Shown here in pieces: positions 1 to 64,000 of a stretch of DNA of 64,000 nt; positions within the stretch are counted from its first letter, which is position 1; each line of letters starts with the position of its first letter. Origin of the DNA: Candidatus Epilinea brevis (GTDB taxonomy: Bacteria; Chloroflexota; Anaerolineae; Epilineales; Epilineaceae); NCBI GenBank assembly GCA_016710785.1, contig JADJUE010000013.1, positions 43,007 through 107,006 of the forward strand, given 5' to 3'. The position numbers were made by a program, and so were the translations under genes. The notes beneath the pieces are model-generated. The model saw only the letters and a list, made by a program, of their open reading frames with translations. It did not search any database and was not told the origin of the DNA.

Positions 1-147
1 AACTGGACGGCCCGCGCTGCGTTAGTATGATTGCGTCGCCTGCGACAACAGTCCCTGCCCCCCTTGCATCGCGTGGTGCCGCGTCAGGCGGCCACGCAAC
101 CATCCTTATCCGGGTATCCTGTTTCTCCAAGGAGGGGACACCACACC

Positions 148-1011
148 ATGAAGCACCGTCTTTTCGCCGCTACCTGTCTGAGCCTCGCCGCGTTCGGCCT
201 GGGCTTGGCCATGGGCCTGCCCATGACCCATGCCGAAGGCATCACCAAGGGCATCGCCCCGTCGGTTCCGGTCGAGGCCGGCACCTTTGACATGGTCGTC
301 GATCCGCAGGAGATGGCTGAGGTCGAGCAGATCAGCGCCCGCATCGACGAGCATCTGTCCCTCGATGGCCAGGGTCTGGTGCAGCTGAACGCCGACGTCA
401 CGGCCGAGCAGTTGGGCGTGTCGCCAGAGTTCCTGGACAACTACCGCAAGGCCCTCACCTTCTCCAACCAGCTCATCAGCTCGGGTCAGATCACGGTCGA
501 CGCCAACCTGAAGGTCACCGCCACGGGCAACTTCGTGGGCTCGGTGAACATGCCGGCTCCGGGCAACCCGGGCGGCAAGGGCAAGGCGTCTGAGCCCGGT
601 GAGGGTGCCGTCGCCGACAACGACGTGCCGGACTGGTGCTCCTGGCGCTACAACTCGGGCGCGATGTACTACAACTCGTACAACACCTGGAACACCTACG
701 GCCGCAGCGGTCAGTACTACGGGCTCTGCAACTCCATGGCCGCCTACATCGGCTACCCCTGGATGAGCAGCTCGCTCAACAACATGTACACCTACAACAG
801 CAATTACTTCAACAACTACTGCTACCCCAACCAGGGCTCGTACTACTTCCTGCCTTACAGCAGCTACAACAGCTGCGGGGGCTACAACCCCTGCTACAAC
901 CAGTGCTCGATGAAGCCGGCCTACTTCTGGACCCGCAACTACACGTACTCCTACAGCTGCCGCTGCTACCAGTACCAGTGGCAGTGGTCGGGCTCCTGGG
1001 CCCGCTACTAG
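148..1011 (+). CDS. Secreted protein with a Tyr/Asn/Ser/Cys-rich low-complexity C-terminal region
   Basis: GGAGG at 131-135 lies 12 nt upstream of ATG 148. The N-terminus MKHRLFAATCLSLAAFGLGLAMGLPMTHA looks like a signal peptide. The last ~120 aa are dominated by Y, N, S, C and W (YYNSYNTWNTYG...CYNQC...YSYSCRCYQYQWQW), unusual in a 70% GC genome. A terminator follows. Confidence 0.55.
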   Translation: MKHRLFAATCLSLAAFGLGLAMGLPMTHAEGITKGIAPSVPVEAGTFDMVVDPQEMAEVEQISARIDEHLSLDGQGLVQLNADVTAEQLGVSPEFLDNYRKALTFSNQLISSGQITVDANLKVTATGNFVGSVNMPAPGNPGGKGKASEPGEGAVADNDVPDWCSWRYNSGAMYYNSYNTWNTYGRSGQYYGLCNSMAAYIGYPWMSSSLNNMYTYNSNYFNNYCYPNQGSYYFLPYSSYNSCGGYNPCYNQCSMKPAYFWTRNYTYSYSCRCYQYQWQWSGSWARY

Positions 1012-1060
1012 GCCCTGCCCACCCGCGGTCCTGACGACCGCGACCGCCGCACGCGATCCA

Positions 1061-1092
1061 GGCCCCCGCCGGCAACGGCGGGGGCCTTTTGC
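1061..1092 (+). terminator. Rho-independent terminator after the 148-1011 gene
   Basis: Stem GGCCCCCGCCG, loop GCAA, stem CGGCGGGGGCC, followed by TTTTGC. Confidence 0.5.
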
Positions 1093-1104
1093 GATGGTCC
1101 CGTA

Positions 1105-1275
1105 GGGGCGGGTTTGCGGCACGATCGAGAACCCCACGGCCGCCCGGCTGGTAAACCCGCCCTGCCGGTTTGCGCGCAACGGTCGGGACGGTGGGGGTTT
1201 CCGGGCGGTGTACGACAGGGCGGGTTTGCCGGTCGGGACGGTGGGGGTTTCCGGTGGTGGTTCAAACCCGCCCCT
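1105..1275. repeat. Structured repeat region upstream of the exosortase gene
   Basis: There are two copies of GGGCGGGTTTGC (1106-1117, 1218-1229), each partnered by the inverted copy AAACCCGCCC (1153-1162, 1264-1273). A 25-nt direct repeat CGGTCGGGACGGTGGGGGTTTCCGG occurs at 1180-1204 and 1230-1254. Confidence 0.5.
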
Positions 1276-1293
1276 ACGGGCTATCATCCGCCG

Positions 1294-2838
1294 ATGGCAT
1301 TCCGTCTGTTTGTCGGCCGGCGACCAGGGCCGACCGCCGCCTTGGCCAACCTCGCCATCTGGGGCCTGTGGCTCTGGCTCTTCCGTTCCGTCCTCGCGCA
1401 TCTGGGCAAGATCTACGCGCGTCAGGACATGAGCGTCAGCTTGGTCGCCTTGATCGGGATCCTGGGGCTCCTGGCCTGGCGCGCCCGCGGTCGCCGGCCA
1501 TCGTTCGCCGACTGGGCTCGCGCCCCTCGGCCGCGGCCGGCGCCGGCGCTCTTGGCCCTGGGCGCGGCCCTAGCCTACCTGGGTGTGGCCCGCTTCCTGG
1601 ACATCCACATCCTGGAGGACGCCCTGTTCGCCTTGGGCAGCTATGGCCTGGCCGGCCTGTGGGTGGCTCCTTCCGCCTGGCGCCGAGGCTGGCCGGTGCT
1701 GCTGCTGCTGGTGGCCACCCTGCCTTTCGGCTACCACCTGGACACCTTCGTGGGCTATCCGCTGCGGCTGTGGACGGCGGGGGCCGCCGCGACGATCCTC
1801 GGCGGGCGGGTGCCGGCGGGCGGCGGTGCGGAGGCCATCCTGCTCTTGGAGAACCAGGTGGCCGCGGTGGACCTGGCCTGCAGCGGGGTCAAGGGCTTGT
1901 GGACGGGGTCCCTGTTGCTCCTGGCCGCCGCCTGGCTGAGCGGCGCCGGCCTCGGTTGGCGCCTGGTGCTGGCCGCTGCCGTGCAGAACCTGCTCCTGAT
2001 CCTGGCCAACCTGCTGCGGGTGACCGTGCTGGCCGAGGTGGGCCTGGGCCTGGGGCAGCCCGTCGTCGCCGGCTGGCTGCACCTGCCGCTGGGCGTCCTG
2101 GGCTTCGCCGCGGCGGCATTGGTGGGTCTGCGCTGCCTGCGCGGGCCGGGCACCGCGCGGGCGGTGGACGGCGACAGATGGAAGACTGGTCCGTCCGAGC
2201 CCTACGCCATGCCGGACCGCCTGTCGGTGACCGCCGCCATCCTGCTCGCCCTGCTGCTGCTGAACCTTGCCTACCGCCCGCGCCCTCCTATACTCGCTCG
2301 CGCCGCCGCGAGCGGTGGCGGGACGGCCTCGCCCTGGGTCTGGCCGGCAACGCTGGCGGTGAAGGCCCTGCCCCTCAAGCCGTCGGACGCGGCCTGGCTG
2401 GCCGCCGACGGCGCCGATGCCGTGGAGCGCGTGCGCTTCCGGCATGGGGAGCTGCGGGGATCGCTGATCCTGGTGCGCGCTGGCACCTGGCGGGCCCACC
2501 ACGCGCCCGAGCGCTGCTTCGAGGTCTACGGCCTGAAGCAGCTGGACAGCAGTCCGGTGGTCCTCGAGGGCGGCGGCGGCCTGCGCCAGGTCACCCTGGG
2601 CGGCGCCGACGGCCGACCCAGCCATGGCGCGCTCTATTGGTTCCAGAGCGCTAGCGGACGGATGACGGGCGACTACGCGGCGCGGATCTGGGCCGACCTG
2701 CCGCCGCATCGGGAACCTTGGGTGCTGGCCTCAGTTCTCTTTGACGGACCCGTCGATGCCGAGGGTCCGGCGACAACCGATCTGGTCAACGCATTGCGCC
2801 GCGCCATCGACGCGGGCTGGAAAGGATCGACCCCATGA
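1294..2838 (+). CDS. Exosortase family protein with a C-terminal EpsI-like domain (fusion)
   Basis: The N-terminal region is a polytopic membrane domain. It carries the exosortase signature segments VDLACSGVKGLW (active-site Cys in the CSG motif) and ANLLRVTVLAEV (Asn/Arg motif). The ~200-aa soluble C-terminal domain resembles EpsI. The stop overlaps the next start (ATGA at 2835-2838). The upstream M at 1114 lies in the repeat region, so ATG 1294 (MAFRLF) was chosen. Confidence 0.7.
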   Translation: MAFRLFVGRRPGPTAALANLAIWGLWLWLFRSVLAHLGKIYARQDMSVSLVALIGILGLLAWRARGRRPSFADWARAPRPRPAPALLALGAALAYLGVARFLDIHILEDALFALGSYGLAGLWVAPSAWRRGWPVLLLLVATLPFGYHLDTFVGYPLRLWTAGAAATILGGRVPAGGGAEAILLLENQVAAVDLACSGVKGLWTGSLLLLAAAWLSGAGLGWRLVLAAAVQNLLLILANLLRVTVLAEVGLGLGQPVVAGWLHLPLGVLGFAAAALVGLRCLRGPGTARAVDGDRWKTGPSEPYAMPDRLSVTAAILLALLLLNLAYRPRPPILARAAASGGGTASPWVWPATLAVKALPLKPSDAAWLAADGADAVERVRFRHGELRGSLILVRAGTWRAHHAPERCFEVYGLKQLDSSPVVLEGGGGLRQVTLGGADGRPSHGALYWFQSASGRMTGDYAARIWADLPPHREPWVLASVLFDGPVDAEGPATTDLVNALRRAIDAGWKGSTP

Positions 2839-5800
2839 TCAAGCGCAGACTTCCCGGCCGCTCGTGGATCGGCTGGGACCCCCTGGGTGCGGGCCTCTTC
2901 TGGACCTGGAACCTGATCTTCGTGGCCTTCATGCTGCTGGGCTTCGGCCCGGCCCTGCTGCCGGAACTGCTGCGCACGGCCGGCCAGGGTGACGTGCCCT
3001 GGACCTTCGTCGGCCTGATCGCGGTTCTGACGGCCGTCCCGCTGGTTGCCCTGCTCCTGGGCTACTGGCGGCTGCGCGGCGACGGGCGGGGGCTCTTCGC
3101 CCTGGGCTTTGCCGTGGAAGGTCCGCTCATGGGCCTTCTGGCCCTGCGCGTCTTCGGCTTTCGCGAGGCCAACCCGGCGATGGCCCTGCTGCTGGCCCTG
3201 ATGTTCCTCGGCCTATCTACCTACCTATGGCAGCTGCTTGACCCGGGCATCGCCGCGCGGGGACGGGAGGCGCAACTGGCCCGCTGGACGGGCCTTTGCC
3301 TGTTGGCTTTGGCCGGCGTCTACGCCGCGGTCTGGGCGGCCTTCTACCTGCCGCCCTTCGGGCTGAAGATGGTGGAGGTGGCGCGCGACACCCTGGCCCA
3401 TCCGCTGGAGGCATTGCGGAACTACTGGAACGACCTCTGGCACGAAGGCTGGTCGCAGGTGCTGTTCGGGCTGCTCCTGCCGCCGACCGCGATCTTGACC
3501 GCCGTCCTGGTGTTTGCCCTGCCGGTCCTGTCCGTCGGGCATTGGCTGGCCGCATGGCGGCGAGCGGGCCGGGACCTGGCGGCGCGCTTCGGGCGGCGGC
3601 AGACCGCGGCCTTGGGCCTGGGGACGGCGGTCGCCGCGGTGTTGGCGCTGGTGCTGGCGTCGCGGCAGCCGCAGGCCGGGGCCTTCGCCGCCTTGGAGCG
3701 GCCGCCGGCGGACACCGTGGAAACGCAGGCCCTGCTCGAGCGCTCGGGCGCCATTCGCGAGGGCTTGCTCAACGCCTACCTGGCGGGCCAACGCTATCGG
3801 AGCGCCCGGGGTGAGGTGGGCCATATCCATCATGTCTACTGGGCGATGTCCTTCGGCGGACGCAAGCTGATCAGCGACGAAGCGGCCAGGCAGGTGCAGG
3901 CCGCCTACGAGCTCGTGGCCGGCCCCATGTACTACCAGCCGGCGCAGGCTCCGGCAGCCTACGGAACCCCTGGCAAGGCGTCCCAAAAAATGGCGGTGCT
4001 GCAGTCAGACCCTCGCCGCGCCGCCGAACTCTACCAGGATTTCTTCGACGCCCCCATCGACCTGGCCGAGCGGGAGACCATCCTGCGCACGGTCTCGGCC
4101 AACTGGAACCTGCAGCAGGCGTCGCTGGACCGCCTGGCCATCGATGACCGCGAGGTGCTCGTCAGCCGGCGCGACCTGTCGATCCGCGCCGCGGCCGACG
4201 GCTGGGCCGAGCTGGAGCTGCACGAGGTCTACCAGAACCAGACCACGCAGCAGCAGGAGGTGGTCTATCACTTCAACCTGCCAGAGAGCGCGGCGGTCAG
4301 CGGCCTGTGGCTGGGCGAGACGGAGGACCGCGCGCAGGCGGCGGCCTTTCGCGTGGCCCCACGCGGCGCCGCGCAGCAAGTCTACAAGGAAGAACGGGCG
4401 CGTCGCGTCGACCCGGCGCTGCTGGAGCAGATAGGACCACGGCAGTACCGCCTGCGCGTCTTACCGGTGCCGGCCCGGACGTGGCGACGTGTCGAAGGAG
4501 AGCGGAACGAACCGATCGCCGGGCCACGTCTGCACCTGTGGATGACCTTCGTGGTGCCGGCGCGGCCTATCCAGGCGGTGGACGGGATCGACGGGGTTGA
4601 CGGGATCGCAGCGGCCGCCGCCGGCGACGCGAACAGTGAGCCGGACGGGCCGCGGGTCTGGCCCCTGCCGCGGCTGGCCGAGCGGCGCAACGCCTACTGG
4701 GACGGGAGCACCGCATGGACCTTGCCGGAGGGCGTCGCGGCGCCGAAAGGGGACGTCTGGCTGCCGGACAACCTGCCGGCCGAGCCCGCCGCCGCCGCCC
4801 GCTCGCCAGAGGGCGTCACCATGGGTTATGGCGCCTGGCGCGTGGAGGCGCGACCCGCCGCGTCAGCGGCCGCGGACGGTGACCTTCCGCGGCCGCGCCG
4901 GCTGGCGGTGCTCGTCGATCGCTCCCGCAGCATGGCGGGGCGGCGCGCCGAGCTGGACGCGGCGCTGGCCCAGCTGTCGGCCGCGGCGTCGCCGGGCTCC
5001 GTCGATGTCATCCTCAGCAGCGCCGCGCCGCGGGGCGAGCCGGCGTCGCGCGTCGCCCTGGCTGCGCTGCGCCCGGAGCAGCTCCTGGCCTTCGGCGGCC
5101 AGGATCCAGCGGAACTGCTGCGCCAGCTGCGTGACCTGGATCCCGACGGAGGCCATGACGCTGTCCTGGTGCTGACCGATGACAGCCCCTACCTGCTCGG
5201 CGCCGCGAACACCTCGACGACTGCCTCCTGGCGCGGCGGACCCCTGTGGCTGGTGCACCTGGGCGACCGCCTGCCTCAGGGTTACGACGATGGAACCCTG
5301 GACGCCGTCCTTGCCTCCGGCGGCGGGGTGGCCGGGTCGGTGGCCGAGGCCCTGCGGCGCTGGGGGCTGCGGCAGCGCGCGGACGCGGCGGGGGACCTGC
5401 TGGATCAGGTCGACGGCTGGACCTTCATGGTCGACCGGGCGGCCGGAGCGCCGGCGGATGCCGGGCCGAGCACGCCGCTCCGCAAGGCCGCCGCCCGCCA
5501 GCTGATCCTCGCCCAGATCCGCGCCGCCGGCAACGCCGAGGTCGACAACGCCGAACGCGACCGGCTGCAGGCCCTGGCCAAGGCCGAGGGCGTCGTCAGC
5601 CCCTTCTCCTCGATGATCGTCCTGATCGATGAACGGCAGCGGCAGCGCCTGGACGCGCTGGAAGCGGATCAGGACCGTTTCGAGCGCGAGAACGATGGGG
5701 CCGCGGACGAGCCGGCCCTGCTGGCGGTCACGGCCGTGCCGGAGCCGGAGACCTGGATGCTGCTGCTGCTGGCGGCGGGCTTGCTTTGGTGGCAGCGGCG

Positions 5801-5849
5801 GCTGGTGGTCGGGGGGCTGGAGACCGGTCGGCTGGGGCGGCGGGGATGA
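2835..5849 (+). CDS. PEP-CTERM sorting-signal protein with an N-terminal polytopic membrane region, a VIT-like domain and a vWA domain (probable exosortase cargo)
   Basis: The C-terminus VPEPETWMLLLLAAGLLWWQRRL has the PEP motif, a TM helix and an Arg cluster. The vWA MIDAS-like motif is LAVLVDRSRSMAG, followed by LVLTDD. A VIT-like segment lies upstream (FNLPESAAVSGLWLGETEDRAQAAAFRVAPRG...DPALLEQ...YRLRVLPVP). About 250 aa of hydrophobic helices sit at the N-terminus. The gene is translationally coupled to the exosortase. Confidence 0.7.
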   Translation: MIKRRLPGRSWIGWDPLGAGLFWTWNLIFVAFMLLGFGPALLPELLRTAGQGDVPWTFVGLIAVLTAVPLVALLLGYWRLRGDGRGLFALGFAVEGPLMGLLALRVFGFREANPAMALLLALMFLGLSTYLWQLLDPGIAARGREAQLARWTGLCLLALAGVYAAVWAAFYLPPFGLKMVEVARDTLAHPLEALRNYWNDLWHEGWSQVLFGLLLPPTAILTAVLVFALPVLSVGHWLAAWRRAGRDLAARFGRRQTAALGLGTAVAAVLALVLASRQPQAGAFAALERPPADTVETQALLERSGAIREGLLNAYLAGQRYRSARGEVGHIHHVYWAMSFGGRKLISDEAARQVQAAYELVAGPMYYQPAQAPAAYGTPGKASQKMAVLQSDPRRAAELYQDFFDAPIDLAERETILRTVSANWNLQQASLDRLAIDDREVLVSRRDLSIRAAADGWAELELHEVYQNQTTQQQEVVYHFNLPESAAVSGLWLGETEDRAQAAAFRVAPRGAAQQVYKEERARRVDPALLEQIGPRQYRLRVLPVPARTWRRVEGERNEPIAGPRLHLWMTFVVPARPIQAVDGIDGVDGIAAAAAGDANSEPDGPRVWPLPRLAERRNAYWDGSTAWTLPEGVAAPKGDVWLPDNLPAEPAAAARSPEGVTMGYGAWRVEARPAASAAADGDLPRPRRLAVLVDRSRSMAGRRAELDAALAQLSAAASPGSVDVILSSAAPRGEPASRVALAALRPEQLLAFGGQDPAELLRQLRDLDPDGGHDAVLVLTDDSPYLLGAANTSTTASWRGGPLWLVHLGDRLPQGYDDGTLDAVLASGGGVAGSVAEALRRWGLRQRADAAGDLLDQVDGWTFMVDRAAGAPADAGPSTPLRKAAARQLILAQIRAAGNAEVDNAERDRLQALAKAEGVVSPFSSMIVLIDERQRQRLDALEADQDRFERENDGAADEPALLAVTAVPEPETWMLLLLAAGLLWWQRRLVVGGLETGRLGRRG

Positions 5850-5888
5850 TGGCGGGGGAATGGGGGGAACGGGGGTGGTCGCGCTGCC

Positions 5889-5951
5889 GGGCGAAGCATC
5901 CGCGCTGAGACAAACAGGTCATCGGGTCTGGATGCGGCGGATGCTTCGCCC
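5889..5951. repeat. Perfect 15-bp inverted repeat (long hairpin) downstream of the PEP-CTERM gene
   Basis: GGGCGAAGCATCCGC at 5889-5903 pairs with GCGGATGCTTCGCCC at 5937-5951 across a 33-nt loop. No U-tract follows, so this is not a canonical intrinsic terminator. Confidence 0.4.
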
Positions 5952-6016
5952 CTACCGGGATCCGGGATGATCACGTGGAGATCTTCTGACGTGGGACCAG
6001 GGCGCGTGAGGCAAGG

Positions 6017-7210
6017 TCACCACCCGCCCATCAGCGCCAGGCCCGCCCTTTCCAGTCGCCGCCAGGCCGACTGCGCCAGCAGGCCGCCCGCCGTGCGGAA
6101 GGACCAGCTGTGGGTGGTGCCGCCCTCGACGATCGTCACCCGGTACTGCAGGCCGGCCTTCAGCGGTGCGCGCGGCAGGAGGACGATGGCGTCGCGGCTG
6201 TCCAGCACCACCCGTCCCGTGCTCTGCGTGCCGCTGTTGGGGTTGACGTAACGCGTCTCGTCCAACAGGCAGTGGGGGTACTGGCTGCCCTCGCCATCGA
6301 CGAGCGCGGAGAAGCTGACGGCGGGCTTGCGGTCGCCGGCGCCGATCATCAGGACGATGGGCGCGCCGGTGGGCGCCTTATAGCCCGGGCAGCTCGTCAG
6401 CGGATCGGGGAACTCGTTGCCGCCGAAGCTCAGGTTGGGTAGGGTCTCGCCCTCTTCGGGGTAGCGGACCGGGAAGCGGAAGCCATCCGGCAGCTTCTTC
6501 CGGCCCCGGCCCACCTCCAGCGTCGCCCCGTAGGCCCAGCCGCTGCCCGCCTCGCGGTACTCGCCGAAGCCGCTGACCGTCAGCTCCGGGTCGAGCACCG
6601 CCACCATGTGGAAGGTGCCGGTCATCCAGAAGTTCACCGGTACCCGGCTGTCGGTGCTGGCCATCGAGGACACGAAGACGTTGCCGTTCTTGGCCGCGTC
6701 GAGGCCCTCGGCGCTGTAGAAGGGCTTGGTCGGGTCCTCGGAATGGCCCACCTCGTCGTTCTTCACCATGTAGCGGGCATGCAGTTCGCCCCCGCGGCTC
6801 CAGACCTCGTTCTCCGTGACCGGGCCCAAGCCGGCCAGAGCCCGGTGGCGGTTGGCCTCGACCAGGGCGGCGGGCAGGGGCTTGAGCGGCGTGGCGCTGG
6901 GCGGGGCTGTCGCGGTGGCCGTTGGCGTCGCCGTGGGCGGCGGGGGCGTCGGGGTTTCCGTGGGCGGCAAGGGCGTGGCGGTTGCCGTCGGCGGAACCGG
7001 GGTGGGCATGCCGGGCAGGTCCGCCATCCTGATCCCGCGCAGGGCCAGGGGCAGGTAGATGCGGGCGACCGGCTCGTCGGCGGCGGCCGGGCCGACCAGC
7101 GCGCCGAGCAGCGCCGAGGACAGGGCCAGCGCCGCCGTCAGGCGCCTGAGGCCGGATTGTCGTCGCGACGGATGCGCCGGCGAGCGGCGGTCATGGGGGA
7201 TCGGCAGCAT
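6017..7210 (-). CDS. Secreted protein with a Pro/Thr-rich linker and a possible CAP/SCP-like domain
   Basis: AAGGAAGGAG lies immediately upstream of ATG 7210. The N-terminus MLPIPHDRR...LTAALALSSALLGALVGPAAA is a signal peptide, followed by the linker PTPVPPTATATPLPPTETPTPPPP. The segment EANRHRALAGLGPV...GELHARYMV..DEVGHSE is reminiscent of CAP-superfamily proteins; this assignment is weak. Confidence 0.45.
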   Translation of the reverse strand: MLPIPHDRRSPAHPSRRQSGLRRLTAALALSSALLGALVGPAAADEPVARIYLPLALRGIRMADLPGMPTPVPPTATATPLPPTETPTPPPPTATPTATATAPPSATPLKPLPAALVEANRHRALAGLGPVTENEVWSRGGELHARYMVKNDEVGHSEDPTKPFYSAEGLDAAKNGNVFVSSMASTDSRVPVNFWMTGTFHMVAVLDPELTVSGFGEYREAGSGWAYGATLEVGRGRKKLPDGFRFPVRYPEEGETLPNLSFGGNEFPDPLTSCPGYKAPTGAPIVLMIGAGDRKPAVSFSALVDGEGSQYPHCLLDETRYVNPNSGTQSTGRVVLDSRDAIVLLPRAPLKAGLQYRVTIVEGGTTHSWSFRTAGGLLAQSAWRRLERAGLALMGGW

Positions 7211-7270
7211 GCGGGCTCCTTCCTTGGCGGTCATCGGACGCTGTCGCCCCCTCTTCTGGGGGAGGGGGCG

Positions 7271-10200
7271 TCAAGGGCATGCCGTCAGCCGCCCGGCGAT
7301 GCCGCGGTAGATGTCGGCCAGGTCCTCGCCGTCGGGGGCGAAGTAGTAGTCGGCGCGGGTCGAAGCCACCGCGCCCAGCAGCTGGTCCAGCACGTCGTCC
7401 GTCTCGCCCAGGCCGATGCTGAAGATCCGCGAGCCCGCGGCCTTGGCCGCCGAAGCCTGCTTCAGCACCGTGCATTCCTGGTTGGGGCATTCCGGGGCGA
7501 TGGACCCCGGCCCGAAGGGCACACGGTTGGGCAGGCCGTCGGTGAGCAGGATCATGACCGGCTGGTTGTTGCCCAGGCGTGGCCCGCGGGCGAGCGCATC
7601 CTGTCCCTGGGCCAAGGACAAATCGATGCGCGTGCCCTGGGCGATGCGCCCCGGCAGGCGGTCGAGGGCCGCCAGCACGGCGCCGCGGTCGCCCGACAGC
7701 CCGATCTCCGTCCAGGCCGCGTCGTTGAAGCCCACGACAGCCACCCGATCCCGGGCGCCGTAGGCGTTGGGCTCCAGCTTCATCTGGGCCACGAAGGCGC
7801 GGGCCGCGTCCAAGGCCGCCGCGTGCTTGCTGCGCCCCCCGCGGGTCTCGCGGTACATGCTCGTCGACATGTCCAGCACAAGTACGGCATCGGTGAAGAC
7901 GCTCTCCGGCCGGCAGAGCAGCCGCTCGGTAAAGGGCAGGTAGATCGCGTAATGCCCGGGCGTGGGCGTGCGGGTCACGGTGGGGGAGGCCGTGGCCGAG
8001 GCCGTGACGGTGGCCGTGGCGCTCGGGCTGCTCGTGGATGTCGACGACGCTGTCGCCGTGGCCGCGGGCACCGTGGGGGTGGGCGTCAGAGCGAAGCAGA
8101 GCGACTCGATGTCCCCCAGGCCCGCCGCCTTGCCGAAGGTCTGGTTGGCGCCGGCGTAGACCGTCTCGCGGGTGACGTCGTAGCCACTGACGTTGTCGTA
8201 CCAGGCCAGACCGCCGCTGTAGATCTGGATCGGGTCGATCACGGTGGACACCACCTGGTCCAGCCAGGGCAGGGAGGCCAGGGTGCCCCAGGAGGACTCG
8301 GCATGCAGGAGGTTGTCCTGATAGAACTCGGGAACGGTCAAGGGCATGTAGCGCTCGCCGGCCTTCATGGTCAAGACCATGTCGCCGCCGGCGGCGATCA
8401 GCACCCGACTGTCGGCCTGGCGATCGCGCAGCCCCAGCACCAGGTCGCCATCCTCCCGGAACTCGATGTCCACCAACATGGGCTGGTCGATGGTCTGTCC
8501 GTCGTCCACGACGCGCGGCCAGGGGTTCCAGACCGGCTGTCGGCCGTAGTCGAGGTCCACGCGCAACACCTCGGTCATCTCGGAGCCGTCCGGCCGGCTG
8601 CGGTAGACATAGGCCGCCAGTGGGCGCGGCGCGGGGTTGTTGGTGGCCTGGGCATCGCGCGTGCGGCTGTCCACCACGCCGTGGAAGAGCCAGCCCTCCT
8701 TCCAGGCCAGGGCGAAGGGGCGGGCGTCTTCGGCCCAGTCCAGGCCGGCCGCGCCGTGGGGAAAGGCGCCTAGCAGCCGCCCGGAGGGCACGGCGAAGCG
8801 ATACACGTAGCCGTCGCTCAGGTTGACGGCGAAGAGCTGGTCGCCGGCGGTGGTCAGCTCCAGGTCGCCCAGGGCGGTGACCCCCACACTGTTGGCCGCG
8901 GCCTGGTCGAAGCCCTGGTTGAAGCGATGGCTGTCGCGGCCGGCCGGCAGCGCGGCCCAGGGCAGCACCGTGCCCCGCGCCAGGTCCACCTGGTAGATGC
9001 CACCCGGGCCCAAGGGCCCGTAACCCGCCAGGCGCTTGGTGTAGGCGCCCAGGTAGATGCGGTCGCGGGTGAGGTCCATGGCGACGCCGAAGACCGCGCC
9101 CACCTGGTCCTGGAAGGCCAGGTTGTGGTGCAGGGCCAGGTCATCGCCCACCGTGTCGTTGAGGGCCACCACCGCGGCCTGCCCCTTCAGCCAGGCCTGG
9201 CCGTAGGCGTTGCCCGAGCCATCCGTCATGGGCACGAACTGGGTGACCGCCAGGTAGGGGTTGCCGCCCTGGCAGCTGTCCTTGACGTGCTGGTAGGCGT
9301 GGGCGTAGGCGGTGGCGGTGGAGGGCGGCGGCGCCGTCGCCTTGGCCGCCGCCGTGCCGATGGCCACCGCAGTGGGCGCCACCAGGGTGAGTTGGCGGGG
9401 CACCTCGACGGCGGCCGTGGCCAAGGCGCGCAGGCGGCCGGCCTCGATGGTCGGCGCTTCGGCGGTCAGGATGGGTTGCAAGGCGGTGGCGGTCTCCGCC
9501 GCCGCCGTGCGCCGGACCTCCTGGGTGGGGGCGTGGGCCGTGCGTGTGGCCACCACCTGGGTGGCCCGCGCGGCGTCGCGGGCGGCAGCGGTGGCCGTGG
9601 CCGCCTGGGCCGCCTCCACGGTCAGGGTGACCAGCACCTCCGGTTCTACCTGGTTGCCCGGATCGCAGAGCACGGCGACGTCGCCGGCGGCCAGTCGGCT
9701 GGGAGCGGCGGCGCCTTCCAGTATCCGGCCGGAGCGCAGGCGCATGCCCGAGCCGGCGTCGAAGCTGTCCAGGGCCAGGGCGGGGCCGGGGTAACCGGGG
9801 TCCGGCGGGCGCGCCGGGGCGACCAGCCAGCCCAGGCCGGGCAGGGGCGCCACGGCGCCCCAGGCCGTCTCCAGGCCGGCGGCGTCGCTGTCCCGGAACC
9901 ATTGCGGGCTGCGTATGAGCTCCCAACCGCTGCCGCCCTCGCGTTCGCGGGCCGGGAGCAGGTCGCCCAGGCTGGCGCCGCCGGGGCAGCCCGGCTGCCA
10001 GACGCAATCCGGATCCAGGTCTACGCGGCGGTCGCGCAGGCCCACCACGGGGAGGCCCGAGGGAAGAAAGGCGATGTCGGCCACCAGCGGCTGGTCGGGC
10101 GAGCTGTTGGCCGCCTCGGTGGTCCAGGGGCCCCAGGGGGCGCCGCGCTGGTAGCTGCTGTCGGTGCCCAGGCCGAAGCGCAGCACCTGGGCCATCTCGG

Positions 10201-10966
10201 CGCCATCGACGCGCGAGCGGTACACGCGGCCTTCCAGCAGGCCGAGGACGCTGTCGTCCTCGCGGCTGTTCACCAGGCCATGGTACAGCCAGTCGCCTTC
10301 GACCCCCAGGCCGAGCATGCGCGCGTCGCGCGACCAGCGCTCGCGCACCGAACCATGGGCGAAGGCGCCCAACACCTGGCCGCTTGGCAGGCTCAGGCGG
10401 TAGACCTTGCCGTCGAAGAGGTTGGCGACGAAGAGTTGGCTGCCGTCCAGGGCCAGGTCCAGATCGCCCAGACCGGTCTTGCCGGCCCAGTCCGGGTTCT
10501 CCGCCGCGCCCGAGCCGTCGGCGGCGGCGTGCCGGTCCGGGCCGGCCGGCAGCTGGGCGAGCAGCGTCACCTGGCCGTCGGCCAGACCTACGCGATACAC
10601 GGCGCCCGGTCCGCCCGGCCCGAAGCGGCCACCGCTGCGATGCCAGGCGCCGGCATAGACAACGCCGCGCCCGCCGTCGTAGGCCAGGCCGTAGATGTCC
10701 CCCAGCTGGGCGCGTCTGGCCAGGCTGGGGGAGCGCTCGCCCAGGGACTGGCGGGCCAACAGCAGGGCGGGTTCCGTTGCCGGCTGGTCCTCGGGCCGCC
10801 AGCCGCCCTGGACGGCGACGGCCACATAGGGGTCGATGCCCTGACAGGCGGCGTTCAGGGCGGCGGCGTCCGGCAGGGGGGCCGGCTGGGCGCGGGTGGC
10901 TCCGTCCAGCAAGGCCAGGGCGAGGAGGGTCGAGGCGGCCGCAAGGCCCAGATGCCGGCTGCGCAT
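7271..10966 (-). CDS. Large secreted protein with an internal ~400-aa duplication, Thr/Pro/Ala-rich linkers and a C-terminal vWA domain
   Basis: The ATG at 10966 (MRSRHLGLAAASTLLALALLDGATRAQP, a signal peptide) is preferred over the TTG at 11005. The two N-terminal repeats each start CQG(I/G)(D/N)PY and share the motifs LGDL(D/E)L...DG.QLF..NL.DG.VYR. The C-terminal vWA domain has DMSTSM and LLTDG. Confidence 0.6.
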   Translation of the reverse strand: MRSRHLGLAAASTLLALALLDGATRAQPAPLPDAAALNAACQGIDPYVAVAVQGGWRPEDQPATEPALLLARQSLGERSPSLARRAQLGDIYGLAYDGGRGVVYAGAWHRSGGRFGPGGPGAVYRVGLADGQVTLLAQLPAGPDRHAAADGSGAAENPDWAGKTGLGDLDLALDGSQLFVANLFDGKVYRLSLPSGQVLGAFAHGSVRERWSRDARMLGLGVEGDWLYHGLVNSREDDSVLGLLEGRVYRSRVDGAEMAQVLRFGLGTDSSYQRGAPWGPWTTEAANSSPDQPLVADIAFLPSGLPVVGLRDRRVDLDPDCVWQPGCPGGASLGDLLPAREREGGSGWELIRSPQWFRDSDAAGLETAWGAVAPLPGLGWLVAPARPPDPGYPGPALALDSFDAGSGMRLRSGRILEGAAAPSRLAAGDVAVLCDPGNQVEPEVLVTLTVEAAQAATATAAARDAARATQVVATRTAHAPTQEVRRTAAAETATALQPILTAEAPTIEAGRLRALATAAVEVPRQLTLVAPTAVAIGTAAAKATAPPPSTATAYAHAYQHVKDSCQGGNPYLAVTQFVPMTDGSGNAYGQAWLKGQAAVVALNDTVGDDLALHHNLAFQDQVGAVFGVAMDLTRDRIYLGAYTKRLAGYGPLGPGGIYQVDLARGTVLPWAALPAGRDSHRFNQGFDQAAANSVGVTALGDLELTTAGDQLFAVNLSDGYVYRFAVPSGRLLGAFPHGAAGLDWAEDARPFALAWKEGWLFHGVVDSRTRDAQATNNPAPRPLAAYVYRSRPDGSEMTEVLRVDLDYGRQPVWNPWPRVVDDGQTIDQPMLVDIEFREDGDLVLGLRDRQADSRVLIAAGGDMVLTMKAGERYMPLTVPEFYQDNLLHAESSWGTLASLPWLDQVVSTVIDPIQIYSGGLAWYDNVSGYDVTRETVYAGANQTFGKAAGLGDIESLCFALTPTPTVPAATATASSTSTSSPSATATVTASATASPTVTRTPTPGHYAIYLPFTERLLCRPESVFTDAVLVLDMSTSMYRETRGGRSKHAAALDAARAFVAQMKLEPNAYGARDRVAVVGFNDAAWTEIGLSGDRGAVLAALDRLPGRIAQGTRIDLSLAQGQDALARGPRLGNNQPVMILLTDGLPNRVPFGPGSIAPECPNQECTVLKQASAAKAAGSRIFSIGLGETDDVLDQLLGAVASTRADYYFAPDGEDLADIYRGIAGRLTACP

Positions 10967-11001
10967 GCGCTGTCCTTTGTTCGCGGCTCGGCGAACCCGG
11001 T

Positions 11002-11406
11002 TCAAACGGGTTGCGGCCAGGTGGCCAGGATGATGCCCACGGTGATGCAGGCCACGGCCAGGATCATGAAGAACAGGTGCAGCAGTCCGGCGTCCTCATC
11101 CGCCAACCCGGGCAAGGCGACCTGCACCTGCGGTCCGAATCGCAGCTGGTGGAAGCGGCGCATGCCGGCCTTGCCGGCCAGCAAGCCGTAGAGTACAGCC
11201 GAGAGGCCCATGAGCGCCGGTGTGCCGCGGAGGCGGTCCGCCCAGACCAGGGCCAGAAAGGGCAGGGCGATACAGAGGAGGGCGCGGCCGGGCTGCAGGC
11301 GCAGCCGTCGGCCGTCGCGCGCCCGTTGCCAGGCCAGGGCGGCGACGGGCAAGGCCGCCAGACAGGCGATGAGCGTCAGGTAGCCGGCTCCGGCGGGAAT
11401 GGTCAT
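11002..11406 (-). CDS. Small integral membrane protein (hypothetical)
   Basis: The 134-aa product has hydrophobic helices. It overlaps the downstream large gene by 4 nt, suggesting an operon. Confidence 0.4.
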   Translation of the reverse strand: MTIPAGAGYLTLIACLAALPVAALAWQRARDGRRLRLQPGRALLCIALPFLALVWADRLRGTPALMGLSAVLYGLLAGKAGMRRFHQLRFGPQVQVALPGLADEDAGLLHLFFMILAVACITVGIILATWPQPV

Positions 11407-11581
11407 GAGGATGCAGATGATACACGCGGGGCGCCGAATCTACGGCGGGCCATTGAATCCGCGGCGGGTAACCGGGACCGGGCTGGCCAGCGGCGGCAAC
11501 CGGGGTTATCCTCCGGCCTCCAGACAGCCTCCACCACTGGGTGACCGACGTGATTCCGTTTCCTTCCGCTGGAGCCGATGC

Positions 11582-11974
11582 ATGGTCCTCTCTCGCCGCC
11601 AGCTTCGTGGCATCACAGCCCTATACGTCTGCGGCCTCCTGCTGCAGGGTGGGATCACCCTCCTGGCGCGCCTGGTCCCGGCCGTCGATCGTGCCGCGCC
11701 GGCCATCCTCCAGCGCACGCAGATGATCGCGCCCCATTCGCTGCTGCATGTCGCCACCGGGCTCTTGGCGTTGTGGATCCTGGTCAAGGGACCCACGGAC
11801 GGCCCTTGGCGGTTCATGCTGGGCTTCGGGCTCATCTACACCACTCTCGGCGTCTGGGGCGCGGTCACCGACCTGCAGCTGGGTCTGGGCCTGCAGCCCT
11901 TCGACCATCCGATTCATATCGTCCTCGGCGGATTGGCGCTGGCCTCGGCCTGGTTGGGCCGGGGGGCCGCGTGA
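11582..11974 (+). CDS. Small 4-TM membrane protein (DUF4383-like)
   Basis: ATG 11582 gives MVLSRRQLRGITALYVCGLLLQGG...; the product is about 130 aa with 4 predicted helices. Its stop overlaps the next start (GTGA). Confidence 0.45.
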   Translation: MVLSRRQLRGITALYVCGLLLQGGITLLARLVPAVDRAAPAILQRTQMIAPHSLLHVATGLLALWILVKGPTDGPWRFMLGFGLIYTTLGVWGAVTDLQLGLGLQPFDHPIHIVLGGLALASAWLGRGAA

Positions 11975-12861
11975 AGGGTCCGCATGCCGAGCCGCGGGAC
12001 GCCGCGGCCACGCAGCGCCCCCTAGGCACCTGGGAGCGCCGCTTCCTGTGGGTGGTGGCGGCCTTCACCCTGTACATCGCCTTCTGGGGCCTGCTCTTTC
12101 CGGCTGGCTTGGGGGTGGACATCCCGGGCATGGCCAAGGACTTCAACCATGCCCTGCCCTTCAATCTGACCATCCCGCCGCTGCATGCCCGCTTCATCGG
12201 CTCCCTGTACCTGGCGGCCGGCGTGATCCTGCTGCTGGCCCTGCGCCGCGGCCAGACCTGGCGGGAGCAGCGCGTCTGCGTCTGGATGATTTTGGTGTGG
12301 ACGGCCATGCTGGAGCTGATCTCCCTCCGGCACCTGGAGATCTTCGACTGGGGCCGGCAGCCCCTGCGCCCGCTGGCAGCCTGGTGGCTGGCCTATACCT
12401 GGTTCCCGCTGCAGGCGGCCTGGTTGCTGTGGCGGCGCGGCGATCGACCGCTGTCCGTCGCCACCGCAGATGCGTCCGACCGGTCCCTGAGCCGCCTTCT
12501 GACCGGCCTGGGTCTGGCAGTCGTCGCCGTAGCGCTGCTGCTGCTGCTGGCCCCGCAGGCCGGCGCTGCCCTATGGCCCTGGAAGCTGCCGCCGATCCTC
12601 GGTCAGATCTACAGCGCCCCCTTCCTGGCCTTGGGCCTGGGCGCGCTGCTGGCGGCCCGAACGGCGGATCACCGGGAGCGCAGCGGCTTCCTGTGGTCCA
12701 GCTTGGTCTTCGCCCTGGCGGCGCTTTCCGCCAGCGTCCGCCACCGCGACCTCTTCGACTTCAACCGCGTCGCGCCCTGGATCTGGTTCGGCGGCCTGCT
12801 GCTCATCGCGGCCGTCTTGACGGTCCGCGGCGTGGTCCCCCAGCTACGGAGGCTCACGTGA
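11971..12861 (+). CDS. Polytopic membrane protein (hypothetical); paralogue of the next gene
   Basis: The GTG start overlaps the previous stop. Hydrophobic helices include FLWVVAAFTLYIAFWGLLFPAGLG... Its stop overlaps the next GTG start, again as GTGA. Confidence 0.5.
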   Translation: MKGPHAEPRDAAATQRPLGTWERRFLWVVAAFTLYIAFWGLLFPAGLGVDIPGMAKDFNHALPFNLTIPPLHARFIGSLYLAAGVILLLALRRGQTWREQRVCVWMILVWTAMLELISLRHLEIFDWGRQPLRPLAAWWLAYTWFPLQAAWLLWRRGDRPLSVATADASDRSLSRLLTGLGLAVVAVALLLLLAPQAGAALWPWKLPPILGQIYSAPFLALGLGALLAARTADHRERSGFLWSSLVFALAALSASVRHRDLFDFNRVAPWIWFGGLLLIAAVLTVRGVVPQLRRLT

Positions 12862-13694
12862 GCAGCGCCGATCCCCGCAATGCCACGCCCATCCACCCGC
12901 TCCTGCGGGCCTGGATCGGCGCCGAGGTCTTCTTCGCCGCCGTCGCCAGCGGCGCCACCTTCCTGAATCCCGCCCGCGCCGGCCTGACCGACCCCGCGGG
13001 CTTCGCCTGGCCCATCCCCGTGGTGGCCATGGCCGCCACCTTGGGCGTCTTCTACGCCGCCAGCTTCCTGCCCACCGTCTGGGCCTTGACGATGAAGACC
13101 TGGCAGGAGCTGCGGGTGCTGGCCATCCCGCTGGCGGTCTTCGCCACGATGATGACCCTGATGACCTTCCTTCACTGGGACAAGTTCGCCGTTGGCAGCC
13201 GGCCCTTCATCGTCTGGATGCTCAGCTATGTGCTGCCGCCACCCATCTTCGGCTGGGCCTACCTGCGCCACCAGCGGGACGCCGCGCCGGTGGGCACGGG
13301 CATCAGCCATCCCTTCGACGCCCCGACTCGCCGCTACCTGCGTCTCAACGGCGGCATCCTGGTGGCCGGGGCCATCCTGGTCTGGGTGGCACCGGCCCTC
13401 CTGGTAGACCACGCGCCCTTCAAGCTGACGCCGCTCACCGCGCGCTCCCTGGCCAACATGGTCCTGGCCGCGGGGATCACCCAGCTGTGGATGGCCTGGG
13501 AAGGCGATTGGCGGCGCGTGCGGGTGGCCTCTTTGCTGCTGATACTGGTGGCCGTGTTGCTGCCGGTGCAGCTGCTGCGCTTCCCGGAGGGCGTGGCTTG
13601 GGGCAACCCCGCGCTGCTCTTCCTGCTGGCGGATTCCGCGGTCACGGCGGTGCTGCTGCTGCGGCCGCTGCTGCGGGGACGTTCAGGCGGCTGA
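12858..13694 (+). CDS. Polytopic membrane protein (hypothetical); paralogue of the 11971-12861 gene
   Basis: The GTG start is at 12858. The helix pattern matches the previous gene, for example TFLNPARAGLTDPAGFAWPIP versus GLLFPAGLGVDIPGMAKDF. Confidence 0.5.
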   Translation: MSSADPRNATPIHPLLRAWIGAEVFFAAVASGATFLNPARAGLTDPAGFAWPIPVVAMAATLGVFYAASFLPTVWALTMKTWQELRVLAIPLAVFATMMTLMTFLHWDKFAVGSRPFIVWMLSYVLPPPIFGWAYLRHQRDAAPVGTGISHPFDAPTRRYLRLNGGILVAGAILVWVAPALLVDHAPFKLTPLTARSLANMVLAAGITQLWMAWEGDWRRVRVASLLLILVAVLLPVQLLRFPEGVAWGNPALLFLLADSAVTAVLLLRPLLRGRSGG

Positions 13695-13765
13695 ACCCGC
13701 GGTGCGTCCCGCTTCCACTCCAGCGGCCGATCCCGTCCCCGCCGGCAGCTGAACCCGCGTTCGCC

Positions 13766-14383
13766 TCAGCCGGCGACGGGTTCGGGATCCGCGGGCATCC
13801 GCCCTTCGAACACGAAGCTGGCCGTCTCCACCCGCCCGTTGGGCCGCTCGCGCTCCACCAGGTCTTCCGGCAGCACATCCACTGGGTCCGCCCGCCGTCC
13901 GACGGCGATGGCGGCCATGAGTTCATGCGTCGCCGGGTCCAAGCCCAGCTCCACGTAGGCCCGCTCCTGGTCGAAGCCGCCCATGGCGTGGGCGTGCAGG
14001 CCCAGGCGGCGGGCCTGCAGGGCCAGGCTCATCCAGGCCGCGCCGGCGTCGAAGCCGGCGTGGCGGTTGACGCGGCCGTTGCGGGCGATGGTCCGCCGCG
14101 TGGCCAGGAAGAGGAGCAGCGGGGCCTTTGGGGCCCAGTTGCGGTTGCCGCCGGAGAGCAGGTCGGCAAAGCGCGCCCTGTCTTCCGCCGAACGGGCGAA
14201 GAGGAAAACCCAGGGCTGCTCGTTGCTGCTGGAGGGCGCCCAGCGGGCGGCCTCGAAGAGCGCCGCCACCTGCGCGTCGTCCAGGGGCGCGTCATCGAAG
14301 GCCCGCGGGGACCAGCGGTCGGTGAAGGCCGGGTCGATGTCGACGGCGGCCTGGCGGGGGTTGATCGCCGGTACCACGGTCAT
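13766..14383 (-). CDS. Nitroreductase family protein
   Basis: Motifs RWSPRAF, RWAPSSSNEQPWVFL and PLLLFLATRR match the NADH/flavin nitroreductase fold. Confidence 0.75.
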   Translation of the reverse strand: MTVVPAINPRQAAVDIDPAFTDRWSPRAFDDAPLDDAQVAALFEAARWAPSSSNEQPWVFLFARSAEDRARFADLLSGGNRNWAPKAPLLLFLATRRTIARNGRVNRHAGFDAGAAWMSLALQARRLGLHAHAMGGFDQERAYVELGLDPATHELMAAIAVGRRADPVDVLPEDLVERERPNGRVETASFVFEGRMPADPEPVAG

Positions 14384-14438
14384 GCCTGGACTCCTTGGCT
14401 GCTGCGCGGGTTGGTGTCAGGTGCGGTAGCGATGCGGC

Positions 14439-16121
<1,683 letters not shown>

Positions 16122-16324
16122 GGGAGACCTCGGTATGCCGCGCTGCGCGCCTGGCCGATTCCAGACAACGACCTTTGATCGTAGCAGGCGGGCGGGTGGG
16201 GACCGAAATCGGGCGCGTCGCGGGCCCGGTTGACCAACAGCAGAGGCGGGTCTATGCTGCCGAGGCGGCGATCGCAACTCCGCGCCCTACATGCCCGTTC
16301 CCACGACCTCAGGAGGTCTTCACC

Positions 16325-16981
16325 ATGGCGTCCACCATGACGAACACGCGGGGCGACATCATCGTCCCCGATCCACCCCTGGCGCAGTTCTTGTTCGGCA
16401 ACACCCGCATGGCCTGGTTCTGGTTGATCGCGCGCGTCTACCTGGGTTACGACTGGGCCCTGGCCGGCTGGCACAAGGTGGCGGACGGCGGGGCGGGATG
16501 GTTGGACGGCGGTTCGGCGCTGCAGGGTTTCTGGACGAACGCGGTCAAGATCCCCGAGACCGGCCGCCCGCCGATCGCCTACGACTGGTACCGCAGCTTC
16601 ATCCAGATGCTGTTGGATGCCGATGCCTACACCTGGTTCGCGCCATTGGTGGCCTACGGTGAGCTGCTCATCGGCATCGCCTTGATCCTCGGCGCCTTCG
16701 TGGGCATCGCGGCCTTCGTCGGCGCCTTCATGAACTGGAACTTCGTGATGGCCGGCGCAGCCAGCACCAACGGGATGCTCTTCGCCATCGCCGTGCTGCT
16801 CATGCTGGCCTGGAAGGTGGCCGGTTGGTACGGCGCGGACCGCTACCTGCTGCCCAAGGTAGGCACGCCCTGGGGCAACGCGGGCGACGGCGGGTCGGCG
16901 AAGGCGGCGGGGGTCAAGCAGGCGGTGAGGCCGGCTGCGCCAAAGGCGTCGAAGCCCCCGCGGGCCTCTCGCCGAACCTAG
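16325..16981 (+). CDS. DoxX family membrane protein
   Basis: GGAGG at 16310-16314 precedes the start. MASTMTNTRGD... is followed by helices WFWLIARVYLGYDWALAGWHKV and GELLIGIALILGAF, typical of DoxX/DoxD-like proteins. Confidence 0.6.
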   Translation: MASTMTNTRGDIIVPDPPLAQFLFGNTRMAWFWLIARVYLGYDWALAGWHKVADGGAGWLDGGSALQGFWTNAVKIPETGRPPIAYDWYRSFIQMLLDADAYTWFAPLVAYGELLIGIALILGAFVGIAAFVGAFMNWNFVMAGAASTNGMLFAIAVLLMLAWKVAGWYGADRYLLPKVGTPWGNAGDGGSAKAAGVKQAVRPAAPKASKPPRASRRT

Positions 16982-17020
16982 GCTGCATCGGCGATTTCAT
17001 CACCGGCTGGAGCAGGCCGC

Positions 17021-20000
17021 TCAGCCGGACCGATTCTGGTGCCGAGGGCTCGGCACCGGTGACCGGGCCAGACGAAAGCCCACCGCATCCGGACGCGCGT
17101 CTGGATACGTGCCATCGCGGTACACCGCCAGGGCCAGGCTGCGGTCGAAGAGCGAGGAGCCGCCGCGCACGATCCGCCGCTCGCGGGCCGCTGCGGCGGG
17201 GTCTTCGCGACCGTCGTCGGGATCGTAGGGATAGCCGAAGGCCGGCTCATAGGGATGCTCCCCGGCCCATAAGCTTGAGGTCCATTCATCGACGTTGCCG
17301 GTGATGTCCACCAGACCCTCGGGGGTGTCGCCCGAAGGAAAGACGCCCACGGGGCTGGCCTGCCGCAGCCTTGCCTCGCTGGTGTTGGCCCAGAGGCGAT
17401 CGAAGGCATCGCCCCAGGCGAAGCGCCGGCCCGCAAGGCCGCGCGCGGCGGCCTCCCATTCCACCTCCGTCGGCAGGCGGAACGCCAGGCCGCTCTGGGC
17501 CGCAAGCCAACGGCAATAGGCGCGAGCCTCGTACCAGGACACCCCGACCACCGGCTGCGCGCGGCGGTTGTGCCGGGAATCCCGCCAATACGCCGGTTCG
17601 ACCTCCTGGTGGTAGCGCGAGCGGGTGGCGAGGATGGCCTCGAAGGCATCGTCGTCGATGGCGATCCACCCGCGCCAGCGCTCGACCGCCTCCTCCGAAC
17701 CCATCCGGCCTTCGGCCACCAGCCGTTCGAAGGCGCCCGGCTGTTCGCGAAAGCGCCGCCGCCAGTCGCGGTTGTTGGCCCGCGAGGCTTCATCGGGCAG
17801 TTCGCCGCGCTGCCAGCGGCGGCCGTCGTCGGTGTCCCACCAGCGCTCGTCTCCATAGCCGCCCGCGGCCATGAAGCAGGCCCATTCGGCGTTGGTCACC
17901 GGGGTCACGCCGATCTGGAAGGACGCGATGGGCACTGCATGCCGGGGCAAATGCGCCTCGCTGGTGCCGCTGGCTCCAGGTGCCGACCAGGCGATGGGCG
18001 TATCGTCGCCGATGGGGTAGGCTCCACCCGGGATCGTCACCAAGGGCGGCAGGAGGTAGTCGCCGTGGGGACCGACGCGGCGTGACAGGCGCGGATCGCC
18101 AAGGTCGCCCCATACAAAGCCGGCGGCGATCCGCTCGCGCAGGTCCGCCCCGGGATCGCGGCTGCGGTCCACGAGCGCCCAGCGCAGCCTGTCGAGCATG
18201 GCGCGTGGCAGGCGGTCCCGCACGTCGTCCTGCATGGCGCAGCGCCCGGCCAGGACGAGGTTGGCCTCCAAGAGACCGGCCACAAAGGCGTCCGGGGGGT
18301 CGGCCATGGCCGCCGCAAGCAGGGCGGTCTCCTCCCAACCCGTCTGAGGCAGCGGCGGCAGGGGGTCGGCGGGGTCGAGGCTGTCGAGCAGGGCCGCCAG
18401 CGATGGCTGGATCTCCGCCTCGCGCCAGGCGCCGCGTGCGAGATCCGCCGCGAGGCCAGGCGCCGCTGCCAGCCGCCGTGCCGCGAAGTACTCCTGCAAC
18501 AGCTGGTGCACGTAGAGCAGGGTGTCTGCCGCTTCGTCCTCGTCGAGCACGGCCAGAGCCTCGCCGGCGGCGACGATGCGCTCGTCGTCGTCGCAGTCCA
18601 GCAGTGCCAAGGCATCGTCATAACGGATGCGCACCTGTGACGCCCCGCCGTCCGCGCGCCCGCGCTGCATGCCAAAGGCGAGGTCGGCAAGCTTGGGCAG
18701 GAGCGGACCGCGCTCCGGCAGATCCCAGGACGAGCGCCACACGCCGCTGGTCAGGCGCCGTCTGTCCCGGGCATCGACGAGCGCGCCTGGTTCGAAGAGC
18801 GGATGGCCCCGCTCCACCTCGCGGCGCAAGGCTTGCCGGACGAAGCCGGTGAACAAGGCCGCGCGTCCGACAGGCATCGCGCCTGTGGCTTCCACCTGCT
18901 CGACGAGCAGCGACAGGAAGTAAGGGCTTCGGAGCAGCTCCAGCTGCGGCGATCCCTCGACTGTCTGCCAGACCTCGCGCCAACGTGCCGGGCAGTTCTG
19001 CACCAGGAAGTCGCGCACCTGCCGGTCGGCCAAGGGTTCGATCCTGACCTGCGGTACGCGCAAATCGGGTGTCGAGAGGGGCTGACTGTAGTCGAGGCCG
19101 CGGCAGCTGAAGATGACGCGGTTGCCCGGGCGCTCCGCCGCCAGCCGCTGCAGCCAGATCTTCCACAGCTGCACCCGTGCGTGCAGGTCCTGTTCGCCGG
19201 TCGCCGGCATCTCGTTGAGCGCGTCGAGCAGCAAGATGAGCCGGCCCTGGCCAAGGAGATCTTTGAAGGGCGGAAGCTCCGGGTTGCGGGCGGCCCAGCG
19301 ATCGGCGAGCCAGCGGTCAGGCGGTGGCGGGGGTTTGCCCGGATCCGCCGCGTACTGATTGAGGCCGATGAAGAAGGTCAGCGGCGCGCGGTCCGGGTCA
19401 CCGGCGCGCAGGGCGTCGACGGCTAGGTCCAGCTCCAGCCGACGCAGCAAGGTGCTCTTGCCGCTGCCCGGGGGACCCAGCAGGACGAGTGCCGGATCCG
19501 GCAAGGCGGCCAGGAGCGCCTGCAGGTCTCCGCCGCGTTCGGCTGCTTCCTCCCAGCGACCTTGCGGTGCCTGCTCCCCCTGATCGAGGAGCAGGGTCAG
19601 GCCCACGAAGCGCTTGTCGAGGCGGTAACGCGGCTGGCTCCATTCGGCGACCCGGCCGAGACGGTACTCCCGCTGGCTGGCTGGCTTGTGCCGCGCCGCG
19701 GCCAGTACCTGCTCCTTGGTCAGCACGACCTGGCCCTGATCACCGCGCAGCACCTGGGAAAGGGCCTCGAAAGTCTCGGGCACCGTCCGGTTCAGCACCG
19801 TGGCGCCCGAATTGGGCGAAGGGTCCGCGCCGGTCTCGCGCCAGTCGACGACCATGACGCGGTCTTCCGCCCCGATGGCGCCGGCGCTGCGCAGCGCGCG
19901 CGTGTCGTCCGGCAGGCCGGCGATGACCACCTGGGCGATCCGTTCGGCCTGCCCCAGGTCGCGCAGGCGGTGCTCGCCCAGGTCGCGAAAGCGCAGGCCT

Positions 20001-20452
20001 GGAAGGGGCTCCAAGGTCTCGAGCAGAGCGCGCGACACCGCTGAGACCAGGAGCTGTGCGCCGTTGGCGGCGGCCTCGATCCGCGCGCAGCGGTTGACCG
20101 GTGGACCGAAGTAGTCCCCCTCGCGCTCGGCGGCCTCGCCGGTATGCAGGCCCATGCGCACCTTGATGGGCGGGAAGCCGTCGCCGAAGCGCGTCCACTC
20201 CTCCGATGTCACGGCCCGCTGGGCGTCCACGGCCGCTGCCAGGCCGGCGCGCGGGTCGCGAAAGGCCACGCAGAACGCGTCGCCGACAGTCTTGAACACG
20301 AAACCGCCCTGCCGCTCGACGGCGGCACGCAGCAGCGCGTCATGACGCTCGAGGGCGGCGCGCATGGCCGCTGGGTGGCGGTCCCAGCGCTCGGTGCTGC
20401 CTTCGATATCGGTGAAGAGGAAGGTGACGGTGCCGGATGGTGGCTGCGTCAT
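17021..20452 (-). CDS. Multidomain STAND protein: N-terminal class III adenylyl/guanylyl cyclase domain, NACHT-type NTPase, C-terminal FGE-sulfatase (SUMF1)-like domain
   Basis: Cyclase motifs are FLFTDIEGSTERW, KTVGDAFCVAF, RMGLHTGE and NRCARIEAAANG. The P-loop is LLGPPGSGKSTLLRRL and Walker B is RLILLLDALNEMP. FGE-like motifs are VTNAEWACFMAAGGY, GVSWYEARAYCRWL, RGGSSLFD and AVGFRLARS. The start was set at ATG 20452; an alternative ATG lies at 20521. Confidence 0.7.
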   Translation of the reverse strand: MTQPPSGTVTFLFTDIEGSTERWDRHPAAMRAALERHDALLRAAVERQGGFVFKTVGDAFCVAFRDPRAGLAAAVDAQRAVTSEEWTRFGDGFPPIKVRMGLHTGEAAEREGDYFGPPVNRCARIEAAANGAQLLVSAVSRALLETLEPLPGLRFRDLGEHRLRDLGQAERIAQVVIAGLPDDTRALRSAGAIGAEDRVMVVDWRETGADPSPNSGATVLNRTVPETFEALSQVLRGDQGQVVLTKEQVLAAARHKPASQREYRLGRVAEWSQPRYRLDKRFVGLTLLLDQGEQAPQGRWEEAAERGGDLQALLAALPDPALVLLGPPGSGKSTLLRRLELDLAVDALRAGDPDRAPLTFFIGLNQYAADPGKPPPPPDRWLADRWAARNPELPPFKDLLGQGRLILLLDALNEMPATGEQDLHARVQLWKIWLQRLAAERPGNRVIFSCRGLDYSQPLSTPDLRVPQVRIEPLADRQVRDFLVQNCPARWREVWQTVEGSPQLELLRSPYFLSLLVEQVEATGAMPVGRAALFTGFVRQALRREVERGHPLFEPGALVDARDRRRLTSGVWRSSWDLPERGPLLPKLADLAFGMQRGRADGGASQVRIRYDDALALLDCDDDERIVAAGEALAVLDEDEAADTLLYVHQLLQEYFAARRLAAAPGLAADLARGAWREAEIQPSLAALLDSLDPADPLPPLPQTGWEETALLAAAMADPPDAFVAGLLEANLVLAGRCAMQDDVRDRLPRAMLDRLRWALVDRSRDPGADLRERIAAGFVWGDLGDPRLSRRVGPHGDYLLPPLVTIPGGAYPIGDDTPIAWSAPGASGTSEAHLPRHAVPIASFQIGVTPVTNAEWACFMAAGGYGDERWWDTDDGRRWQRGELPDEASRANNRDWRRRFREQPGAFERLVAEGRMGSEEAVERWRGWIAIDDDAFEAILATRSRYHQEVEPAYWRDSRHNRRAQPVVGVSWYEARAYCRWLAAQSGLAFRLPTEVEWEAAARGLAGRRFAWGDAFDRLWANTSEARLRQASPVGVFPSGDTPEGLVDITGNVDEWTSSLWAGEHPYEPAFGYPYDPDDGREDPAAAARERRIVRGGSSLFDRSLALAVYRDGTYPDARPDAVGFRLARSPVPSPRHQNRSG

Positions 20453-20537
20453 GTGGCCCTCGGGTCCCGATCGTTGCGGCGGTGCTCCCGGCGGATCGCG
20501 GTGCGAATTCCGATGGGGCACGGCCGAGCGGTCCTGC

Positions 20538-21902
20538 TCAGGGACCTACGGCCGCGGCGAGGGCTGGCGCGAAGCGGCCCAGCCCCCCGTTCAGGTCGCG
20601 GCGATCCGCCGGCTCGACATGCCGCAGCAGGCTGCGGTAGGACACGCAATGGTGCAAGGGCAGGATGATCTCGTTGAGCCTCCAGGCCTCTTCCAGGCGG
20701 TCCCGCGAAACCAAGGACTGCCAGACCTCCAGGTAGACGGCCCGCCATTCGGCTGCCAGTTCCGGGTCCTCGGCCCTGAATGGAACCAGGAGATCCACCA
20801 TCGGCGGTCCGATGCAGGCGTCGGTCCAGTCGATAAACACCGGAGTGTCGCCGCGCAGCAAGGCATTGCCGAAATGCAGGTCGCCATGCACCAGGGCCGC
20901 GGGCAGGGCGAGCGCGGCCAGGCGGTCGATGGCGCGGCGGATCTCTCCTTCGGCCCGGCGTAGGCGCTCCAGTTCAGCGGGTTCAACCGCCGCCGCGGTG
21001 AGCGGATCCGCCAGCAGCGGCGACACTTCGTCCGCCAGCCCTTCCAGGCGCCGGTCGATGCAGCCGGCGGCCAACAGGCCATCCACCTGGCCGGCGCTGG
21101 CCAACTGCAACGCGGCATGGTCGCGGGCCAGGCGCAGGGTGAGCGCGCGGCGCTCGGTGGCGGAGAGCGACTTGTACTGGATGAGGGTCGGCCCGTCGTC
21201 CTCCATGAGCAGCCAGCCGGGTCCGGGCCGCGCGGCCAGCACCCGCGGCATGCAATCCGGAAAGCGCCGGGCCAGGTCCGCGGTCATGCGCGCCTCGTCG
21301 ACGAAGAGCGGCGGCGCGGGGGCGGCTACCTTGAGGTAGGCCGATCCCTGATCGGTCTCCTGCTGGTACACAGCGGCGAGGCACCAAACCTTCACCGGAC
21401 GCGGCTCGCCGCGGGGCGCCCGGCCGGACCGCGCCAGCGCGTCGTCCATCCAGCCGCGCAGCTCGCTCCACCAGCCAGAGCGTTCGACGGCCCAGGGCGG
21501 CCTGAACGTCGGGGTCGGGCGCTCGGCCAGCGCCGGGAAGAGGTCTCGCATGGCCGAGCGCGTCCATTCGTCCGCGATTTCCGCCGTCGCGGCCGGGCCG
21601 ATCCAGTGCCAGCCGGCGGGGGCCCGATCCGGCGCTTCGCCCACCAGTTCCGCCAGGAACAGCACCCGCCGCTCCGCTAGGGCAGCGTCGCCGGATGGAT
21701 CCGGCTCATCCTTGGCGGCCAGCCGCCGCAGCAGCCGGACCGGTCGCCCGAGCGCGGCCGCCAAGGCGTCGCCCAAGGGCCCATGCTCGGCATGCCAATG
21801 CGCGGTTGCGAGGCGGGCCGTGGGCAGTTCCACGGCGTCGGCCAGGGCCAGCACCTGGTCCTGGTACGGGTGCAGGACTGCGGCGATGAGGGTGGTAGGC
21901 AT
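20538..21902 (-). CDS. Phosphotransferase (APH/ChoK-like kinase) family protein
   Basis: ALVHGDLHFGNALL is the Brenner motif and VFIDWTDACIGPPMVDL the DxD region. The gene lies immediately upstream of, and on the same strand as, the cyclase-NACHT-FGE gene. Confidence 0.6.
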   Translation of the reverse strand: MPTTLIAAVLHPYQDQVLALADAVELPTARLATAHWHAEHGPLGDALAAALGRPVRLLRRLAAKDEPDPSGDAALAERRVLFLAELVGEAPDRAPAGWHWIGPAATAEIADEWTRSAMRDLFPALAERPTPTFRPPWAVERSGWWSELRGWMDDALARSGRAPRGEPRPVKVWCLAAVYQQETDQGSAYLKVAAPAPPLFVDEARMTADLARRFPDCMPRVLAARPGPGWLLMEDDGPTLIQYKSLSATERRALTLRLARDHAALQLASAGQVDGLLAAGCIDRRLEGLADEVSPLLADPLTAAAVEPAELERLRRAEGEIRRAIDRLAALALPAALVHGDLHFGNALLRGDTPVFIDWTDACIGPPMVDLLVPFRAEDPELAAEWRAVYLEVWQSLVSRDRLEEAWRLNEIILPLHHCVSYRSLLRHVEPADRRDLNGGLGRFAPALAAAVGP

Positions 21903-22093
21903 GGGGTGGAATGATACCTCGTTCAGGCGGCTCAGGCTCCCCGTCCACACGGGTTCGTGAACGGGAGGTTGACGCGGAACCGGGTTGGGCCTACGGTCAA
22001 CCCACTGGTGTGTGGCTGAAGGGCAGGCCGATGATCCGGTCAAAGGTGGCTGGACGATGACTTGCCTGGTCGAGAATGGATGAGGAGCCTGCT

Positions 22094-23764
22094 ATGCGCA
22101 CCTACCGACTGCCCGCCATCGCCCTGCTGAGCCTTGCCGCAATCGCGGCGACGGGCGTCCAATTCGCTGCTTCGGCACGCTCATCGGGGTGGGCCGCGCC
22201 ACGAGGTGCGCGCCTCACGTCCGATCGCCGGCAGCCTGTCGGGCTCCTACAGGACGTCACGGTCACGCCCGACCCGCGGCCCAACCTCGTCGTCTCGCGC
22301 GGCTACTGGCTGGTCAAGGGTCGCAACATCTCGACGGTTCAGCGTTGCATCAACGGTGACGGCGGCGGCATCCAGCAAGGCCTCCACCTATGCGTCGAGA
22401 ACGACGGCAATGCGCCGTCCGGCCCCTTCATCGTCGTCGCCGACAATGCCCCGACGCGCCCGCTCCTCGCGACCGGCGGGCTGGCGGTGAACGAGACGCT
22501 CTGCGCTCCTGTCGATGTGGCACCCGGCATCGGGCTGGTCGTTGACGCGCTCGATGCCGTGGCTGAGTCGAGCGAGGACGACAACTGGCTGCCGCCGGTG
22601 CCCGTACCGACGCTGCAAGCCGTCGCCCTCCCCACCTGCGTGCCGCATCCGACGCCGCTGGCCGAGCTTTCAGGCAGCGGCTGGAAGGGCTTCATCGACA
22701 CCCAAGGCTTCGGCTGCTGGCCTTCCCATCTGCCGACCAAGGTCAATTCCGGGGTACGTGTGGCCAACGACGGCGAGTTGGCCGCCGGGCCGTTCCGCGT
22801 CGGTCCCCCCGACTGGTCGATCCCTGACCTGCCGGCTGACTCCCACCGGGCGATCAACGACGGCAAGGTCGACTGGCCGATGTCGTCCACCATCGACGCT
22901 GACAACTCCGTGCCCGAGCACGACGAGTCCAACAACACCATCAACTTCCTGCGCGCCACCGCGCCGGCGACCTGCACGCCAGGACCCACCCGCACGCCCC
23001 AGCCCGAGCCGATTGTCGTCATCGATCGCGCCGAGTACCGCCACATGGGCTTAGATGACGCCTGCCCGCCGGCCTTGACCGCCCCGCGGGTCCACGTCCG
23101 CGTGGCAAACGTCGGCGACAGCCCGGCGCTGCGGCTGGCCGTCCATGCCGACAGCGGCGCCGCGCCGCGCGAGGTCACCCACCTGGCCCCAGGCGCGCAC
23201 GTCGACATCGAGCCCTTCGATGCGCCCGTCCGCCATGTGCGTGTCGTCGTCGCCGACCGCTTCGGCAGCGACCAGCTGGGTGTCGGCAGGCGCATCGCCC
23301 AGGTGACCCTGACGCCGCCCCCGACCTGCACGCCGGTCCTGACACCGGCGTCCCGCCGGCCCGACCTGCGACCTCTATACAACTACGTCTTCCCGCGCTG
23401 CACCGGGGTCGACGGTCGGCCAGTCCCTCCCGTCGGACTGCGGCTGTGCGTGGCCAATGACGGAGATGCCGCGGCGATGGGCTTCGTCGTTCAGATTCGA
23501 CGCTCCGGCGGATCCGAGGATGTGGCGATCGACCAGCTCGACGGCGGCAAGACGGTCTGTCTGCCGGCGCTGAGGGACCTACCGCGCGAGGTTGCGGTCG
23601 ATCCCGACAACCGCGTCGCCGAGTCGGACGAGACGAACAACGTCGCGGTGATCATTCAGCCGACATACCCGCAGCTCGCGACCTGCACGCCCGACCTGCC
23701 GCCGACTGCTACGACACCCGTCGGTCCACACGGGCGGCTGTTCGCCCCCATGGTCGGCCGATGA
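22094..23764 (+). CDS. Secreted protein with multiple CARDB-like beta-sandwich domains
   Basis: GAGGAG RBS. MRTYRLPAIALLSLAAIAATGVQFAASA is a signal peptide. The product carries repeated motifs LHLCVENDGNAPSGPFIVV, VRVANDGELAAGPFRV, VRVANVGDSPA and LCVANDGDAAAMGFVV. Confidence 0.55.
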   Translation: MRTYRLPAIALLSLAAIAATGVQFAASARSSGWAAPRGARLTSDRRQPVGLLQDVTVTPDPRPNLVVSRGYWLVKGRNISTVQRCINGDGGGIQQGLHLCVENDGNAPSGPFIVVADNAPTRPLLATGGLAVNETLCAPVDVAPGIGLVVDALDAVAESSEDDNWLPPVPVPTLQAVALPTCVPHPTPLAELSGSGWKGFIDTQGFGCWPSHLPTKVNSGVRVANDGELAAGPFRVGPPDWSIPDLPADSHRAINDGKVDWPMSSTIDADNSVPEHDESNNTINFLRATAPATCTPGPTRTPQPEPIVVIDRAEYRHMGLDDACPPALTAPRVHVRVANVGDSPALRLAVHADSGAAPREVTHLAPGAHVDIEPFDAPVRHVRVVVADRFGSDQLGVGRRIAQVTLTPPPTCTPVLTPASRRPDLRPLYNYVFPRCTGVDGRPVPPVGLRLCVANDGDAAAMGFVVQIRRSGGSEDVAIDQLDGGKTVCLPALRDLPREVAVDPDNRVAESDETNNVAVIIQPTYPQLATCTPDLPPTATTPVGPHGRLFAPMVGR

Positions 23765-24432
23765 AGCGGTCGCGTCGCACCGGCTTGCAGCAACCGCTGC
23801 CGCTCTTGGGCCTGATGGTCCTGTTGTTCGTGGCCTGGACCCTGCTGCAGCAGGACGAGCCCGGCAAGGCTCCGCCCTTGCTGCCCGCTGCGGCGACCCC
23901 TGAGGCGCCATCGGGAGACGCGACCGCGACCGATGGCCTGCCTGAGGAGCCGCCGACCCGGCTGCCGCCGGCGCCGGTCGCGACGGACCTTCCCGCACCG
24001 GAGGTCCCCACCGATGCGGCCACGGCCGACGAGCCGGCCCAGGACCTGATGCTCGATGCTTCCTTAGCGGTATTGGACGAGGTCAACGCCCTTCGCCGTG
24101 AGGCGGGCCTGCCCGAGCTGCAGATGGCCCCCGCGCTCCTGGCCTCCGCGCAGGCGCACAGCGCGGACATGGCGGCCGGCGACTTCTGCGATCACCAGGG
24201 CAGCGACGGCCGCAACGCCACGGAACGCATGCGAGCTGCGGGCTTCAACGGGGTGTTCACCGGGGAGAACATCGCCTGCGGCAACAAGACCGCGGCGCAG
24301 GCCGTGGCGTCCTGGACGGACGACGACCTGCACCGCGACAATGTCTTGGGGCCGCGTTATCGCTACGCCGGCGTCGGGGTGGCGCCCGGACGCTACGGGC
24401 CCAGTTGGACCTTGGACCTGGGGAGCGATTGA
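23761..24432 (+). CDS. CAP (SCP/PR1, YkwD-like) domain secreted protein
   Basis: The start overlaps the previous stop (ATGA). There is an N-terminal TM or signal segment and a Pro-rich linker. CAP motifs include LDEVNALRREAGLPEL, HSADMAAGDFCDHQGSDG and GENIACG. Confidence 0.65.
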   Translation: MKRSRRTGLQQPLPLLGLMVLLFVAWTLLQQDEPGKAPPLLPAAATPEAPSGDATATDGLPEEPPTRLPPAPVATDLPAPEVPTDAATADEPAQDLMLDASLAVLDEVNALRREAGLPELQMAPALLASAQAHSADMAAGDFCDHQGSDGRNATERMRAAGFNGVFTGENIACGNKTAAQAVASWTDDDLHRDNVLGPRYRYAGVGVAPGRYGPSWTLDLGSD

Positions 24433-24456
24433 ATCAAGGCCTGCGGGCTGGGCGAC

Positions 24457-25470
24457 TTACCAGGCGCCCGGCGTCGGCCCGTCCTCGACCTTGTTCGGCA
24501 CCGAGTTCCGCGCGCCCAACAGCACGAGGGCCAGCAGGGCGACCAAGGGGACGAGGACCAGGATGGGCGAGGGAGCCATGGCGAGTTTGGGACCGCCGCC
24601 GGTCTGGGGTAGGCCCTTGGGCTGTTCGACCACGGTGGAGGTCTTGACGGCGTAGATGCCCATGTCCTGCTCGGCGGGCATGGCGGCCTTGAGCACCAGG
24701 CCCAGCGGCGCATAGACCTCCAGCGCTGAGCTGCCCAGGTTCTTGATCACCAGCGTTCCGCTGCCGTAATACGGCGCGTCGCCGGGCAGGGCCTTGGGGG
24801 CCGAGGCTTCCATCCAGCCTTCCACGCTCGCCGAGACCTTGCCATCACGGATGGCTTCGTCAAGCGGCACGCCCTTGCTGCTCAAGGCGGCGGTGCTCTG
24901 GTCCTTGGCGCTCGCCGTCAAGGCCTTGGCCCCGCTGAGGTCCACGTCGGTCTCGTAGTAGCCGTACTTGCCGGCGATGGCGTTCCAAACGGCCAGCTGG
25001 GTCTGCAGGACATCGCTGCTGCCGGTGCCGCTCAAGGCCGCGGCCTTCAGCACCTTGACGGCATCATCGGTGGTCCGACCGCTGGAAACGTTCACGGACT
25101 TGGGGAAGGGCTCCCCGAAATTCAAGCAGAAGGCGTTGAAGGGCAGTCGGGCCTCGCCTCCCGCGGGGATGCTGACGCTGGCTTCGCTGACGACGGTCTG
25201 GCGCGCGGCGGTCACGACCGCTGCGGCGGCCGTGGTGGGCGCGACCATGACCGGAGCGGCGGCGGTGGTGGGGGCGACAGCCATTGTTGGAGCGATGGCC
25301 ACGGTAGGGGCAACGGTCATTGTTGGAGCGACGGCCACGGTCGGGGCGATGGTAGTGATCGGCTCGGTGGCCATCGTTGGTGCGGCGGTCTGAGCGTCGG
25401 CGATGGACATGCCACTGCTGAGCGTGAAGGCGGCCAACAGGCCACCGAGCAGAAGGGAGCGACTGGTCAT
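24457..25470 (-). CDS. Cell-surface protein with APTMAV-type tandem repeats and an LPXTG-like C-terminal sorting signal
   Basis: GGAGG sits 9 nt upstream of ATG 25470. MTSRSLLLGGLLAAFTLSSGMSIADA is a signal peptide, followed by APT(M/V)A(V/I) repeats. The C-terminus is LPQTGGGPKLAMAPSPILVLVPLVALLALVLLGARNS. The remainder of the 726-aa tracked ORF is antisense to the hydrolase gene and was discarded. Confidence 0.5.
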   Translation of the reverse strand: MTSRSLLLGGLLAAFTLSSGMSIADAQTAAPTMATEPITTIAPTVAVAPTMTVAPTVAIAPTMAVAPTTAAAPVMVAPTTAAAAVVTAARQTVVSEASVSIPAGGEARLPFNAFCLNFGEPFPKSVNVSSGRTTDDAVKVLKAAALSGTGSSDVLQTQLAVWNAIAGKYGYYETDVDLSGAKALTASAKDQSTAALSSKGVPLDEAIRDGKVSASVEGWMEASAPKALPGDAPYYGSGTLVIKNLGSSALEVYAPLGLVLKAAMPAEQDMGIYAVKTSTVVEQPKGLPQTGGGPKLAMAPSPILVLVPLVALLALVLLGARNSVPNKVEDGPTPGAW

Positions 25471-25815
25471 GGGAGGGACCTCCGTAAGGGCTAAGGCGCA
25501 AGGATGGATGCATGAGCCCGGACCGGCGTCCAGGCGCGCGACAAGGCTCCTGCGGAGCCCCATGGCGATGGTATCACCGCGGCTGAGGGCGGACAAAGGC
25601 CATCTGGCCGATCTTCCCCTCCACCGCATGGGCAGATCGCAGGCCCGACGACTGGCGGATGGAGTCAGGGGACAGGTCTCGAGCGCTATCATGTCGGAGC
25701 AGGGTTCGCCCTTGGATGTTGCATCGTTGCCTTGGCCAGCCAACTGGATGGGGCAACGCGATGGATCATCCCACCGCTGACCACCCATCTCCCCCAGGAA
25801 GAAAGTGAGCATCGT

Positions 25816-26625
25816 ATGAGTCAAGTCCAGTTGGGCGACATCCGCATGGCGGTCGAGTTGAAGGGTGATGCGGGGATGCCGCTGGTCCTGCTGCACGGCT
25901 TCCCGCTGGACCACGACATGTGGCGGCATCAGATCGACGCCCTGTCGGCCAGGGTCCAGGTCATCGCGCCCGACCTGCGCGGGTTCGGGCAGAGCGACCT
26001 CGGCAGCGGCCCCGTGACCATGGAGCGTATGGCGGATGACATCGGCGCCCTCCTGGATGGCCTGGGTGTCAGCGAGCCTGTGGTGTTGGCGGGATTCTCG
26101 ATGGGCGGCTACGTGGCGTTCCAGTTCTGCAAGCGCTTTCCCGATCGGGTGCGGGGCCTGATCCTCTGCGACACGCGCGCCGTGGCCGACAGCCCCGAGG
26201 CCGCAGCCGGGCGGGCCCAGACAGCGGCCAAGGTGCTGGAACATGGCGCGGGCGTGACGGCGGAAGCCATGCTGCCCAAGATGTTCGGGCCCGGGACCGC
26301 TGCCGCGAACCCGGAGCTCGTCGCCCAGACGCGAGCGATGATGCTGGCCTGCCCGCCCGCGGGTATCGCCGCCGCCCTGCACGCCATGGCCGCGCGCAGC
26401 GACGCGCGAGCCCTGTTGCCGACCCTCCGCGTGCCATGCCTGGTGCTGGTGGGCGAGCATGACCCCATCTCCAGCGCGGCGGAAATGCGCGAGATCGCCG
26501 AAGCCATCCACGGGGCCGACTACCATGTCGTGCCGGAAGCCGGACATCTGGCGCCGATGGAAAAGCCGGCGGAAGTGAACGCCGCCATCGAGCGCTTCAT
26601 CGCCGGCCTGCCTGCGGTTGGCTAG
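25816..26625 (+). CDS. Alpha/beta-fold hydrolase
   Basis: [26 protein letters not shown] (nucleophile elbow GxSxG) and a C-terminal [12 protein letters not shown]. Confidence 0.7.
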
Positions 26626-26635
26626 GAGTCGCGCC

Positions 26636-27265
26636 ATGACCCATGCGCAGTTCCACCACTTCCGACCCCATCCCTGGCACGGGCTGCCCGCCGGCCCCCA
26701 GGCTCCGGAACGGGTTTCGGCCTACATCGAGATCACGCCCTTCGACCTGGTGAAGTATGAGGTGGACAAGGCCAGCGGGTACCTGCGCGTGGACCGCCCG
26801 CAGCGAACCTCATCGCAGCCGCCCAGCCTATATGGTTTCATCCCGCGCACCTATTGCGGTACGCGGGTCTGTGGTCTGAGCGAGGGTTCGCAGCGCGGCG
26901 ACGGTGATCCGTTGGACATCTGCGTCATCAGCGAGCGGCCGATCGCGCGGGCCGAGGTGCTGTTGACCGTTCGGCCCGTCGGCGGTCTGCAGATGATCGA
27001 TCACGGCGAAGCCGACGACAAGATCGTCGCCGTCCTGGAAGGCGACCTGATCTGGGGAGCGGCACAGACCATCGCCGAGATTCCGGCCATCCTGCTGGAG
27101 CGCCTGCAGCATTACTTCCTGACCTACAAGCTGGTCCCCGGTCAACAAGAGGCCGTGGCCATCCGGCGGGTCTATGACCGCGACCACGCCGCACGGGTCA
27201 TTGTGGCGGCGCAGGAGGACTACCTGGAGCAGTTCGGCAACGAGGCGTCGTCAACCGAGCTCTGA
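26636..27265 (+). CDS. ppa: Inorganic pyrophosphatase (family I)
   Basis: AGGAG RBS. Motifs [33 protein letters not shown] and DGDPLDICV match soluble PPase. Confidence 0.85.
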
Positions 27266-27434
27266 ACCAGCGCTGGAGCGCTCCGTTCGTCCCTTTGGCC
27301 GCGCTGGTATTGGGGAGAGCCGCTCCCCGTTCGCTTCCGTGCCACCTGATTGGCAGGACGAGCAACGGCCGGATCCAAGGGCGATTCGATGCGCTCCCTG
27401 AATCCGGCCGCGTGACGATGCAGGTCGTCGGTGC

Positions 27435-27971
27435 TCAGTCCTTGAAGTTCATCGCGCCTTCGTTGTTGACCAGACCGATCGTCAACTCCTCACCCTCTAC
27501 CAGGTAGGTGTCGGACTTCTGCAGCTGCTCGATGAAGGCGTCGGCCATCGAGCCCTCGGCGCAAGCGTCGGTGGAGATGACCTTCAGGTCGAAGATCAGT
27601 CGGGTATCGTCGGCCGTGTAGGTGCCGCCTGCAGTCTTGCAGTCGGCCTTGACCGCCACCGAGCCGCCGGGCACGAAGGTGACCGTGTAGTCGCTGGGCA
27701 TAGGCGACATGGTCGAGCTGTCACCCGGCCCCGTCGAACCTTCCCACTGCCAGACCTGCGCCGAGAGGCGGTTCTCGATGTCCTGGGCGGCGCCTGCAAT
27801 GGCGTCGCCGGCTTCCGATCCGGCTGTCGCCAGGTTCGATCCGGCAGTTGCCACAGCGACATCGGCTGTAGCGCCGGCTTCCTGCAGGCTGTCGGCGCCT
27901 TCCGGCCCCGGGCTGCGGCACGCGCCGCCAACCATGGCCAGTAGACCGAGCATCAGAATGTGCTGCTTCAT
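27435..27971 (-). CDS. META-domain lipoprotein (HslJ-like)
   Basis: GGAGG RBS. MKQHILMLGLLAMVGGAC is lipobox-like. META-like segments are WQWEG, YTVTFVPGGSVAVKADCKTAGGTY and LIFDLKVISTDACAEG. Confidence 0.6.
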   Translation of the reverse strand: MKQHILMLGLLAMVGGACRSPGPEGADSLQEAGATADVAVATAGSNLATAGSEAGDAIAGAAQDIENRLSAQVWQWEGSTGPGDSSTMSPMPSDYTVTFVPGGSVAVKADCKTAGGTYTADDTRLIFDLKVISTDACAEGSMADAFIEQLQKSDTYLVEGEELTIGLVNNEGAMNFKD

Positions 27972-28340
27972 GACGGTTCTCCTCCGGTGGAATCTGCACG
28001 TGGAATTTCAAGCGGACCGGCGCCGGATCCAGGTCGGATCTGGCGCAAGACCTGCTCTCTACAGTCTACAGCCCCAAGCAACAAGCAGCATCCGCCTTTC
28101 AGCGGGTCTGAAAGCCAACCGTTTGGGGGAGAGGGTCCGACGTCAGCCTGCGCCGGACGCGGTAGACCGCTGTTCGGAGTGGGGCTCGGGGACAAGACAC
28201 ATCGGCGGCGCGGCCATCGGGAGTGCGGGCCTTTCGCGTTCCTGATTCAACGCGGTGGCGACCAGCCCGCACTCCCGGCGATTCGTCGTTGCGACCGATC
28301 CGTTATCGAACGGGATCGGCCGATGGCGCTCGAACTGGGT

Positions 28341-28493
28341 CTAGCGGCCGACCAGGATCATGAGGCCAGCCACCAGCGCGAGGATCGCCATCACCGTTCC
28401 CAGACCTGCAATGGCCGGGATGAAGGCCCCGAGGCCGGTCAAGATCAGGTAGATCGACAACAGGATCATGCCAATGCTGCTCGTAAGTCTCAT
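28341..28493 (-). CDS. Small hydrophobic membrane protein (50 aa)
   Basis: AAGGAGAAG RBS. MRLTSSIGMILLSIYLILTGLGAFIPAIAGLGTVMAILALVAGLMILVGR. The longer tracked ORF has an implausible N-terminus. Confidence 0.35.
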   Translation of the reverse strand: MRLTSSIGMILLSIYLILTGLGAFIPAIAGLGTVMAILALVAGLMILVGR

Positions 28494-28656
28494 GTCGCTC
28501 TTCTCCTTGGTCGGGTCAGTCGCGATTCGTCGAGGGATTGCGAGATCCGCCTTCCCCGCGGGCAGTATATCGCGACCGAATTCGGACGTCAACCCAGTTG
28601 GCCAAGCGATCGGCCAGGCCCATTCGCTGAGAGCGGAACCCCGTGAAGGGGCCACC

Positions 28657-29565
28657 TCAGCCTGGCACGCCAAGCAGCCGCCCGAATGCCTCTGCCAGCT
28701 CGAAGGCCGCGCGTACGTTGCGCGGGTCGCGGCTGTTGATGTACTCCACGTTGACGCCGAGGCGGTCGGCGGGGATGCCGATCTCGCCGGCAAAAGTGGA
28801 GAGGCGCTCCCAGATCAGGGTCAGCTGGGCCATGGAGGCCTCGGCCATGTTGCGCGCGCCGCGCAGCATGCGCTCCACGTCGGGCGGCACGTAGACGCCC
28901 AGGTACTTCACCGCGAAGTTCAGGTCTTCTTCGCAGACGAAGGGCGAGAAGGTCAGGAAGAGCTTGGGGAAGTCCTCGGGGGCCAGGGCGCGGGTCATGT
29001 CCATCAGCAGGCAGCTCATCCACTCGGCTTCATAGAGCAGCTGGGTGGAGAAGAAGCGCATGCCCCAGGTATGGATCTTGTCCTGGATGCGCGCGATCTC
29101 GTCGAGCGTGGCCGGGCGGCCGACGAACTCGCGGCGGCGAGTAGGGATGATGATGCCCCCGCAATGGAAGCCGCGGCGCATGGCCGCCTTGGTACCGCCG
29201 CCCACCGAGAGCACTTCGTCGCCGTAGTCCTTGCCGCTGGTGTCGCCGCCCACCACGAAGACGTCGCCGCAGCCCAGCTCGGCGGCCCGCTCCAGCCAGC
29301 TGTCGAGGCTCGGGCGAGGTGTGGCCACGGCAACCTTGTAGAGGCAGAGCGGCCGGTCGCTACGCTCCCTCAGCCAGGCCGCGAACTCCAGGCTGCCCAC
29401 CCGCCGCCGCGACCGCCCGAACTCCGCCGAGTCCTGGATGTCCGGAACGCCCAGCACCTGATACCGCGTGTAGGCCTTCAGGCTTTCCTCCAGGATGGCG
29501 TATGCCTGGTCCTGGTGGGCGACCAGGGGCGGGCAGGCCTCCAGGACGACGCGAGCGGAGGCCAT
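28657..29565 (-). CDS. Methylenetetrahydrofolate reductase (MetF)-family protein, putative
   Basis: Weak but colinear similarity to MetF: VFVVGGDTSG resembles ALRGD, FFSTQLLYEAEWM resembles ITQFFFDVESY, and IIIPTRR resembles the AAYPE region. The start is uncertain; ATG 29565 or 29592. Confidence 0.4.
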   Translation of the reverse strand: MASARVVLEACPPLVAHQDQAYAILEESLKAYTRYQVLGVPDIQDSAEFGRSRRRVGSLEFAAWLRERSDRPLCLYKVAVATPRPSLDSWLERAAELGCGDVFVVGGDTSGKDYGDEVLSVGGGTKAAMRRGFHCGGIIIPTRRREFVGRPATLDEIARIQDKIHTWGMRFFSTQLLYEAEWMSCLLMDMTRALAPEDFPKLFLTFSPFVCEEDLNFAVKYLGVYVPPDVERMLRGARNMAEASMAQLTLIWERLSTFAGEIGIPADRLGVNVEYINSRDPRNVRAAFELAEAFGRLLGVPG

Positions 29566-29664
29566 GGCAGAGGGGAGGGGACTGGGGGGCATGGGGGGGA
29601 ATTGTAGACGATCTCGTTCCACGCCTGCCCTGCTATGATCCCTCCCGCCCAGGAGACTAGCCCC

Positions 29665-32569
29665 ATGTCCGAGCGATCCGCGAAGCCTCCCCTTCTCCTC
29701 CTCGTCGATGGTCATGCCTTGGCCTATCGGGCCTACCATGCCCTGCGCGAACCCATGAGCGCTCCCGATGGCGAGCCTACCGGCGCCACCTTCGGCTTCA
29801 CCAACATGCTTCTGGCCGCGTTGAACACCCATCGCCCCACGCATCTGGCGGTGGCCTTCGACCGTGGCAGGAGTGGGCGGGAGGCGCTGTATCCGCCCTA
29901 CAAGGCCAACCGCGCCGAGCGGCCGCCGGAGCTCGACGTGCAGCTGCAGCGCATCGCAGAAATCGTGGCTGCGTTCAACATCCCCGTTTACACCCTGGAT
30001 GGTTTCGAGGCGGATGACGTGCTGGGTACCTTGACCGCGCAGGCCGAAACGGCGGGGGTGGACAGCCTGGTCATCACCGGGGACAGCGATCTCCTGCAGA
30101 TGGTAGGCCCGCATACGCGCGTGGCGATCAGTGGCCGGCGCATGTCGGAAGTGGAGATCTACGACGCCGCCCGGGTTCGCGAGCGCTATGGTGTCGAACC
30201 GGTCGACCTGGCGGAGTGGAAGGGCCTCAAGGGGGACAGCTCGGACAACATCCTCGGCGTCAGCGGCATCGGCGAAAAGGGTGCAACCGAACTGATCCAA
30301 GCCCATGGAACAGTGGATGGAGTGCTCGCCGCCGCGCCCGGATTCAAGCCCGGACGCCTGCGCGACAACCTGATCGCCCAGGCGGATCAGGCGCGCCTCT
30401 CAGCCCGCCTCTGCCGCATCATGCGCGACCTGCCCGTCACCCTGGATATGGAGCAGGTGGCGCTCACCGGTTATGATCGGGAGGCGGTGTTGGCCATCTT
30501 CCGCCGCTTGTCCTTTCGCAACCTCATGGATCGCTTGCCGGCCCTCGACGCTTCCGCGCCTGGTGACGCCCCGGCCGCTCCGGCGCCGGCCGCGCCGTCG
30601 GGCGACTACCGCCTGGTCGCCGATCTGGCCGAGCTGGAGGACCTGACGGCGACGTGGGCCGCAGCCCCCCGCCTGGCGTTTGACACCGAAACCACCGGCG
30701 TGGACCCCATGCGCGCCCGGCTGGTGGGCATCGCCATCTCGGATGCGGTGGGGCGGGGCTGGTACATCGCGGTGGGCCATGGTGCGACGGCTGCGGAAGG
30801 GGATCCGTCCGCGGCGCCGGCCGCCCATGCGCAGCTGACCATGGACTTCGGCGTCGGCGCGACCGGAGCCGGCGCCGGCGGCGGGGGCCAACGCCACCGA
30901 TCCGCTCGATGGTCCACCTGACGGTGATCCGCCGGCTGCGCTCCCCGATCGCAATCTCCCATGGGCCGAGGTGCTCAGGTTGCTGGGTCCGGTGCTGCAG
31001 GGGCCGGCCATCAAGGTGGCTCACCATGCCAAGTACGATCTGACCGTTCTGCTGCGCGCCGGCCTGCCGGTGTCCGCACCGGTCTTCGACACCCTGGTGG
31101 CAGCCTGGCTGGTGGATCCGGGACGGCGCGGTCTGGGTCTCAAGGACCTGGCCTTTACCGAACTGGGCGTGGAGATGACGCCCATCTCGGCGTTGATCGG
31201 CAAGGGCAAGGGGCAGCGGACGATGGCTGAGGTGGACCCCGTCGATGCGGCGGCCTATGCCGGGGCCGATGTGGACATGACGCTCCGCCTGGCGCATTGG
31301 GCGGCGCCGCACTTGGAAGAACGCGGGGCGCGGGAACTCTTCGAGCAGCTGGAGATGCCCCTGATGTGGGTGCTGGCGGAGATGGAGCGCACCGGCATCC
31401 GCGTGGACGCCGAGGTGCTGGCGGAGATCGCCCGGGACCTCAACGCGCGGGCGGCGGCCCTGGAGGACCAGATCTTCGCGGGCGTTGGGCATCGCTTCAA
31501 CCTGGCTTCTCCCAAGCAGCTCTCAGAGGTGCTGTTCGGCGAGCTGGGCATCCCGCCCACGCGCAAGACGGACACCGGCTTCTCCACCAACGCCGACGCC
31601 CTGGCGGACCTGGCGGCGCAGTACCCCATCATCCAGACCATCCAGGACCACCGGCATGTACGCAAGCTCCTGGGTACCTATGTGGAAGCCCTGCCGCTCA
31701 TGATCAACTACGAGACCCTGCGCATTCACACCAGCTGGCAGCAAACAGGCACCGTGACCGGGCGCCTGTCGTCTACCGAACCCAACCTGCAGAACATTCC
31801 GGTGCGCTCCGAGTTGGGCGGCCAGATCCGCCGGGCCTTCGTGGCGGAGCAGGGCTGGCTGATCCTGGCGGCGGACTACAGTCAGATGGAGTTGCGTATC
31901 CTGGCGGCGCTCTCGGGCGACGAAGCGCTTACGGCCGTCTACGCCGAGGGTGGCGACGTGCACGCCGACACGGCGGCCTACCTGTTCCAGAAAGACCCGT
32001 CGGCAGTGACCGCCAATGAGCGCCGTCTGGCCAAGATCGTCAACTTCGGCATCGTCTACGGCATGGGCGCCTTCGGCCTCTCGCGTTCGACGGGCTGGTC
32101 GCGGTCGGAGTCGGCCGCCTTCATCGACCGCTACTTCACGCGCTACGCGGGGGTCAAGGCCTATTTCGACCGCCAGCTGGCGGACTGCGCCCAGACTGGC
32201 TACGTGTCCACCTTGCTGGGCCGCCGCCGCTACTTCCCGATGCTGCGCGAAGGCTCGGGTGTCGATGCCAACACAAGGGCGCGAATGGAGCGGGAAGCCC
32301 TCAACGCCCCCATTCAGGGTGGGGCCGCAGACATCACCAAACGGGCGATGATCGACTTGTCGGCAGCGCTCAAGGTGGGCGGCTATCGCGCCCGGCTGCT
32401 GCTGCAGGTCCACGATGAACTGTTGCTCGAGGTCCCCCCCGATGAGATCGACGCCGTGGCGGCGCTGACGCGGGCCATCATGACCGGCTGCGTGCCGCTG
32501 CCGGGCGTGTCGCTGGCGGTGGATGTCGCGGTCGGGGTGAACTGGGGGGAGCTGGTGCGGGTGACTTGA
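29665..32569 (+). CDS. polA: DNA polymerase I, interrupted by an apparent +1 frameshift between the Exo I and Exo II motifs
   Basis: AGGAG RBS. The 5'-3' exonuclease part has LLLVDGHALAYRAYHA and GIGEKGA. Exo I is LAFDTETTG. The frame-1 stop is at 30919-30921. The colinear remainder continues in frame 2 from about 30839: Exo II KVAHHAKYD, then RRAFVA, LILAADYSQMELR, KIVNFGIVYG and LLQVHDELLLE. A G5 run at 30883-30887 lies in the 80-bp window where the frames must switch. Confidence 0.8.
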
Positions 32570-32639
32570 CAGGTCCTGCCAGCGGCCGACGTGAGCGCTT
32601 GACTGAGGATCGCGGTCGAAGGCTGGTCGCTCGAGCGGT

Positions 32640-33746
32640 CTACCCGAACCACCGACCCACGCCCGCCGCACCCAACCCGTCCGCCAGCAGCCGCAGCTTC
32701 TTCTCCGTCTCCACCCAGGTGATGGGCGAGAGGCCCAGGAGTTCGCGGAGGTCGTCGGGGGCGAGGCCCGAGCGCCAGGCGCGCAGGGCCGCGGTCCAGC
32801 GCAGGGTCTCGAAGCTGACCTCGTCACCCAGACCGGCGGCCCGTGCCAGGTCGGCCAGCACGTACTCCAGGTTGCGGTCCGTCCATGGGAAAAGGCGCTC
32901 GGCCGTTCGGTAGCGCAGCAGGTAGGCCGGAAAGAGGCCGGACACCTTGGGCCCAACCGGCACGCGGCGCTCCTTGCGGGCGAAGCGCGGCTGGTCGTAG
33001 CGCACCAGGATGCTGGGCGGGTCCGCATCCAGGTTGAGGTCATCCGTACGTAGACGCACCAACTCACCCTTCTTGAGTCCCGTGTCCAGGAGCAGGCGCA
33101 GCATGAAGGCCGGACGCGGGTCGCGGGCTTCACCGCTGGCCAGTCCGTCCGCGACGGCGAGCAGCGTGGCCGCCTCCCTGTCCGTCAGCACCCGGGCCAG
33201 CGGCGCCTGCGCTCTCCTGTGCACCAGCGTGAGGGCGATGTCTCTTGGCAGAGCCCCGGCTGCGTGCAGCCAGCCGAAGAACACCTTCAGGGTCGTCAGG
33301 CGACGGGCGTAGGTCTTGGGGCTGCAGGGTTCGCCGCGGTACGCCAGCATCCAGGTCAGGAAACGGTTCAGGTCGTCGGTGCTGATGGCTGCCAGCGCCT
33401 TGTCGGGGCCTAGGAACTCTGCTAGCAGCCGCAGGTCGCTGGCGAAGGCGCGCCGCGTGTTGACCGTCTTGGCCAGGCGCCCGAGATGCTCGTCGAAGGC
33501 CGAGGCGGCGCCCTGCAGGCTGCTGGCGGCCGTCGGTATGGGGAGCGGCGCGAGGTAGGGGGAGGGGCTGGTGGCGGTGGAAACCACTGCGTCCGGATCA
33601 CCCTCGCGCGCCGCGGGTAGCGGTTCCTCGTCACCGCCGACCGCGGCGCCCGAGGCTGGTGCCACGGTCGGCAACGACGCAGCCGACGCCGCCTTGGACG
33701 GTGTGTCGAACAACGAGAGCTGTGCTTCGAGCGAACGTTTGTTCAT
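32640..33746 (-). CDS. Tyrosine site-specific recombinase (XerC/XerD-like) with an Ala/Ser/Pro-rich N-terminal extension
   Basis: The N-terminal SAM-like region has TRRAFASDLRLLAEFL. The C-terminal catalytic region has RLLLDTGLKKGELVRL and ETLRWTAALRAW, followed by LRELLGLS. The start is ATG 33746 (MNKRSLE). Confidence 0.65.
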   Translation of the reverse strand: MNKRSLEAQLSLFDTPSKAASAASLPTVAPASGAAVGGDEEPLPAAREGDPDAVVSTATSPSPYLAPLPIPTAASSLQGAASAFDEHLGRLAKTVNTRRAFASDLRLLAEFLGPDKALAAISTDDLNRFLTWMLAYRGEPCSPKTYARRLTTLKVFFGWLHAAGALPRDIALTLVHRRAQAPLARVLTDREAATLLAVADGLASGEARDPRPAFMLRLLLDTGLKKGELVRLRTDDLNLDADPPSILVRYDQPRFARKERRVPVGPKVSGLFPAYLLRYRTAERLFPWTDRNLEYVLADLARAAGLGDEVSFETLRWTAALRAWRSGLAPDDLRELLGLSPITWVETEKKLRLLADGLGAAGVGRWFG

Positions 33747-33804
33747 GCGGGCAGAATAGCAGGCGTCGGTTGGATTGGGAAGCCGGGCCTGCTCCGGCGC
33801 GACC

Positions 33805-35553
33805 CTAGCGCCGCGCCACCATCCGATTGCGCCTGAGGCGCGCCGCGAATCCGCCGTCGATCCCGTGACGCTGCGGCAGGCTGCGGTAGAAGCCCCGTTC
33901 ATCCACCAGGTCGGCCGGGATCAGGCCCGCCGCCGACTCCAGGCCGAAGTCCGGATGGCGCTCCAGGAAGGCGTCCACGCGGGCCTCGTTCTCTTCGGGT
34001 TCCAGGCTGCAGGTGCTGTAGACCAGCAGGCCATCCGGGCGCACCAGGGCCGCCGCCGCATCCAGCATGGCGTCCTGCGTCTTGCACAGGGTCGCCAGGT
34101 CGCCAGGTTCCCGGTTCCAGCGTAGGTCCGCACGACGGGCCATCACGCCGGTGCCGCTGCAGGGGGCGTCCAGGAGGACCCGGTCTGCCTGTCTGGCAAG
34201 CGGTTGGCCGGACTCGTCGCGCAACTCGTGCAAGGAGAGCAGGTCCGCCACCGCGCAGCGGACGCTCTTCAGGCCCAGGCGGGCGGCCGCCGCCTCGATC
34301 AGCTTGACCTTGCCGGGATGTACGTCCAGCGCCAGCACCTGGCCACGGTCCTTCATCAGCTCAGCGGCGTAGGTCGCCTTGCCGCCTGGAGCGGCGCAGA
34401 CGTCGATGATCGACTCGCCGCGTTGAGGGTCGAGCACGCGGACCACCAGCGCCGCAGCCTCGTCCTGCACCACGCAGAGCCCGCGGGTGAGAAGGCCCGC
34501 GGCCAGCACCGGTTGCAGGCGCGTCACCCGGATCAGGTCGTCCGGCAGCCAGGTCGAAGGCTCCTGCGGGGCTTCGAGCTCGGCCAGCTCGCCGGCGACA
34601 TCGGCTACTGTCGTGCGCAGTCGGTTCACCCTCAGCCCGTGGCTGGGTCGGGCGTTGTTCCAGTTGAGCAGGGCGGTCAGCTGATCGATGCCGAAGCGGT
34701 CGCGCCAACGCTTCACCAGCCAGCTGGGATGCGAATGGCGGATGGCCAGGTCTTCCAAAGGATCGCCGGTGGCCGGCTGCGGCAGGTCGTCGCGGCGGTT
34801 GTCCAGGTTGCGCAGCACGGCGTTCACCAAGCCCATCGCCTTCTCCGCGCCGACATCCTTGGCCAGGCTCACCGCCGCGTGAACCGCCGCATGGGGCGGC
34901 GTGGAGGCGTAGAGCAGCTCGTAGATCCCGAGGCGCAGTACCTGGCGCGCCCGCTGATCCAGGTTCTCCGGCTGCCCACTGAACGTGGCGTCGATCAGGT
35001 GGTCCAGCCAGCGCCGCCAACGGGTGACCCCCGCCACATAATCCGTCGCCGTGCGCCGCGCGCCGGGCCCGAGGCCGGCGTCCGGCTCCAGACGGGCCAC
35101 GTAGGCCCTGTCCTCTTCGATGCGCCGCAGCGCGGCCAGGGCCCAGGAGCGGGCGTTGAGCGGGCCTTCTACGTGCAGCCGATCGCCGCGAACCGGCTCC
35201 TCGGCGCCCCCTGCCGAACGGGTATCGGCCACCCGCGACCGGTCCCAAGGACGGGCCGTTCCGCGCTCCTCGCCCATGCCGCGGTGGTCGGGCCGATCGC
35301 CCATCGGCCGTCCGGACTGGGGACGATCACCGCTGGGGCCGCGGCGGTCCGGCCGATCGCTCATCGGCCGACCGGACTGGGGACGATCGCCGCCGGGGCC
35401 GCGGCGGTCGGGGCGGTCGCCCGTGGGGCGTCCGGACTGGGGACGATCACCGCTGGGACCGCGGCGGTCGGGGCGGTCGCCCATCGGCCGTCCGGACTGC
35501 GGGCGATCGCCGCCGGGGCCGCGGCGATCGGGACGGTCGGGTCGGTCGCCCAT
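33805..35553 (-). CDS. rsmB: 16S rRNA (cytosine-C5)-methyltransferase RsmB/Sun with a repetitive N-terminal extension
   Basis: NusB-like and Fmu regions are present, with IDVCAAPGGKAT, VLLDAPCSGTGV and STCSLEPEENE. The N-terminus holds GDRPDRRGP.GDRPQSGRPM repeats. The repeat-encoding frame continues upstream to ATG 36179 after a 14-bp tandem duplication at 35584-35611, so the true CDS may be 33805-36179. Confidence 0.75.
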   Translation of the reverse strand: MGDRPDRPDRRGPGGDRPQSGRPMGDRPDRRGPSGDRPQSGRPTGDRPDRRGPGGDRPQSGRPMSDRPDRRGPSGDRPQSGRPMGDRPDHRGMGEERGTARPWDRSRVADTRSAGGAEEPVRGDRLHVEGPLNARSWALAALRRIEEDRAYVARLEPDAGLGPGARRTATDYVAGVTRWRRWLDHLIDATFSGQPENLDQRARQVLRLGIYELLYASTPPHAAVHAAVSLAKDVGAEKAMGLVNAVLRNLDNRRDDLPQPATGDPLEDLAIRHSHPSWLVKRWRDRFGIDQLTALLNWNNARPSHGLRVNRLRTTVADVAGELAELEAPQEPSTWLPDDLIRVTRLQPVLAAGLLTRGLCVVQDEAAALVVRVLDPQRGESIIDVCAAPGGKATYAAELMKDRGQVLALDVHPGKVKLIEAAAARLGLKSVRCAVADLLSLHELRDESGQPLARQADRVLLDAPCSGTGVMARRADLRWNREPGDLATLCKTQDAMLDAAAALVRPDGLLVYSTCSLEPEENEARVDAFLERHPDFGLESAAGLIPADLVDERGFYRSLPQRHGIDGGFAARLRRNRMVARR

Positions 35554-35830
35554 CGGCCGTCCGGACTGCGGGCGATCGCCGCTGGGGCCGCGGCGGTGGG
35601 GCCGCGGCGGTCGGGACGGTCGGGGCGGTCGCCCGTGGGGCGTCCGGACTGGGGACGATCACCGCTGGGACCGCGGCGGTCGGGGCGGTCGGGTCGGTCG
35701 CCCATCGGCCGCCCGGACTGCGGGCGATCGCCGCCGGGACCGCGGCGGTCTGGACGGTCGGGACGGTCGCTCGTCGGTCGTCCGGACTGGGGCCGTTCAC
35801 TACCAGGACCGCGGCGGTCTGGACGGTTGC
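35270..35830. repeat. Coding tandem repeat array (60/66-bp units, ~9 copies) inside the rsmB 5' region
   Basis: Units such as catcggccgtccggactggggacgatcaccgctggggccgcggcggtcgg... recur with a 60-bp period and encode a 20-aa GDRPDRRGPSGDRPQSGRPM-type repeat. Confidence 0.6.
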
Positions 35831-36168
35831 CCATCGGCAGTCGCGGTCGGGTCCGATGTGAAGGACCGTAGGGTCGCGGTGCGGGAGGCGGCAGGTCAGT
35901 TTTCGTTTCGGACCGCGGGGCCGAAAGGTCGGGGGCCGGCTCTACGGCATCCGCCGGGTCTGCCTTCCTGGCTTTCGGCCGGTCGGCGGATGGCGGCTTG
36001 GCTTCGGCGCCCTGCTTTGGAGAGCCAGCCGCGATTGCGTTTGCGGCCACCGGCATTGGCCCGGAACCACGAGGCTTCTTCTTGACTACCGTTTCCGGCA
36101 AGCCGGCCGATTCGCCGTCCGTCGGTCTGTTCTTGGGCACCGCTTTGCGGCGGCGCGGCGTGTTTCCT

Positions 36169-37830
36169 TCAGCGGCCATCGACGAGTACCTTCAGCATTG
36201 TGGGCTCACGGTCCGGTAGCATGCGGGCGGACACGGTGAGGAGAATGAGGTAGAGGACCGACCCGTAGATCAACGCGGCCAGGATGCATGCTGGGAGCCA
36301 TGACGGCCGCAAGAGCGCGGCGGCGACAAGGACGCCCATGGACGGGGCCAGGAGCAGGGGGCTGCCGAAGAGGATGACCAGCACGCCGGCGAAGCTCGAC
36401 TGGTTGGTCTCCGCTCGGCCGCGTTCCAGGTCGACATAGGTTGGAAAACGCACGCTGCACAACTGGCCCAGGCCGGTGATCACCAGACCCGCGGCCGCTG
36501 CGGCTGACAGGATGAGGAGCGGCGCCAGAAGCGACGGTCGAGCAAGATAACTGCCTGCTGCGCAGGCCAAGGCGATGACGCCGGTGGTCACGAGCTGCAG
36601 CAGGCCATGGCTGAACAGGATCAGGTGGCGCGGAGCGGGGCTGGCCAGCAGCGTGCCCGTGCCCACATGGTCATACATTCCGAAGCGGTTGTTGCCCATG
36701 CTGCCGCTGACAAAGCCGGCCATGCCCCCGATGGCCAGGGCGATCAAAGCCGGTGGCGCGTGCTCCATGTCGGCTGATCGGCTGACCTGCCAGGCCATGA
36801 AGCCGAAGAGGATGGGCACGATCGAAAGCCGCAGCGTCATCGGGCTGCGCTGCAGGGTCAGCCAGTCCTTGCGCAACAGGCCCCAAAGGATCCGGCTGCG
36901 CTGGGCGCCCAGACCGGGCAGAATCGGCCGTTCGCGGAGCGTGCCGGCAGGGCCGGTTGCCATGGCCCCGCCGCGAAGCAGGTCGCCCCAAAGCAGGCGG
37001 CGCAGCAGCAGCAGTTGCAGTGGCACCAGGGCGGCCCCCAGAACCGCCAGCAGCAAGGTCATGGCCATCCACGCGCCCATGTCGCCGCGCGACAGACTCA
37101 GGAGGGCGTGGGCGGCCCAGCCGGCAGGTAGCCAGGTGGCCAGCTTGGTCGACAGAGCGTCGGGCCGGAAGAAGCCCGGCGAGCTGTTGGCGGCCATCCG
37201 TTGCAGACCCATCTGATCGAAATAGACCACCAAGAAGCCAACCATCAGCAGAAATGACGCGAGCGTGCGCAGGCGACGATCCTCACTGGCCAGGTCGGCC
37301 AGCAAGGTGGATACTGCTTTCAGGGTCAGCATGATCCACCCGACCAGCACCATTGTCAGGAGGGCGGCCATGGTCTGGATAGGACCGCGAGCCGTGCCCA
37401 GGGCAGCGGCCAACAGTACGGGTGCGCTGATGACGCCCAACAGGCTGAACAGGCCGCTGAACTGTCCGCCCAAGGCCAGGCTCAGCAAGCTCAACGGCTG
37501 GTGCAGCAGCCGCAGGTAACCCACGTTTTCGAGAAGCGGCTGCCCCGTCAGCGGTGCCATGGCCCAGAACATCAACAACGCGCCCATGCCCACGGCCAGG
37601 ATGCGTTCGGCCGTGCCTGGGTCCACCGACCGCAAGGCGATGTAGAGGCCCACCGTGCCCACGGCCAGGTAGGGCAAGGTGCCCAACAGGATCAGTCCGG
37701 TGAGCAGTAGGCGTCCGCGGCTGCGGGCGTCGCCGCGCAGGAGGCCGTTGAGGAGGAGGCGACGTTGCAGCCAGAACAGATGGCCCACCGTCTTCAGGGC
37801 CGCTCCGGCCTCATTCACTCGTCGAGCCAT
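36169..37830 (-). CDS. ABC transporter permease (polytopic membrane protein)
   Basis: The 553-aa product has about 12 hydrophobic helices. It overlaps by 16 nt the stop of the upstream ABC ATPase gene on the same strand. Confidence 0.5.
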   Translation of the reverse strand: MARRVNEAGAALKTVGHLFWLQRRLLLNGLLRGDARSRGRLLLTGLILLGTLPYLAVGTVGLYIALRSVDPGTAERILAVGMGALLMFWAMAPLTGQPLLENVGYLRLLHQPLSLLSLALGGQFSGLFSLLGVISAPVLLAAALGTARGPIQTMAALLTMVLVGWIMLTLKAVSTLLADLASEDRRLRTLASFLLMVGFLVVYFDQMGLQRMAANSSPGFFRPDALSTKLATWLPAGWAAHALLSLSRGDMGAWMAMTLLLAVLGAALVPLQLLLLRRLLWGDLLRGGAMATGPAGTLRERPILPGLGAQRSRILWGLLRKDWLTLQRSPMTLRLSIVPILFGFMAWQVSRSADMEHAPPALIALAIGGMAGFVSGSMGNNRFGMYDHVGTGTLLASPAPRHLILFSHGLLQLVTTGVIALACAAGSYLARPSLLAPLLILSAAAAAGLVITGLGQLCSVRFPTYVDLERGRAETNQSSFAGVLVILFGSPLLLAPSMGVLVAAALLRPSWLPACILAALIYGSVLYLILLTVSARMLPDREPTMLKVLVDGR

Positions 37831-38609
37831 GACAGGGCGGCCGACGAGGGCTTGTCGGCGCCCACCAGAGCCAGAAACACGTTTTCCAGCGTCGCCGTGG
37901 CTTCCAGGCCGGCGGCCGCTCGCAGGTCCGCCAAGCCGCCTTCGGCGACCAATCGACCGTTCTGGATGATCGCCGCCCGATCGCAGAGCCGTTCAACCAA
38001 TTCCATCATGTGGGTGCTGAAGAACACCGTCACGCCGCGCTCGTCCACAAGGGCGCGCAGCAGATCCTTGATGGCCCGAGTCGAGACCGGATCCACACCT
38101 TCGAAGGGCTCATCCAGAAACAGGACCTGTGGATCCGGCAGCAGGGCGCAGGCCAAGGACAGTTTCTTGCGCATGCCGGTCGAGCCGTCGACCACCAGGC
38201 TACCGGCCTTGTCGGCCAGGTCCATGCGCTCCAGAAGCGCCGCCGATCGTCTCTCGATCGTCGCTGCCGGCAGCCCGTGCAAACGGCCCACCAGCTCCAG
38301 GTGCTCGCGCAGGCTCAGGCGTTCGTACAGCCCCAATTGCTCCGGAACCACGCCGATGCGCGCCTTCAGGGCCAGGCGCTCGTTGGCCACGTCGAGTCCT
38401 GCGACCACCGCCCGTCCCTCGCTGGGCATCATCAGGCCCGTGAGCATCTTCAACGTGGTGGTCTTGCCGGCTCCGTTGGGGCCAAGAAAGCCGAAGATGC
38501 AACCGGCGGGCACCGCAAGGTCAAGCCGGTCGACGGCGGTCATGGTTCCGAAGCGACGCGTCAGCCCGAAGGCTTGGATGGCCACAGGATGGATGGTGAC
38601 AGGGGGCAT
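37815..38609 (-). CDS. ABC transporter ATP-binding protein
   Basis: Walker A is GPNGAGKTTTLKML, the signature is STGMRKKLS and Walker B is VLFLDEPFEGVDP. Confidence 0.8.
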   Translation of the reverse strand: MPPVTIHPVAIQAFGLTRRFGTMTAVDRLDLAVPAGCIFGFLGPNGAGKTTTLKMLTGLMMPSEGRAVVAGLDVANERLALKARIGVVPEQLGLYERLSLREHLELVGRLHGLPAATIERRSAALLERMDLADKAGSLVVDGSTGMRKKLSLACALLPDPQVLFLDEPFEGVDPVSTRAIKDLLRALVDERGVTVFFSTHMMELVERLCDRAAIIQNGRLVAEGGLADLRAAAGLEATATLENVFLALVGADKPSSAALSWLDE

Positions 38610-38766
38610 GTTCAGATCTTAGCACAGGGCGCAATGACGGCCTGCGGCGACTGTAGACGAGTGCCGCTGCCAGAAGCCGCCGACCCACGAGGTCCGGACC
38701 GCCCGAAGTGGCTCACCCGCCGACTGTCTGCCCTTGTCGGCCCTCGATAGAGCGGTAGCGCAACGC

Positions 38767-39207
38767 TCAGCCGAGACCCAGGGCCACCTGGCGCGTCTGC
38801 CGGATCCCCTGGCGTCGACGGACCAGCATGACCACGCTCAAGGTCGCGACCACGGCGGTGCCGGCGCCAAGCAGGCGCAATGCATCCGGGCGCCTCAACA
38901 CCATCAGGGATCGCCGCCCCAAGTCCACGCCGCGCTCAGCAAGCGGCGCCTGTCGTCGAAGCTGACCTTGCTGTTGGCTCGCGGCGGCCACCAACTGCCG
39001 GCGCAAACGGTCCCGACCCGGCTGGTCCATTGACCGGGGCGGCAACGCGGCATCCAGCGAATAGGCCAAGCCCATCAGTAGACGCAGGTCATCCGTCTGC
39101 GCCGCCGCCAGTCGCCGTGCGGCGGTGCGGTCGCCCTGCCGCAGAAGTTCGGCATGGGCGTTCAAGCTGGTCTCGGCGTCCGTTGCCCGTTGGCTGTTGC
39201 CCATCAT
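38767..39207 (-). CDS. Putative anti-sigma factor (single-pass membrane protein)
   Basis: The start overlaps the ECF sigma stop (ATGA). The C-terminal TM is GAGTAVVATLSVVMLV, and the size and position are typical of anti-sigma factors. Confidence 0.45.
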   Translation of the reverse strand: MMGNSQRATDAETSLNAHAELLRQGDRTAARRLAAAQTDDLRLLMGLAYSLDAALPPRSMDQPGRDRLRRQLVAAASQQQGQLRRQAPLAERGVDLGRRSLMVLRRPDALRLLGAGTAVVATLSVVMLVRRRQGIRQTRQVALGLG

Positions 39208-39872
39208 GATGCTTGTCCCGTCGTTGTGGCCCCATCGGGGCCGGCATTCAGCTGCGCACGCAGCTCGCTCAAGGTACGGTGGTAGAGGCTCTTGATCGCG
39301 CCCTCCGTTCGCCCCAGAATGGCGGCGATCTCGGCGTTGCTCAATCCTTGACTGAATTTGTAGACCAGCAACGCCTGGCGATCCTCCTCCAGAAGTCGCA
39401 TGGCGGACAGCAGCAGCTGTCGGTTGAACAGGGTATCGGCGTCGCTGTCGTCGGAAGTGCCCGCCTGTGCGGCGGGATCGTCAGCCAGATCCTCCCACGG
39501 GGTCTGCCTGTGGCGACCCTGGCGCCGATGCCAGTTGGCCACCAGATTGTGGGCGATGCGGTAGAGCCAGGCCGCAAAGGGGTGACCGCGGCTCTCATAG
39601 GTGGACAGGCTGACCAGAGCGCGATGAAACGTCTGGGCGGTCAGATCCTCGGCATCGCTGGTGTTGGCGATGCGGTAACGGATGTAGTTGTAGATCGCGT
39701 CGCCATAGCGATCGTAGAGCCGACCGAAAGCCTCAGCGTTCAACCTGGCTTCAGCCACAAGCACATCGTCATGAGGTTCTACTGTATGTAACACGGCCAC
39801 CGCCAGATAGTTGCGCGTTGCGATGTCCAAAGTCGAAATGCACGAGCGCGGAACTGCCCGTGGGCCCATCAT
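39204..39872 (-). CDS. ECF-type RNA polymerase sigma-70 factor
   Basis: The region-2 motif is FGRLYDRYGDAIYNYIRYRI...AEDLTAQTFHRAL. Region 4 is LSNAEIAAILGRTEGAIKSLYHRTLSELR. The true start is probably internal to the tracked ORF. Confidence 0.7.
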   Translation of the reverse strand: MMGPRAVPRSCISTLDIATRNYLAVAVLHTVEPHDDVLVAEARLNAEAFGRLYDRYGDAIYNYIRYRIANTSDAEDLTAQTFHRALVSLSTYESRGHPFAAWLYRIAHNLVANWHRRQGRHRQTPWEDLADDPAAQAGTSDDSDADTLFNRQLLLSAMRLLEEDRQALLVYKFSQGLSNAEIAAILGRTEGAIKSLYHRTLSELRAQLNAGPDGATTTGQAS

Positions 39873-40006
39873 ACCGCGTAGGAGCGCCGGCGCACAAGGC
39901 GCGAGGGATGTATTGGCGCTGTGCTAGACTGTCGCTGGCGGTTCGGCATTCTCGCTACGGCAATGCTCGGACCGGCACAGGCGGTTGGTCCAGGAGGCAA
40001 GAAGCG

Positions 40007-40411
40007 ATGGCGACGAAGAGCACCAGCGTTGTCGTACCCATGGGGCGACGGATGACGGCCTGGTGGATGACCGGCCCAGCCATGCGGCCGGACAATCCCT
40101 TTGTGTGGCGTCCCCCCACCAATGTCTACGAGACGGTCGAGGGTCTCGTCATACAGATCGAGGTGGCCGGGCTGGCGGCGGATGACTTCCGGATCATCCT
40201 GCGCCCCAGGCGCCTCACCGTGTCCGGCGTCCGACGGCCGGTGCCGGGCTTGGGCCACAGCACTGCTTGCCTCCAGGTGGAGATCCCGGGCGGCAGCTTC
40301 CGCAGCGACGTCGAGCTTCCCTGGCCGGTGAACGTGGATGCCGTGCGCGCCGCCTACCGCCACGGCTTCATCTTCGTCGAGTTGTCCCGCGCCCAGGACG
40401 GCAGCCCGTGA
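40007..40411 (+). CDS. Hsp20/alpha-crystallin family small heat-shock protein
   Basis: GGAGG at 39994-39998 precedes ATG 40007. The alpha-crystallin-like core is WRPPTNVYETVEGLVIQIEVAGLAADDFRIIL...LTVSG. The gene lies immediately upstream of lon. Confidence 0.75.
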   Translation: MATKSTSVVVPMGRRMTAWWMTGPAMRPDNPFVWRPPTNVYETVEGLVIQIEVAGLAADDFRIILRPRRLTVSGVRRPVPGLGHSTACLQVEIPGGSFRSDVELPWPVNVDAVRAAYRHGFIFVELSRAQDGSP

Positions 40412-40422
40412 GCGCGGAATGG

Positions 40423-42918
40423 ATGCCGTCCCTGAGCAACGATGCAAATCCTGAGGACGAACCAGGGCGCTCGGTTCCTGTTCATATCCAACCTGGCGCG
40501 GAGGGTCATCCGGAGGAAGATGAGCCGGCGATACCCGATGAGCTTGCCGTCCTGCCCTTGCGCAACGCGGTTGCCTTCCCCCTGAGCTTCATGCCGTTGG
40601 GCGTCGCTCAGCCCCGTTCCCGGCGGCTGGTCGATGCCGCGACGGTGGGCGAACGGGTCATCGCCCTTTTGGCCTCGAAAGACCCCGAGAAGGACGAGCC
40701 AGGTCCGGATGACGTCTACCAGGTAGGGACGGCAGTCTATCTGCACCGCATGGTGCGCAGCTCGGAAGGAAACGTCGCCATCTTCGTGCAGGGCCTCAAG
40801 CGCATCCGCATCCTGTCCTGGACCGATACCGAGCCCTACCTCAAGGCTCGAGTGGAGGTGCTGCCGGATGAGCGACCGGAGCCCGGCGTCGAATTGGAGG
40901 CGCTGGAGAAGAGCGCGCGAGAGCTCTTCTCACGGATGGTCAATCTGGTGCCGTACCTGCCTGATGAGTTGCTCGGGGCGGCGGAGCATATCGAGGATCC
41001 ACGGGCCTTGTCCTACTTCATCGCCTCCAACCTGCGCATCGACTCGCCGCTGGCTCAGGAGATCCTGGAAATGCCGGACGCCGCGGACCGTCTGCGGTCG
41101 CTGATCGGATTCCTGTCGCGCGAGCTTGAGGTGCTGGAGATCGGCCGGCGCATCCAACAGGAGGCGCGCGGCGAAATGGACAAGGTGCAGCGCGAGTACT
41201 ACCTCCGCCAGCAGCTGAAGGCCATTCAGAAGGAGTTGGGCGAGCGCGATGAGAGCCAGGCCTACGCCACAGAGATCGAAGCCCGCCTGGAAGCGCTGCA
41301 GCTGCCCAAAGAGGCGCGGGAGGAAGCTTTCCGGGAACTGGGGCGGCTCAAGGCATTGCCGGAAGCTTCGGCTGAGTACGGCGTCATTCGCGGCTACCTG
41401 GATTGGATCGCCAGCTTGCCATGGAACACCTACAGCGATGACAACCTGGACATCGCCCATGCCCGCTCAGTGCTGGATGCCGACCACTTCGGATTGAAGG
41501 ACGTGAAGTCTCGCATCCTGGAGTACCTCGCCGTCCAGAAGCTGCGCCGCGAGCGAGTGGAAGGTGAGGGCAGCGAGCTGTCCGGGGCCATTCTGGCCCT
41601 GTTCGGTCCTCCAGGCGTTGGCAAGACCAGCCTGGGCCGATCTGTGGCCCGCGCCTTGGGCCGCCAGTTCGTGCGCATGAGCCTGGGTGGGTTGCATGAC
41701 GAGGCGGAGATACGCGGGCATCGCCGCACCTACATCGGGGCCATGCCCGGCCGCATCATCCAGGGCCTCAAGCGCGCCGGGACCCGCAATCCCGTGTTCA
41801 TGCTGGACGAGATCGACAAACTGGGCTCGAGCTTCCGCGGTGATCCGGAGAGCGCGCTGCTAGAAGTGCTGGATCCGCATCAGAACCGCGAGTTCCGAGA
41901 CCTCTACCTGGACATGCCCTTCAACTTGAGCGAGGTGCTCTTCATCTGCACCGGCAATGTGCTGGCCCAGGTGGCCGGTCCGCTGCGCGACCGGATGGAG
42001 GTGATCGAGTTGAGTGGCTATACCGAGACGGAGAAGGTCGCGATCGCCAAGGGCTATCTCGTCCCACGGCAACTGACCGAGAACGGATTGCGTCCCGGCG
42101 AACTGACCCTGGAAGATGCGGCGCTGAGCGAAATCATCCGTCGCTATACCCGGGAGGCCGGAGTGCGCGGCCTGGAGCGACAGATCGGCAAGGTAGCGCG
42201 CAAAGCCGCTGTGCTGGTGGCCGGTGGAGAGAAGGAGGCCATCACCGTTTCGGCCGTCCAGGTGCCAACCCATCTCGGCCAGCCGCGCTTCTTCGACGAG
42301 GTGGCTGAGCGTACGGCGGTGCCCGGCGTGGCCACGGGGCTCGCCTATACCGCGGTGGGTGGAGATGTTCTCTTCGTGGAGGCCAGCGCCGCCGCGGGTG
42401 GCAGAGGCTTCCTGGTGACGGGACAGCTGGGCGATGTCATGCGTGAAAGCGCGCAGGCCGCCCTCAGCTATGTGCGCTCGCGCGCCGAGGACCTGGGCAT
42501 CGAGCCTGGCTGGTTCGCCGGCCATGACCTGCATCTGCATGTTCCGGCGGGCGCCACCCCCAAGGATGGCCCTTCAGCCGGCGTGACCATGGCCACCGCG
42601 CTATTGAGTCTGATCTCCGGCCGTTCGGTGCGCCCCGACGTCGGAATGACCGGCGAGATCACCCTGCGTGGGCGGGTACTGCCTATCGGCGGCGTCAAGG
42701 AGAAGGTACTCGCGGCTCACCGCGCCGGACTGCGGACCATCATCCTTCCCGCGCGCAATCTGGCCGACCTGGACGAGGTGCCCTTAGAAGTGCGGGAAGC
42801 GATGCACTTCGTCGGCGTGGAGCGGATCGACGAGGTCTGGGCGGAGGCCTTGGTGGGTGGCATCCCGCGGCCGGGCCTGGCCAGCGTGGAACTGCCGCAA
42901 GACCAGGCCGTGGAGTAG
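40423..42918 (+). CDS. lon: ATP-dependent Lon protease (LonA)
   Basis: There is a Lon N-terminal domain. The AAA+ module has GPPGVGKTS and DEIDKL. The catalytic-Ser region is [18 protein letters not shown] with a [12 protein letters not shown] Lys. The in-frame GTG at 40408 is an alternative start. Confidence 0.9.
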
Positions 42919-43048
42919 CTGGCCTGTGCCGCCTACCGGCGTTGCTACCGGTGGCGCCGGCTCGGCGTAAGCGACGGCAGGGCCCCATCGGACCGGGCGG
43001 CGTCGTCGCTCCGATTGCGCTGACGGGGCAGGTGCAGGAGGCACCGTC

Positions 43049-45118
43049 ATGCAATATGTTCTCGGAACGCTGGTATTGGTCGTGGCTATCTACTTCCTCT
43101 TGGGGTCCATCACCGGCATCCGCCTGATCCCCAACAACCGGGTGGGCATCGTGGAGAAGCGCTTCAGCGGGCGCGGCTCCTTGAAGCAGGGTTTCATCGC
43201 CCAGGCCGGGGAGGCCGGTTTCCAACCGCAATTGCTGCGTGGCGGCCTGCACTTCCTGATGCCGGTGCAATACCGGGTGCACACCACATCGCTCGTGACC
43301 ATTCCGCAGGGCAAGATGGGCTATGTCTTTGCCCGTGACGGCCAGCAGCTCCAGCCCGGCCAGGTGCTGGCCAGCAATGCTCAGGTGGTGGACTTCCAGG
43401 ATGCCGGCGCCTTCTTGCGCGGCGGCGGGCAGCGCGGACCGCAGCGGCAGGTGCTGCGCGAGGGCACCTACGCCATCAACCTGGCTCAGTTCGTGGTCAT
43501 CACCGAGGACGAGGTCTTCGCGATGCCGCTGTCCGCGGAAGATAAGGCCATGATCAACGAGATGGCCACGGTCATCGAGCAGCGCGACGGATTCAGGCCG
43601 GTGGTGATCAAGGATGCTGACGATTCAATGGGTGTCGTGACCGTTCACGACGGGCCTTCGCTGCCCCCCGGCGAGATCATTGCGCCCACCGTCGGTGAGG
43701 ACCGGGAGCATTCGGACACATTCCACAACAGTTTTCAGGACGCCGACCGCTTTCTGGCCGCCGGCGGCATGCGCGGTCGCCAGCTGCAGGTGCTGGTGGA
43801 AGGCAGCTACTTCATCAATCGCCTCTTTGCCACGGTGGAGATGGTCCCCAAGACGGTGATCGAGGTGGGCTACGCTGGGGTGGTGGTGTCTTACACCGGC
43901 CAATCCGGCCAGGACATCTCCGGTGAGACCTACCGGCACGGCGAGCTGGTGTCACCCGGTTTCCGGGGCGTCTGGAGCGAGCCGCTCCTACCGGGGAAGT
44001 ACGCCTTCAATACCTACGCCGGCAAGGTCGTGAGCGTGCCCACCACGAACATCATCCTGAAATGGAGCCGCTCAGAGTCCGGCGTGCACCGCTACGACGA
44101 GAACCTGGCCGAGGTGAGCCTGATCACCAAGGACGCTTTCGAGCCCAACCTGCCTCTATCGGTCGTCATCCACATCGACTACCGCGAGGCGCCTCTGGTG
44201 ATCCAGCGTTTCGGGGACATCAAGCGCCTGGTGGAGCAGACCCTGGACCCGATGGTCAGCGCCTACTTCAAGAACATCGGCCAGACGCGGACGCTCATCC
44301 AGCTCATCCAGGACCGTTCGGTCATCCAGATGCAGTCCTCGGAGGAGATGAAGAGCAAGTTTGCGCATTACAACCTGCACCTGGAAGAGGTGCTGATCGG
44401 CACGCCCACCTCTTCGCCGGGTGACAACAAGATCGAGGTCATCCTCACCCAGCTGCGCAACCGCCAGATCGCCGAGGAGCAGGTGGAGACCTACCAGCGG
44501 CAGGAGAAGGCAGCGGTTCAGGAACGGATGCTGCGCGAGGCCGAGTCCCGTGCTCGCCAACAGCAACTGCTGACGGAATCCGAACTCAACATCACCGTGT
44601 TGACCAATCAGGGCAAGGCGGACTACCAGCGCGCCTTGCAGCAGGCCGCGCAGATCCGTGCTCTCGCCGAGGCGGAGGCGGAGAAGTCCGCGCGCATCGG
44701 CATCGCCCAGGCCTTGGCCATCGAGGAACAGGTCAGGGCTTACGGCGGGCCGCAGTTCCAGGTGGCACGAGAAGTGATGTCGCGCTTCGCCGACGCCATC
44801 CAGCATTCGAAGGTCGATGTGGTGCCCAAGATCCTGATCGGCGCTTCTGCCGGTGCTGGAGCGCAGGGCGGCGGCACGGGCTCGGTGATCGAGGCCCTGC
44901 TCACCCTGCTGCTCTCGGAGCGGATGGGGGTGTCGTTGGGTGGCGATCTCCCGCGCAGCCCGGAGGTGGATGTCATGCGCGATCGGCTTCGCGCAGCCCT
45001 GGCGGCAGCGCCGGCTGCTCCGGACACGGAGAGATCCCAGATCTCTACCGTAGTCCCGCCGACTGCGCCGTCGTCTCCTGCGGATTCTTCAGACGACGCG
45101 AGTCCGCCCACGGTATGA
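43049..45118 (+). CDS. SPFH/band-7 (flotillin-like) membrane protein
   Basis: AGGAGG RBS. There is an N-terminal TM helix (LGTLVLVVAIYFLLGSI), then a long SPFH-type region, a coiled-coil with EAEAEK-like Ala/Glu repeats, and a Pro/Ser-rich tail. Confidence 0.7.
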   Translation: MQYVLGTLVLVVAIYFLLGSITGIRLIPNNRVGIVEKRFSGRGSLKQGFIAQAGEAGFQPQLLRGGLHFLMPVQYRVHTTSLVTIPQGKMGYVFARDGQQLQPGQVLASNAQVVDFQDAGAFLRGGGQRGPQRQVLREGTYAINLAQFVVITEDEVFAMPLSAEDKAMINEMATVIEQRDGFRPVVIKDADDSMGVVTVHDGPSLPPGEIIAPTVGEDREHSDTFHNSFQDADRFLAAGGMRGRQLQVLVEGSYFINRLFATVEMVPKTVIEVGYAGVVVSYTGQSGQDISGETYRHGELVSPGFRGVWSEPLLPGKYAFNTYAGKVVSVPTTNIILKWSRSESGVHRYDENLAEVSLITKDAFEPNLPLSVVIHIDYREAPLVIQRFGDIKRLVEQTLDPMVSAYFKNIGQTRTLIQLIQDRSVIQMQSSEEMKSKFAHYNLHLEEVLIGTPTSSPGDNKIEVILTQLRNRQIAEEQVETYQRQEKAAVQERMLREAESRARQQQLLTESELNITVLTNQGKADYQRALQQAAQIRALAEAEAEKSARIGIAQALAIEEQVRAYGGPQFQVAREVMSRFADAIQHSKVDVVPKILIGASAGAGAQGGGTGSVIEALLTLLLSERMGVSLGGDLPRSPEVDVMRDRLRAALAAAPAAPDTERSQISTVVPPTAPSSPADSSDDASPPTV

Positions 45119-45221
45119 GCGCTTATCAGTAGGAGAATGCAAGGGCGGGGTGGCCCGAGAGGGCGCCCCGCCGTAGCTCCCCGGCCGACCTCCCCAGGTC
45201 TGTTCGACCGACCGGAAGCGA

Positions 45222-46190
45222 TCAATCCCGCAAGGTCTGGGCAATGAGCAGCAACTCAGCGTCAAGGTCTTTCTGCCGGCTTCCCACCTGCTCCAAGGTC
45301 AGTGCGCGAAGGCGTCCCTCGTGCGAGCCCAGGAGCACACCGTGTTCGCCATGCGCCAGGCAAGCCACTGCGGCGGCGCCGAGTCGCGTCCCAAGCATGC
45401 GGTCGGCGTAAGTCGGGGTGCCACCACGCTGCACATGGCCAAGGATGGTCAAGCGAACCCGAGGGGCATTGTCATCCAGTTGTGCTTCCGCAAAGGCCCT
45501 GGCGAGGCCCGCGGCGCCGCCACGCCAACCTTCGGCTACCACGCCCACCGCATACCCTTTGCGGTCGAAGGCATCACGCAATTCGACCATGAGGTCCAGC
45601 TCGTCGCTGTCTGTTTCTGGAATGGCGATGATCTCGGCCCCTCCGGCGATGCCGGCGTTCAGGGCTAGATAGCCGCAGTCCCGTCCCATCACCTCAACCA
45701 GGAAGATGCGCCCGTGGGAGCTGGCGGTGCTCCGGATGCGGTCGAGCGACTCCAGCACCACATTCAGGGCCGTGTCCACGCCGAGGCTGACGTCGACCCC
45801 CCAAAGGTCGTTGTCGATGGTCGATGCCAGACCGACCACCGGGAACCCCAAGCGGCTGAGAGCCAGCGAGCCCCGCTGACTTCCATTGCCACCCACCACC
45901 ACGAGGCCGTCGATGTTCCGCTGCGCCAACTGCTGGAGCGCTGCTTCCTGACCGACCGCGCCGCTGAACTCTGGTGCTCGAGCCGAGCGCAACATCGTGC
46001 CGCCCAGCTGCATGATGCCGCCGACCGCGCGGCTGTCCAAGGGCTGGAAGTCACCTGCCATCAAGCCACGGAAGCCCTCGAGAACGCCAACAACGTCCCA
46101 GTTGCGCTGGCTGCCCGCGCGCACCACGGCCCGAATGGCCGCATTCATACCCGGGGCGTCGCCGCCGCTGGTCAGGATGGCGATGCGCAT
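45222..46190 (-). CDS. pfkA: ATP-dependent 6-phosphofructokinase
   Basis: MRIAILTSGGDAPGMNAAIRAVVR, GLVVVGGNGS and VMGRDCGYLAL are diagnostic. Confidence 0.85.
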   Translation of the reverse strand: MRIAILTSGGDAPGMNAAIRAVVRAGSQRNWDVVGVLEGFRGLMAGDFQPLDSRAVGGIMQLGGTMLRSARAPEFSGAVGQEAALQQLAQRNIDGLVVVGGNGSQRGSLALSRLGFPVVGLASTIDNDLWGVDVSLGVDTALNVVLESLDRIRSTASSHGRIFLVEVMGRDCGYLALNAGIAGGAEIIAIPETDSDELDLMVELRDAFDRKGYAVGVVAEGWRGGAAGLARAFAEAQLDDNAPRVRLTILGHVQRGGTPTYADRMLGTRLGAAAVACLAHGEHGVLLGSHEGRLRALTLEQVGSRQKDLDAELLLIAQTLRD

Positions 46191-46192
46191 CG

Positions 46193-47074
46193 CTAACGCC
46201 TGCCGGGGGGCATGCGTCCCGGATCGACCACCCTGGTGGGCTCCTCGGTTGGCTTGATTTCGGGTGTCTCGGATACATCCCGCCCGGGTGTCGGCGTCCT
46301 GGTAGACTCGCGCTGTTCGGTGGGCTTGAACGTCGGACTCGCGGGTGGACTCGTGGGAGGCAGGTCGGTTTTGGACGGCACGATGACGGGTGTGTCAGTC
46401 GGGACGGCCGTCTGGGTTACCGGTGGCGGCGTTTCCGAGTGACGAACAGTTGCTGTGGCTCTGGCTGTTGGGTCTTCCTGGTCCGGAGCGGCGGGTTGAG
46501 GCGGGAGCATGGTCGAGGTAGGCGTCATCGTGGCGCTGCGTGTCACGGCCCGATGCTGCGGTAACGCTGTGCCGAGCGTCGAGCGGGCCGAGGCCGCCGC
46601 GCCAGCTGTGGCGCTGGGCGTGTGGGTCGCGCTGGCGGAAACGCTGGCGATCGCCGTCGCGGCAGGTCGAATGGCAGTTGCGCCGACTGTCGGCATCGAA
46701 GGAGCCACAGAGGTTCCGGACTCTTCCCTGACCGCCAGCCAAACCAAGATGGCGAGCGCGGCCAACGCCGCAAGGACCACGGCCGCGCGGGTCCGGCCGG
46801 GCGGCGCGACGGCAGGCTTAGGTGCCGGACCTGGAGATTCCGCCGATGGCTCGGGTCGCCTGGGTCCGCCGGGTTCCAGAGCCAGGCGAGCCGCCAGCCG
46901 TTCGGCCAAGCCGAGTGGCGCGGGCAAAGCCTGCAGCCGTCTGACATGCCCGGCGGTAGCCAAGAGGTCGGCAAGCTCGCCCTGAACGGGCGATGCAGGA
47001 GCGCCCCCCCCTGAATCGGAGGCCAGCGCCACTTCCAGAGCCCGAGCGAAGTCCCGGTCGGAGGCGTCGCTCAT
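46193..47074 (-). CDS. Putative anti-sigma factor with a Pro/Thr-rich extracytoplasmic region
   Basis: The start overlaps the ECF sigma stop (ATGA). There is a single TM, AAVVLAALAALAILVWLAV, followed by low-complexity T/P/A/S-rich sequence. Confidence 0.45.
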   Translation of the reverse strand: MSDASDRDFARALEVALASDSGGGAPASPVQGELADLLATAGHVRRLQALPAPLGLAERLAARLALEPGGPRRPEPSAESPGPAPKPAVAPPGRTRAAVVLAALAALAILVWLAVREESGTSVAPSMPTVGATAIRPAATAIASVSASATHTPSATAGAAASARSTLGTALPQHRAVTRSATMTPTSTMLPPQPAAPDQEDPTARATATVRHSETPPPVTQTAVPTDTPVIVPSKTDLPPTSPPASPTFKPTEQRESTRTPTPGRDVSETPEIKPTEEPTRVVDPGRMPPGRR

Positions 47075-47643
47075 CGGTGCGCCGTTCCGCGCTGCTCGTT
47101 TGCCGAAAGCTGCCGTCTGAGGGCAGCCAGACCATGATGTTGCAGGTTGTGCACGGCGTTCTCCGAACGGTCCAGAATCCCTCCCGTCTCGGCGGCGCTG
47201 AGGCCGACAATGAACCGAAGGGTGACCACCTGCCGCTGAAGGGCGGTCAGGCTTTCCATGGCTGTCATCACTTCCTGGCTGAGAAGAAGCTGCTCCGCAG
47301 TAGCCCGCGGGTCCCCTTCAAGCGAAACCGCCGTATCCACAGGTTCACGGTCGACTGGAGGCGCTGGGCGCCGTGCCTGATCGCGCCAGTGATTTCGCAC
47401 GCGATTCTGCGCGATACGCAACAACCAGACCCGGAAGCGGTCCGGATCGCGCAACTCGCCGAGTGATCGGTGGGCTTGCAGAAACACCTCTTGGCAGATG
47501 TCCTCGGCCAGCTCTCGCTGCCGAACCTGGAACAGGACGGCTCGATAGACCAGCGCAAGGTGTCCGCGGTAGAGCTGCGCAAAGGCGGCGTGGTCTCCGC
47601 GGCCGGCGGCCTCGACGACCGCAGCGTCCGTGGACTCAGTCAT
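47071..47643 (-). CDS. ECF-type RNA polymerase sigma-70 factor
   Basis: Region 2 is FAQLYRGHLALVYRAVLFQVRQRELAEDICQEVFLQA. Region 4 is LSAAETGGILDRSENAVHNLQHHGLAALR. Confidence 0.75.
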   Translation of the reverse strand: MTESTDAAVVEAAGRGDHAAFAQLYRGHLALVYRAVLFQVRQRELAEDICQEVFLQAHRSLGELRDPDRFRVWLLRIAQNRVRNHWRDQARRPAPPVDREPVDTAVSLEGDPRATAEQLLLSQEVMTAMESLTALQRQVVTLRFIVGLSAAETGGILDRSENAVHNLQHHGLAALRRQLSANEQRGTAHR

Positions 47644-48005
47644 GAGTCGACCAATCCGCCACTACGTATCCCGTGCTCCATACAACCGACACCGGAAGCA
47701 TCCATGTCCATAGACTCTGGCAAGAGGTTGACGTCGGCACACTCGACCCACCGCCGGTCGTAGCGGCCGCAGGCTTGGATCAGATCCAGGAAGAACCTGG
47801 CAGGCATGGCGAAGAGCCCCTTATGCTGGCGCCGCTCCGGCCGACCCGGTCAATCGGCCGGCCGGTCGGCAACGACCTGCATTGTGCGCTGACCGAATCT
47901 CACTTGTCAAACCGATGGCCACGACGCCACAACCCCTTCGGCCGAAGCTGAATGCCGGACGACGAGCCTGGCGAAGGGGAATCCGCGCACCCGTCGCGAG
48001 TCGCC

Positions 48006-50450
48006 CTACGACGCAAGTACGTCGGAGGTAGACAGTTGCAGCCGTCGCTCCACGAGCTTGCGCAGACGGAGTTCGACCGCTCCGTTGACCGTCCCCGCCG
48101 GGTACTGTCCGTCAGCCTGTCGTTCGCCCGCAGGGTGTCCGGTCAGCAAGGCCATCGCCTCGTCTACCGTGGCGATTGGGAATAAGTAGAAGCGTCTTGC
48201 CTGAATGGCCTCCAAGACGTCGTCGCTCAACATCAGCTGCTGGACGTTGGCGAGGGGCAGAAGGACCCCCTGAGTCCCGGTCAGTCCGTTCTGCCGGCAG
48301 ACCCTGAAGAAGCCTTCTACCTTCTCGTTGATACCGCCGATTGGCTGGACCCTCCCCATTTGGTCCAGGGCCCCGGTGACAGCCAGGTCTTGCCGCAAGG
48401 GCATCTCGGTCAAGGCCGACAGCAGAGCCGCCAATTCGGCTGTAGAAGCGCTATCTCCATCGACAAGCGCATAGGACTGCTCGAAGGTAATGCTCGCCGC
48501 GATGCTGAAGGGTTCGCCCGAGAGGTAGCGTCCGCGCAGGAACCCCTCCAAGATACGGACACCCTTGCTGTGAAAGGCGCCGCTGAGGGCCACCTCGCCC
48601 TCGATGTCCGAGACCAGACCAGTGCCCAGGCCAACCACCGCGGTGATCCTGGAGGGCATCCCGAAACTGAACTCCCCCCGAGTCAGAACAGTCAGCCCAT
48701 TCACCTGACCAACCGCCATCCCCTCCGTGAAACAGGTCAAAAGGCCGTAGTCGACGGCTTCCAGCATGCGCTGCCGCGAAAGGTCGGAACGGGACTCTCG
48801 CTGGTGCAAGGCCTGGTTGACATCGCCTGCGGCGATCGTTGCACGACCGGACTTTCCCGCCCAATAATCCGCCTCGTGCATCACGTTCGTCAGATCGAGG
48901 AAGTGGTTCGAGAGCCGCGCTCCGTTGTCAGCATCGCGGGCGCTGTACTCGATCAACCGCGCCACGGCGGGCGCGTCCAAGTGCCGAATGTTCTCGTTGC
49001 GGCAGGTGTTGGCGACGAAGCGTGCCAGAAGCAACTCGGATTCCGGCGTTCGGTCCATACTCGCCGCGAATTCAGCACTGACCTTGAACAGCTCGGCCAG
49101 GTCGTTGTCGGCCTGATGGAGAGCAAAGTACAGACTGGTGGAGCCGGTCAGAATGACCTTGCAGCCCAGGGTCATGGGCTGGGGATCCAGGCTGATCGCC
49201 GTGATGGGATTCTGGTCCGAGTTCGGAGGCTCGATTCGCACCTCCTGATGCCGCAGAGCCCGCTTCAGAGCGTCCCAGGCGTAGGGCTGGGCTAGCAGGT
49301 CTTCAGCCTCCAGGACGAGGTAGCCGCCGTTGGCGCGGTGCAAGGCCCCGGGCTTGATGAGCGTGTGGTCGGTCATGGCTGAACCGCCCCGTTGCTCATA
49401 CTCGATCCGTCCAACCAGGTTGGCCAGGGTGGGCAAGCGCTCGAAATGCACTGGCGCCCCGGTGGTCCCGGCATGATCCACGAGCACGTTCGCGGCCCAG
49501 CGCCGCAGCCGAATGTCCGACCTGCGACGCACGCGAGCCCGCGCGGCCGAATCAAGGCCGGCGACCGACGAGCCTTCGCTTTCATCGCCATCGCCGTTCG
49601 GAGGCCGGAGCAGCTCCAAGTGGTCCAGAATGTCGTCTCTGACCTTGCTGAGGTAAGTCATGACGTCCGGCAACTCTGCGAAGTCATCGTCGAGTTCGGC
49701 AATCCGGTGGTTCACCTCTTTGGCCGCGATATCCCGATCCAGGGTCGCATTCGCGTCGGCCGCCTCACGCTCCAGCAGGCGCTGCGACCGGGTGGCGGTC
49801 TCCAGCACCGCCTCGGCGCGCTGCAAGGCGTCTCGCAACCGCACACGATCAGGCTCAGGCAAGGCGGCGAAGGCCTCCCGCGTCATCGGCCCGTCAACCG
49901 AGAGTGGCGCAACGGTCAGCCCTTCCGGTGTCTGCAGGAGCCCGATGCCGTCTGTGGCGACAGTGGTTCGCACCGTTTCGAAGAGGTCTTGACTGCGACT
50001 CTCGAATGTATGAATCAGGTCTTGACGGCGGTTGGCGGCCGCATCGGTCTCGAAGGCCGCGGGTAGGGCGATGAGCAGCTCTTCAACCACGCGATTGAGT
50101 TCGGCGCTCAGCTCCGCGCCCCTCCCCGCCGGTAGGCGGAGGAATCGCGGACGATAGGGTTCCTCGAAATTGAAGATGTAACACAGATCATCCGCAGCGG
50201 GTCGCAATGAGGCCACCTGGTTGAGGAAGAGCCGCAAGGTGGTGGACTTGCCAGAACCGCCCGGACCGTGGGCGAAGATGTGGTAGCCGCGACGATCGAT
50301 CTCCACCCCGAAGCGAACCGCCTCCACTGCCCTGGGCTGACCGATGATTTCCACCAACGGCTCGAGTTCCGCTGTGCTTGCGAACCCGAGGGTCTCAGGG
50401 TTGCAGCGGCGGATGCCGCTGTCCGGCGGCAACGGTCGAGGCACGGTCAT
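48006..50450 (-). CDS. Lon-like ATP-dependent protease (YcbZ/LonB-type AAA+ ATPase with a C-terminal S16 proteolytic domain)
   Basis: The P-loop is HGPGGSGKST, followed by a long helical insert. The C-terminal segments VTGALDQMGRVQPIGGINEKVEGF resemble the Lon_C Ser-Lys dyad region. The product is 814 aa. Confidence 0.7.
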   Translation of the reverse strand: MTVPRPLPPDSGIRRCNPETLGFASTAELEPLVEIIGQPRAVEAVRFGVEIDRRGYHIFAHGPGGSGKSTTLRLFLNQVASLRPAADDLCYIFNFEEPYRPRFLRLPAGRGAELSAELNRVVEELLIALPAAFETDAAANRRQDLIHTFESRSQDLFETVRTTVATDGIGLLQTPEGLTVAPLSVDGPMTREAFAALPEPDRVRLRDALQRAEAVLETATRSQRLLEREAADANATLDRDIAAKEVNHRIAELDDDFAELPDVMTYLSKVRDDILDHLELLRPPNGDGDESEGSSVAGLDSAARARVRRRSDIRLRRWAANVLVDHAGTTGAPVHFERLPTLANLVGRIEYEQRGGSAMTDHTLIKPGALHRANGGYLVLEAEDLLAQPYAWDALKRALRHQEVRIEPPNSDQNPITAISLDPQPMTLGCKVILTGSTSLYFALHQADNDLAELFKVSAEFAASMDRTPESELLLARFVANTCRNENIRHLDAPAVARLIEYSARDADNGARLSNHFLDLTNVMHEADYWAGKSGRATIAAGDVNQALHQRESRSDLSRQRMLEAVDYGLLTCFTEGMAVGQVNGLTVLTRGEFSFGMPSRITAVVGLGTGLVSDIEGEVALSGAFHSKGVRILEGFLRGRYLSGEPFSIAASITFEQSYALVDGDSASTAELAALLSALTEMPLRQDLAVTGALDQMGRVQPIGGINEKVEGFFRVCRQNGLTGTQGVLLPLANVQQLMLSDDVLEAIQARRFYLFPIATVDEAMALLTGHPAGERQADGQYPAGTVNGAVELRLRKLVERRLQLSTSDVLAS

Positions 50451-50518
50451 CGCTGGCTCCGATGGGTAGGTGGTGAATCCCCATTATAGCCAACGCGCTC
50501 CGGCACCTGGGCGACCGA

Positions 50519-51691
50519 CTACCTACCAGCCGCTAGCCGCCGTTCAGCGTTCTGCACCAGACGCTGACCGCCGGCCGACCACCAGCGACTGAAGGTGCTC
50601 GACTCATCGGAGCGTCGATCACGCCACATCCCTCCCACCCAGTCCACGTAATGAGCCGTTTCGGCGGGCAGAGACCGCTTTCCGGCGAGCATCGCGAGGA
50701 CGGTTCCGGGTCCGCCGTTGTAGGCCGCCGCGGCCAGTTCGACCGACCTCTGCCAATCTGGGTCCGCGCTTTGGCCGAAGCGGCCCAGTTGTTGCGCGAT
50801 GTATGCGGTGCCTAACTCGACATTGGTCAATGGGTCGGTCAGCCGGCTGAGGTTGAAGGCGCTCATTCCCAGCTGCTGGGCGACTTCCGTCGCCGTAGCA
50901 GGCATCAGTTGCATCAGCCCGGTGGCACCCGCTGAGCTGCGTGCCTCTGGGTCGCCACCGGACTCCACCAGGATGATGATGGCCACAAGTTCAGGATCCA
51001 CTTTGTGCCTGGCTGCAATCCGGGCGACATCTGGCCACCAGCGCTGAACGGACTGCGGCAGCCATGCGATATCTGGCGACGAGGAACGGCTGGAGGACGT
51101 CAGGGCGAGGCTGTCAACAGAGGACTCGCTCGTCGCTACGATCGTCTCGCCACCGCTGTACGAGGCTGCGGACTGAGGCTGTGACCAACGCTCCGGACGA
51201 AGGTCTGCACTATCCAGAAGGGCTGGCTCGCCGGCAGTGAGCCGTATGGCATCGGCGGTAACGAAACCGTAGCGGTAGCCGTCGGAATCGACGATCCGAA
51301 CCCAGTTGAGGGCATGCAGGCCGAGCCCGGAAGCCACGCGCAACTGTCCGCCTATCTCGACCGACGCGCCCGACGGGATCTCCTGACTGGCCACCACCGC
51401 CCCCGGAGCGTCGTAAAGGGGGACGGCGCGTTCGGTCGAACCCAGGGCTTGCACGCTGAAAGGCATGGGGGGCGCTAGAGGAGGAGCGCTGGCTACTGCT
51501 TCTACAGCGTCGGTGGTTGTAGCGGCCAGGTTCTGCGGCAGGGCGGCCGCACCGAGCATCACGAGACCCAGAACCAGGAGCCCCACTGAGGTGACGGATC
51601 CACCGCGGACCGAGCGGGGCAAGGATGCTGGTGAGCGGTAGTTGCTGTGGCCGGAGCCATGGGGGGCGTAACTGCTGACATGGGCGGTCAT
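50519..51691 (-). CDS. Membrane-anchored lytic transglycosylase (SLT domain) protein
   Basis: There is an N-terminal TM. The SLT core is LVAIIILVESGGDPEARSSAGATGLMQLMPATA, with AYNGG following. Confidence 0.65.
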   Translation of the reverse strand: MTAHVSSYAPHGSGHSNYRSPASLPRSVRGGSVTSVGLLVLGLVMLGAAALPQNLAATTTDAVEAVASAPPLAPPMPFSVQALGSTERAVPLYDAPGAVVASQEIPSGASVEIGGQLRVASGLGLHALNWVRIVDSDGYRYGFVTADAIRLTAGEPALLDSADLRPERWSQPQSAASYSGGETIVATSESSVDSLALTSSSRSSSPDIAWLPQSVQRWWPDVARIAARHKVDPELVAIIILVESGGDPEARSSAGATGLMQLMPATATEVAQQLGMSAFNLSRLTDPLTNVELGTAYIAQQLGRFGQSADPDWQRSVELAAAAYNGGPGTVLAMLAGKRSLPAETAHYVDWVGGMWRDRRSDESSTFSRWWSAGGQRLVQNAERRLAAGR

Positions 51692-51782
51692 GGTCGGACT
51701 CCTGACTCATTGATTCCGTTGCCCTTGGAACAGGCTACGGATGCGGCCGCGCCCTCGTGAAGCCGTGGTGGCGAAGTCGCTT

Positions 51783-51817
51783 AGAACAGATGTTCACATT
51801 CTATAAGAACAACTGTT
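51783..51817. promoter_or_regulatory. Two tandem GAAC-N4-GTTC palindromes (Cheo-box-type, candidate LexA/SOS operators)
   Basis: GAACAGATGTTC is at 51783-51794 and GAACAACTGTTC at 51806-51817, with centres 23 bp apart. They lie in a locally AT-richer intergenic stretch about 95-125 bp upstream of the minus-strand SLT start. Confidence 0.4.
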
Positions 51818-51885
51818 CGGAGTCAAGTCCGTTGACGACAGTACATACCCGAACGAGACGGCACCCGATACCAGGCGCAGTGAAG

Positions 51886-51930
51886 GCAAAAAAAGGACCC
51901 CGCCCAGGCGTCAACAGGGCGGGGTCCTCG
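51886..51930. terminator. Bidirectional rho-independent terminator
   Basis: A7 run, then stem GGACCCCGCCC, a loop, and stem GGGCGGGGTCC. On the minus strand the stem is followed by T7, matching the end of the HiPIP gene at 51956. Confidence 0.55.
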
Positions 51931-51955
51931 GAAGCCTGCGTCGCCGCAGGCCCGA

Positions 51956-52312
51956 TCAGGCGGTCTTCTCAGCCCAGCTGTCGCAGTAGCCTCCGGGGTT
52001 GATGGACCCTGGGACTACCAGGCACTTGCCGCAGCTTGCGGTGGCATTGGCAGCATCCGGCTGGAACTGCTGGCAGTTCGTGCAGTTCTTGCCTTCAGTG
52101 ACCGACGCGTCGACGTAGTTCAGCGTCGTCCGCGTGGTCTTCTCATCCTCAGTCAGTGCCGAAACGTCCGTGCAGGCAAGGGCGGTGGCATCGTCAGTAT
52201 CCGTACCGGCGCCCTCGGTCCCGCAGGCTGCCAGAGCACCGGCTCCGACGACGACCGTGCCGACGACGGCCAGGCGCTGAATGAAATTACGGCGGGTCAA
52301 GGTGTCGCTCAT
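51956..52312 (-). CDS. High-potential iron-sulfur protein (HiPIP) with a Tat signal peptide
   Basis: TRRNFIQRLAVVGTVVVGAGALAAC is a twin-arginine signal. The Cys ligands are CTNCQQF...CGKC...GGYCDSW. Confidence 0.7.
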   Translation of the reverse strand: MSDTLTRRNFIQRLAVVGTVVVGAGALAACGTEGAGTDTDDATALACTDVSALTEDEKTTRTTLNYVDASVTEGKNCTNCQQFQPDAANATASCGKCLVVPGSINPGGYCDSWAEKTA

Positions 52313-52424
52313 CGCGTGCTCTCCTCATGGTTGGCCGCGCCAGGTGCAGTCCCCGCGCAGGTTATGAAGGCCGTCGGGGAATCCGATCCGGCTACACCCT
52401 CCATTATCGAATCCAGACGAGCCC

Positions 52425-53417
52425 ATGTCAAGCGGGCTGCGATGCGAATTACGTTCGTGGTCGGTCGGAGTGCAACCTGATTGCACCTGGTTTGACGGAG
52501 AACGGGATGGCGTGGGACGCCGGACCGCTAAACTGGTGCATGGCATCCCGTTGTCCCATCGCCACAGCGCATCCCCGATCCGCGTCTGCCGACAGCCGCA
52601 GTGCGGTTCTCCTCGCCCGATCCGTGCATGCATGACCGGATCTACTGGAAGGGAACAGGCCTGGCTGCGCGTCATGGCATCAGTGGTGGGCCCTCTAGGA
52701 ACCCAGCGACTGCCGCAGGTCCTCGCCGGCTTGGGCCGGACGGTTGCCGATTTCCGCTACTCGGAGGCGGAGTTGCTCGCGCTCACCGGGAGGTTGTCCG
52801 GTGTCTGTGTCGCGATCGGGATCGCGGCCTGGAGCGGGCGATCGAAGGGGACCTTGCGCGACATAGGGCATCGCTGCCGCGACCTCATGATGGTTGGTCT
52901 GGTTCGGCTCGGACTTTCCGCGCTCGTCGTTGGCCTGCCGTCGCTGTGGGTCCCTCGCCCTGAGTCTGCTTCTCTTGCGGTCCTTTCCTCACTGACGCTC
53001 GCCTTCCTGTCGCTGCGCCTCAGTCCCGCTACCGCTTTGGCGATGCGTGGCGTCGGTGCGGCGGATGCCATCGTCTGCGGATGGCGATGCTCGGGGCGGC
53101 GGCCGCTCGCAGCGGCCCGCCTGGCGTTGCTGGAATGGGCACCGGCCGCATGGGTCGCCGGCAGCGGCTGGAACGTCGCGGGCGTACGGTTGAGCCTGTT
53201 GGGACAGCCCTGGGCGGCGTGGGATCCGGGTCCGTCATGGACTCCCGCTCCGACACTTGCCTGCCTGGCGGCTGGGGTGGCCTTCTGGCTTTGGATGGCG
53301 GAAGCGGATCGCTGGGATGCTGCAGCTGCGGCAGATGACCGCGGTTGCGAGTTGGCGCGGACTCGGACCGTCTCGATCGGCTCGTCCGAAGGAGGTGTGG
53401 CGACTTGGAGAAGTTGA
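52425..53417 (+). CDS. Hypothetical protein (possibly membrane); weak call in a region of atypical codon usage
   Basis: Only a long ORF supports this call. Third-position GC is lower than in neighbours, with many T-ending codons. There is no recognisable domain. An alternative start is at ATG 52674. Confidence 0.2.
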   Translation: MSSGLRCELRSWSVGVQPDCTWFDGERDGVGRRTAKLVHGIPLSHRHSASPIRVCRQPQCGSPRPIRACMTGSTGREQAWLRVMASVVGPLGTQRLPQVLAGLGRTVADFRYSEAELLALTGRLSGVCVAIGIAAWSGRSKGTLRDIGHRCRDLMMVGLVRLGLSALVVGLPSLWVPRPESASLAVLSSLTLAFLSLRLSPATALAMRGVGAADAIVCGWRCSGRRPLAAARLALLEWAPAAWVAGSGWNVAGVRLSLLGQPWAAWDPGPSWTPAPTLACLAAGVAFWLWMAEADRWDAAAAADDRGCELARTRTVSIGSSEGGVATWRS

Positions 53418-53422
53418 ACTGC

Positions 53423-53908
53423 ATGCGTGTTCTCGAGCGGGCGCGGATTCCATTCGCCATGCACCACTTCGCTGCTGAGCACCTCTCCGCTATCGAAGTA
53501 GCCGCACAGGTCGGCGTGGATCCGGCGAGGGTATACAAGACCCTGGTCGCCATTCCGGCTGGCGGCAAGCCCGTCCTGGCCATGTTGGCCGCCCCGTCCA
53601 GCCTGGATCTCAAGTCGCTCGCCCGGGTGCTTGGGGTGAAGCAGGTGGCCATGGCCACTCAGGCCCAGGCGGAGTCCCTGACGGGGCTGCGGGTCGGAGG
53701 CATCGGAGCGCTGGCGCTCCTGAGCAAGGGATGGCGAACGGTCTTGGACCGCTCGGCTCTGACGGTGCCCCAAGGCAGCATCCTGGTGAGCGCTGGTCGA
53801 CGGGGCATCAACCTGGAGATCTCAGTCGCAGACCTCATCGGGCTGTTGTCGCCGATCGTGGCCGACGTGTCCCTACGGCAAGAGTCGGGTGAGTCGAAGG
53901 CCAGGTGA
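53423..53908 (+). CDS. ybaK: YbaK/EbsC-type aminoacyl-tRNA deacylase
   Basis: VYKTLVAIPAGGKPVLAMLAAPSSLDLKSLARVLGVKQVAMA and the segment from GLRVGGIGALAL to SAGRRGINLEI are colinear with E. coli YbaK. Confidence 0.7.
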   Translation: MRVLERARIPFAMHHFAAEHLSAIEVAAQVGVDPARVYKTLVAIPAGGKPVLAMLAAPSSLDLKSLARVLGVKQVAMATQAQAESLTGLRVGGIGALALLSKGWRTVLDRSALTVPQGSILVSAGRRGINLEISVADLIGLLSPIVADVSLRQESGESKAR

Positions 53909-54094
53909 TGGGCCGCCTGGAACCGGGTGCGGCATAACAACTGCCGACATTGTCCCGTCATATAGGCGATGGTTTCCCTCGCTGATTCGATCGGCGCTTG
54001 CCCGAACGAGTGAGTCGCCTCAGCCCAGGACTTCTTTGTGCGGATAGCCCAGACGCCCCCAGCCGCATTCATCGCCAAGTCGCGACCGATCCGG

Positions 54095-57000
54095 ATGCTT
54101 CGCGATCTGGCTCTCGCAGCCGCAGCGCTCGTCACCTTGGTCGGTGGCTTGGCGCGGGGCGATGACAGCAGCACTGCGTCCTCCCCCGGACCCTTGGCCG
54201 GAGGAAGCTGGCACAGTTTCGCCAACGGGGACCGCGTGGCTCAAGTACTTCCCGATGGCGATCGGCTGTGGGTGGCCAGTCTGGGCGGCGGCGTCTTGCG
54301 CTGGACTCCCGGCGACGGCGGCTACCGGCAGTATCTGGCGCCGCAGGACGGGCTGCCGTCGAACCATGTCAATGCCCTGCTGCGAGACATTGATGGCACA
54401 GTCTGGGCCGCGACGGACGGAGGGCTTTCCTGGTTGCCGCCCGGTGCTGACCGCTGGTCTGCGCTGACCCCGCGCCTGTCTGTCGACCTGCCATCGGCGC
54501 GTGTTACGGCATTGGCGCTCGATGGTCAGGGCGGTATCTGGGTGGGTTTTGCACAACGTTGGGATCCCGAGCGGCCCAATCCGAGAACAGGCGAAGCAGG
54601 CGCCTTTTCGTTGGGCGGATTGGCCCGATACCATCCATCGGAAGGGTTGTTCACCGATATCACCCACGTGACCAGGGACGGGAGCCCGGCTCGCGAGGTG
54701 TACACCACACTTCCCTCTGAAAATGTCACGGCCTTGGCGACGCTTCCGGACGGCACCCTCTGGGTTGGAACCCGTCCGTACCACGTATGGCAGGACCGCG
54801 ATTGCGGCGGCGAAGCCTGTCCCGGCGATCAAGGTTCGTGGATTCAAACGGGAGGCGGACTGGCTGCCCGCAAGGGCGCTGATTGGGGGGTCTGGGCCAG
54901 CACGGAGGACAGCGCGGCCTGCTTCCCTGCACATGTGACCGGACTGGCCGCAGACCTTGCCGGTCGCATGTGGGTCGGCACCATCGGCCATGGTGCCCTG
55001 GTCATGCGTCATGGCCTGCAGGTCAAGGGTTGCCAGGGGGGACAGGCATACTACCTGCGGCCACGGCAGCAGGGACAGCCAGGAGGTTTGCGCGGCAACA
55101 CCGTCTGGTCCATCGCCGCCGGAGCGGACGGTCGCATCTGGATGGGGCAGGGCGACGGTACTGGGGGAGGCCTGGGCATCGCCATCCTCAACCACCGGGG
55201 CACTTTCGACGACTCTTCGGCCTGCAGGGACTGTCCAACGGCCAATGTGGACGACGAATGGACTGTGTTGGACGTTGATGGGCGGGCCGGCGATACCAGC
55301 CTCCTGGTGTCGGCCCTGGCGGTGGATCCGTCGGGTGCTTGGATGGGCAGTCGCGACGACAAGTTGGGGGACGGCGACGGTCTGCGTCGGTACACCCTGC
55401 AGGGCGAATCCTGGCGAATGCTGCGCCATGCCGACAGCGGTCTGCCCTCCAACCGCATCGCCGACATGGCCTTCCAGCCGCAGCGCGGCGAATGGTGGGT
55501 TGCCACGGCTCGCCGTGGCGTCGCGATGTTCGACGGTCGCAGCTGGCGTCGTTGGCCTCGGGTGGGCGCGGCAACGCCCATGGGGGTCGTCACCGGTGCG
55601 GTTCGCCGCGGACAGGGTCTGCTTCCGGTGGCGGTGGCAGACCGAGCCGATTTCGATGCGGCTTTTCCCAGCCTCCCAGGCCTGATCCAGATCGGCGATG
55701 ATGAGACCATCTACCAGGTGAAGGGCTTCAAGCCAGCCAGCGCGGGCCTGGGACCCTGGATGGAGATCAGTCCTGGCCTGGTGGCCCAGGCAGATGCCGG
55801 CAGCCCTATCCGGCGACTGGAACGAGGACCGTCCAGCGATGCCGCGGCGCAGATCGCCGTCGATCCGCAAGGGGGGGTCTGGCTGGGTGGGCGAGAGACC
55901 ATCTGGCAGTCTCGCGGCTGTCCGTCCGACCGTCAGGCGCAGGCTGCCTGCTGGATGGACGGGGGACTGTCCCATTGGGACGGCCGACTCTGGAAGGTTT
56001 ACAACCGTGACAACAGCCCTATTCCGGATCAAGAGGTAGGGGCTGTCGCCGCCGGGTTGGACGGCCGGATATGGATCGGCACCGGCGACGGCAAGTCGGA
56101 GGGCGCCGGGCTGGCCGTCCTGGACCCGAATGCCGGAAGTTGGACCGTCTACAACCGCGCCCGCCTACCGGTGGGCCAGACCTTGGGCAGCAATGGCACC
56201 AATCGCCTGGCGGTGGACCCACAGACCGGCGCCATCTGGGCGGCCCACCACTCGGTGGTCGAGGTCAGCCAGGATGTCAGCGGCCAGCTGCAGCGCAATA
56301 CCCTGGGCGGGGGCGTGTCGCGTTGGGACGGAGCACGATGGTCGGCCTGGACCCGTAATGGTGGCGCTCGCCTGGTGGCTTACGCGGCCACCCGCGACAA
56401 GGGCCAACCCACGACGGGCGGGGAGCTGAACGCCCTTCACGTAGATCGAACCGGGGGCCGTGTGTGGGCGGGCGGCTGGAATGCCGAAGCGAGCTTTCAC
56501 TGGTTGCAGGGCTATGGACTGGACGCCGCGTTGAACTGGTGCCCCTTGGACAGTTGCAGCAACGACAGCTGGCAGAGCCTGATCTTTCCGGATGACGGCC
56601 GGGTCTCGGCCATCGCACAGGACGACAAGGGCCATATCTGGGTGGGGACCAATCGCGCCGGAGCGGGAATCGTGCCGCCGACGGGCGGCGTGAAGGTCTT
56701 CGACGGTACGGACTGGACCACCTACACGCAGGCCAATAGTGGCTTGGTGGACATCGAGATCTCGGCCATCGCGTCGGCCGGGAAGGACACCTGGATAGGC
56801 AGCCTCCAGTCCGGGATCAGTGCTTTTCAGGCCTATCTTCCCCCGACGCCCACCGCCACCGCCACGCGCACGCGAAAGCCGAGCGAGCCATCGCCGACGC
56901 CCCAGCCGACAGCGACGGCCACGCCCACAGCGACTGCCACGTTCACCGTCACGCCCAGCCCTACAACCTATGGTCGCTGTCAGAGTGGCGCCGGCAATTG

Positions 57001-58204
57001 TCGCGTCCTCATGCCCGCGGTGGCGAGCGAGGGCTTGTGCCGGGATTGCGTAGTTCCGACAGCAACCACCGTGGCGCAGGCCACCGCAACCCGCCCGGTT
57101 GAAGCGACGCCTTCCGCGACGGAGTCCGTCTTCGCTACGGCAACCGTTCGCGCCACGCCTTCGCTACCAGCTTCCCCGTCGCCGACCTTGGCCCCCGCGA
57201 CGGCGACTACTGCCCCGCGACCATCCTCCACGGCCACGCCGACGGCCAGTCCGAGCAGCCCCCCGCCACCGACGCAGACCACGATTCCTACCGCCCCCGC
57301 GACGGCTACCGCTGCCCTGGCTCCCTTGGGCAGCTGGTTGCCGTACAGTGCTCCCGGCGCGCACCTGCCCAACGACACCCTCTATGCCGTTCACGGGACC
57401 GCGGCCGATAATGTGTGGATGGTAGGCGCTGGTGGCAAAGCCTGGTTCTGGGACGGCAAGGAGCTTCTGGAGGAGAACCTTGGCAGCACGGAAAACCTGC
57501 GCACGGTGCAGATGCTGTCGCGCGACCGAGGCTTTCTTGCCGGAGACAACGGCTTGGTGATGGAGATGCGCAGCGGTCGCTGGGTGACTTCAAACACCGG
57601 CGGGATTCCCGACAATTGGAGCGGACTGGCGGCCGTCGAGGACGGGGGCAATCGGCGCGGCTGGGTGGTTGGCAACCTGCGCGGCAACCGGCTCTACTAC
57701 AACGGTCAGTCCTGGATCGCTCCTAGCCCGGATGATCGCAACACGGGCCGTGACTTCACTGCCGTGGGCATGGTGGGTCTGACCAGCGGCTACGCCATTC
57801 AGGGCTCTGGTAGTGGCCGACTGTATATATGGGACGGTGGCCGCTGGAACCCGGGCCCCACCGTGGGACCCATGCGGGCCATGCACATCGCGTCCCCACA
57901 GTTGGGTGTGATGGGTGGTGACAACGGCAACGTACAGCTGTTCGATGGTTTGGGATGGACGCCGATGGCCCAGAAACCGGTGACCTTGGGCGCCACGATC
58001 AACGCCATCCGCATCGTCTCACTCGAGCGTATCTTTGCTGCCACCAGTCTCGGCGGCTTCTTCGCTTGGGACGGCAACCGCTGGACCACCTTGCGCGGCC
58101 CGGTGCAGCCCCGCCAGGTCAATGGCCTTTGGATGAGCGACGATGGCCGTGATGGCTGGGCGGTGGGCGCGGATGGGCTGGTGCTGCGCTATAAGCTGCC
58201 CTGA
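54095..58204 (+). CDS. Very large secreted protein with beta-propeller (two-component-regulator propeller / Y_Y_Y-like) repeats, a Thr/Pro/Ala-rich linker and a second C-terminal propeller-like region
   Basis: ATG 54095 gives MLRDLALAAAALVTLVGGLARG, a signal peptide. Propeller repeats include DGTVWAATDGGLSW, GGIWVG, GTLWVGT, GRMWVGT, GRIWMGQ, GRIWIGTGDG and GHIWVGT. The linker is at about 56830-57300. The C-terminal WD-like repeats end in NGLWMSDDGRDGWAVG. Confidence 0.6.
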   Translation: MLRDLALAAAALVTLVGGLARGDDSSTASSPGPLAGGSWHSFANGDRVAQVLPDGDRLWVASLGGGVLRWTPGDGGYRQYLAPQDGLPSNHVNALLRDIDGTVWAATDGGLSWLPPGADRWSALTPRLSVDLPSARVTALALDGQGGIWVGFAQRWDPERPNPRTGEAGAFSLGGLARYHPSEGLFTDITHVTRDGSPAREVYTTLPSENVTALATLPDGTLWVGTRPYHVWQDRDCGGEACPGDQGSWIQTGGGLAARKGADWGVWASTEDSAACFPAHVTGLAADLAGRMWVGTIGHGALVMRHGLQVKGCQGGQAYYLRPRQQGQPGGLRGNTVWSIAAGADGRIWMGQGDGTGGGLGIAILNHRGTFDDSSACRDCPTANVDDEWTVLDVDGRAGDTSLLVSALAVDPSGAWMGSRDDKLGDGDGLRRYTLQGESWRMLRHADSGLPSNRIADMAFQPQRGEWWVATARRGVAMFDGRSWRRWPRVGAATPMGVVTGAVRRGQGLLPVAVADRADFDAAFPSLPGLIQIGDDETIYQVKGFKPASAGLGPWMEISPGLVAQADAGSPIRRLERGPSSDAAAQIAVDPQGGVWLGGRETIWQSRGCPSDRQAQAACWMDGGLSHWDGRLWKVYNRDNSPIPDQEVGAVAAGLDGRIWIGTGDGKSEGAGLAVLDPNAGSWTVYNRARLPVGQTLGSNGTNRLAVDPQTGAIWAAHHSVVEVSQDVSGQLQRNTLGGGVSRWDGARWSAWTRNGGARLVAYAATRDKGQPTTGGELNALHVDRTGGRVWAGGWNAEASFHWLQGYGLDAALNWCPLDSCSNDSWQSLIFPDDGRVSAIAQDDKGHIWVGTNRAGAGIVPPTGGVKVFDGTDWTTYTQANSGLVDIEISAIASAGKDTWIGSLQSGISAFQAYLPPTPTATATRTRKPSEPSPTPQPTATATPTATATFTVTPSPTTYGRCQSGAGNCRVLMPAVASEGLCRDCVVPTATTVAQATATRPVEATPSATESVFATATVRATPSLPASPSPTLAPATATTAPRPSSTATPTASPSSPPPPTQTTIPTAPATATAALAPLGSWLPYSAPGAHLPNDTLYAVHGTAADNVWMVGAGGKAWFWDGKELLEENLGSTENLRTVQMLSRDRGFLAGDNGLVMEMRSGRWVTSNTGGIPDNWSGLAAVEDGGNRRGWVVGNLRGNRLYYNGQSWIAPSPDDRNTGRDFTAVGMVGLTSGYAIQGSGSGRLYIWDGGRWNPGPTVGPMRAMHIASPQLGVMGGDNGNVQLFDGLGWTPMAQKPVTLGATINAIRIVSLERIFAATSLGGFFAWDGNRWTTLRGPVQPRQVNGLWMSDDGRDGWAVGADGLVLRYKLP

Positions 58205-58365
58205 CAGCGGGCGACAGCACCTCGTGGTGCGATAAGCGATACCGACAGGGTCTTGTCTCGCCTGGACTCCGTCGATCGGTGCGGCTCAGCGCCTGGAACT
58301 GCATTGCTGAACCGGGCCGACCGAGGCAATCGTTGTTGCCTCGACGTACCACCGAACCTCCGAAC

Positions 58366-59895
58366 TCAGTCGACGTGCTGTTCCAATCGGGGGCAGTACA
58401 GGCGGTATCTCGGCGTCGGCGTGGTTCGGGTAGCCGTCTCGATCGGGGTGCGCGAACCGGTCGGGGTGCGTGTCGGGGTCGCCGGGGTCCCGCGTGTGGG
58501 CGTGGCCTCCGGCGTGCGGCGCGGGTCGACCGTCGGTGTGCGGGTGGCGCTGGGCGACCGCGTCGGAACGGGCGAGCGCGTGGCGCTGGCGGTCATCGAT
58601 GCCGTAACGGTGACGCTGGGACTGGGTGATGGAAGCAACGGTCGCCACCGGGCGTAGAACACATCCGTGAAGTCGCTGCCCGGGACCCGGGCCAGCCAAA
58701 CCGCATGGACGTCGCCAGAGGCTCGGTCATAGACGATGTCCGGCTGACTGGCTTCGCCTTCCCAGATGTTGCCCTGATGCGGAGGGAGCTCCTGACGGTA
58801 TCGAAGCCCGCGGCCTGCACCCGGCGTACCGCCATCCTCTTGGCGCCAGGCGAGTAGCAGACCCAGCTGGCGATCCATGTCGATGCTGGGATCGGCAGCC
58901 GGCCGGCCCGTCTCACTCTCGCTGAAGGCCTCCTGCCAGGGGGAGCAGCTCCGAACGATATCCTGGCGCCGGTCCGGCGGTGGCAACGGCACCACCTCCT
59001 GCCATGCCAGGCAGATCGTGCTTCGGTCTGAGGCGGCGATGTCGGGTAGGCGCGGGAGACCCTGGGCATAGTACGGCCCGAGATCCCCGTTGACCTGGGG
59101 GGTGGGCGCGGCGGCGGCCATCCATAGATGCGTGATCCAGGAATCCTGGGCGCTCTCGTCCATCCAGGCTACGTGTAGGTCTGCGCTGCCGACCTGGTCA
59201 ACGGCGGCCGCGATTCGTGGCGACTGGGCGTTGTTGATGATGCCATCGAAGGTGCTGCCCCTGGGAGCCGGGGTTCCGGACGGGAAACGTGACTGCCAGG
59301 CTGTACGCCGGCTGCCCGTGCTCGTGTCCACCCACACCAGCCACAGCCGGCCTTCGGCCTGGACGACATCCGGCTGCACGCCGCCATCGCCACCAGGGAC
59401 AGGCTTGCCCGCGAGCGGCCAGCGATGTTGGCTGGGGTCATAGGCCTTGACGTAGATCCCCATCTTGAGACTGCCATCCGGCTCGGAATAGCCGCCCACG
59501 TAGGCGACGGCCACTTCGTCCTTGTCGAAGCTGGTGATGGCCGGCTGGCGTCCCGAATACTCCAGCACCGCCGGCGCGGACCAAGCACCGGCAGGGACCT
59601 TGCGGCGGGTGATCAGGTCGCTTCCCAAGCTCGAGTCGGCGTCCTCCTGCCACACCACGTGCACCGAGCCGCCTTCGGTCACCACCAGCCGCGGACTTTC
59701 GGCACCGGCGCCGGGCGAATTGCTGAGGTTCAACGGCGCGTCGCCGAAGGCCAGCCCCAGATCCCCGGCTTCGCGCGGTGTGAGAACGTTGCGATGGGTT
59801 CCCAGCACGGCGAGGCAGCCGGCCACCAGCATCACGAAGACGCGCAGCAGCGGCCGCGCGTCCCGATTCGGCTGAGGGAGACCAGTCAGACTCAA
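58366..59895 (-). CDS. Secreted hypothetical protein with a Thr/Pro-rich C-terminal tail
   Basis: The N-terminal TM or signal is LLRVFVMLVAGCLAVLG. Repeated W-containing blades (VHVVWQED, LWLVWVDT, LHVAWMDE, ICLAWQEV, LLLAWRQED, VHAVWLAR) suggest a BNR/sialidase-like propeller; this is an inference. Confidence 0.5.
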   Translation of the reverse strand: MSLTGLPQPNRDARPLLRVFVMLVAGCLAVLGTHRNVLTPREAGDLGLAFGDAPLNLSNSPGAGAESPRLVVTEGGSVHVVWQEDADSSLGSDLITRRKVPAGAWSAPAVLEYSGRQPAITSFDKDEVAVAYVGGYSEPDGSLKMGIYVKAYDPSQHRWPLAGKPVPGGDGGVQPDVVQAEGRLWLVWVDTSTGSRRTAWQSRFPSGTPAPRGSTFDGIINNAQSPRIAAAVDQVGSADLHVAWMDESAQDSWITHLWMAAAAPTPQVNGDLGPYYAQGLPRLPDIAASDRSTICLAWQEVVPLPPPDRRQDIVRSCSPWQEAFSESETGRPAADPSIDMDRQLGLLLAWRQEDGGTPGAGRGLRYRQELPPHQGNIWEGEASQPDIVYDRASGDVHAVWLARVPGSDFTDVFYARWRPLLPSPSPSVTVTASMTASATRSPVPTRSPSATRTPTVDPRRTPEATPTRGTPATPTRTPTGSRTPIETATRTTPTPRYRLYCPRLEQHVD

Positions 59896-59983
59896 GGGTG
59901 TCGGTGCTCTCAGTGGGGGCTGACGGCCTGGATGAACCCTGGCGATGGATGGATGTTGAAAGGAACAACGAACGGCAAGGGCG

Positions 59984-62900
59984 TCAAGGCCACAGTACGC
60001 GAATGCCCAGAACCGTTCGGTCGCCTTGGGCTTCTCTCACCACGGCCTGCACCCGGTTGCCGAGCAGTGCCGGTGCTTCGCGCGTGTCGATCACCGCCAG
60101 GTTGGGCACATGCACCACCTCTTGAACCCGCTGTCCTTCGACCTCGCGCTCGATGGTCCAGTCGCCCTGCAATCCGCTGGCGGGCAGGCCGACCAAGGTG
60201 CCGTCCAAGCGCTCCGTGATGGCCGGCGCTGCCAGCAGCTGGATGTCCGTGGCCAGCACATTGTCGCCCATGCGCTCGCCGCGCACTTCTACCGAGCGAC
60301 CCAGCAATTGCGTCAGCGAGCCGAGCCTGGTCGCCAGCTCGGTTCCGGCGAAGACCGCGTAGGGCGTTACCGTCCAACCCATCACGACGTTGGGGAAAGG
60401 CGCGTTGGGACCGGTCGGCGCGCCACCCTGGATCACGCCGCGAAAGGTGATGGGCTCAGAACGAAGGACGGCCGGCGTCACGAGATCCACCCGCGAGGCC
60501 ACAAATCGGTTCTGTCGATCGATGATGCCTTCGACGAGCACTGTGGCGCCGAGCAGGAGGTCTGCCATGCGATCTACCTGGGAGAATCCGTCTACCAACA
60601 GCACCCGGTGATCGTCCACCATGAGCCATTCGGGCAAGTCCCCGGGCTGCAGTCCCGGCTCAATGGCATTGACCTCGCCAACCAGCTTGCGCTCCGGACG
60701 CCCGCTGCGCAGCGTGACCTGCGTCGCCCACCACAGGCCGGCGGCGTCGGCCTCGAGTTCAGCTTCCACCCGATCACCGATCCGCGGGACGAAGCTGGGT
60801 GGCAGCAGTACCGTGTCGGTGCTGACCTCCACCGACCAGAGCGCCCCCTGGGGGTCGCGCAGCTGCCAGCCGCCCGTGTAGAGCGTGGCCGCATCCGGCA
60901 GCTTGATCACGGTGGCATCGATGACCGCCCGACGCGGTCCAGGGAGGCTGCCATCCCTTGGATAGGCCGTGCGGCAACCCTCGGCGAAAGCCAGCGAGAC
61001 CTTGAGTGCGTCCTTGAGCAGGCCAGGGTCACGCAGCTGAGTGAAGCGTAAGCTCAAACGCACCGAGTCGGAGCGGGCCGGGACGGAGACCGGCGGCAGC
61101 TTCAGATCGGCCATTCGGACCGCCACCGGCGGGGCGAGGTTGGGCTCGAGCCCGAGATCCAACTCATCCACCCCGTTGCGCACGATGCTCGCCCCCAGTA
61201 GCCTGGTGAGCTGCCAGCCGTCCACCTTGGGCCAGTCGACCTGGATGTCACCAAGGGTCAAGGGATCCTGCCCGCGATTCTGAATCGTCAGGTCGGCCCG
61301 GCTGTCGTCGACAACCTTGATCTCGGTGCCGAGTTGGCAATCCGGCTCCTGCGCCGGGGAAGACACGCGGATCTCCGAGCAAGGGGCGTCCGTGCCGTCC
61401 ACGAAGCTCAACAGCGCTGTATAACCCAACCGGGCCGCGGGCCTTTCGAATTGCAGGCGCAGATGGGCATTGCGGTTGCGCTCCAAGGGCGGCAGATCGG
61501 TGGGTACCGTAAGCAACCGCGCGGCGTTGGGATCATGCGGGAGCGCTTCGCGCAGGATGGGATCGTCATCCAGCCATACCCCGGTCAGCGCGCCATTGTG
61601 AACCGGCCAGCGTAAAGCGATCTGCCTCAATCGTGCGCTGGCGCCGTCGTTGCTGAGGACCGAGACCATGTCAGTGGTGTCCGACGGGGTTCCGGTATCA
61701 GGCACGAGGTCCGTGCCAGAGACATGGCAACCGAGCTGCTCATCCGGGCGGACGGTGCTGAGCACCGCGCCACAGCCATCGCTGAAACGCGCCAACACGG
61801 CCAGATCACCCAGGCCCAGGCTGTTGCCGGGGTCATCGGAAGGCCGCCGCGTCGCCGCGCCATCGGCGATGCCCGGGCCTTCGGCCGCCGCAAAGACGAG
61901 CGCGAGATCCGTGAAATGGCCGGGAAGCACGGGATAGGGAGGATCCAGGATGACGGTGAAGGGAGAATCCTTCGCCTTTGCCGTTCGAAGCAGCTTGCCC
62001 CCGATCCAGACCTCCGCCAATGCGCCGGCGTTGCGCTGATCCCATTGGAAGCCCAGGCTACGCAAGGTGGTCGTCAGGCCGCCCGCGTTGCCCAGCTGCA
62101 ATGCCACGGTGCGCTGGTCGAGCTTGAGTCGCTGGAGGCTCACGGCGCAGCCGTTGTCCTGCGGCAAGTCCGACCAGTTGCTGCGACAACCTTCATCGGT
62201 GCCGATGCTGACGCGGTATCCATCGGCCGCCACGGGTCGCTGAAAGCTCAAGGTGATGACCAGGGAACCGCGCGGGGGCAGGCCTCCCGCCGGCAGCAAT
62301 CCGCGCGAGATGGCACCCAGCGGCAACAACAAGGGGGGCCGGCCAAGCTCCAAGCCCGGCGGGGGTGTGGGAAGCTGTTGCAGTGGAGCCGCGGTTTCGC
62401 CGTCGATCACCGGACCGGGACGGACAACGGCGGACCAGGCGGCCAGCAGCGGTGGCCGGTAACTGACCTGCCAGCCCCGCAGCGACCCATTTAGAGCGAC
62501 GGGCCACACCAGTTCCATCGCATTGGGCTGGAAGGCCTGCTTGCCGCGGTTCTCCAGAACGATCTCCAGCTGGTCCGGCCGATCTTTAGGCACGGTGGGC
62601 GATGGTATCGCCAGGCCGCAGCGGCCATCGGGGAAGGCGAGGCCTTCGAAGAGCGGCAGAGCGCAGCCGTCCTCGGACAGGAAGAGCACCGGTCCCAGCG
62701 CGAACAGTTCCGGGGCTGCATCGGGGTCGGGGACGAAGTAGAGCACCAGGGTCTGCGAGGTGCCTGGGGCAACAGCCATGCCTTCCGGCCCGCCGAGCGA
62801 CACCAGGGCCGGGCTGCCGAGCCCGGTGGCAACGACCTTGCCGTCCAATTCGATCGAGCGGAGACGGTAAGGCCCACGCCAGGATGCCTGGAGTACCCGC

Positions 62901-63202
62901 AAGCTCACGATCGAACGGCCGATGCCCCGCACCCGCCCATCGAAGCGGATGCCTCCGGGCTCGTCGGTGCGGACCAGAGGGTCGGCCGTCAACCGACATG
63001 GGTTTCCGGGCAGGTCCTCGGCGATCACCGCCGGCGCCGGCGAGGCAGCGTCGGCGACCAAGCCGGCGTCTACCGACAGGGGAGATGGGCGCAGGCCACT
63101 CATGGCGCCGAAGCAGCCAGCCACCAGCAGCCAAGTCGGCCACGCCAGCGACGCAGGCCGCCGAAAGGGGTGATTTCCAGATGGGGAGGATGATGACTTC
63201 AT
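59984..63202 (-). CDS. Very large secreted hypothetical protein with repeated beta-rich domains
   Basis: ATG 63202 (MKSSSSPSGNHPFRRPASLAWPTWLLVAGCFGAMSG) gives a signal peptide. About 1070 aa of repeated low-similarity modules follow. Confidence 0.55.
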   Translation of the reverse strand: MKSSSSPSGNHPFRRPASLAWPTWLLVAGCFGAMSGLRPSPLSVDAGLVADAASPAPAVIAEDLPGNPCRLTADPLVRTDEPGGIRFDGRVRGIGRSIVSLRVLQASWRGPYRLRSIELDGKVVATGLGSPALVSLGGPEGMAVAPGTSQTLVLYFVPDPDAAPELFALGPVLFLSEDGCALPLFEGLAFPDGRCGLAIPSPTVPKDRPDQLEIVLENRGKQAFQPNAMELVWPVALNGSLRGWQVSYRPPLLAAWSAVVRPGPVIDGETAAPLQQLPTPPPGLELGRPPLLLPLGAISRGLLPAGGLPPRGSLVITLSFQRPVAADGYRVSIGTDEGCRSNWSDLPQDNGCAVSLQRLKLDQRTVALQLGNAGGLTTTLRSLGFQWDQRNAGALAEVWIGGKLLRTAKAKDSPFTVILDPPYPVLPGHFTDLALVFAAAEGPGIADGAATRRPSDDPGNSLGLGDLAVLARFSDGCGAVLSTVRPDEQLGCHVSGTDLVPDTGTPSDTTDMVSVLSNDGASARLRQIALRWPVHNGALTGVWLDDDPILREALPHDPNAARLLTVPTDLPPLERNRNAHLRLQFERPAARLGYTALLSFVDGTDAPCSEIRVSSPAQEPDCQLGTEIKVVDDSRADLTIQNRGQDPLTLGDIQVDWPKVDGWQLTRLLGASIVRNGVDELDLGLEPNLAPPVAVRMADLKLPPVSVPARSDSVRLSLRFTQLRDPGLLKDALKVSLAFAEGCRTAYPRDGSLPGPRRAVIDATVIKLPDAATLYTGGWQLRDPQGALWSVEVSTDTVLLPPSFVPRIGDRVEAELEADAAGLWWATQVTLRSGRPERKLVGEVNAIEPGLQPGDLPEWLMVDDHRVLLVDGFSQVDRMADLLLGATVLVEGIIDRQNRFVASRVDLVTPAVLRSEPITFRGVIQGGAPTGPNAPFPNVVMGWTVTPYAVFAGTELATRLGSLTQLLGRSVEVRGERMGDNVLATDIQLLAAPAITERLDGTLVGLPASGLQGDWTIEREVEGQRVQEVVHVPNLAVIDTREAPALLGNRVQAVVREAQGDRTVLGIRVLWP

Positions 63203-63350
63203 GACCTGCCTGACCGTTCTTCGTCGCCGCGACGGCACCCTGGGCTATCGGCCTGGCCGATAGCTTCCAACCTTCCCCCCGGACCAATGTTAGCGGTATC
63301 GAGCTTGCTGACCAAAAGCCCCGGCCTGGGATCCGGCGGTCATTCGGGCG

Positions 63351-63953
63351 TCAACGCGACGGAGCGTCCCCGCGCCAGATGGCGCGGGCGGGATCTATCG
63401 GAAGCGGAAAGGTCTCCACGGCCGCCGTCGGCTGCTGGGTGGGGGGCACCGGGGTCATCGATGGCGATGGCTCTGCCGTTGCCGACGCGGCGGGAGTCTG
63501 CACCAGCGCCAGGATCTCGATGCGCACGGCGAGTACCATACCGTTCTTGTCCTCCTGCCCGATGACGCGCACCAGCAGCCCGGGGATCAACGACGCCACG
63601 CCGTCAAGGCCGCGGCCGCCGACGAGCGTCTGCCCGTCTGCTCTGACCTGCCGGGTACCGTCGTCCATCAGCAGGTCGAAGCGAATCCCGCCGTCCATGG
63701 CTACCAGGCCTCCCACCAGACCAGTGCCGACGAAGGCGCTGCGAGCGCTCGCCTCGACGGACTCCACCTGCAGCCCGGAACCGCAATCGCGGAAGCTCAG
63801 GCTCAGCTCGGCTCCCGGCTGCAGATCGCCGACGACGCGAGCGGACCGGCCGACCCGGAAGCTTCGTCCGTCGTCCAGGACCAGAAGATCGCCGTCGAAG
63901 GATCGCAAGGTGCCTACGGCGCTCTGCAGCGGACAGGCCTGCGACTGCAGCAC
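63351..63953 (-). CDS. Hypothetical protein, possibly the 3' part of a gene extending beyond the window edge
   Basis: The ORF is in the same orientation and style as the preceding large secreted protein. The frame may stay open to coordinate 64000. Confidence 0.3.
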   Translation of the reverse strand: MLQSQACPLQSAVGTLRSFDGDLLVLDDGRSFRVGRSARVVGDLQPGAELSLSFRDCGSGLQVESVEASARSAFVGTGLVGGLVAMDGGIRFDLLMDDGTRQVRADGQTLVGGRGLDGVASLIPGLLVRVIGQEDKNGMVLAVRIEILALVQTPAASATAEPSPSMTPVPPTQQPTAAVETFPLPIDPARAIWRGDAPSR

Positions 63954-64000
63954 AAGGATCCGTACGGCGCGCCGTGGTGCGCTGCCCCGGAGGTAGCTGA

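What the first reader, a model, noticed from the sequence alone, without database searches (positions are those of the whole stretch)
1105..5849. Exosortase-EpsI fusion translationally coupled to a VIT-vWA PEP-CTERM cargo with a polytopic N-terminus
The 1294-2838 product carries the exosortase hallmarks (CSG-cysteine segment VDLACSGVKGLW, Asn/Arg segment ANLLRV) fused to an EpsI-like soluble domain. Its stop overlaps the start of a 1004-aa protein ending in VPEPETWMLLLLAAGLLWWQRR, a textbook PEP-CTERM. That protein also has VIT-like and vWA (DRSRSM) domains. Unusually for a cargo, it begins with about 250 aa of multiple TM helices instead of a signal peptide. This looks like a dedicated single-cargo exosortase system. 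NCBI annotates a VIT-domain exosortase family (XrtN-type, from memory and unverified). The membrane-embedded N-terminus plus the EpsI fusion may represent a distinct variant.
Basis: partly seen in the sequence, partly recalled or inferred. Interest (0 to 1): 0.6.

Follow-up and report, generated by a model that had tools for sequence, protein, structure and literature searches.

The report
Exosortase O with its membrane-anchored cargo
This is an ordinary member of an already catalogued two-gene cassette of Chloroflexota bacteria, a membrane protease (exosortase O) and the single large surface protein it is thought to process; it has a name in the databases, but nobody has tested what it does.

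Summary
Two co-directional genes, 1294-2838 and 2835-5849, overlap by ATGA. All quoted motifs are present.

The first product passes NCBI's curated model for exosortase O (TIGR04489, 281 bits, cut-off 250). It fails the XrtN model (30 bits, cut-off 200). The second product passes TIGR02921, the 'PEP_integral' family PEP-CTERM protein (530 bits, cut-off 200). Proteins 97-99% identical already exist in public data, and the exosortase one is annotated 'exosortase O'.

The polytopic N-terminus is not a new variant. It is the defining trait of TIGR02921, and Haft et al. noted such a family in 2006.

- The pairing is near-universal: an XrtO gene lies directly upstream in 72 of 74 informative loci from other species genomes.
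- No third gene is conserved with the pair.
- No second PEP-CTERM tail was found in the window or in 1.1 Mb of related loci.
- The AlphaFold2 model (pLDDT 88.7) shows seven TM helices, then an ectodomain resembling a whole inter-alpha-inhibitor heavy chain (VIT plus vWA, MIDAS D-x-S-x-S...D), a disordered linker and the PEP-CTERM helix.
- The C-terminal domain of XrtO is only remotely EpsI-like.

The likely mechanism, inferred and not shown, is cleavage at VPEP by the Cys-Arg-His site while the N-terminal anchor keeps the cargo in the membrane. Novelty: already known. Interest: low.

The parts
1294..2838 (+). xrtO gene, encoding exosortase O (514 aa)
   Evidence: TIGR04489 scores 281 bits (cut-off 250) over residues 28-488 against profile positions 1-449 of 451. 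PF09721 scores 79 bits. P0121, 97% identical, is named 'exosortase O' by NCBI.
1366..2124 (+). Polytopic exosortase core (residues 25-277) with three active-site motifs: C196-S-G198 (nt 1879-1887), N239-x-x-R242 (nt 2008-2019) and H263-x-x-x-G267 (nt 2080-2094)
   Evidence: C196, S197, G198, N239, R242, H263 and G267 are invariant in 99 homologues. These are the motifs Haft et al. 2006 defined for the EpsH family. The AlphaFold2 model (pLDDT 87) shows the helices.
2218..2271 (+). Extra TM helix (residues 309-326) that returns the chain to the outer face of the membrane
   Evidence: AF2 helix H309-326, a hydropathy peak at 305-328, and a basic loop at 283-304 before it.
2311..2823 (+). Extracytoplasmic alpha/beta C-terminal domain of XrtO (residues 340-510), remotely EpsI-like, with an invariant H403-x-P405-E406-x-C408 motif (nt 2500-2517)
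2835..2838 (+). ATGA stop/start overlap between xrtO and the cargo gene
   Evidence: Read directly from the sequence. An overlap of 4 or 1 nt recurs in 18 of 73 related loci, and the gap is at most 150 nt in 70 of 73.
2835..5849 (+). Cargo gene, encoding a TIGR02921-family PEP-CTERM integral membrane protein (1004 aa)
   Evidence: TIGR02921 scores 530 bits (cut-off 200) over residues 19-983 against profile positions 10-913 of 922. There are 174 homologues, several named 'TIGR02921 family PEP-CTERM protein'.
2877..3665 (+). Seven-helix N-terminal membrane domain (residues 15-277), predicted N-terminus in and end of TM7 out
   Evidence: AF2 helices 15-50, 56-79, 84-108, 114-135, 144-169, 206-252 and 254-275, with pLDDT above 90. 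Hydropathy and basic-residue counts agree: the loop 242-255 has 6 K+R. It matches no family other than TIGR02921.
3666..4145 (+). Conserved helical juxtamembrane ectodomain (residues 278-437)
   Evidence: AF2 helices 280-436. Q280, R308, G310, L311, N313, R320, Y321 and G326 are invariant. No Pfam or NCBIfam domain matches.
4200..4493 (+). VIT domain (residues 456-553)
   Evidence: PF08487 scores 42.3 bits (GA 26.5). The model shows beta-sandwich strands at 441-575.
4896..5444 (+). vWA-fold domain (about residues 688-870) with MIDAS-type D695-x-S697-x-S699 (nt 4917-4931) and D782
5733..5801 (+). PEP-CTERM sorting signal (residues 967-989): VPEP, hydrophobic helix, then QRR. A 15-residue tail follows (nt 5802-5846).
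   Evidence: On the C-terminal half, TIGR02595 scores 18.1 bits (cut-off 16) and PF07589 scores 21.6 bits (GA 20.7). V968, P969, E970 and L976 are invariant, and P971, E973 and W974 are at least 90% conserved in 115 sequences. The linker 954-968 is disordered, with pLDDT below 50.
1099..1280 (+). Nested inverted repeats in the 5' leader, directly upstream of xrtO. Role unknown, and whether they belong to the system is uncertain.
   Evidence: Inverted-repeat arms at 1099-1135/1244-1280 and 1129-1167/1213-1251, plus a 25-nt direct repeat. The RNA fold is -141 kcal/mol with z -7.8. No Rfam family matches it. It is 98% identical in L081.

Best explanation
This is a dedicated two-gene protein-sorting cassette that the databases already name: exosortase O (XrtO) and its one substrate, a TIGR02921-family PEP-CTERM integral membrane protein, here in a Chloroflexota (Ardenticatenia/Anaerolineae-type) chromosome.

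**Shown**
- The cargo has seven N-terminal TM helices with the N-terminus predicted inside.
- It then has an extracytoplasmic region of about 690 residues: a helical juxtamembrane domain followed by a module resembling an inter-alpha-inhibitor heavy chain (VIT plus vWA, with a D-x-S-x-S...D metal site).
- A disordered acidic linker leads to a C-terminal VPEP motif, a TM helix and a basic cluster.
- XrtO keeps the invariant Cys, Arg and His of exosortases. It has one extra TM helix that places a divergent EpsI-like domain outside the membrane.
- The two genes are adjacent in essentially all species that have either one.

**Inferred**
- XrtO recognises the family-specific T-G-V-P-E-P-x-E-W signal at the outer face of the membrane.
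- It cleaves there through a Cys196 acyl-enzyme and removes the C-terminal helix.
- The N-terminal seven-helix domain keeps the mature protein in the cytoplasmic membrane, so processing remodels or re-attaches the C-terminus and does not release the protein.
- The acyl intermediate is resolved either by water or by transfer to an envelope acceptor.
- The exposed MIDAS site then binds a ligand in a metal-dependent way.
For: - Family scores: TIGR04489 281 bits (cut-off 250) and TIGR02921 530 bits (cut-off 200), both full length.
- Catalytic motifs: C-S-G, N-x-x-R and H-x-x-x-G are invariant in 99 XrtO homologues. They match the EpsH-family definition (PMC1569441).
- Sorting signal: V-P-E of the VPEP motif is invariant in 115 cargo homologues and the second Pro is at least 90% conserved. 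It passes TIGR02595 and PF07589.
- Topology: seven TM helices and positive-inside counts, a disordered linker at 954-968 and a confident terminal helix at 971-996.
- Synteny: an XrtO gene lies upstream on the same strand in 73 of 74 informative loci, directly upstream in 72, out of 435 species genomes that encode the cargo. No third gene is conserved. There is an ATGA overlap here and in about a quarter of loci.
- Single cargo, locally: one PEP-CTERM tail in the 64-kb window and none besides the cargo in 1.1 Mb of related loci.
Against: - No experiment on XrtO or TIGR02921 was found. Cleavage, the cleavage site and the fate of the new C-terminus are all inferred by analogy with other exosortases and archaeosortase A.
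- The one-cargo claim is tested only locally, not genome-wide.
- The locus is not in an exopolysaccharide gene cluster, so the usual EPS link of exosortases gives no hint of an acceptor.
- The structures are predictions. No exosortase structure exists in the PDB for comparison.
- A cargo that stays membrane-anchored after processing does not fit the classical 'sorting to the exterior' picture.
Confidence: 0.8

Rival explanations
1. Covalent tether model. XrtO acts as a transpeptidase or transesterase and joins the new C-terminus of the cargo to a cell-envelope polymer (wall polysaccharide, sheath or S-layer glycan) or to a lipid. The protein would then be fixed at both ends, bridging the cytoplasmic membrane and the wall. 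This would be a bacterial counterpart of inter-alpha-inhibitor heavy chains, which lose a C-terminal propeptide as their C-terminus is ester-linked to chondroitin sulfate. It is a sub-case of the best explanation, with a specific fate for the acyl intermediate.
For: - It has the same four MIDAS ligand types as ITIH1, which uses D298, S300, S302 and D403, against D695, S697, S699 and D782 here.
- ITI heavy chains are ester-linked through their C-termini to GalNAc when their C-terminal prodomains are removed (PMC7170535).
- The model names show VIT-containing proteins filed as targets of separate sorting systems (TIGR03788 sortase target, TIGR04477 XrtN system, TIGR04286 MSEP-CTERM). That each is a dedicated one-target system is from my memory.
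- The N-terminal anchor makes simple release pointless.
Against: - No acceptor, ligase or glycan-synthesis gene is conserved next to the pair.
- The resemblance to ITIH is one of fold, with 11-12% identity.
- The ITIH linkage chemistry is not known to use a Cys enzyme of this kind.
- Nothing here distinguishes transfer from hydrolysis.
Confidence: 0.25
2. Stable-complex model. The PEP-CTERM helix is not cleaved in the steady state. It serves as an eighth TM helix that docks the cargo onto XrtO, as a pseudo-substrate or a regulated substrate. The two proteins then work as one membrane complex, with the cargo's conserved seven-helix domain doing the real work, for example as a transporter, receptor or enzyme.
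For: - The seven-helix domain and the juxtamembrane region carry many invariant polar residues (N26, Q280, R308, N313, R320; E95, D136, R142 and R150 at 90% or more). That is more than a passive anchor needs.
- The terminal helix is modelled with high confidence and the whole-chain pTM is 0.87.
- The gene linkage is strict one-to-one.
Against: - The exosortase Cys, Arg and His are invariant in all 99 XrtO sequences, which argues for retained catalysis.
- The linker before VPEP is disordered and exposed, as expected of a cleavage site.
- The seven-helix domain matches no transporter or enzyme family.
Confidence: 0.12
3. One reading: a member or new variant of the XrtN-type VIT-domain exosortase system, made distinct by the membrane-embedded N-terminus and the EpsI fusion.
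For: - There are weak sub-threshold similarities: XrtN 29.9 bits, and the XrtN-target model 51-53 bits on the C-terminal 95 residues.
- The domain logic is shared: VIT, then a dedicated exosortase signal.
Against: - Both XrtN models fall far below their cut-offs (200 and 250). The XrtO and TIGR02921 models pass at full length.
- Proteins 97-99% identical to both products are in public data, and the exosortase one (P0121) is named 'exosortase O' by NCBI.
- Polytopic PEP-CTERM proteins were described in 2006.
Confidence: 0.02

Closest known systems
Exosortase O (XrtO, NCBIfam TIGR04489) paired with the TIGR02921 'PEP_integral' family PEP-CTERM protein
   Same: - Both products pass the curated cut-offs at full length.
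- The gene order, strand and adjacency are the same as in 72 of 74 informative loci from other species genomes.
- The invariant motifs are the same.
- Near-identical proteins are in public data, and the exosortase one is already named 'exosortase O'.
   Different: Nothing of substance. This cargo has a 15-residue tail after the basic cluster and a 20-30 residue Gly/Asp/Ala-rich insertion at about residues 581-606. Only its closest relatives share that insertion.
Classical PEP-CTERM/exosortase systems (XrtA/EpsH, Haft et al. 2006, PMC1569441)
   Same: - Cys-x-Gly, Asn-x-x-Arg and His-x-x-x-Gly motifs in a protein with at least eight TM helices.
- A PEP motif, TM helix and basic cluster at the C-terminus of the substrate.
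- An EpsI-related region fused to some exosortases.
   Different: - Classical systems have many substrates, with a median of eight. Those substrates have signal peptides and no internal TM helices, and the systems sit in EPS gene clusters of bacteria with outer membranes.
- Here there is one adjacent substrate with seven N-terminal TM helices, no EPS genes nearby, and a Chloroflexota host.
XrtN (TIGR04476) with the XrtN-system VIT-domain protein (TIGR04477); also MSEP-CTERM proteins (TIGR04286) and the marine proteobacterial sortase target (TIGR03788)
   Same: - A VIT-containing protein filed as the target of its own named sorting system.
- There are weak hits to all three target models, on the VIT domain or the C-terminal region.
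   Different: All scores are far below the cut-offs (51 against 250, 19-21 against 150, 33-35 against 552). These are a different exosortase clade or a different enzyme class (sortase). I could not compare the N-terminal architecture of those families here.
Inter-alpha-inhibitor heavy chains (ITIH1, PDB 6FPY)
   Same: - Fold-level match across the whole heavy chain (Foldseek E 2.3e-12, about 660 columns).
- VIT plus vWA with a D-x-S-x-S...D MIDAS site.
- A C-terminal segment that is removed on maturation in ITIH, and is predicted to be removed here.
   Different: - Identity is 11-12%.
- ITIH is a secreted eukaryotic protein with no membrane domain.
- Its C-terminal processing chemistry and enzymes are unrelated to exosortases.
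EpsI family (TIGR02914 / Pfam DUF3485)
   Same: - The position is the same: fused after the exosortase core through an extra TM helix.
- There are weak hits of both models on one stretch, residues 402-466, which includes H-x-P-E-x-C.
- One divergent XrtO-type protein passes the DUF3485 threshold.
   Different: - The direct scores are below threshold (13.3 against 42.8; 18-19 against 26.1).
- A profile of the XrtO C-domain finds only 413 cluster representatives among 1.84 billion; the 150 listed are XrtO-type fusions or short fragments. The domain is therefore a divergent, closed subgroup.

Membership tests
Exosortase / EpsH family (PF09721, TIGR04178 signature) | Family HMM above its curated cut-off | tested here: met
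   PF09721 scores 79 bits against GA 25.7. The TIGR04178 signature scores 34.5 against 23. All 25 aligned homologues hit PF09721.
Exosortase / EpsH family | Invariant Cys-x-Gly, Asn-x-x-Arg and His-x-x-x-Gly motifs (Haft 2006) | tested here: met
   C196-S-G198, N239-L-L-R242 and H263-L-P-L-G267 are invariant in 99 sequences.
Exosortase / EpsH family | At least eight transmembrane helices | tested here: met
   The AF2 model has helices spanning residues 13-282, plus 309-326.
Exosortase / EpsH family | Cleavage of PEP-CTERM substrates | not testable with these tools
   This needs biochemistry or proteomics. No paper on XrtO was found.
Exosortase O (TIGR04489) | Full-length score at or above 250 bits | tested here: met
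   281 bits, residues 28-488 against profile positions 1-449 of 451.
Exosortase O (TIGR04489) | Encoded next to a TIGR02921-family protein | tested here: met
   There is an ATGA overlap here. An XrtO gene lies directly upstream in 72 of 74 informative loci from other species genomes.
Exosortase N (TIGR04476) | Score at or above 200 bits | tested here: not met
   29.9 bits, covering only part of the protein.
TIGR02921 'PEP_integral' family PEP-CTERM protein | Full-length score at or above 200 bits | tested here: met
   530.2 bits, residues 19-983 against profile positions 10-913 of 922.
TIGR02921 'PEP_integral' family PEP-CTERM protein | C-terminal PEP-CTERM domain | tested here: met
   On the C-terminal half, TIGR02595 scores 18.1 against 16 and PF07589 scores 21.6 against 20.7. 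On the full protein PF07589 scores 20.6 against 20.7. V-P-E of VPEP is invariant in 115 homologues and the second Pro is at least 90% conserved.
TIGR02921 'PEP_integral' family PEP-CTERM protein | Multiple predicted TM segments before the PEP-CTERM | tested here: met
   Seven helices.
XrtN-system VIT-domain protein (TIGR04477) | Score at or above 250 bits | tested here: not met
   51-53 bits, with the best stretch on the C-terminal 95 residues.
EpsI family (TIGR02914 / PF11984) | Family HMM above its cut-off on the C-terminal domain of XrtO | tested here: inconclusive
   Direct scores are 13.3 against 42.8 and 19.4 against 26.1. Six of 25 homologues hit at E no higher than 0.01. There is a transitive link: P0380 matches the C-domain profile at 3.5e-26 and passes DUF3485 at 29.8 bits.
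VIT domain (PF08487) | HMM above GA | tested here: met
   42.3 bits against 26.5.
vWA domain | Sequence HMM above GA | tested here: not met
   VWA_2 scores 16 bits against 27. There is no hit on the full-length protein.
vWA domain | vWA fold with MIDAS residues | tested here: met
Dedicated single-target sorting system | The cargo is the only PEP-CTERM protein in the genome | not testable with these tools
   Only local evidence exists: one such tail in the 64-kb window and none beside the cargo in 1.1 Mb of related loci. No whole genome could be scanned.

The most novel reading that the evidence does not exclude
XrtO does not release its cargo. Instead it covalently transfers the cargo's C-terminus to a wall or sheath polysaccharide. 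The result would be a protein fixed at both ends, linking the cytoplasmic membrane to the envelope in Chloroflexota, which lack a classical outer membrane. This would be a prokaryotic counterpart of the heavy-chain-to-glycosaminoglycan ester linkage of inter-alpha-inhibitor. On this reading, the ITI-heavy-chain-like VIT-vWA module is an ancient cassette for carrying a C-terminal covalent attachment.
Probability: 0.2. Interest if true: 0.6.

Novelty: already known. Interest (0 to 1): 0.2.

Why it matters
As a finding it adds little.

The system itself remains unstudied. It is an exosortase with one substrate that cannot leave the membrane, in a phylum without a classical outer membrane. That makes it a clean one-enzyme, one-substrate case for asking what exosortases do chemically after cleavage. 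The full-length structural match of the ectodomain to inter-alpha-inhibitor heavy chains gives a concrete hypothesis to test: C-terminal transfer to a glycan.

Tried and rejected
- **XrtN-type assignment.** Rejected on scores.
- **Literature.** Searches for XrtO, 'exosortase O', TIGR02921 and TIGR04489 found nothing relevant. A search for exosortase with Chloroflexi was swamped by unrelated genome papers. The Haft 2012 J Bacteriol paper (PMC3256604) is not held.
- **Sequence search of the PDB.** A profile of the cargo family gave nothing significant.
- **Fold of the seven-helix domain.** Whole-chain searches are dominated by vWA and ITIH hits.
- **A third conserved partner gene.** None exists. 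The commonest flank family occurs in 10 of 80 loci. The CAP-like and 1244-aa vWA neighbours are shared only with close relatives L001, L004 and L036; in L081 a VWA-domain gene lies at the corresponding downstream position.
- **The 5' leader as a known RNA.** No Rfam family matches it; the two sub-threshold hits cover only the upstream terminator-like hairpin. Its core word occurs only here in the window and only at the same place in L081. The two copies are 98% identical, so no covariation test is possible.
- **Promoter and terminator scan of 900-6100.** Nothing informative.
- **Genome-wide PEP-CTERM count.** Not possible with the tools.

Full report
**1. What is in the sequence**

Two co-directional ORFs are present as described: 1294..2838 (514 aa) and 2835..5849 (1004 aa). 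The region has about 70% G+C. This explains the many long alternative-frame ORFs. Only the two named frames have family support.

The stop of the first gene and the start of the second overlap as ATGA at 2835-2838. A GAAAGGA run ends 8 nt upstream of that ATG.

The longer TTG start at 1114 is unlikely for three reasons:
- A public protein 97% identical has the same 514-aa length (P0121).
- Met1 is invariant across 25 aligned homologues.
- The family profile starts at residue 28.

The one correction is that VPEPETWMLLLLAAGLLWWQRR is followed by 15 further residues. Relatives have tails of 0-20 residues.

**2. Family identity**

The table gives the NCBIfam results.

| Product | Model | Bits | Cut-off | Coverage |
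|---|---|---|---|---|
| First | TIGR04489, exosortase O | 281 | 250 | end to end |
| First | XrtN | 29.9 | 200 | partial |
| Second | TIGR02921, 'PEP_integral' | 530 | 200 | end to end |
| Second | XrtN-target model | 51 | 250 | best stretch on the last 95 residues |

Pfam adds Exosortase_EpsH at 79 bits and VIT at 42 bits. Scanned on the C-terminal half alone, the sorting signal passes both TIGR02595 (18.1 against 16) and PF07589 (21.6 against 20.7).

Homologues are plentiful. Many carry the names 'exosortase O', 'TIGR02921 family PEP-CTERM protein' or 'putative PEP-CTERM system integral membrane protein'. They include proteins 97-99% identical to these two.

The correct filing is XrtO with TIGR02921.

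**3. The 'unusual' polytopic N-terminus is the known hallmark**

Haft et al. [quoted passage not shown] The same paper says some EpsH proteins carry a C-terminal region homologous to EpsI (PMC1569441). That this three-member family is TIGR02921 rests on my memory of the model's description. The short name 'PEP_integral' agrees with it.

**4. Anatomy of the cargo**

The AlphaFold2 model used 115 aligned sequences and is confident (mean pLDDT 88.7, pTM 0.87). Along the chain it shows:
- Seven TM helices between residues 15 and 275, with two amphipathic helices (172-202) in the loop after TM5.
- A helical juxtamembrane domain (280-437).
- A beta-sandwich containing the Pfam VIT match (441-575).
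- A Rossmann-like alpha/beta domain (about 688-870).
- A small helical/beta C-terminal region.
- A disordered acidic linker (954-968, pLDDT below 50).
- A final helix (971-996).

Basic-residue counts fit an N-terminus-in topology. The N-terminal 16 residues have 4 K+R and the loop 242-255 has 6. This puts residues 278-967 outside the cell and the QRR cluster inside, as a PEP-CTERM signal requires.

The fold searches agree on the ectodomain:
- Foldseek's only significant family is inter-alpha-inhibitor heavy chain 1 (6FPY, E 2.3e-12), aligned over about 660 columns, which is the whole heavy chain.
- The sequence-level vWA signal is weak (VWA_2 16 bits against 27).

The metal-site residues D695 and S697 and the later D782 are invariant, and S699 is conserved in at least 90% of sequences. 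ITIH1 coordinates Mg2+ with the same four residue types, D298, S300, S302 and D403 (PMC7170535). The conserved G-G-Q at 754-756 sits where I recall many vWA domains having G-G-T (from memory, not tested).

The N-terminal 455 residues match no family except TIGR02921.

**5. Anatomy of XrtO**

C196-S-G198, N239-x-x-R242 and H263-x-x-x-G267 are invariant in 99 homologues. These are the three motifs that define the EpsH family and its proposed Cys-Arg-His site.

The model (pLDDT 87) has the polytopic core, a basic cytoplasmic loop, one extra TM helix (309-326), and then an alpha/beta domain (355-510). By topology that domain lies outside the membrane. It carries an invariant H403-x-P-E-x-C408 and several other invariant residues.

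Its relation to EpsI is real but distant:
- Both EpsI models hit the same stretch below threshold: TIGR02914 at 13.3 against 42.8, and DUF3485 at 18-19 against 26.1.
- Six of 25 homologues give E no higher than 0.01.
- A profile of the domain, searched against 1.84 billion representatives, finds only 413 proteins. The 150 listed are XrtO-type fusions of about 500 aa or shorter fragments.
- One of those, P0380 (E 3.5e-26 to the profile), passes the DUF3485 threshold at 29.8 bits.

**6. Genomic behaviour**

A scan of one genome per species found 435 genomes encoding a relative of the cargo. The best 80 are nearly all labelled as Chloroflexota lineages: Anaerolineae, Caldilineaceae, Ardenticatenaceae, Promineifilaceae, Thermoflexales and Roseilinea. 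The exceptions are two unclassified 'uncultured bacterium' records and one 'Roseobacter sp.' MAG.

- In 73 of the 74 loci with enough upstream DNA, an XrtO homologue lies within about 240 nt upstream on the same strand. In the remaining one, L006, it is 2.7 kb away. One of the 73, L034, gave an anomalous coordinate in the later stop/start estimate, so 72 of 74 are cleanly adjacent.
- The estimated stop/start distance is an overlap of 4 or 1 nt in 18 of 73 loci, and at most 150 nt in 70 of 73. Translational coupling is therefore common but not universal.
- No other gene travels with the pair. Window ORFs outside the pair match at most five loci. All-against-all clustering of flanking ORFs gives no family in more than 10 of 80 loci.
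- The rest of the window is ordinary chromosome, with Lon protease, an ABC-F ATPase and others. There are no exopolysaccharide genes next to the pair.
- A pattern search finds one credible PEP-CTERM tail in the 64-kb window. In 1.1 Mb of related loci it finds none other than the cargo itself, apart from one cargo fragment in L062.

This fits a one-enzyme, one-substrate system. A genome-wide count could not be run.

A 2.07-Mb contig of an Ardenticatenia MAG (GCA_016709185.1) carries the same locus with a 98% identical upstream region. The window therefore comes from that organism or a very close relative.

**7. Mechanism**

Shown by computation:
- Family membership.
- Conserved catalytic and signal motifs.
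- Predicted topology and fold.
- Strict gene pairing.

Inferred from the exosortase literature (PMC1569441):
- XrtO recognises the extended, family-specific signal (consensus V-T-G-V-P-E-P-E-E-W) at the outer membrane face.
- It cleaves the signal via a Cys196 thioester.

Specific to this family, by inference from the seven-helix anchor: the product stays in the membrane. Processing must therefore free or re-attach the C-terminus and cannot export the protein.

I rate 'XrtO processes this one cargo at VPEP' at about 0.8. Within that, the fate of the acyl intermediate is open. Transfer to an envelope glycan or lipid (the tether model, about 0.25) is attractive for two reasons. The ectodomain is a full ITI-heavy-chain-like module, and ITI heavy chains become ester-linked through their C-termini to chondroitin sulfate as a C-terminal prodomain is removed. 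But no acceptor-related gene is conserved nearby.

A non-cleaving stable complex (about 0.12) is disfavoured by the invariant catalytic residues.

**8. Novelty and score**

Both genes are routine members of curated families and near-identical sequences are already public, the exosortase one under the name 'exosortase O'. The two features flagged as possibly distinct are family hallmarks. This is 'already known'.

The system has no experimental literature that I could find. The biology is therefore open, but the finding does not open it further. Interest: 0.2.

Noticed in passing
window 1099-1280 (also L081 5800-5990): The 5' leader of xrtO is a set of nested inverted repeats. There are four GGGCGGGTTTG-type words in alternating orientation and a 25-nt direct repeat. 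As RNA it folds to -141 kcal/mol (z -7.8) and ends about 10 nt before the start codon. No Rfam family matches it. The core word occurs nowhere else in the window. The region is 98% identical in the Ardenticatenia MAG locus, so covariation cannot be tested.
   Followed up: partly
window 1060-1087: A perfect 12-bp G+C-rich hairpin with a 4-nt loop, followed by TTTT, lies 49 nt after the stop of the upstream gene. It looks like that gene's terminator, which would make xrtO and the cargo gene a separate transcription unit. The simple terminator scan did not call it because the T-run has only four T. Rfam gave only sub-threshold hits on it.
   Followed up: partly
window 148-1011 (+): The upstream gene probably starts at the ATG at 148. 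It would then give a 287-aa product, the same length as the gene called at this position in L081. It encodes a signal-peptide protein whose C-terminal third is an Asn/Tyr/Ser/Cys-rich low-complexity region. It has no Pfam or NCBIfam match.
   Followed up: partly
window 6017-7234 (-) and 7271-11005 (-): Two genes converge on the cassette from downstream. One is a 405-aa protein with a Pro/Thr-rich linker and a borderline CAP-domain hit. The other is a 1244-aa protein with a C-terminal vWA domain (VWA_2 at 60 bits). They accompany the cassette only in close relatives (L001, L004; L036 for the first gene only). In L081 a 1231-aa VWA-domain gene and a 397-aa gene sit at the corresponding positions. 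A second vWA protein next to a vWA cargo may be coincidence.
   Followed up: partly
window 17021-20521 (-): A 1166-aa protein combines an adenylate/guanylate cyclase domain, a NACHT NTPase and a C-terminal FGE-sulfatase domain. This is an unusual STAND-type architecture.
   Followed up: no
proteins P0186, P0170, P0205 and others (not in the window): Some XrtO homologues are about 820-850 aa long. They carry an N-terminal extension of about 340 residues with no Pfam match, placed before the exosortase core. This could be a real fusion or mis-called starts.
   Followed up: partly
L049 (JAYTNY010000733.1); L006 and L034: One cassette sits in a MAG labelled 'Roseobacter sp.', although the others in the list that carry a taxon label are Chloroflexota, so it is probably mis-binned. 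L006 has about 2.7 kb between xrtO and the cargo gene. L034 gave an anomalous XrtO stop position.
   Followed up: no
window cargo residues about 581-606 (nt about 4575-4652): There is a Gly/Asp/Ala-rich insertion (QAVDGIDGVDGIAAAAAGDANSEPDG) that most family members lack. P0005 has a comparable insertion at the same position, while the 86%-identical P0002 does not. It is modelled with low confidence (pLDDT 55-59).
   Followed up: no

Follow-up and report, generated by a model that had tools for sequence, protein, structure and literature searches.

A cyclase-NACHT-FGS protein of a Chloroflexota bacterium as a candidate NLR-like receptor with predicted cAMP output

Introduction

What would a bacterium sense, and what would it signal, with a single polypeptide that joins a nucleotide cyclase, a NACHT-type switch and a domain resembling the formylglycine-generating enzyme (FGE)? 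The question is raised by a gene in the window, the whole 64-kb stretch of DNA analysed here, whose 1143-aa product has the same sequence as the protein MBK8542016.1, which comes from an Ardenticatenia (Chloroflexota) MAG and bears the NCBI name 'SUMF1/EgtB/PvdO family nonheme iron enzyme'. A preliminary description of the locus had proposed a novel NLR-like system paired with an upstream kinase. The protein is a real single-polypeptide bacterial relative of the animal and plant NLR immune receptors, and we put at roughly 55% the probability that the gene encodes a stand-alone, bNACHT-type STAND receptor with cAMP output, belonging to a family derived from targets of diversity-generating retroelements (DGRs) and accompanied by the kinase as a bystander.

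Domain architecture of the protein

The gene occupies 17021..20452 on the minus strand, stop codon included. The longest open frame at the locus (17021..20521, minus strand) encodes 1166 aa from a GTG at 20521, and all homologues start a few residues ahead of GTVTFLFTDIEGST; the ATG at 20452 is therefore the likely start, yielding 1143 aa, and residues are numbered on this protein (1166-aa ORF numbering minus 23). The motifs FTDIEGST, GDAF, NRCARIE, GPPGSGKST, LLLDALNE, RGGSSLFD and GFRLARS are all found in it. The three modules of the preliminary description are borne out by Pfam, in which Guanylate_cyc, NACHT and FGE-sulfatase match above their gathering scores, by an AlphaFold (AF2) model (mean pLDDT 81.5) and by Foldseek.

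The N-terminal class III adenylate cyclase domain (~aa 5-190; 19883..20440, minus strand) was delimited from Pfam (E 4.6e-15, residues 4-164), conservation, an alignment to the adenylyl cyclase Ma1120 and the Foldseek match of the modelled fold to Ma1120 (target TM ~0.9, rmsd ~2 A). Six key residues fit the canonical class III layout, namely D15 and D58 for metal binding, K54 and D113 for adenine specification, and N120 and R124 for the transition state; in a family alignment of 105 sequences D15, N120 and R124 are invariant, and D58 is retained in 103, K54 in 96 and D113 in 97. In Ma1120 the residues aligned with K54 and D113 are likewise K and D (KDA-to-EGY specificity mutant, PDB 5d0g). As judged from these residues, the domain bears the full ATP-type catalytic set, and its predicted output is cAMP.

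The pre-NACHT region (~aa 220-320; 19493..19795, minus strand), defined by an entropy profile and tblastn, holds a very conserved segment (residues 261-300) common to TIR-NACHT-FGS relatives, and sister-clade tblastn matches start at residues ~192-277. The NACHT P-loop NTPase core that follows (~aa 321-480; 19013..19492, minus strand) was assigned from conservation, Pfam (residues 322-455, E 2e-9, bit score 37.9, cutoff 26.7) and a Foldseek match of the model to the NLRP3 NACHT (7alv, E 7e-9), which upholds NACHT over a generic AAA domain. Both nucleotide-binding motifs, on the minus strand, are kept throughout the 105 sequences: G329, G331, K332 and T334 of Walker A (GPPGSGKST, aa 326-334, nt 19451-19477) and D410, N413 and E414 of Walker B (LILLLDALNE, aa 405-414, nt 19211-19240) are invariant. 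The NLRP3 alignment runs to 597 columns, exceeding the length of the NTPase core, and the helical and winged-helix-like region past that core (~aa 481-785; 18098..19012, minus strand), delineated from AF2 secondary structure, is presumed to comprise NOD regulatory subdomains and a helical spacer.

The C-terminal FGS domain (FGE-sulfatase-like, C-type-lectin fold; ~aa 786-1131; 17060..18097, minus strand) was identified from Pfam (E 6.9e-46, best stretch 943-1130), the AF2 model and PDB sequence and structure matches to ToxD, EgtB, OvsA and FGE and, weakly, TvpA. In the model its N-terminal part is beta-rich, a helical insert lies at ~875-945, and Foldseek matches the ToxD, FGE and EgtB C-domains.

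A DGR-type variable region

Residues 1096-1127 of the FGS domain (17072..17167, minus strand) form a DGR-type variable region (VR), recognised by hypervariability and an adenine-mutagenesis footprint, in which the hypervariable positions are spread among invariant scaffold residues (R1096, G1097, W1100, A1107, R1112, P1117, R1120, G1125 and R1127). In the window protein the near-invariant scaffold Trp1100 is replaced by Ser, and R1108 by Leu; these residues could mark an altered or degenerating sensor surface, although the change is kept in the 83% orthologue.

Four sister-clade loci (L018, L019, L021 and L024) carry a template repeat (TR) 150-330 nt downstream of the VR, and VR mismatches fall at TR adenines in 15 of 16 cases in each of L018 and L019 and in 18 of 19 in each of L021 and L024. 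An RVT_1 reverse transcriptase (RT) adjoins the TR and VR of L024, and homologues of that RT occur in the other three. Where the TRs have AAC codons, the cyclase family has its hypervariable columns, and at these 14 columns K, E, Q, M and W, the residues that adenine mutagenesis cannot reach from AAY codons, make up 3.7% of residues against 22.6% in 22 control hypervariable columns, sequences being treated as independent and phylogeny left uncorrected. Two columns show the spectrum predicted from their TR codons: {Q,R,L,P} account for 64% of residues at column 1104 (TR codon CAG) and {Y,F,C,S} for 67% at column 1111 (TAC). By their residue composition, then, the hypervariable C-terminal positions of the cyclase family retain what reads as a DGR adenine-mutagenesis footprint.

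Effector exchange, proposed mechanism and biological role

More than 100 full-length homologues share the architecture at 52-83% identity, mostly in Caldilineae, Ardenticatenales and Anaerolineales MAGs and mostly in filamentous Chloroflexota; paralogues are often clustered, with many of differing VR in a genome, and no neighbour gene is conserved across the family loci. The NLR-like logic suspected from the outset is upheld by exchange of the effector: NACHT-FGS relatives with 41-54% identity over residues ~220-1130 replace the cyclase by TIR_2, EAD8+TIR_2, SEFIR or Pkinase domains, and some members carry TIR and cyclase as double effectors.

Class III cyclases are active solely as dimers, with active sites shared between subunits. 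In the mechanism that we propose, the variable surface of the FGS domain would bind a specific ligand, which might come from an invader or be of the self or 'guarded' kind, and binding would free the NACHT module for nucleotide exchange and oligomerisation. Oligomerisation would then draw the N-terminal cyclase domains together and, given the dimer requirement, switch on cAMP synthesis; this induced-proximity activation is inferred from that requirement and from the behaviour of NLR, Avs and TIR assemblies. No linked cAMP receiver or effector gene lies near the window gene or at the family loci, and the gene for the receiver of the cAMP would lie elsewhere in the genome. Historically, the family may have arisen from a NACHT-FGS chassis that bore TIR or EAD effectors and was hypermutated by DGRs, the cyclase clade retaining the mutational footprint and its receptors now being germline-fixed paralogues.

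The main alternative, which we hold to be possible if distinctly less probable, is that the protein is a domesticated NACHT-FGS sensor through which a filamentous Chloroflexota bacterium adjusts its cAMP level to one unchanging ligand, endogenous or from the environment. Such a sensor might serve, for instance, development, signalling between cells or metabolism, and would play no part in defence against phages or other invaders. The local gene context is indeed housekeeping or cell-envelope in character, with no defence island, as it is at several homologue loci (thiamine, copper-resistance and RecQ genes), synteny is stable among close relatives, and PADLOC returns a weak partial PycC match alone (E 1.2e-5, ~100 residues of the cyclase domain). 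The VR differs between paralogues yet is frozen in the window lineage: the 13 full-length variants from the population carry between 0 and 58 substitutions, none of them in residues 1096-1127, and in the 83% orthologue 2 of the 32 VR residues differ, so that the VR is more conserved than the remainder of the protein and is apparently under purifying selection. Moreover, cAMP is a widespread housekeeping messenger, and adenylate cyclase-STAND regulators are present in mycobacteria. Set against these points is the chassis itself, which carries TIR, EAD8 and SEFIR effectors and is DGR-diversified in sister clades, features treated as hallmarks of conflict systems (PMC8195603, PMC10907252); the numerous paralogues per genome with differing VRs, the addition of TIR to the cyclase in some members and the toxin-antitoxin modules amid which one homologue lies likewise speak for a receptor of the immune type.

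The neighbouring APH kinase

As first described, an APH-like kinase gene lies upstream on the same strand (20538..21902, minus strand; 454 aa from an ATG at 21902); its product is an APH-fold (RdoA/aminoglycoside-kinase-like) phosphotransferase matching Pfam APH (PF01636, E 1.3e-19), with intact catalytic motifs HGDLHFGN and IDWTD. Do the two genes form one system, in which the kinase would phosphorylate the receptor, the receptor's ligand or a sensed small molecule? We think this improbable. The kinase stop and the receptor start are 85 nt apart (20453..20537, minus strand), with no terminator-like hairpin between them and a GAGGG Shine-Dalgarno-like site 5 nt ahead of the ATG at 20452, and an APH-like domain (Pfam TCAD9) sits between cyclase and NACHT in P0112 and two tandem L011 genes; the likeness of the window kinase to TCAD9, however, is limited to the catalytic loop (BLASTP E 0.19; Pfam TCAD9 E 0.0027, 31 residues). 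The pair is kept in three close relatives (L001 and L084/L085; main protein 82-83% and kinase 70-77% identical), but this adjacency has no independent weight because the whole CAP-APH-receptor-DoxX block is syntenic in all three. Beyond them, tblastn detected no kinase homologue at 24 other family or chassis loci (L002-L025), and the gene lists of L089 and L090 contain no kinase gene. The kinase family has 24 detectable members in all, and homologues of 57%, 52% and 34% identity adjoin gyrB, a polyketide-cyclase-like gene and an aminotransferase, with no STAND protein. The proposed pairing is thus not sustained by co-occurrence, and the kinase gene has most likely been carried along by synteny as a bystander.

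Retroelement activity and the sensor domain

It is very improbable that the VR is still an active DGR target, diversified in trans by a TR and RT elsewhere in the genome. TR/RT loci of FGS genes can be so placed (PMC8195603, PMC7159879), and both the family-wide footprint and a genome view limited to 64 kb would fit such an arrangement. Yet the VR is identical even in a population variant with 58 substitutions elsewhere and almost unchanged in the 83% orthologue, and 6 of the 17 hypervariable codons of the window gene end in G, unlike those of AAY-templated VRs. Neither the 64-kb window nor the cyclase-clade loci examined yielded a TR or an RT, and a degenerate-pattern scan of the metagenome collection for a TR returned the VR alone.

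Hardly credible at all is the publicly annotated function, a SUMF1/EgtB/PvdO-type enzyme catalysing formylglycine or sulfoxide formation: the strong Pfam match and the PDB sequence matches to EgtB, OvsA and FGE agree with the NCBI name, but residues 981-1143 contain no cysteine (the last is C980), no DinB-type iron-binding (His-triad) domain precedes the FGS domain or occurs elsewhere in the protein, the EgtB, SenA, OvoA and PvdO models fall short of their curated NCBIfam cutoffs by a factor of 4 to 11 (EgtB 101.8 bits against 360; SenA 89.4 against 420), the FGE active-site region corresponds to the hypervariable segment of the cyclase-NACHT-FGS family, and no sulfatase gene occurs in any orthologue context looked up. 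Because the FGE cysteine pair is absent, the domain reads as a probable non-enzymatic sensor, as the preliminary description had supposed.

Comparison with known systems

The protein belongs among the predicted STAND/NACHT-FGS conflict systems, a kind already catalogued computationally as STAND/NACHT NTPase-FGS counter-invader systems (Kaur et al. 2021, PMC8195603), as bNACHT 'antigen-receptor-type' proteins whose listed effectors include cNMP cyclases (Kibby et al. 2022, bioRxiv 10.1101/2022.07.19.500537) and among FGE-sulfatase sensors (PMC13581612). With N-terminal effectors on this chassis and cNMP cyclase bNACHT effectors on record (see also PMC7159879), the earlier claim of a novel system was overstated; according to PMC10907252, no FGS-sensor member has been tested experimentally. 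The window protein shares with these systems the tripartite plan of N-terminal effector, NACHT switch and single C-terminal FGS lectin-fold sensor, the exchangeable effectors on one chassis, the several diversified copies per genome and the preference for filamentous or multicellular bacteria. What sets the cyclase clade apart is its class III adenylate cyclase effector, its concentration in Chloroflexota and its housekeeping contexts without a linked EAD partner or DGR.

The DGR-diversified NACHT/nSTAND-CLec targets (Dore et al. 2024, PMC10907252) have the same C-terminal VR scaffold of the FGS/CLec domain, RGGxW-x6-ARAAYR-x4-P-xx-R-x4-GFR. The four sister-clade loci, with TR and RT or RT homologue, are canonical examples, and the cyclase family displays the matching residue footprint; those targets have TIR or peptidase effectors, whereas here the effector is a cyclase, the cyclase-clade genes examined have no nearby TR or RT, and the VR is static in the window lineage. 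A closer sub-architecture, Cyclase-TCAD9-NACHT-FGS (P0112; L011 4579-9468 and 9992-14710), has the same cyclase, NACHT and FGS modules at 55-58% identity, and its cyclase and NACHT are set apart by an inserted APH-like TCAD9 kinase domain of ~400 aa; the window protein lacks the insert, and its neighbouring kinase belongs to a different APH family.

Pycsar, CBASS and Pucsar (PADLOC PycC; bioRxiv 10.64898/2026.08.12.744502) likewise employ a threat-triggered cyclase making a nucleotide second messenger. The window locus differs in having no linked cNMP-binding effector gene and in holding sensor and cyclase in one NLR-like polypeptide, and beyond the weak partial PycC match its cyclase has specificity residues of the ATP type (K54, D113), not of the pyrimidine-cyclase type. 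Ma1120 and Rv1900c-type class III adenylyl cyclases share the fold at ~34% identity, with metal, specificity and transition-state residues in place; these are small or lipase-fused cyclases, whereas here the cyclase forms the N-terminal part of a STAND protein of 1143 aa.

The mycobacterial adenylate cyclase-STAND-TPR-LuxR proteins (Rv0386, Rv1358 and Rv2488c) also begin with a class III adenylate cyclase, joined to a STAND NTPase and, at the C-terminus, to an interaction module; the common idea is cAMP synthesis gated by an NTPase switch. Their STAND module is MalT/NB-ARC-like, and they have TPR repeats and a DNA-binding HTH, whereas the window protein pairs a NACHT module with an FGS sensor of lectin fold that carries a DGR-type VR, and has no HTH; by this analogy, the two appear alike in design, not in family membership.

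Three modules in one polypeptide

The longest minus-strand frame, 17021..20521, encodes the protein outlined in the preliminary description, and its GTG start at 20521 was rejected in favor of an ATG at 20452: the more than 100 homologues begin a few residues ahead of GTVTFLFTDIEGST, so the ATG is taken as the real start and the receptor gene (17021-20452, minus strand) as encoding 1143 aa. This one polypeptide combines an ATP-type class III cyclase, a NACHT switch, and a non-enzymatic, lectin-fold FGE-sulfatase-like (FGS) sensor carrying a putative binding surface of the type diversified by diversity-generating retroelements (DGRs). Pfam detects all three modules, Guanylate_cyc (E 4.6e-15) and FGE-sulfatase (E 6.9e-46) above their gathering scores and NACHT (E 2e-9) at 37.9 bits against a cutoff of 26.7. 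In an AlphaFold2 model computed from a 30-sequence alignment (mean pLDDT 81.5), Foldseek searches of the PDB relate the N-terminus to the adenylyl cyclases Ma1120 and Rv1900c (target TM ~0.9, rmsd ~2 A), the center to the NLRP3 NACHT domain (7alv, E 7e-9), and the C-terminus to ToxD, FGE, and the EgtB C-domain. By Pfam and the model alike, the domains follow the order effector, NTPase, sensor that defines the tripartite bNACHT proteins. The cyclase, NACHT, and FGE-like modules initially proposed are thus borne out by Pfam, AlphaFold2, and Foldseek; every motif quoted at that stage is present in the receptor, and the choice of NACHT holds on a Pfam score above the curated threshold, intact Walker A and B motifs, and the structural match to NLRP3.

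Conservation was examined on an alignment of 105 full-length family members. Of the two metal-binding aspartates of the cyclase domain, D15 is invariant and D58 is retained in 103/105 sequences; the adenine-specifying pair K54 and D113 is present in 96/105 and 97/105, respectively, and the transition-state residues N120 and R124 are invariant. The motifs FTDIEGST, KTxGD, and DYFGxxVNxxAR keep the canonical class III spacing, and K54 and D113 line up with the Lys and Asp of Ma1120, for which a 'KDA to EGY' specificity mutant is available as PDB 5d0g. With this complete residue set of a class III adenylate cyclase, its spacing, and the Ma1120 alignment, the N-terminal domain is most likely an active adenylate cyclase. 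In the NTPase, the same 105 members show next to no variation in Walker A (GPPGxGKST) or Walker B (LLLDALNE), and none at residues G329, G331, K332, T334, D410, N413, and E414. No experimentally studied cyclase-NACHT protein was found in the literature searched.

The C-terminal domain as a sensor

A sequence identical to the receptor is deposited as MBK8542016.1 from an Ardenticatenia (Chloroflexota) MAG under the name 'SUMF1/EgtB/PvdO family nonheme iron enzyme', an annotation that is misleading for the entire cyclase-NACHT-FGS family. The receptor has no Cys in residues 981-1143 and hence lacks the catalytic, copper-binding Cys pair that follows the RGGS motif in FGE/SUMF1 enzymes, and across the 105-sequence alignment the segment matching the FGE Cys region is hypervariable, with only sporadic Cys residues. 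The NCBIfam equivalog models for EgtB (101.8 vs a cutoff of 360), SenA (89.4 vs 420), OvoA (60.5 vs 400), and PvdO score 4- to 11-fold under their cutoffs; those for EgtB, SenA, and OvoA match only the C-terminal part of the receptor, and a Pfam scan revealed no DinB-like iron-binding domain ahead of the FGE-like domain, the arrangement that marks sulfoxide synthases. The absent Cys pair and the sub-threshold scores rule out the enzyme reading: judged by its residues and profile scores, the domain is not an enzyme of the FGE, EgtB, SenA, OvoA, or PvdO families. The question of whether the FGE Cys pair is retained, raised in the preliminary description as a means of telling sensor from enzyme, is thus answered in the negative, which favors a sensor. 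The FGS lectin-fold module is regarded as a sensor in earlier work (PMC8195603; bioRxiv 10.1101/2022.07.19.500537).

A putative binding surface, probably once diversified and now frozen

Variability across the family peaks sharply in the last 30 residues of the protein, where mean entropy is ~2.5 bits vs ~1.1-1.3 elsewhere. Within the variable region (VR; aa 1096-1127, nt 17072-17167), entropy exceeds 3 bits at positions 1101-1106, 1111, 1113-1116, 1119, and 1121-1124, and reaches 2.5 bits at 1118; these positions are interspersed among scaffold residues that vary little or not at all (R1096, G1097, W1100, A1107, R1112, P1117, R1120, G1125, and R1127), as in the CLec/FGS variable proteins of DGRs. 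In a sister clade in which TIR domains are joined to the same NACHT-FGS chassis, the last ~130 nt of the gene recur 150-330 nt downstream as a template repeat (TR). The cassettes adjoining these TIR-NACHT-FGS genes, each with the VR at the gene 3' end and the TR downstream, lie in the homologue loci L019 (4258-4700), L024 (12528-14600), L018 (6408-6865), and L021 (12479-14414), and their VR/TR mismatches fall at TR adenines in 15/16, 15/16, 18/19, and 18/19 cases, respectively. An RVT_1 reverse transcriptase (RT) follows the TR in L024 (13509-14600), RT homologues are present in L018-L021 with a weak partial match in L023, and in L021 two convergent target genes flank a single TR. These cassettes are canonical DGRs.

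The AAC codons of the sister-clade TRs coincide exactly with columns that are hypervariable in the cyclase family. Lys, Glu, Gln, Met, and Trp are out of reach for adenine mutagenesis acting on AAY codons; in the cyclase family these residues make up 3.7% of the 14 TR-AAC columns vs 22.6% of 22 equally variable control columns, a depletion with a Fisher p of ~5e-65 when the relatedness of the sequences is ignored. Additionally, residues in column 1104 belong to {Q,R,L,P}, as expected from a TR codon CAG, in 64% of cases, and those in column 1111 belong to {Y,F,C,S}, as expected from TAC, in 67%. With phylogeny left out of account, the residue spectrum is thus limited to the products of adenine mutagenesis, and this restriction argues that a DGR, at least historically, wrote the diversity seen at the binding site in the cyclase clade.

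For the window and the cyclase-clade loci, a DGR in cis was rejected. A repeat search of the 64-kb window and blastn of the VR against loci L001-L011 identified no second VR copy, no RT homologue was detected in the window or in these loci, the gene lists of two further loci (L089, L090) include no RT, and a degenerate VR pattern run against a metagenome collection recovered only the VR itself; neither a cognate TR with adenine mismatches nor a nearby RT was therefore found. Among 13 full-length population variants carrying 0-58 substitutions each, none is altered in residues 1096-1127, and in an 83% identical orthologue only 2/32 VR residues differ, which makes the VR better conserved than the remainder of the receptor. 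Hypervariable codons ending in G account for 6/17, unlike those of AAY-templated VRs, and the near-invariant W1100 and R1108 are replaced by Ser and Leu in both the receptor and its 83% orthologue. Receptor specificity is fixed in this lineage. Tentatively, and with rather more doubt than conviction, the Chloroflexota cyclase-NACHT-FGS paralogues may be viewed as a germline-fixed repertoire whose binding sites were written by DGRs and then frozen under purifying selection, all converging on cAMP, which would serve them jointly as an alarm or a developmental signal able to spread along a bacterial filament. If so, receptors of an 'adaptive-like' type would have become 'innate-like' ones.

Paralogues and interchangeable effectors

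A protein search recovered more than 100 full-length homologues with the same three Pfam domains and 52-83% identity, the named sources being Caldilineae, Ardenticatenales, and Anaerolineae MAGs, and a scan of GTDB species representatives agrees on the family. Two or three receptor copies lie within ~13 kb in each of five loci (L004, L006, L010, L011, and L090), and at least six distinct family proteins are named for one single Caldilineae bacterium. An ORF family of unknown function is repeated beside clustered paralogues (L004 3628-7858 and 15703-18018; L006 7885-9561). As regards the population variants of the receptor itself, one (P0146) carries 58 substitutions, all in aa 441-1079 (window ~17216-19132) and none in the cyclase, P-loop region, or VR, a pattern that looks like a recombination mosaic.

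Other loci align only from residue ~190-280 on, with NACHT-FGS parts 41-54% identical and differing N-termini. The cyclase is replaced by TIR_2 in L018, L019, L023, L024, and L025, by EAD8+TIR_2 in L016 and L017, by SEFIR in L022, and by Pkinase in L013. In some members, among them P0013, P0059, and P0064 (the last from L089 10001-13846), TIR_2 instead precedes the cyclase, placing two N-terminal effectors in series before NACHT-FGS. A further three members, P0112 and the tandem genes 4579-9468 and 9992-14710 of L011 (a Caldilineae MAG), are arranged as cyclase-TCAD9-NACHT-FGS, TCAD9 being an APH-like kinase domain that brings these receptors to ~1560-1630 aa. Such exchange of effectors on a switch-sensor chassis that itself stays constant is the hallmark of NLR-like conflict systems in the descriptions of Kaur et al. 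(PMC8195603) and Kibby et al. (bioRxiv 10.1101/2022.07.19.500537).

Activation, trigger, and genomic setting

The active sites of class III cyclases are built at the interface of a dimer, and ligand binding together with nucleotide exchange leads STAND/NLR proteins to oligomerize. In the mechanism we propose, a ligand bound at the FGS variable surface would induce NACHT oligomerization, which would juxtapose the cyclase domains and switch on cAMP synthesis; the cAMP would then act on a receiver encoded away from the receptor gene. The relatives sharing the chassis favor an invader as the trigger, and we assign this immune reading a probability of roughly 0.55. The frozen VR and the genomic context favor instead a self or environmental cue, with the receptor serving in signaling, a role we regard as possible and hold with low confidence; the little probability left goes to minor alternatives.

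With regard to that context, Pfam annotation of 30 window ORFs identified no cNMP-binding, CRP-like, or defense genes, and no sulfatase genes were seen in the window. The gene complement comprises an exosortase, PEP-CTERM proteins, a 1244-aa VWA protein, an ABC-F ATPase, a nitroreductase, DoxX, CARDB and CAP proteins, a pyrophosphatase, PolA, an integrase, RsmB, Lon, a LonC-like protein, and PFK. All-against-all ORF clustering across 12 cyclase-clade loci revealed no shared neighbor gene except shadow ORFs; one receptor homologue sits among toxin-antitoxin modules and others among thiamine, RecQ, or copper-resistance genes. The receptor gene is a self-contained unit; its surroundings do not form a defense island, and they neither support nor exclude immunity. 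Assignment to a known defense system was rejected: PADLOC returned no matching system for the receptor, only a trivial P-loop match and a weak PycC match (E 1.2e-5 over 103 residues) lacking the adjacent cNMP-binding effector of a Pycsar system, and the NCBIfam model EruA scored 40 bits against a cutoff of 1000.

Several other features of the window can be recorded here. At 1114-5849, a gene for an exosortase (EpsH) precedes one encoding a 1004-aa protein that has a VIT domain and bears a PEP-CTERM sorting signal. The 1244-aa protein (7271-11406) has a VWA domain only at its C-terminus (aa 1039-1233), preceded by ~1000 residues with no Pfam match, and its gene is preceded by a 134-aa ORF with a stop/start overlap. 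A 726-aa ORF (24457-26637, minus strand) has no Pfam match and a counterpart called as a gene in the syntenic locus L001, and it overlaps an alpha/beta-hydrolase ORF (25732-26625, plus strand; Pfam E 5.9e-34); either member of this overlapping pair is probably a shadow of the other. A tyrosine recombinase gene of the phage-integrase family (32640-33902) lies between polA and rsmB, and a direct-repeat array (35261-35857) of 9-11 copies of ~60-69-nt units, 73-92% identical, overlaps the 5' end and upstream region of the RsmB/NusB-like gene (33805-35553, minus strand). The G+C content, ~70% around the receptor gene, falls from ~0.70 to ~0.65 from roughly 36-38 kb on.

The neighboring APH-fold kinase

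Upstream of the receptor gene and on the same strand, a 454-aa APH-fold kinase is encoded at 20538..21902 (APH E 1.3e-19; PF01636 71 bits vs a cutoff of 23.2). Both the catalytic loop HGDLHFGN (HxDxxxxN) and the metal-binding Asp of IDWTD are intact, as expected of a phosphotransferase, and the 85-nt gap between the two genes contains no terminator-like hairpin. A kinase homologue stands beside the receptor only in L001 and L084/L085, where the receptor is 82-83% and the kinase 70-77% identical and the entire CAP-APH-receptor-DoxX block is syntenic. A tblastn search detected no kinase homologue in the 24 other family and chassis loci, L002-L025, and there is none in the gene lists of L089 and L090. 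The kinase family, with 24 detectable members, occurs without the receptor: a 57% homologue adjoins a downstream gyrB, a 52% homologue a polyketide-cyclase-like gene, and a 34% homologue an aminotransferase. As the TCAD9 insert of some receptors demonstrates, the chassis is able to take up kinase domains of the APH fold; in a direct comparison with TCAD9, the window kinase gave an E of 0.19 and is without relation to it beyond the catalytic loop.

The kinase was accordingly rejected as a conserved partner, being absent from L002-L025, L089, and L090 and having its homologues elsewhere. Because adjacency is limited to close syntenic relatives, distant kinases lie elsewhere, and a TCAD9 relationship is lacking, the pairing put forward in the preliminary description did not withstand the co-occurrence analysis, and we treat it as recent synteny rather than a conserved system; that kinase and receptor nonetheless form a functional pair is improbable.

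Relation to known systems

Multicellular bacteria are widely predicted to encode NLR-like receptors with FGS sensors, and no such receptor was found characterized in the literature searched. An easily measured cAMP output coupled to a fixed sensor would make the cyclase clade a tractable entry point for determining what FGS sensors recognize and whether NACHT oligomerization can switch on a dimer-dependent enzyme. A natural comparison is between the actively DGR-mutated TIR clade and the frozen cyclase clade, which bears on how hypermutated receptors become hard-wired.

The likeness to mycobacterial AC-STAND-TPR proteins suggested at the outset is a partial one: presumably the receptor has its overall design in common with the AC-STAND-TPR-HTH proteins, and the NTPase clade and the sensor are not shared. 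Among known kinds, the receptor comes closest to the STAND/NACHT-FGS counter-invader system, in which N-terminal EADs or effectors are joined to such sensors in frequent association with DGRs (Kaur et al. 2021, PMC8195603). FGS has been described as an 'antigen-receptor-type' sensor, and cNMP cyclases are among the bNACHT effectors (Kibby et al., bioRxiv 10.1101/2022.07.19.500537); DGR-diversified NACHT-CLec targets have been documented, none characterized experimentally (Dore et al. 2024, PMC10907252), and FGE-sulfatase sensors on STANDs are listed again in a 2026 survey (PMC13581612). Given these descriptions, the receptor belongs to a known kind already predicted computationally (Kaur et al. 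2021, Kibby et al.), and the earlier suggestion of a novel system was an overstatement. The present analysis adds the Chloroflexota cyclase clade itself, its DGR footprint with a frozen VR, and the finding that the kinase does not qualify as a conserved partner.

Follow-up and report, generated by a model that had tools for sequence, protein, structure and literature searches.

DNA polymerase I (Pol I, PolA; PRK05755/TIGR00593) is encoded in one open reading frame (ORF), along which four domains (PF02739, PF01367, PF01612 and PF00476) follow one another in a canonical order. In some bacteria, genes for the 5′-nuclease stand separate. Frameshifting in the +1 direction is programmed in prfB (RF2), where an in-frame stop at the slippery codon, an upstream Shine-Dalgarno (SD) sequence and a regulatory logic go together. 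Consensus indels that break gene calls are well documented for Nanopore data (Sereika et al. 2022, PMC9262707), and bins at low coverage need short-read polishing (PMC9262707).

We analyzed a stretch of 64,000 nucleotides from Candidatus Epilinea brevis (contig JADJUE010000013.1), hereafter the window, in which the deposited polA is divided between two reading frames. The following features were identified on the forward strand:

29665-30921, + strand: 5′ piece of polA in frame 1, which encodes the 5′-3′ exonuclease domain and DTETTG (Exo I, of the 3′-5′ exonuclease domain) and, after 14 out-of-frame residues, ends in a TGA; deposited at NCBI as MBK8542025.1 (IPL60_18825, 418 aa, “hypothetical protein”)

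30839-32569, + strand: 3′ piece of polA in frame 2, which encodes what remains of the 3′-5′ exonuclease domain, with KVAHHAKYD (Exo II) and Exo III, followed by the family A polymerase domain; deposited at NCBI as MBK8542026.1 (IPL60_18830, 529 aa, called from TTG 30980)

30790-30952, + strand: GC-rich loop of low complexity, inserted between the Exo I and Exo II motifs, with no counterpart in the Pol I profile or in more distant Anaerolineae

30877-30878, + strand: GG dinucleotide with one G in surplus, GCCGGCGG in the window and GCCGCGG in seven relatives

30883-30887, + strand: run of five G (G5 run), equal in length in the window and in six intact relatives with the same linker allele

Read directly from the window, the frame-1 ORF extends from 29635 to 30921 (+, 428 aa) and is terminated by TGA at 30919-30921. 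After a TGA at 30836-30838, frame 2 stays open from 30839 to 32569, with GTG 30971 as its earliest candidate start codon. The frame-1 ORF matched the Pfam families 5_3_exonuc_N (PF02739) and 5_3_exonuc (PF01367) with E-values of 3e-53 and 4e-24, and the full-length match to DNA_pol_A (PF00476, positions 2-381 of 381, E 2e-140) lies in frame 2. The domain between them, DNA_pol_A_exo1 (PF01612), is itself divided, as frame 1 encodes profile positions 1-58 and frame 2 positions 64-166; accordingly, DTETTG is read in frame 1 and KVAHHAKYD in frame 2, and Exo III was read directly in the window as YAGADVD. Alignment to NCBIfam PRK05755 gave the same picture. Residues 21-385 of the frame-1 ORF cover profile positions 3-357 (E 7e-96), and residues 39-571 of frame 2 continue colinearly over positions 356-887 (E 6e-193). 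The two deposited pieces score 322.6 and 643.9 bits, each below the equivalog cut-off of 720 bits. Both carry the name “hypothetical protein [Ardenticatenia bacterium]” and both lie on one 140,736-bp contig. This is one genuine gene that is split in the deposited sequence, and chance is excluded. The original prediction of one colinear polA with a +1 shift inside 30839-30921 is thus borne out by ORFs, motifs, Pfam and PRK05755 alike.

The window encodes all four Pol I domains colinearly and in canonical order. It also has the Exo I carboxylates (DTE), together with Exo II (KYD), Exo III (Y..AD) and the motifs of the polymerase. As deposited, the gene does not form one ORF; after removal of a single G it does, and the repaired ORF of 967 aa is 99% identical to intact homologues. 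It differs from the described family in the one G that breaks it and in the low-complexity loop of ~45-55 aa that the lineage has inserted between Exo I and Exo II. A second polA, for which the original prediction had recommended a search, was not found within the window, and the answer applies to the window; in a contig scan of the genome collection the best match among those listed showed 62% identity, and this species was not among the matches listed.

Comparison with polA of close relatives had also been proposed beforehand. Six contigs that are 98.5-99.9% identical to the window all carry an uninterrupted polA of 967 aa. Separate samples gave rise to five of them, as short-read or Logan assemblies, and the sixth is a sibling MAG from Nanopore data:

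L001: ENA ERZ23795167, NODE_4864, the contig of homologue P0001, which shares 99.36% identity with the window along 14.3 kb

L002: GCA_016709185.1, JADJNM010000001.1, the sibling MAG, 2.07 Mb, with the intact product MBK7779546.1

L003: ENA ERZ27275293

L004 and L006: two activated-sludge assemblies of PRJEB11413

L005: Logan SRR10932013

Over 30831-30929 every letter of these six contigs equals the window, but for one missing G, and the G at 30877/30878 is the sole polA indel that separates each of them from the window. A seventh relative (L087), which has another linker allele and a polA of 971 aa, reads GCCGGCGCCGCGGC and also lacks the extra G. All seven relatives are intact, and the surplus G is absent from every one of them. 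A protein search with the conceptually repaired polA returned P0001 as the best homologue (967 aa, 99% identity), and the best 120 homologues listed were all single proteins of 910-1035 aa. By exact look-up, no identical in-frame allele of the repaired 967-aa protein was found in the collection. Look-ups of the 418-aa and 529-aa products in the contig index likewise found no other copy, and a single NCBI contig, from an activated-sludge MAG named “Ardenticatenia bacterium”, is the only one recorded with the split products. JGI metagenome contigs searched for either allele with the pattern GGAGCCGGCGCCN{0,1}GCGGCGGGGGCCAACGCC gave 0 matches.

The alignment also localizes the change of frame. 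Frame 1 agrees with the relatives up to ...GVGATGAGA, and frame 2 agrees with them from AAGANATDPLDG... onward. When the G was removed in silico, a stop-free ORF of 967 aa resulted that differs by 2 residues from the protein of a relative (P0128). The surplus G at 30877/30878 is the sole cause of the frame change in polA. The original prediction had hinted at the G5 run, which is contained in GCGGGGGCC at 30881-30889. This hint was not upheld, as the surplus G sits 5-6 nucleotides upstream of the run. Slippage in the run was rejected as the cause since the window and all six intact relatives with the same allele read GGGGG.

The loop in which the extra base lies has a GC content of 76% overall and of 86% in 30850-30900, around the indel. 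It is hypervariable among the relatives, and a co-occurring allele (proteins P0123, P0129 and P0133; contig L087) departs from the allele of the window at the very spot of the indel. In two independent third-party MAGs (GCA_035432785.1 and GCA_035432325.1), gaps of 100 N start just after ATGGACTTCGG, which corresponds to position 30852 of the window; the gaps occupy positions 4188-4287 of contig L088 and 1237-1336 of contig L089, in the polA linker. Because of these gaps, polA of both MAGs was deposited as two “partial” proteins (HQZ70259/60 and HRA20991/90). Short reads therefore demonstrably do not resolve the polA linker.

Several further features of this region were observed in the family. 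In the Chloroflexota lineage (P0001-P0009) the loop is rich in Ala, Gly, Pro and Asp and about 45-55 aa long, being shorter in P0006 and P0007, and two more distant Anaerolineae proteins (P0019 and P0030) are without it. Hypervariable as it is, the loop nonetheless holds a conserved QL(A/T)MDF-like island. Downstream, at 31013-31039, Exo II reads AHHAKYD in the clade, where His replaces the Asn of more distant Anaerolineae (GHNAKYD, AHNGKFD) and the catalytic Asp is kept.

To judge how the extra base came about, the provenance and quality of the assembly have to be considered. In Singleton et al. 2021 (PMC8012365), CANU served to assemble the Nanopore reads, and polishing consisted of Racon, medaka (twice) and then a single Racon round with Illumina reads. 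The supplementary data of that study list JADJNM as EsbW_18-Q3-R4-48_MAXAC.090, midas_s_119, and, within this species cluster, JADJUE from Hirtshals as another MAG, Hirt_18-Q3-R61-65_BATAC.427. From an organism name and a locus-tag style shared with JADJNM and from a neighbouring accession series, the contig of the window very probably belongs to this Nanopore-assembled, Illumina-polished set; its source sample would then be part of BioProject PRJNA629478. The window was aligned with the relatives over 19.66-35.26 kb and 35.9-42.7 kb (~22 kb), and no further coding indel was found there. Three indels remain in the aligned part, all of them intergenic and within 27281-27326. We also screened the window for other frameshifts by examining stop-to-stop ORFs for GC3 and then searching three suspicious pairs of adjacent or overlapping ORFs with Pfam, and found no colinear split families in these three pairs. 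A generally error-ridden assembly was rejected on these grounds, as the ~22 kb hold no other coding indel and the three ORF pairs carry no sign of a frameshift.

The intergenic indels (+T, -G and -CC) lie between the genes for a pyrophosphatase and a META-domain protein and set the window apart from L001 and L003. Exact anchors of 25-mers showed that the offset between the window and L002, the other Nanopore MAG, is constant across 27281-27326. This cluster could be true strain variation or an effect of the common platform. A separate case of length variation was observed in the gene for an RsmB/NusB-domain methyltransferase (33805-35553, - strand). It contains an N-terminal tandem repeat at 35278-35827, which covers part of the gene and sequence upstream, with a period of ~60-69 bp and ~5 copies encoding GDRPDRRGPGGDRPQSGRP-like units. 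The copy number varies between strains, with an ORF of 582 aa here, 490, 499 and 519 aa in relatives and ~657 aa in L088. At the left end of the window (1012-5849 and 7271-11095) lie an exosortase (EpsH) gene and then a gene whose large product combines a VIT domain and a PEP-CTERM sorting signal; an ORF of 1274 codons for a VWA-domain protein on the opposite strand is also found at this end. Together, these genes look like a PEP-CTERM/exosortase surface-protein neighbourhood.

Three causes of the split had been left side by side in the original prediction, namely a sequencing indel, an authentic mutation, and a split or programmed-shift Pol I. We consider it probable that the split is a residual indel of assembly or polishing and that the gene itself is an ordinary single-copy polA. 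In this case, a spurious G at 30877/30878 would have entered the long-read consensus of the Nanopore-assembled MAG. Illumina polishing would then have left it uncorrected, with short reads covering and assembling the GC-rich, low-complexity and strain-variable stretch poorly, and the organism itself would make a normal Pol I of 967 aa. Because short reads do not resolve the linker, an indel of the long reads would survive polishing with Illumina data. In agreement with this reading, a single assembly has the indel and the near-identical genomes have an intact gene; the site is also a hard one, given its 86% GC, the 100-N gaps in two MAGs and the alternative allele that begins there. As the rest of the assembly is well polished, the error would be an isolated one that remained at a hard site; the argument for an artefact is thus based on what kind of site this is and on the uniqueness of the indel, and not on a poor assembly in general.

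The deposited pieces also resemble described cases of gene fragmentation by Nanopore indels (PMC9262707, PMC8012365) in that an indel of one base yields two adjacent calls of “hypothetical protein”, a single assembly is affected and the site is poorly covered by short reads. They differ from the classic case, which is a long homopolymer, whereas here G has become GG within a low-complexity GCC/GGC repeat. This difference weakens the artefact reading, since a change from one to two G is not the classic Nanopore error, and so does the fact that no other coding indel was found in the aligned ~22 kb. On balance, we infer that the extra base originated in the assembly rather than in the cell.

Alternatively, the frameshift could be real, very recent and strain-specific, so that this population would carry polA as a pseudogene or in truncated form. 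A 418-aa protein with an intact 5′-3′ exonuclease would then be made, and the proofreading and polymerase part would be lost or weakly re-initiated. The frameshift is, after all, present in the deposited consensus of an assembly that is otherwise accurate, without coding indels in the remaining overlapping ~22 kb, and the linker is naturally prone to indels between strains, being hypervariable and of low complexity. In addition, the 5′-3′ exonuclease domain has been kept intact. This domain is the part of Pol I that is most often essential, and some bacteria tolerate the loss of the Klenow part as long as it stays. A real frameshift in polA would therefore not necessarily be lethal. However, the frameshift occurs in one assembly only, and seven relatives that are up to 99.9% identical do not have it. 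The downstream frame of 1.7 kb shows no decay, remaining free of stops and with few substitutions relative to the relatives, and the site lies just where sequencing and assembly have been shown to fail. Moreover, by our own a priori estimate, a residual indel in a polished Nanopore MAG of low coverage is likelier than a fixed frameshift in polA. Overall, we regard an authentic frameshift as unlikely, though conceivable.

The last explanation is a functional arrangement, in which either programmed +1 ribosomal frameshifting would give full-length Pol I or an evolved split Pol I would consist of a 5′-nuclease/Exo I protein and a separate Klenow-like protein that restarts at GTG 30971 or TTG 30980. 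GAGG located 8 nucleotides upstream of TTG 30980 is a candidate weak SD sequence, and the break falls within a long, probably disordered loop, so that complementation between fragments is conceivable. However, GAGG and TTG are incidental because the intact relatives have them as the same codons (E-V-L-R-L). The break also separates Exo I from Exo II within the 3′-5′ exonuclease fold and is off any domain boundary, unlike a split Pol I in which the break would fall at the boundary between 5′-nuclease and Klenow part and each part would have start signals of its own. As for a programmed shift, inspection of 30839-30921 revealed no recognizable +1 shift site, neither a CUU UGA as in prfB nor a suitably spaced SD sequence, and frame 1 ends in ...TCC ACC TGA. 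The G5 run is too short to give efficient transcriptional slippage. Similarity to prfB is limited to the direction of the shift (+1); in the window the shift is not conserved, no in-frame stop stands at a slippery codon with an upstream SD sequence, and no regulatory logic is seen. Conservation in orthologues, as expected of a programmed shift, was not found, given that the relatives are in frame and the best 120 homologues listed are single proteins. Each near-identical relative carries one uninterrupted ORF with otherwise equal sequence around the site, so that selection has kept no shift signal. Because the shift is not conserved, programmed frameshifting and an evolved split Pol I are, as far as the comparison of sequences goes, effectively excluded, and we give such an arrangement next to no weight. 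It would be equally far-fetched to assume that the extra G is real and that a strain of activated-sludge Chloroflexota makes a 5′-nuclease/Exo I fragment and a Klenow-like fragment re-initiated at TTG 30980 or GTG 30971, with the two joining up again at the disordered loop in the proofreading domain. Of the causes named in the original prediction, the indel of sequencing or assembly is thus favoured, an authentic mutation is retained as a possibility of low probability, and the seven near-identical relatives with a continuous gene argue strongly against a programmed or split Pol I.

With an assembly or polishing indel as the probable cause, the split of polA is most probably not a true feature of the organism. 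MBK8542025.1 and MBK8542026.1 are best read as a single DNA polymerase I, and the finding serves chiefly as a quality flag. If the frameshift were real, it would represent a minor strain-level truncation of polA that keeps the 5′-nuclease, of a kind already known. The window provides no evidence for an unusual arrangement of replication or repair genes in this organism.

Follow-up and report, generated by a model that had tools for sequence, protein, structure and literature searches.

The split rsmB gene of Candidatus Epilinea brevis and the repeat-built N-terminal extension of its product

Between positions 33805 and 36179 of the 64-kb stretch of Candidatus Epilinea brevis DNA analyzed here (the window), the minus strand carries two reading frames, one of which ends in a recognizable RNA methyltransferase and the other of which begins in a region rich in charged residues and tandem repeats. 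Are these two genes, or one gene that has been broken? And if one gene was broken, did it happen in the cell or in the assembly?

One gene in two frames

The first frame, ORF A (36179..35361, minus strand), encodes 272 amino acids as assembled, starts with MAAEGNTPRRRK, includes VVKKKPRGSGP, and has no matches in Pfam or NCBIfam. Its first 195 residues (a head and ~3.4 repeat units) are native; the remaining 77, rich in Ala, Pro, and Thr, are out of frame. The second, ORF B (35553..33805, minus strand; 582 aa), starts at a Met codon within the repeats and spans ~5 repeat units, a linker, and the full core of RsmB. As the preliminary description had it, the two frames meet exactly at a perfect 14-bp tandem duplication, GGGGCCGCGGCGGT twice in succession on the plus strand (35584-35597 and 35598-35611), which shifts the frame within the fourth repeat unit. 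Removal of one copy produces a single ORF of 2361 nt and 786 aa in which the repeat pattern is unbroken, and the proteins of L012, L013, and L014 have the same length and the same unit architecture as that of the repaired gene. ORF A and ORF B are probably one gene, rsmB (33805..36179, minus strand), and not two. Two plus-strand ORFs that run over the array (34204..35871 and 35120..36085) were rejected as antisense artifacts of stop-free, GC-rich repeats.

The core of the repaired protein has three domains in the order canonical for RsmB, all on the minus strand: a NusB-like RNA-binding domain (34804..35157; Pfam PF01029, 88 bits, residues 337-454), an RsmF/B ferredoxin-like domain (34537..34731; PF22458, 54 bits, residues 479-543), and the catalytic domain of an m5C methyltransferase, whose cysteine motifs are DAPCSG and TCS (33832..34437; PF01189, 191 bits, residues 577-778). 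ORF B exceeds the equivalog cutoffs of two RsmB models (NF011494, 357.3 bits against a cutoff of 319; TIGR00563, 327.4 bits against 269) and scores under the cutoffs of three other lineage-specific equivalog models (NF011493, NF008149, and NF011495). It matches E. coli Fmu (1SQF) at 7.8e-52 over residues 6-398, and its catalytic cysteines, C465 and C515 (PC/TC motifs; DAPCSG, STCS), align with those of Fmu and are invariant in 31 homologs. AlphaFold2 gives pLDDT values above 90 in the core, which is 100% identical to P0001 and whose substitutions are 29 synonymous to 4 nonsynonymous. The gene product is thus predicted, from its motifs and domains, to be a bona fide 16S rRNA m5C967 methyltransferase RsmB of ~786 aa.

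It has in common with the E. coli enzyme (Fmu/Sun; PDB 1SQF/1SQG), the 16S rRNA m5C967 methyltransferase, the three-part core and both cysteine motifs. The E. coli protein, however, is 429 aa long and has no N-terminal extension, whereas the protein considered here has ~336 additional disordered residues before the NusB-like domain. The surroundings of the genes differ as well. In E. coli, rsmB lies in the fmt operon; here it sits downstream of an ABC-type permease, and its start codon overlaps the stop codon of that 553-aa permease-like gene by 11 nt (GTCGATGGCCGCTGA; 36169..36179, minus strand). The same overlap is found in L006, L011, L012-L018, and L023, an arrangement that suggests translational coupling.

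The N-terminal extension and its translation

The preliminary description gave RsmB a disordered, repetitive extension of ~270 aa. The extension is real, but its length in the repaired protein is ~336 aa, the smaller figure being that of ORF A with its out-of-frame end. It begins with a non-repetitive head (aa 1-116; 35832..36179, minus strand), rich in Lys, Arg, and Pro, which includes the peptides ADPADAVEPAPDLSAPR and GSGPMPVAANAIAAGSPK and bears a conserved N-terminal motif, MAAEG..PRRRK, common to L006/P0088. Then comes a tandem array of eight units with the consensus GDRPDR(PDR)RGPxGDRPQSGRP[MT] (35302..35831, minus strand, extra 14 bp included). The units are 60 or 69 bp each, the periods given by Tandem Repeats Finder (20 and 23 aa), in place of the 60 and 66 bp first reported, and in amino acids they run 20-23-23-23-23-20-20-20. 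A ninth, degenerate unit and a linker (GDRPDHRGMGEERGTARPWDRSR...; 35158..35301, minus strand) then lead up to the NusB-like domain. The same repeats were not found elsewhere in the 64-kb window.

The disorder expected of the extension is borne out by AlphaFold2, which predicts no secondary structure over the repeats (pLDDT 35-44), with confidence climbing from residue 123 of ORF B. Arg makes up 19% of the extension, Pro 19%, Gly 15%, and Asp 11%; the fraction of charged residues is 0.37, the net charge per residue is +0.08, and the mean hydropathy of 0.305 is far under the Uversky boundary of 0.441. By these predictions, the extension is disordered, net positive, and low in hydrophobicity in the manner of the Arg-rich disordered class, which is a functional class and not a homology family.

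Is this long stretch in fact translated? In relatives at 83% identity (proteins of 665 and 714 aa) and at 62% (711 aa), the extension is present in frame, and its start codon overlaps the stop codon of the permease gene. The repeats of these relatives have diverged in sequence, yet the GDR..RRGP-type peptide motif and the composition are shared though the DNA differs. Among conspecific assemblies, the array varies from 5 to 9 units. A scan of a genome collection added one further relative at 83% and an unrelated RsmB from Clostridiales, with no conspecific genome among its matches. Within the head, just one of the six frames is free of stop codons, namely that of RsmB, and segregating codons in the head have a synonymous to nonsynonymous ratio of 6:5 in the RsmB frame; read in the two alternative frames, they give 3:9 and 0:12. 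It is probable from these comparisons that the extension is conserved in this activated-sludge lineage of Chloroflexota, growing and shrinking by whole units.

Gene callers (Prodigal-type and PGAP) place the start downstream in most assemblies, giving proteins of 490, 499, or 519 aa even when the long ORF is intact, and in Nocardia, NCBI annotates short forms of RsmB where other callers give 715 aa. Perhaps, then, RsmB really starts at an internal Met, and the upstream 860 bp is a GC-rich leader open by chance, in which case the duplication would be without effect on the protein. The called starts, the short Nocardia forms, and the openness of the array in all three frames fit this view, as does the lack in the extension of the GC3 bias of the core (0.69-0.77 as compared to 0.88 by frame plot, in a region whose amino acid composition forces high GC1 and GC2). 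Nonetheless, we consider a chance leader improbable. It would have to have stayed open, from an ATG that overlaps the stop of the permease, in three lineages whose extensions have diverged (786, 665/714, and 711 aa), to have kept its peptide motif while its DNA changed, and to be open in the head in the RsmB frame only, the same frame in which synonymous changes are enriched. Moreover, the lengths of the units are multiples of three and all copy-number variants are in frame, and an untranslated extension would leave neither intergenic space nor a separate promoter region behind the permease. Translation of the full extension as part of RsmB is well supported by the sequence comparisons, falling short of proven because the extension has no core-like GC3 signature and the callers start downstream. 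Gene callers systematically drop a conserved extension of ~290-340 aa: the proteins they report have 490-519 aa, although the open frames extend over 720-809 aa.

Origin of the 14-bp duplication

The 14-mer GGGGCCGCGGCGGT occurs four times in the window, always inside the array (0 occurrences expected by chance), and the copies that make up the duplication are the only adjacent pair among the four. In every one of the eight conspecific assemblies whose sequence crosses the region (98.5-99.9% identical), rsmB is one unbroken ORF of 720-809 aa (lengths of 720, 743, 809, and, in three cases, 786). Of the conspecific contigs, 12 show the junction in single copy and none shows the duplication; gaps of exactly 14 nt appear in alignments of the window with L001, L003, L004, and L005; and a metagenome scan encountered the duplicated 28-mer junction not once, against two occurrences of the single-copy one. 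The window also carries a second private frameshift, an additional G in polA, which is intact everywhere else, and the site of that insertion carries a 12-bp strain length polymorphism. Both lesions lie at sites where strains vary in length, suggesting an error of consensus. The array itself is evidently hard to assemble, since many short-read contigs end inside it; such breaks within the rsmB repeats are routine in short-read assemblies.

The duplication, private to this assembly, is most likely a consensus or assembly error in an array whose length differs between co-occurring strains, and not a regulatory or phase-variable device. Taken jointly with what was said above of one gene, of a bona fide RsmB, and of a conserved extension that changes by whole units, we give this account somewhat better than even chances. 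Of the two origins that the preliminary description proposed for the frameshift, the evidence favors assembly error over a natural or phase-variable event. The same description would have been contradicted by relatives that lack any extension together with a different repeat number lacking the duplication; relatives do have the extension, and other assemblies do differ in repeat number and are without the duplication.

Phase variation would make of the array a contingency locus, where reversible gain and loss of 14 bp toggles the long isoform of RsmB or the enzyme itself, or else the ribosome might bypass the shift by programmed frameshifting. The number of units is truly unstable (5 to 9), and slippage is generally known to be able to revert a tandem duplication. 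However, every length variant observed consists of whole 60- or 69-bp units and is therefore in frame. A phase-variable locus should present recurring alleles both in and out of frame, but the out-of-frame allele is found in the window only: none of the ~20 other contigs, which derive from different samples, carries it, nor does any metagenome contig. Next to the repeats of known contingency loci, two copies of a 14-mer form a poor tract for slippage, and a device missing from all conspecifics is not an evolved mechanism. Programmed frameshifting in particular was ruled out, as ORF A and the relevant interval contain no X_XXY_YYZ slippery heptamer and the relatives have a single frame. We regard a contingency locus as very improbable indeed.

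A more serious possibility is that the duplication is real, a slipped-strand or template-switch mutation that arose recently and became fixed in one strain. RsmB would then be truncated after 195 native residues, with the enzyme lost or made only through inefficient re-initiation at the internal Met, and rsmB would be on its way to becoming a pseudogene. A perfect tandem copy with 1 nt of microhomology, in repeat-rich sequence containing a palindrome (CCGCGG), is a plausible substrate for slippage, and occasional private indels occur in other assemblies as well (L014/L026 and L015). Since rsmB is dispensable in E. coli, where deletion strains have been used (PMC3831192), a real knockout would be tolerated. 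Against this stand the absence of the duplication from every other assembly and metagenome contig of the species, its being accompanied by the private frameshift in polA, and the coincidence of both lesions with exactly those sites that vary among strains, as a mis-polished consensus of mixed strains might give. Furthermore, the core downstream shows no decay, as the identities and substitutions given above attest. We think a real mutation possible but doubtful.

Over a further 21 kb of the window (40.5-61.7 kb), there are no private indels. A systematically error-ridden assembly is thereby ruled out, both lesions being local, and the cleanness of those ~21 kb has to be counted in favor of a real mutation and against error. 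So too must it be counted against error that a perfect 14-bp duplication is atypical of homopolymer-type mistakes. When this assembly is annotated, it would be best to regard the breaks in rsmB and polA as probably due to sequence error or as private lesions, and not as biology.

Possible function of the extension and its likenesses

What might the extension do for an rRNA methyltransferase? The tail, as a net-positive polyampholyte, would provide nonspecific electrostatic affinity for 16S rRNA or for intermediates in the assembly of the 30S subunit, and it would lengthen the reach of the NusB-like domain, much as the arginine-rich N-terminal domains of eukaryotic Nop2/p120 may do. That the tail adds nonspecific affinity for rRNA seems the most likely function by analogy with p120/Nop2, Rho, and Arg-rich low-complexity regions; in the literature on bacterial RsmB, we found no paper that describes an N-terminal extension or links a tail to RNA binding.

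The best functional analogy is with Nop2/p120 (NSUN1), rRNA m5C methyltransferases of the NOL1/NOP2/Sun family. Their catalytic domain is homologous (8FKT chain SY, 6e-32; 8ESQ; 6ELZ), and in front of it lies a long N-terminal stretch of ~220-370 aa. The N-terminal region of p120 is arginine-rich and binds rRNA, and the N-terminal domain of Nop2 suffices by itself for rRNA binding (PMC4510066). The N-terminal domains of these proteins differ in having no GDRP-type tandem repeats, in carrying nuclear and nucleolar targeting signals, and in serving a large-subunit rRNA substrate. There is no evidence for common ancestry of the two kinds of tail, hence the likeness is considered convergent.

Rho of Actinomycetota and Bacteroidota offers a second parallel. 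Its disordered insertions or extensions are similar in composition (rich in Arg, Asp, and Gly), lie on a conserved RNA-binding enzyme, and align poorly across lineages; Arg-rich insertions were shown to raise the affinity of Rho for RNA in M. tuberculosis and M. luteus, and a disordered insertion to drive phase separation of Rho in B. thetaiotaomicron (PMC11347177). The enzyme is a different one, though, with its insertions within or before the RNA-binding domain, and the passages on these insertions describe no variation in the copy number of tandem repeats.

The preliminary description called so highly charged a tail unusual. It is less so than it appeared: RsmB proteins of several lineages have N-terminal extensions rich in Arg, Asp, Pro, and Gly, and bacterial proteins of RNA processing are documented to have low-complexity regions enriched in Arg (PMC6821194). 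About half of the seemingly extended RsmB matches in a search with the core alone look eukaryotic or organellar, having transit-peptide-like or unrelated N-termini, and these were excluded from the parallels. The tail of RsmB adds a well-documented case of a repeat-built, Arg-rich disordered tail, variable in copy number, on an enzyme of ribosome biogenesis, comparable to the disordered insertions of Rho and to the N-terminal domains with which Nop2/p120 bind rRNA. Should it bind rRNA, the tail could be a simple system in which to study how disordered regions in bacteria tune the targeting of enzymes to RNA, a modest and testable hypothesis and no surprise.

One might go further and suppose the tail to be a convergent bacterial counterpart of the arginine-rich rRNA-binding domain of Nop2/p120, tuning the engagement of RsmB with nascent 30S subunits or RNA-rich condensates, the variation from 5 to 9 units acting as an adaptive dial and the GDRP-type arrays on other proteins reflecting a grammar of ribosome-associated disordered regions shared by GC-rich bacteria. 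We offer this only tentatively and think it rather unlikely. GDRP-type tandem repeats of like composition do occur in the N-region of IF2 (P0071) and in the C-terminal tail of an RluB-type pseudouridine synthase (P0068), but these are other host proteins in other organisms, and the likeness is compositional or convergent, not the sign of a shared module. IF2 is also the bacterial protein in which low-complexity regions are most often found (PMC6821194).

The split rsmB frame

In the window, rsmB (the gene for the 16S rRNA m5C967 methyltransferase) is divided on the minus strand between two overlapping pieces: ORF A (36179..35361, 272 aa) and ORF B (35553..33805, 582 aa), the latter beginning within a tandem repeat array and running on into RsmB. 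ORF A starts with MAAEGNTPRRRKAVPKNRPT, contains VVKKKPRGSGP, continues through GDRPDR...GDRPQSGRP repeats, and finishes in an Ala/Pro/Thr-rich stretch. On the plus strand, positions 35584-35611 consist of GGGGCCGCGGCGGT twice, in perfect tandem. Deleting one 14-bp copy fuses the frames into a single ORF of 2361 nt (786 aa), with the repeat pattern unbroken over the junction. The preliminary description, based on sequence alone, thus read the ORFs, the repeats, and the duplication joining the frames correctly. It was also right that a disordered extension precedes the NusB-like domain, but the length in the repaired protein is ~336 aa rather than ~270 aa, and of the two repeat periods it gave, 60 bp stands while 66 bp does not, Tandem Repeats Finder giving 60 and 69 bp.

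The array (35302..35831, minus strand) can be parsed from the protein into units of 20-23-23-23-23-20-20-20 aa, followed by a degenerate ninth unit. It is open in all three sense frames. There are four copies of the 14-mer in the window, all inside the array (0 expected by chance), and those at 35584-35611 form the only adjacent pair. Two plus-strand ORFs antisense to the array and core, 34204-35871 (555 aa) and 35120-36085 (321 aa), were dismissed as artefacts that arise because the GC-rich repeats lack stops.

The comparison drew on ~20 conspecific contigs from different samples (several of them activated-sludge metagenomes), with nucleotide identities of 98.5-99.9%. Close members of the protein cluster carry the names of Chloroflexota MAGs ('Anaerolineae bacterium', 'Ardenticatenia bacterium'). 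Eight contigs cover the region from end to end (L012-L018 and L023, among them GCA_044326675.1, GCA_963851905.1, and GCA_016709185.1), and in every one rsmB is a single ORF, from the ATG overlapping the stop of the upstream permease gene through to the RsmB stop (786, 786, 786, 720, 809, 809, 720, and 743 aa). Four further contigs (L001, L003, L004, L005), aligned with the window at base level, show a gap of exactly 14 nt where the duplication lies. The exact single-copy junction is found in 12 conspecific contigs and the duplicated 28-mer in none. Nor did the duplicated junction appear in a scan of the metagenome collection, where the single-copy junction, serving as a control, was found twice. 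An independent 786-aa protein (P0081) is on record, as is a partial protein (P0074) in frame across the junction. From the intact ORFs, the single-copy junctions, the 14-nt gaps, and the outcome of the metagenome scan, the out-of-frame allele is private to the window's assembly. The eight spanning contigs have 5, 6, 8, or 9 repeat units, and since the remaining length differences comprise whole 60/69-bp units, they are in frame. With all other variants in whole units and the out-of-frame allele private, the natural or phase-variable frameshift suggested at the outset finds no support. Programmed frameshifting was rejected as well: no slippery heptamer was found, and the conspecifics have a single frame.

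Assembly error or mutation

In the ~38 kb that could be compared, exactly two indels are both private to the window and frame-breaking: the 14 bp in rsmB and one extra G in polA (29635-32569, plus strand; indel at about 30877), where the window reads GCGCCGGCGG and six other assemblies GCGCC-GCGG. The extra base leaves ORFs of 428 and 532 aa, and its deletion restores one of 977 aa; PolA is intact in all other conspecific assemblies, at 967 or 971 aa. At the frameshift site itself (about 30870-30890), strains differ naturally by an in-frame 12 bp (L004, L012, L013); this length polymorphism lies in a Gly/Ala-rich linker and distinguishes the 967- and 971-aa strain haplotypes. Both lesions therefore sit where co-occurring strains differ in length, one in the repeat array and the other in the polA linker. 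Moreover, most short-read metagenome contigs from this species and from the relative with 83% core identity stop inside the array (L001-L005, L007-L010, L019-L022, L024, L031, L032). The array is thus a systematic breakpoint and hard to assemble, and some of the differences in copy number may themselves be assembly collapse.

Because of the position of both lesions and the difficulty of the array, a mis-resolved consensus of mixed strains is the likelier cause of the 14-bp duplication, with moderate confidence. The alternative of an assembly error in the array, which the preliminary description had raised, is to that same extent favoured. The window's assembly is not generally poor, since no private indels were found at 40.5-61.7 kb against five comparators. 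It is possible, if somewhat doubtful, that the duplication is instead a genuine recent mutation: a perfect 14-bp duplication does not belong to the classic sequencing errors, and deletion of rsmB is possible in E. coli (PMC3831192). The frameshift, the most striking element of the locus, is nonetheless probably an artefact, a lesion private to this assembly. The window's assembly is not alone in carrying an occasional frame-breaking indel: one conspecific assembly (L014/L026, GCA_963851905.1) has private 1-bp indels of its own, equivalent to positions 29399 and 51892 of the window, and one of them leaves a gene of 302-311 aa divided into pieces of 68 and 247 aa.

Conservation and translation of the extension

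Alignment of rsmB with relatives, proposed in the preliminary description, finds the extension kept in frame at 83% core identity (L006, 665 aa; P0088, 714 aa) and at 62% (P0003/L011, 711 aa, GCA_009612835.1), in both cases from the same permease-overlapping ATG. The repeats of these relatives have diverged in sequence (GDRPERRGPAGQRTDARRPT; GDRERRGPEGDRRPRPAGA), with a GDR..RRGP-type motif and composition in common. Relatives at ~55% identity have proteins of 445-476 aa and no extension.

The gene order, too, is the same as far as the 62% relative: ECF sigma factor, a 146-aa gene, ABC ATPase, permease, rsmB, Xer-like recombinase, and, on the opposite strand, polA. The cluster of ECF sigma factor, ABC ATPase, and permease is an unusual setting for rsmB. 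The permease-like gene (36169-37830, minus strand) encodes a multi-pass protein of 553 aa with no Pfam or NCBIfam match, and its stop overlaps the start of rsmB by 11 nt. On the 3' side lies a tyrosine recombinase (32640-33902, minus strand; 368 aa as called in other assemblies). It scores 78 bits against the 330 of the XerC/XerD equivalog cutoffs and follows rsmB in all relatives, which makes it a diverged Xer-like gene fixed in the chromosome and no obvious mobile-element integrase.

The head, the non-repetitive first 116 aa of the extension (35832..36179), is free of stops only in the RsmB frame, out of six. Among its segregating codons, the ratio of synonymous to nonsynonymous changes is 6:5 in the RsmB frame, versus 3:9 and 0:12 in the two others; for the core, the within-species ratio is 29:4. 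As a caveat, GC3 is 0.69-0.77 in the extension versus 0.88 in the core, whose signature is missing from the extension. Translation of the extension over its full length is well supported, though short of proof; tryptic peptides predicted from the head are ADPADAVEPAPDLSAPR, GSGPMPVAANAIAAGSPK, and TDLPPPAPRPYGPSHR. Gene callers, those behind NCBI records included (L013-L018, L023), usually begin RsmB so as to give 490, 499, or 519 aa, although 720-809 aa are open, and so the conserved extension is systematically under-annotated. The tail is genuine, and mildly surprising at most.

An ordinary core and a charged tail

The core is an ordinary RsmB. Pfam domains follow in canonical order (NusB, 88 bits; RsmF/B ferredoxin-like, 54 bits; Methyltr_RsmB-F, 191 bits), the NCBIfam equivalog cutoffs are exceeded (NF011494, 357 bits versus 319; TIGR00563, 327 bits versus 269), and E. 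coli Fmu (1SQF) is matched at 7.8e-52. Both catalytic cysteine motifs are there, invariant in 31 homologs, and all testable defining features of the family were found.

The extension has no Pfam or NCBIfam match. It is 19% Arg, 19% Pro, 15% Gly, and 11% Asp, with a charged-residue fraction of 0.37, a net charge per residue of +0.08, and a hydropathy far under the boundary between order and disorder. In the AlphaFold2 model (31 sequences), the repeats are predicted to lack secondary structure, at pLDDT 35-44, while the core exceeds 90; together with the low hydropathy, this agrees with the disorder first presumed. By analogy, the tail may act as a non-specific electrostatic tether to rRNA, prolonging the NusB-like domain. 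Arg is enriched in low-complexity regions of bacterial RNA-processing proteins (PMC6821194); in Rho, Arg-rich disordered insertions lead to higher RNA affinity or phase separation (PMC11347177); and in p120, of the same family, an arginine-rich N-terminal domain binds rRNA, as the N-terminal domain of Nop2 suffices to do by itself (PMC4510066). Alternatively, part of the tail's length may be neutral, GC-driven repeat expansion.

No description of an N-terminal extension on RsmB was found in the literature. The architecture is the unusual part of RsmB here, but databases already contain such proteins, and the phenomenon as such is known. A survey free of repeat bias, because the query was the core only, gave ~20 sequences with N-terminal extensions of at least 70 aa among the 150 top-ranking cluster representatives of RsmB, about half of the ~20 being eukaryotic- or organellar-looking. 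Seven of the ~20 are bacterial and have a charged N-terminus of low complexity, which in four cases is Arg-rich like the window's tail; a tandem-repeat build is visible in the N-termini of P0095, P0120, and P0137. A full-length search brought up comparable tails in Pseudonocardia, a Nocardia cluster, and further lineages. In one of these clusters, that of P0066 from an unrelated RsmB lineage, members of 452, 464, 595, 637, 677, 697, 736, and 837 aa suggest variable repeat arrays mixed with inconsistent start calls. In other organisms, GDRP-type tandem repeats similar to the RsmB tail are found on an RluB-like pseudouridine synthase (P0068, in its C-terminal tail) and on an IF2 (P0071, in its N-region).
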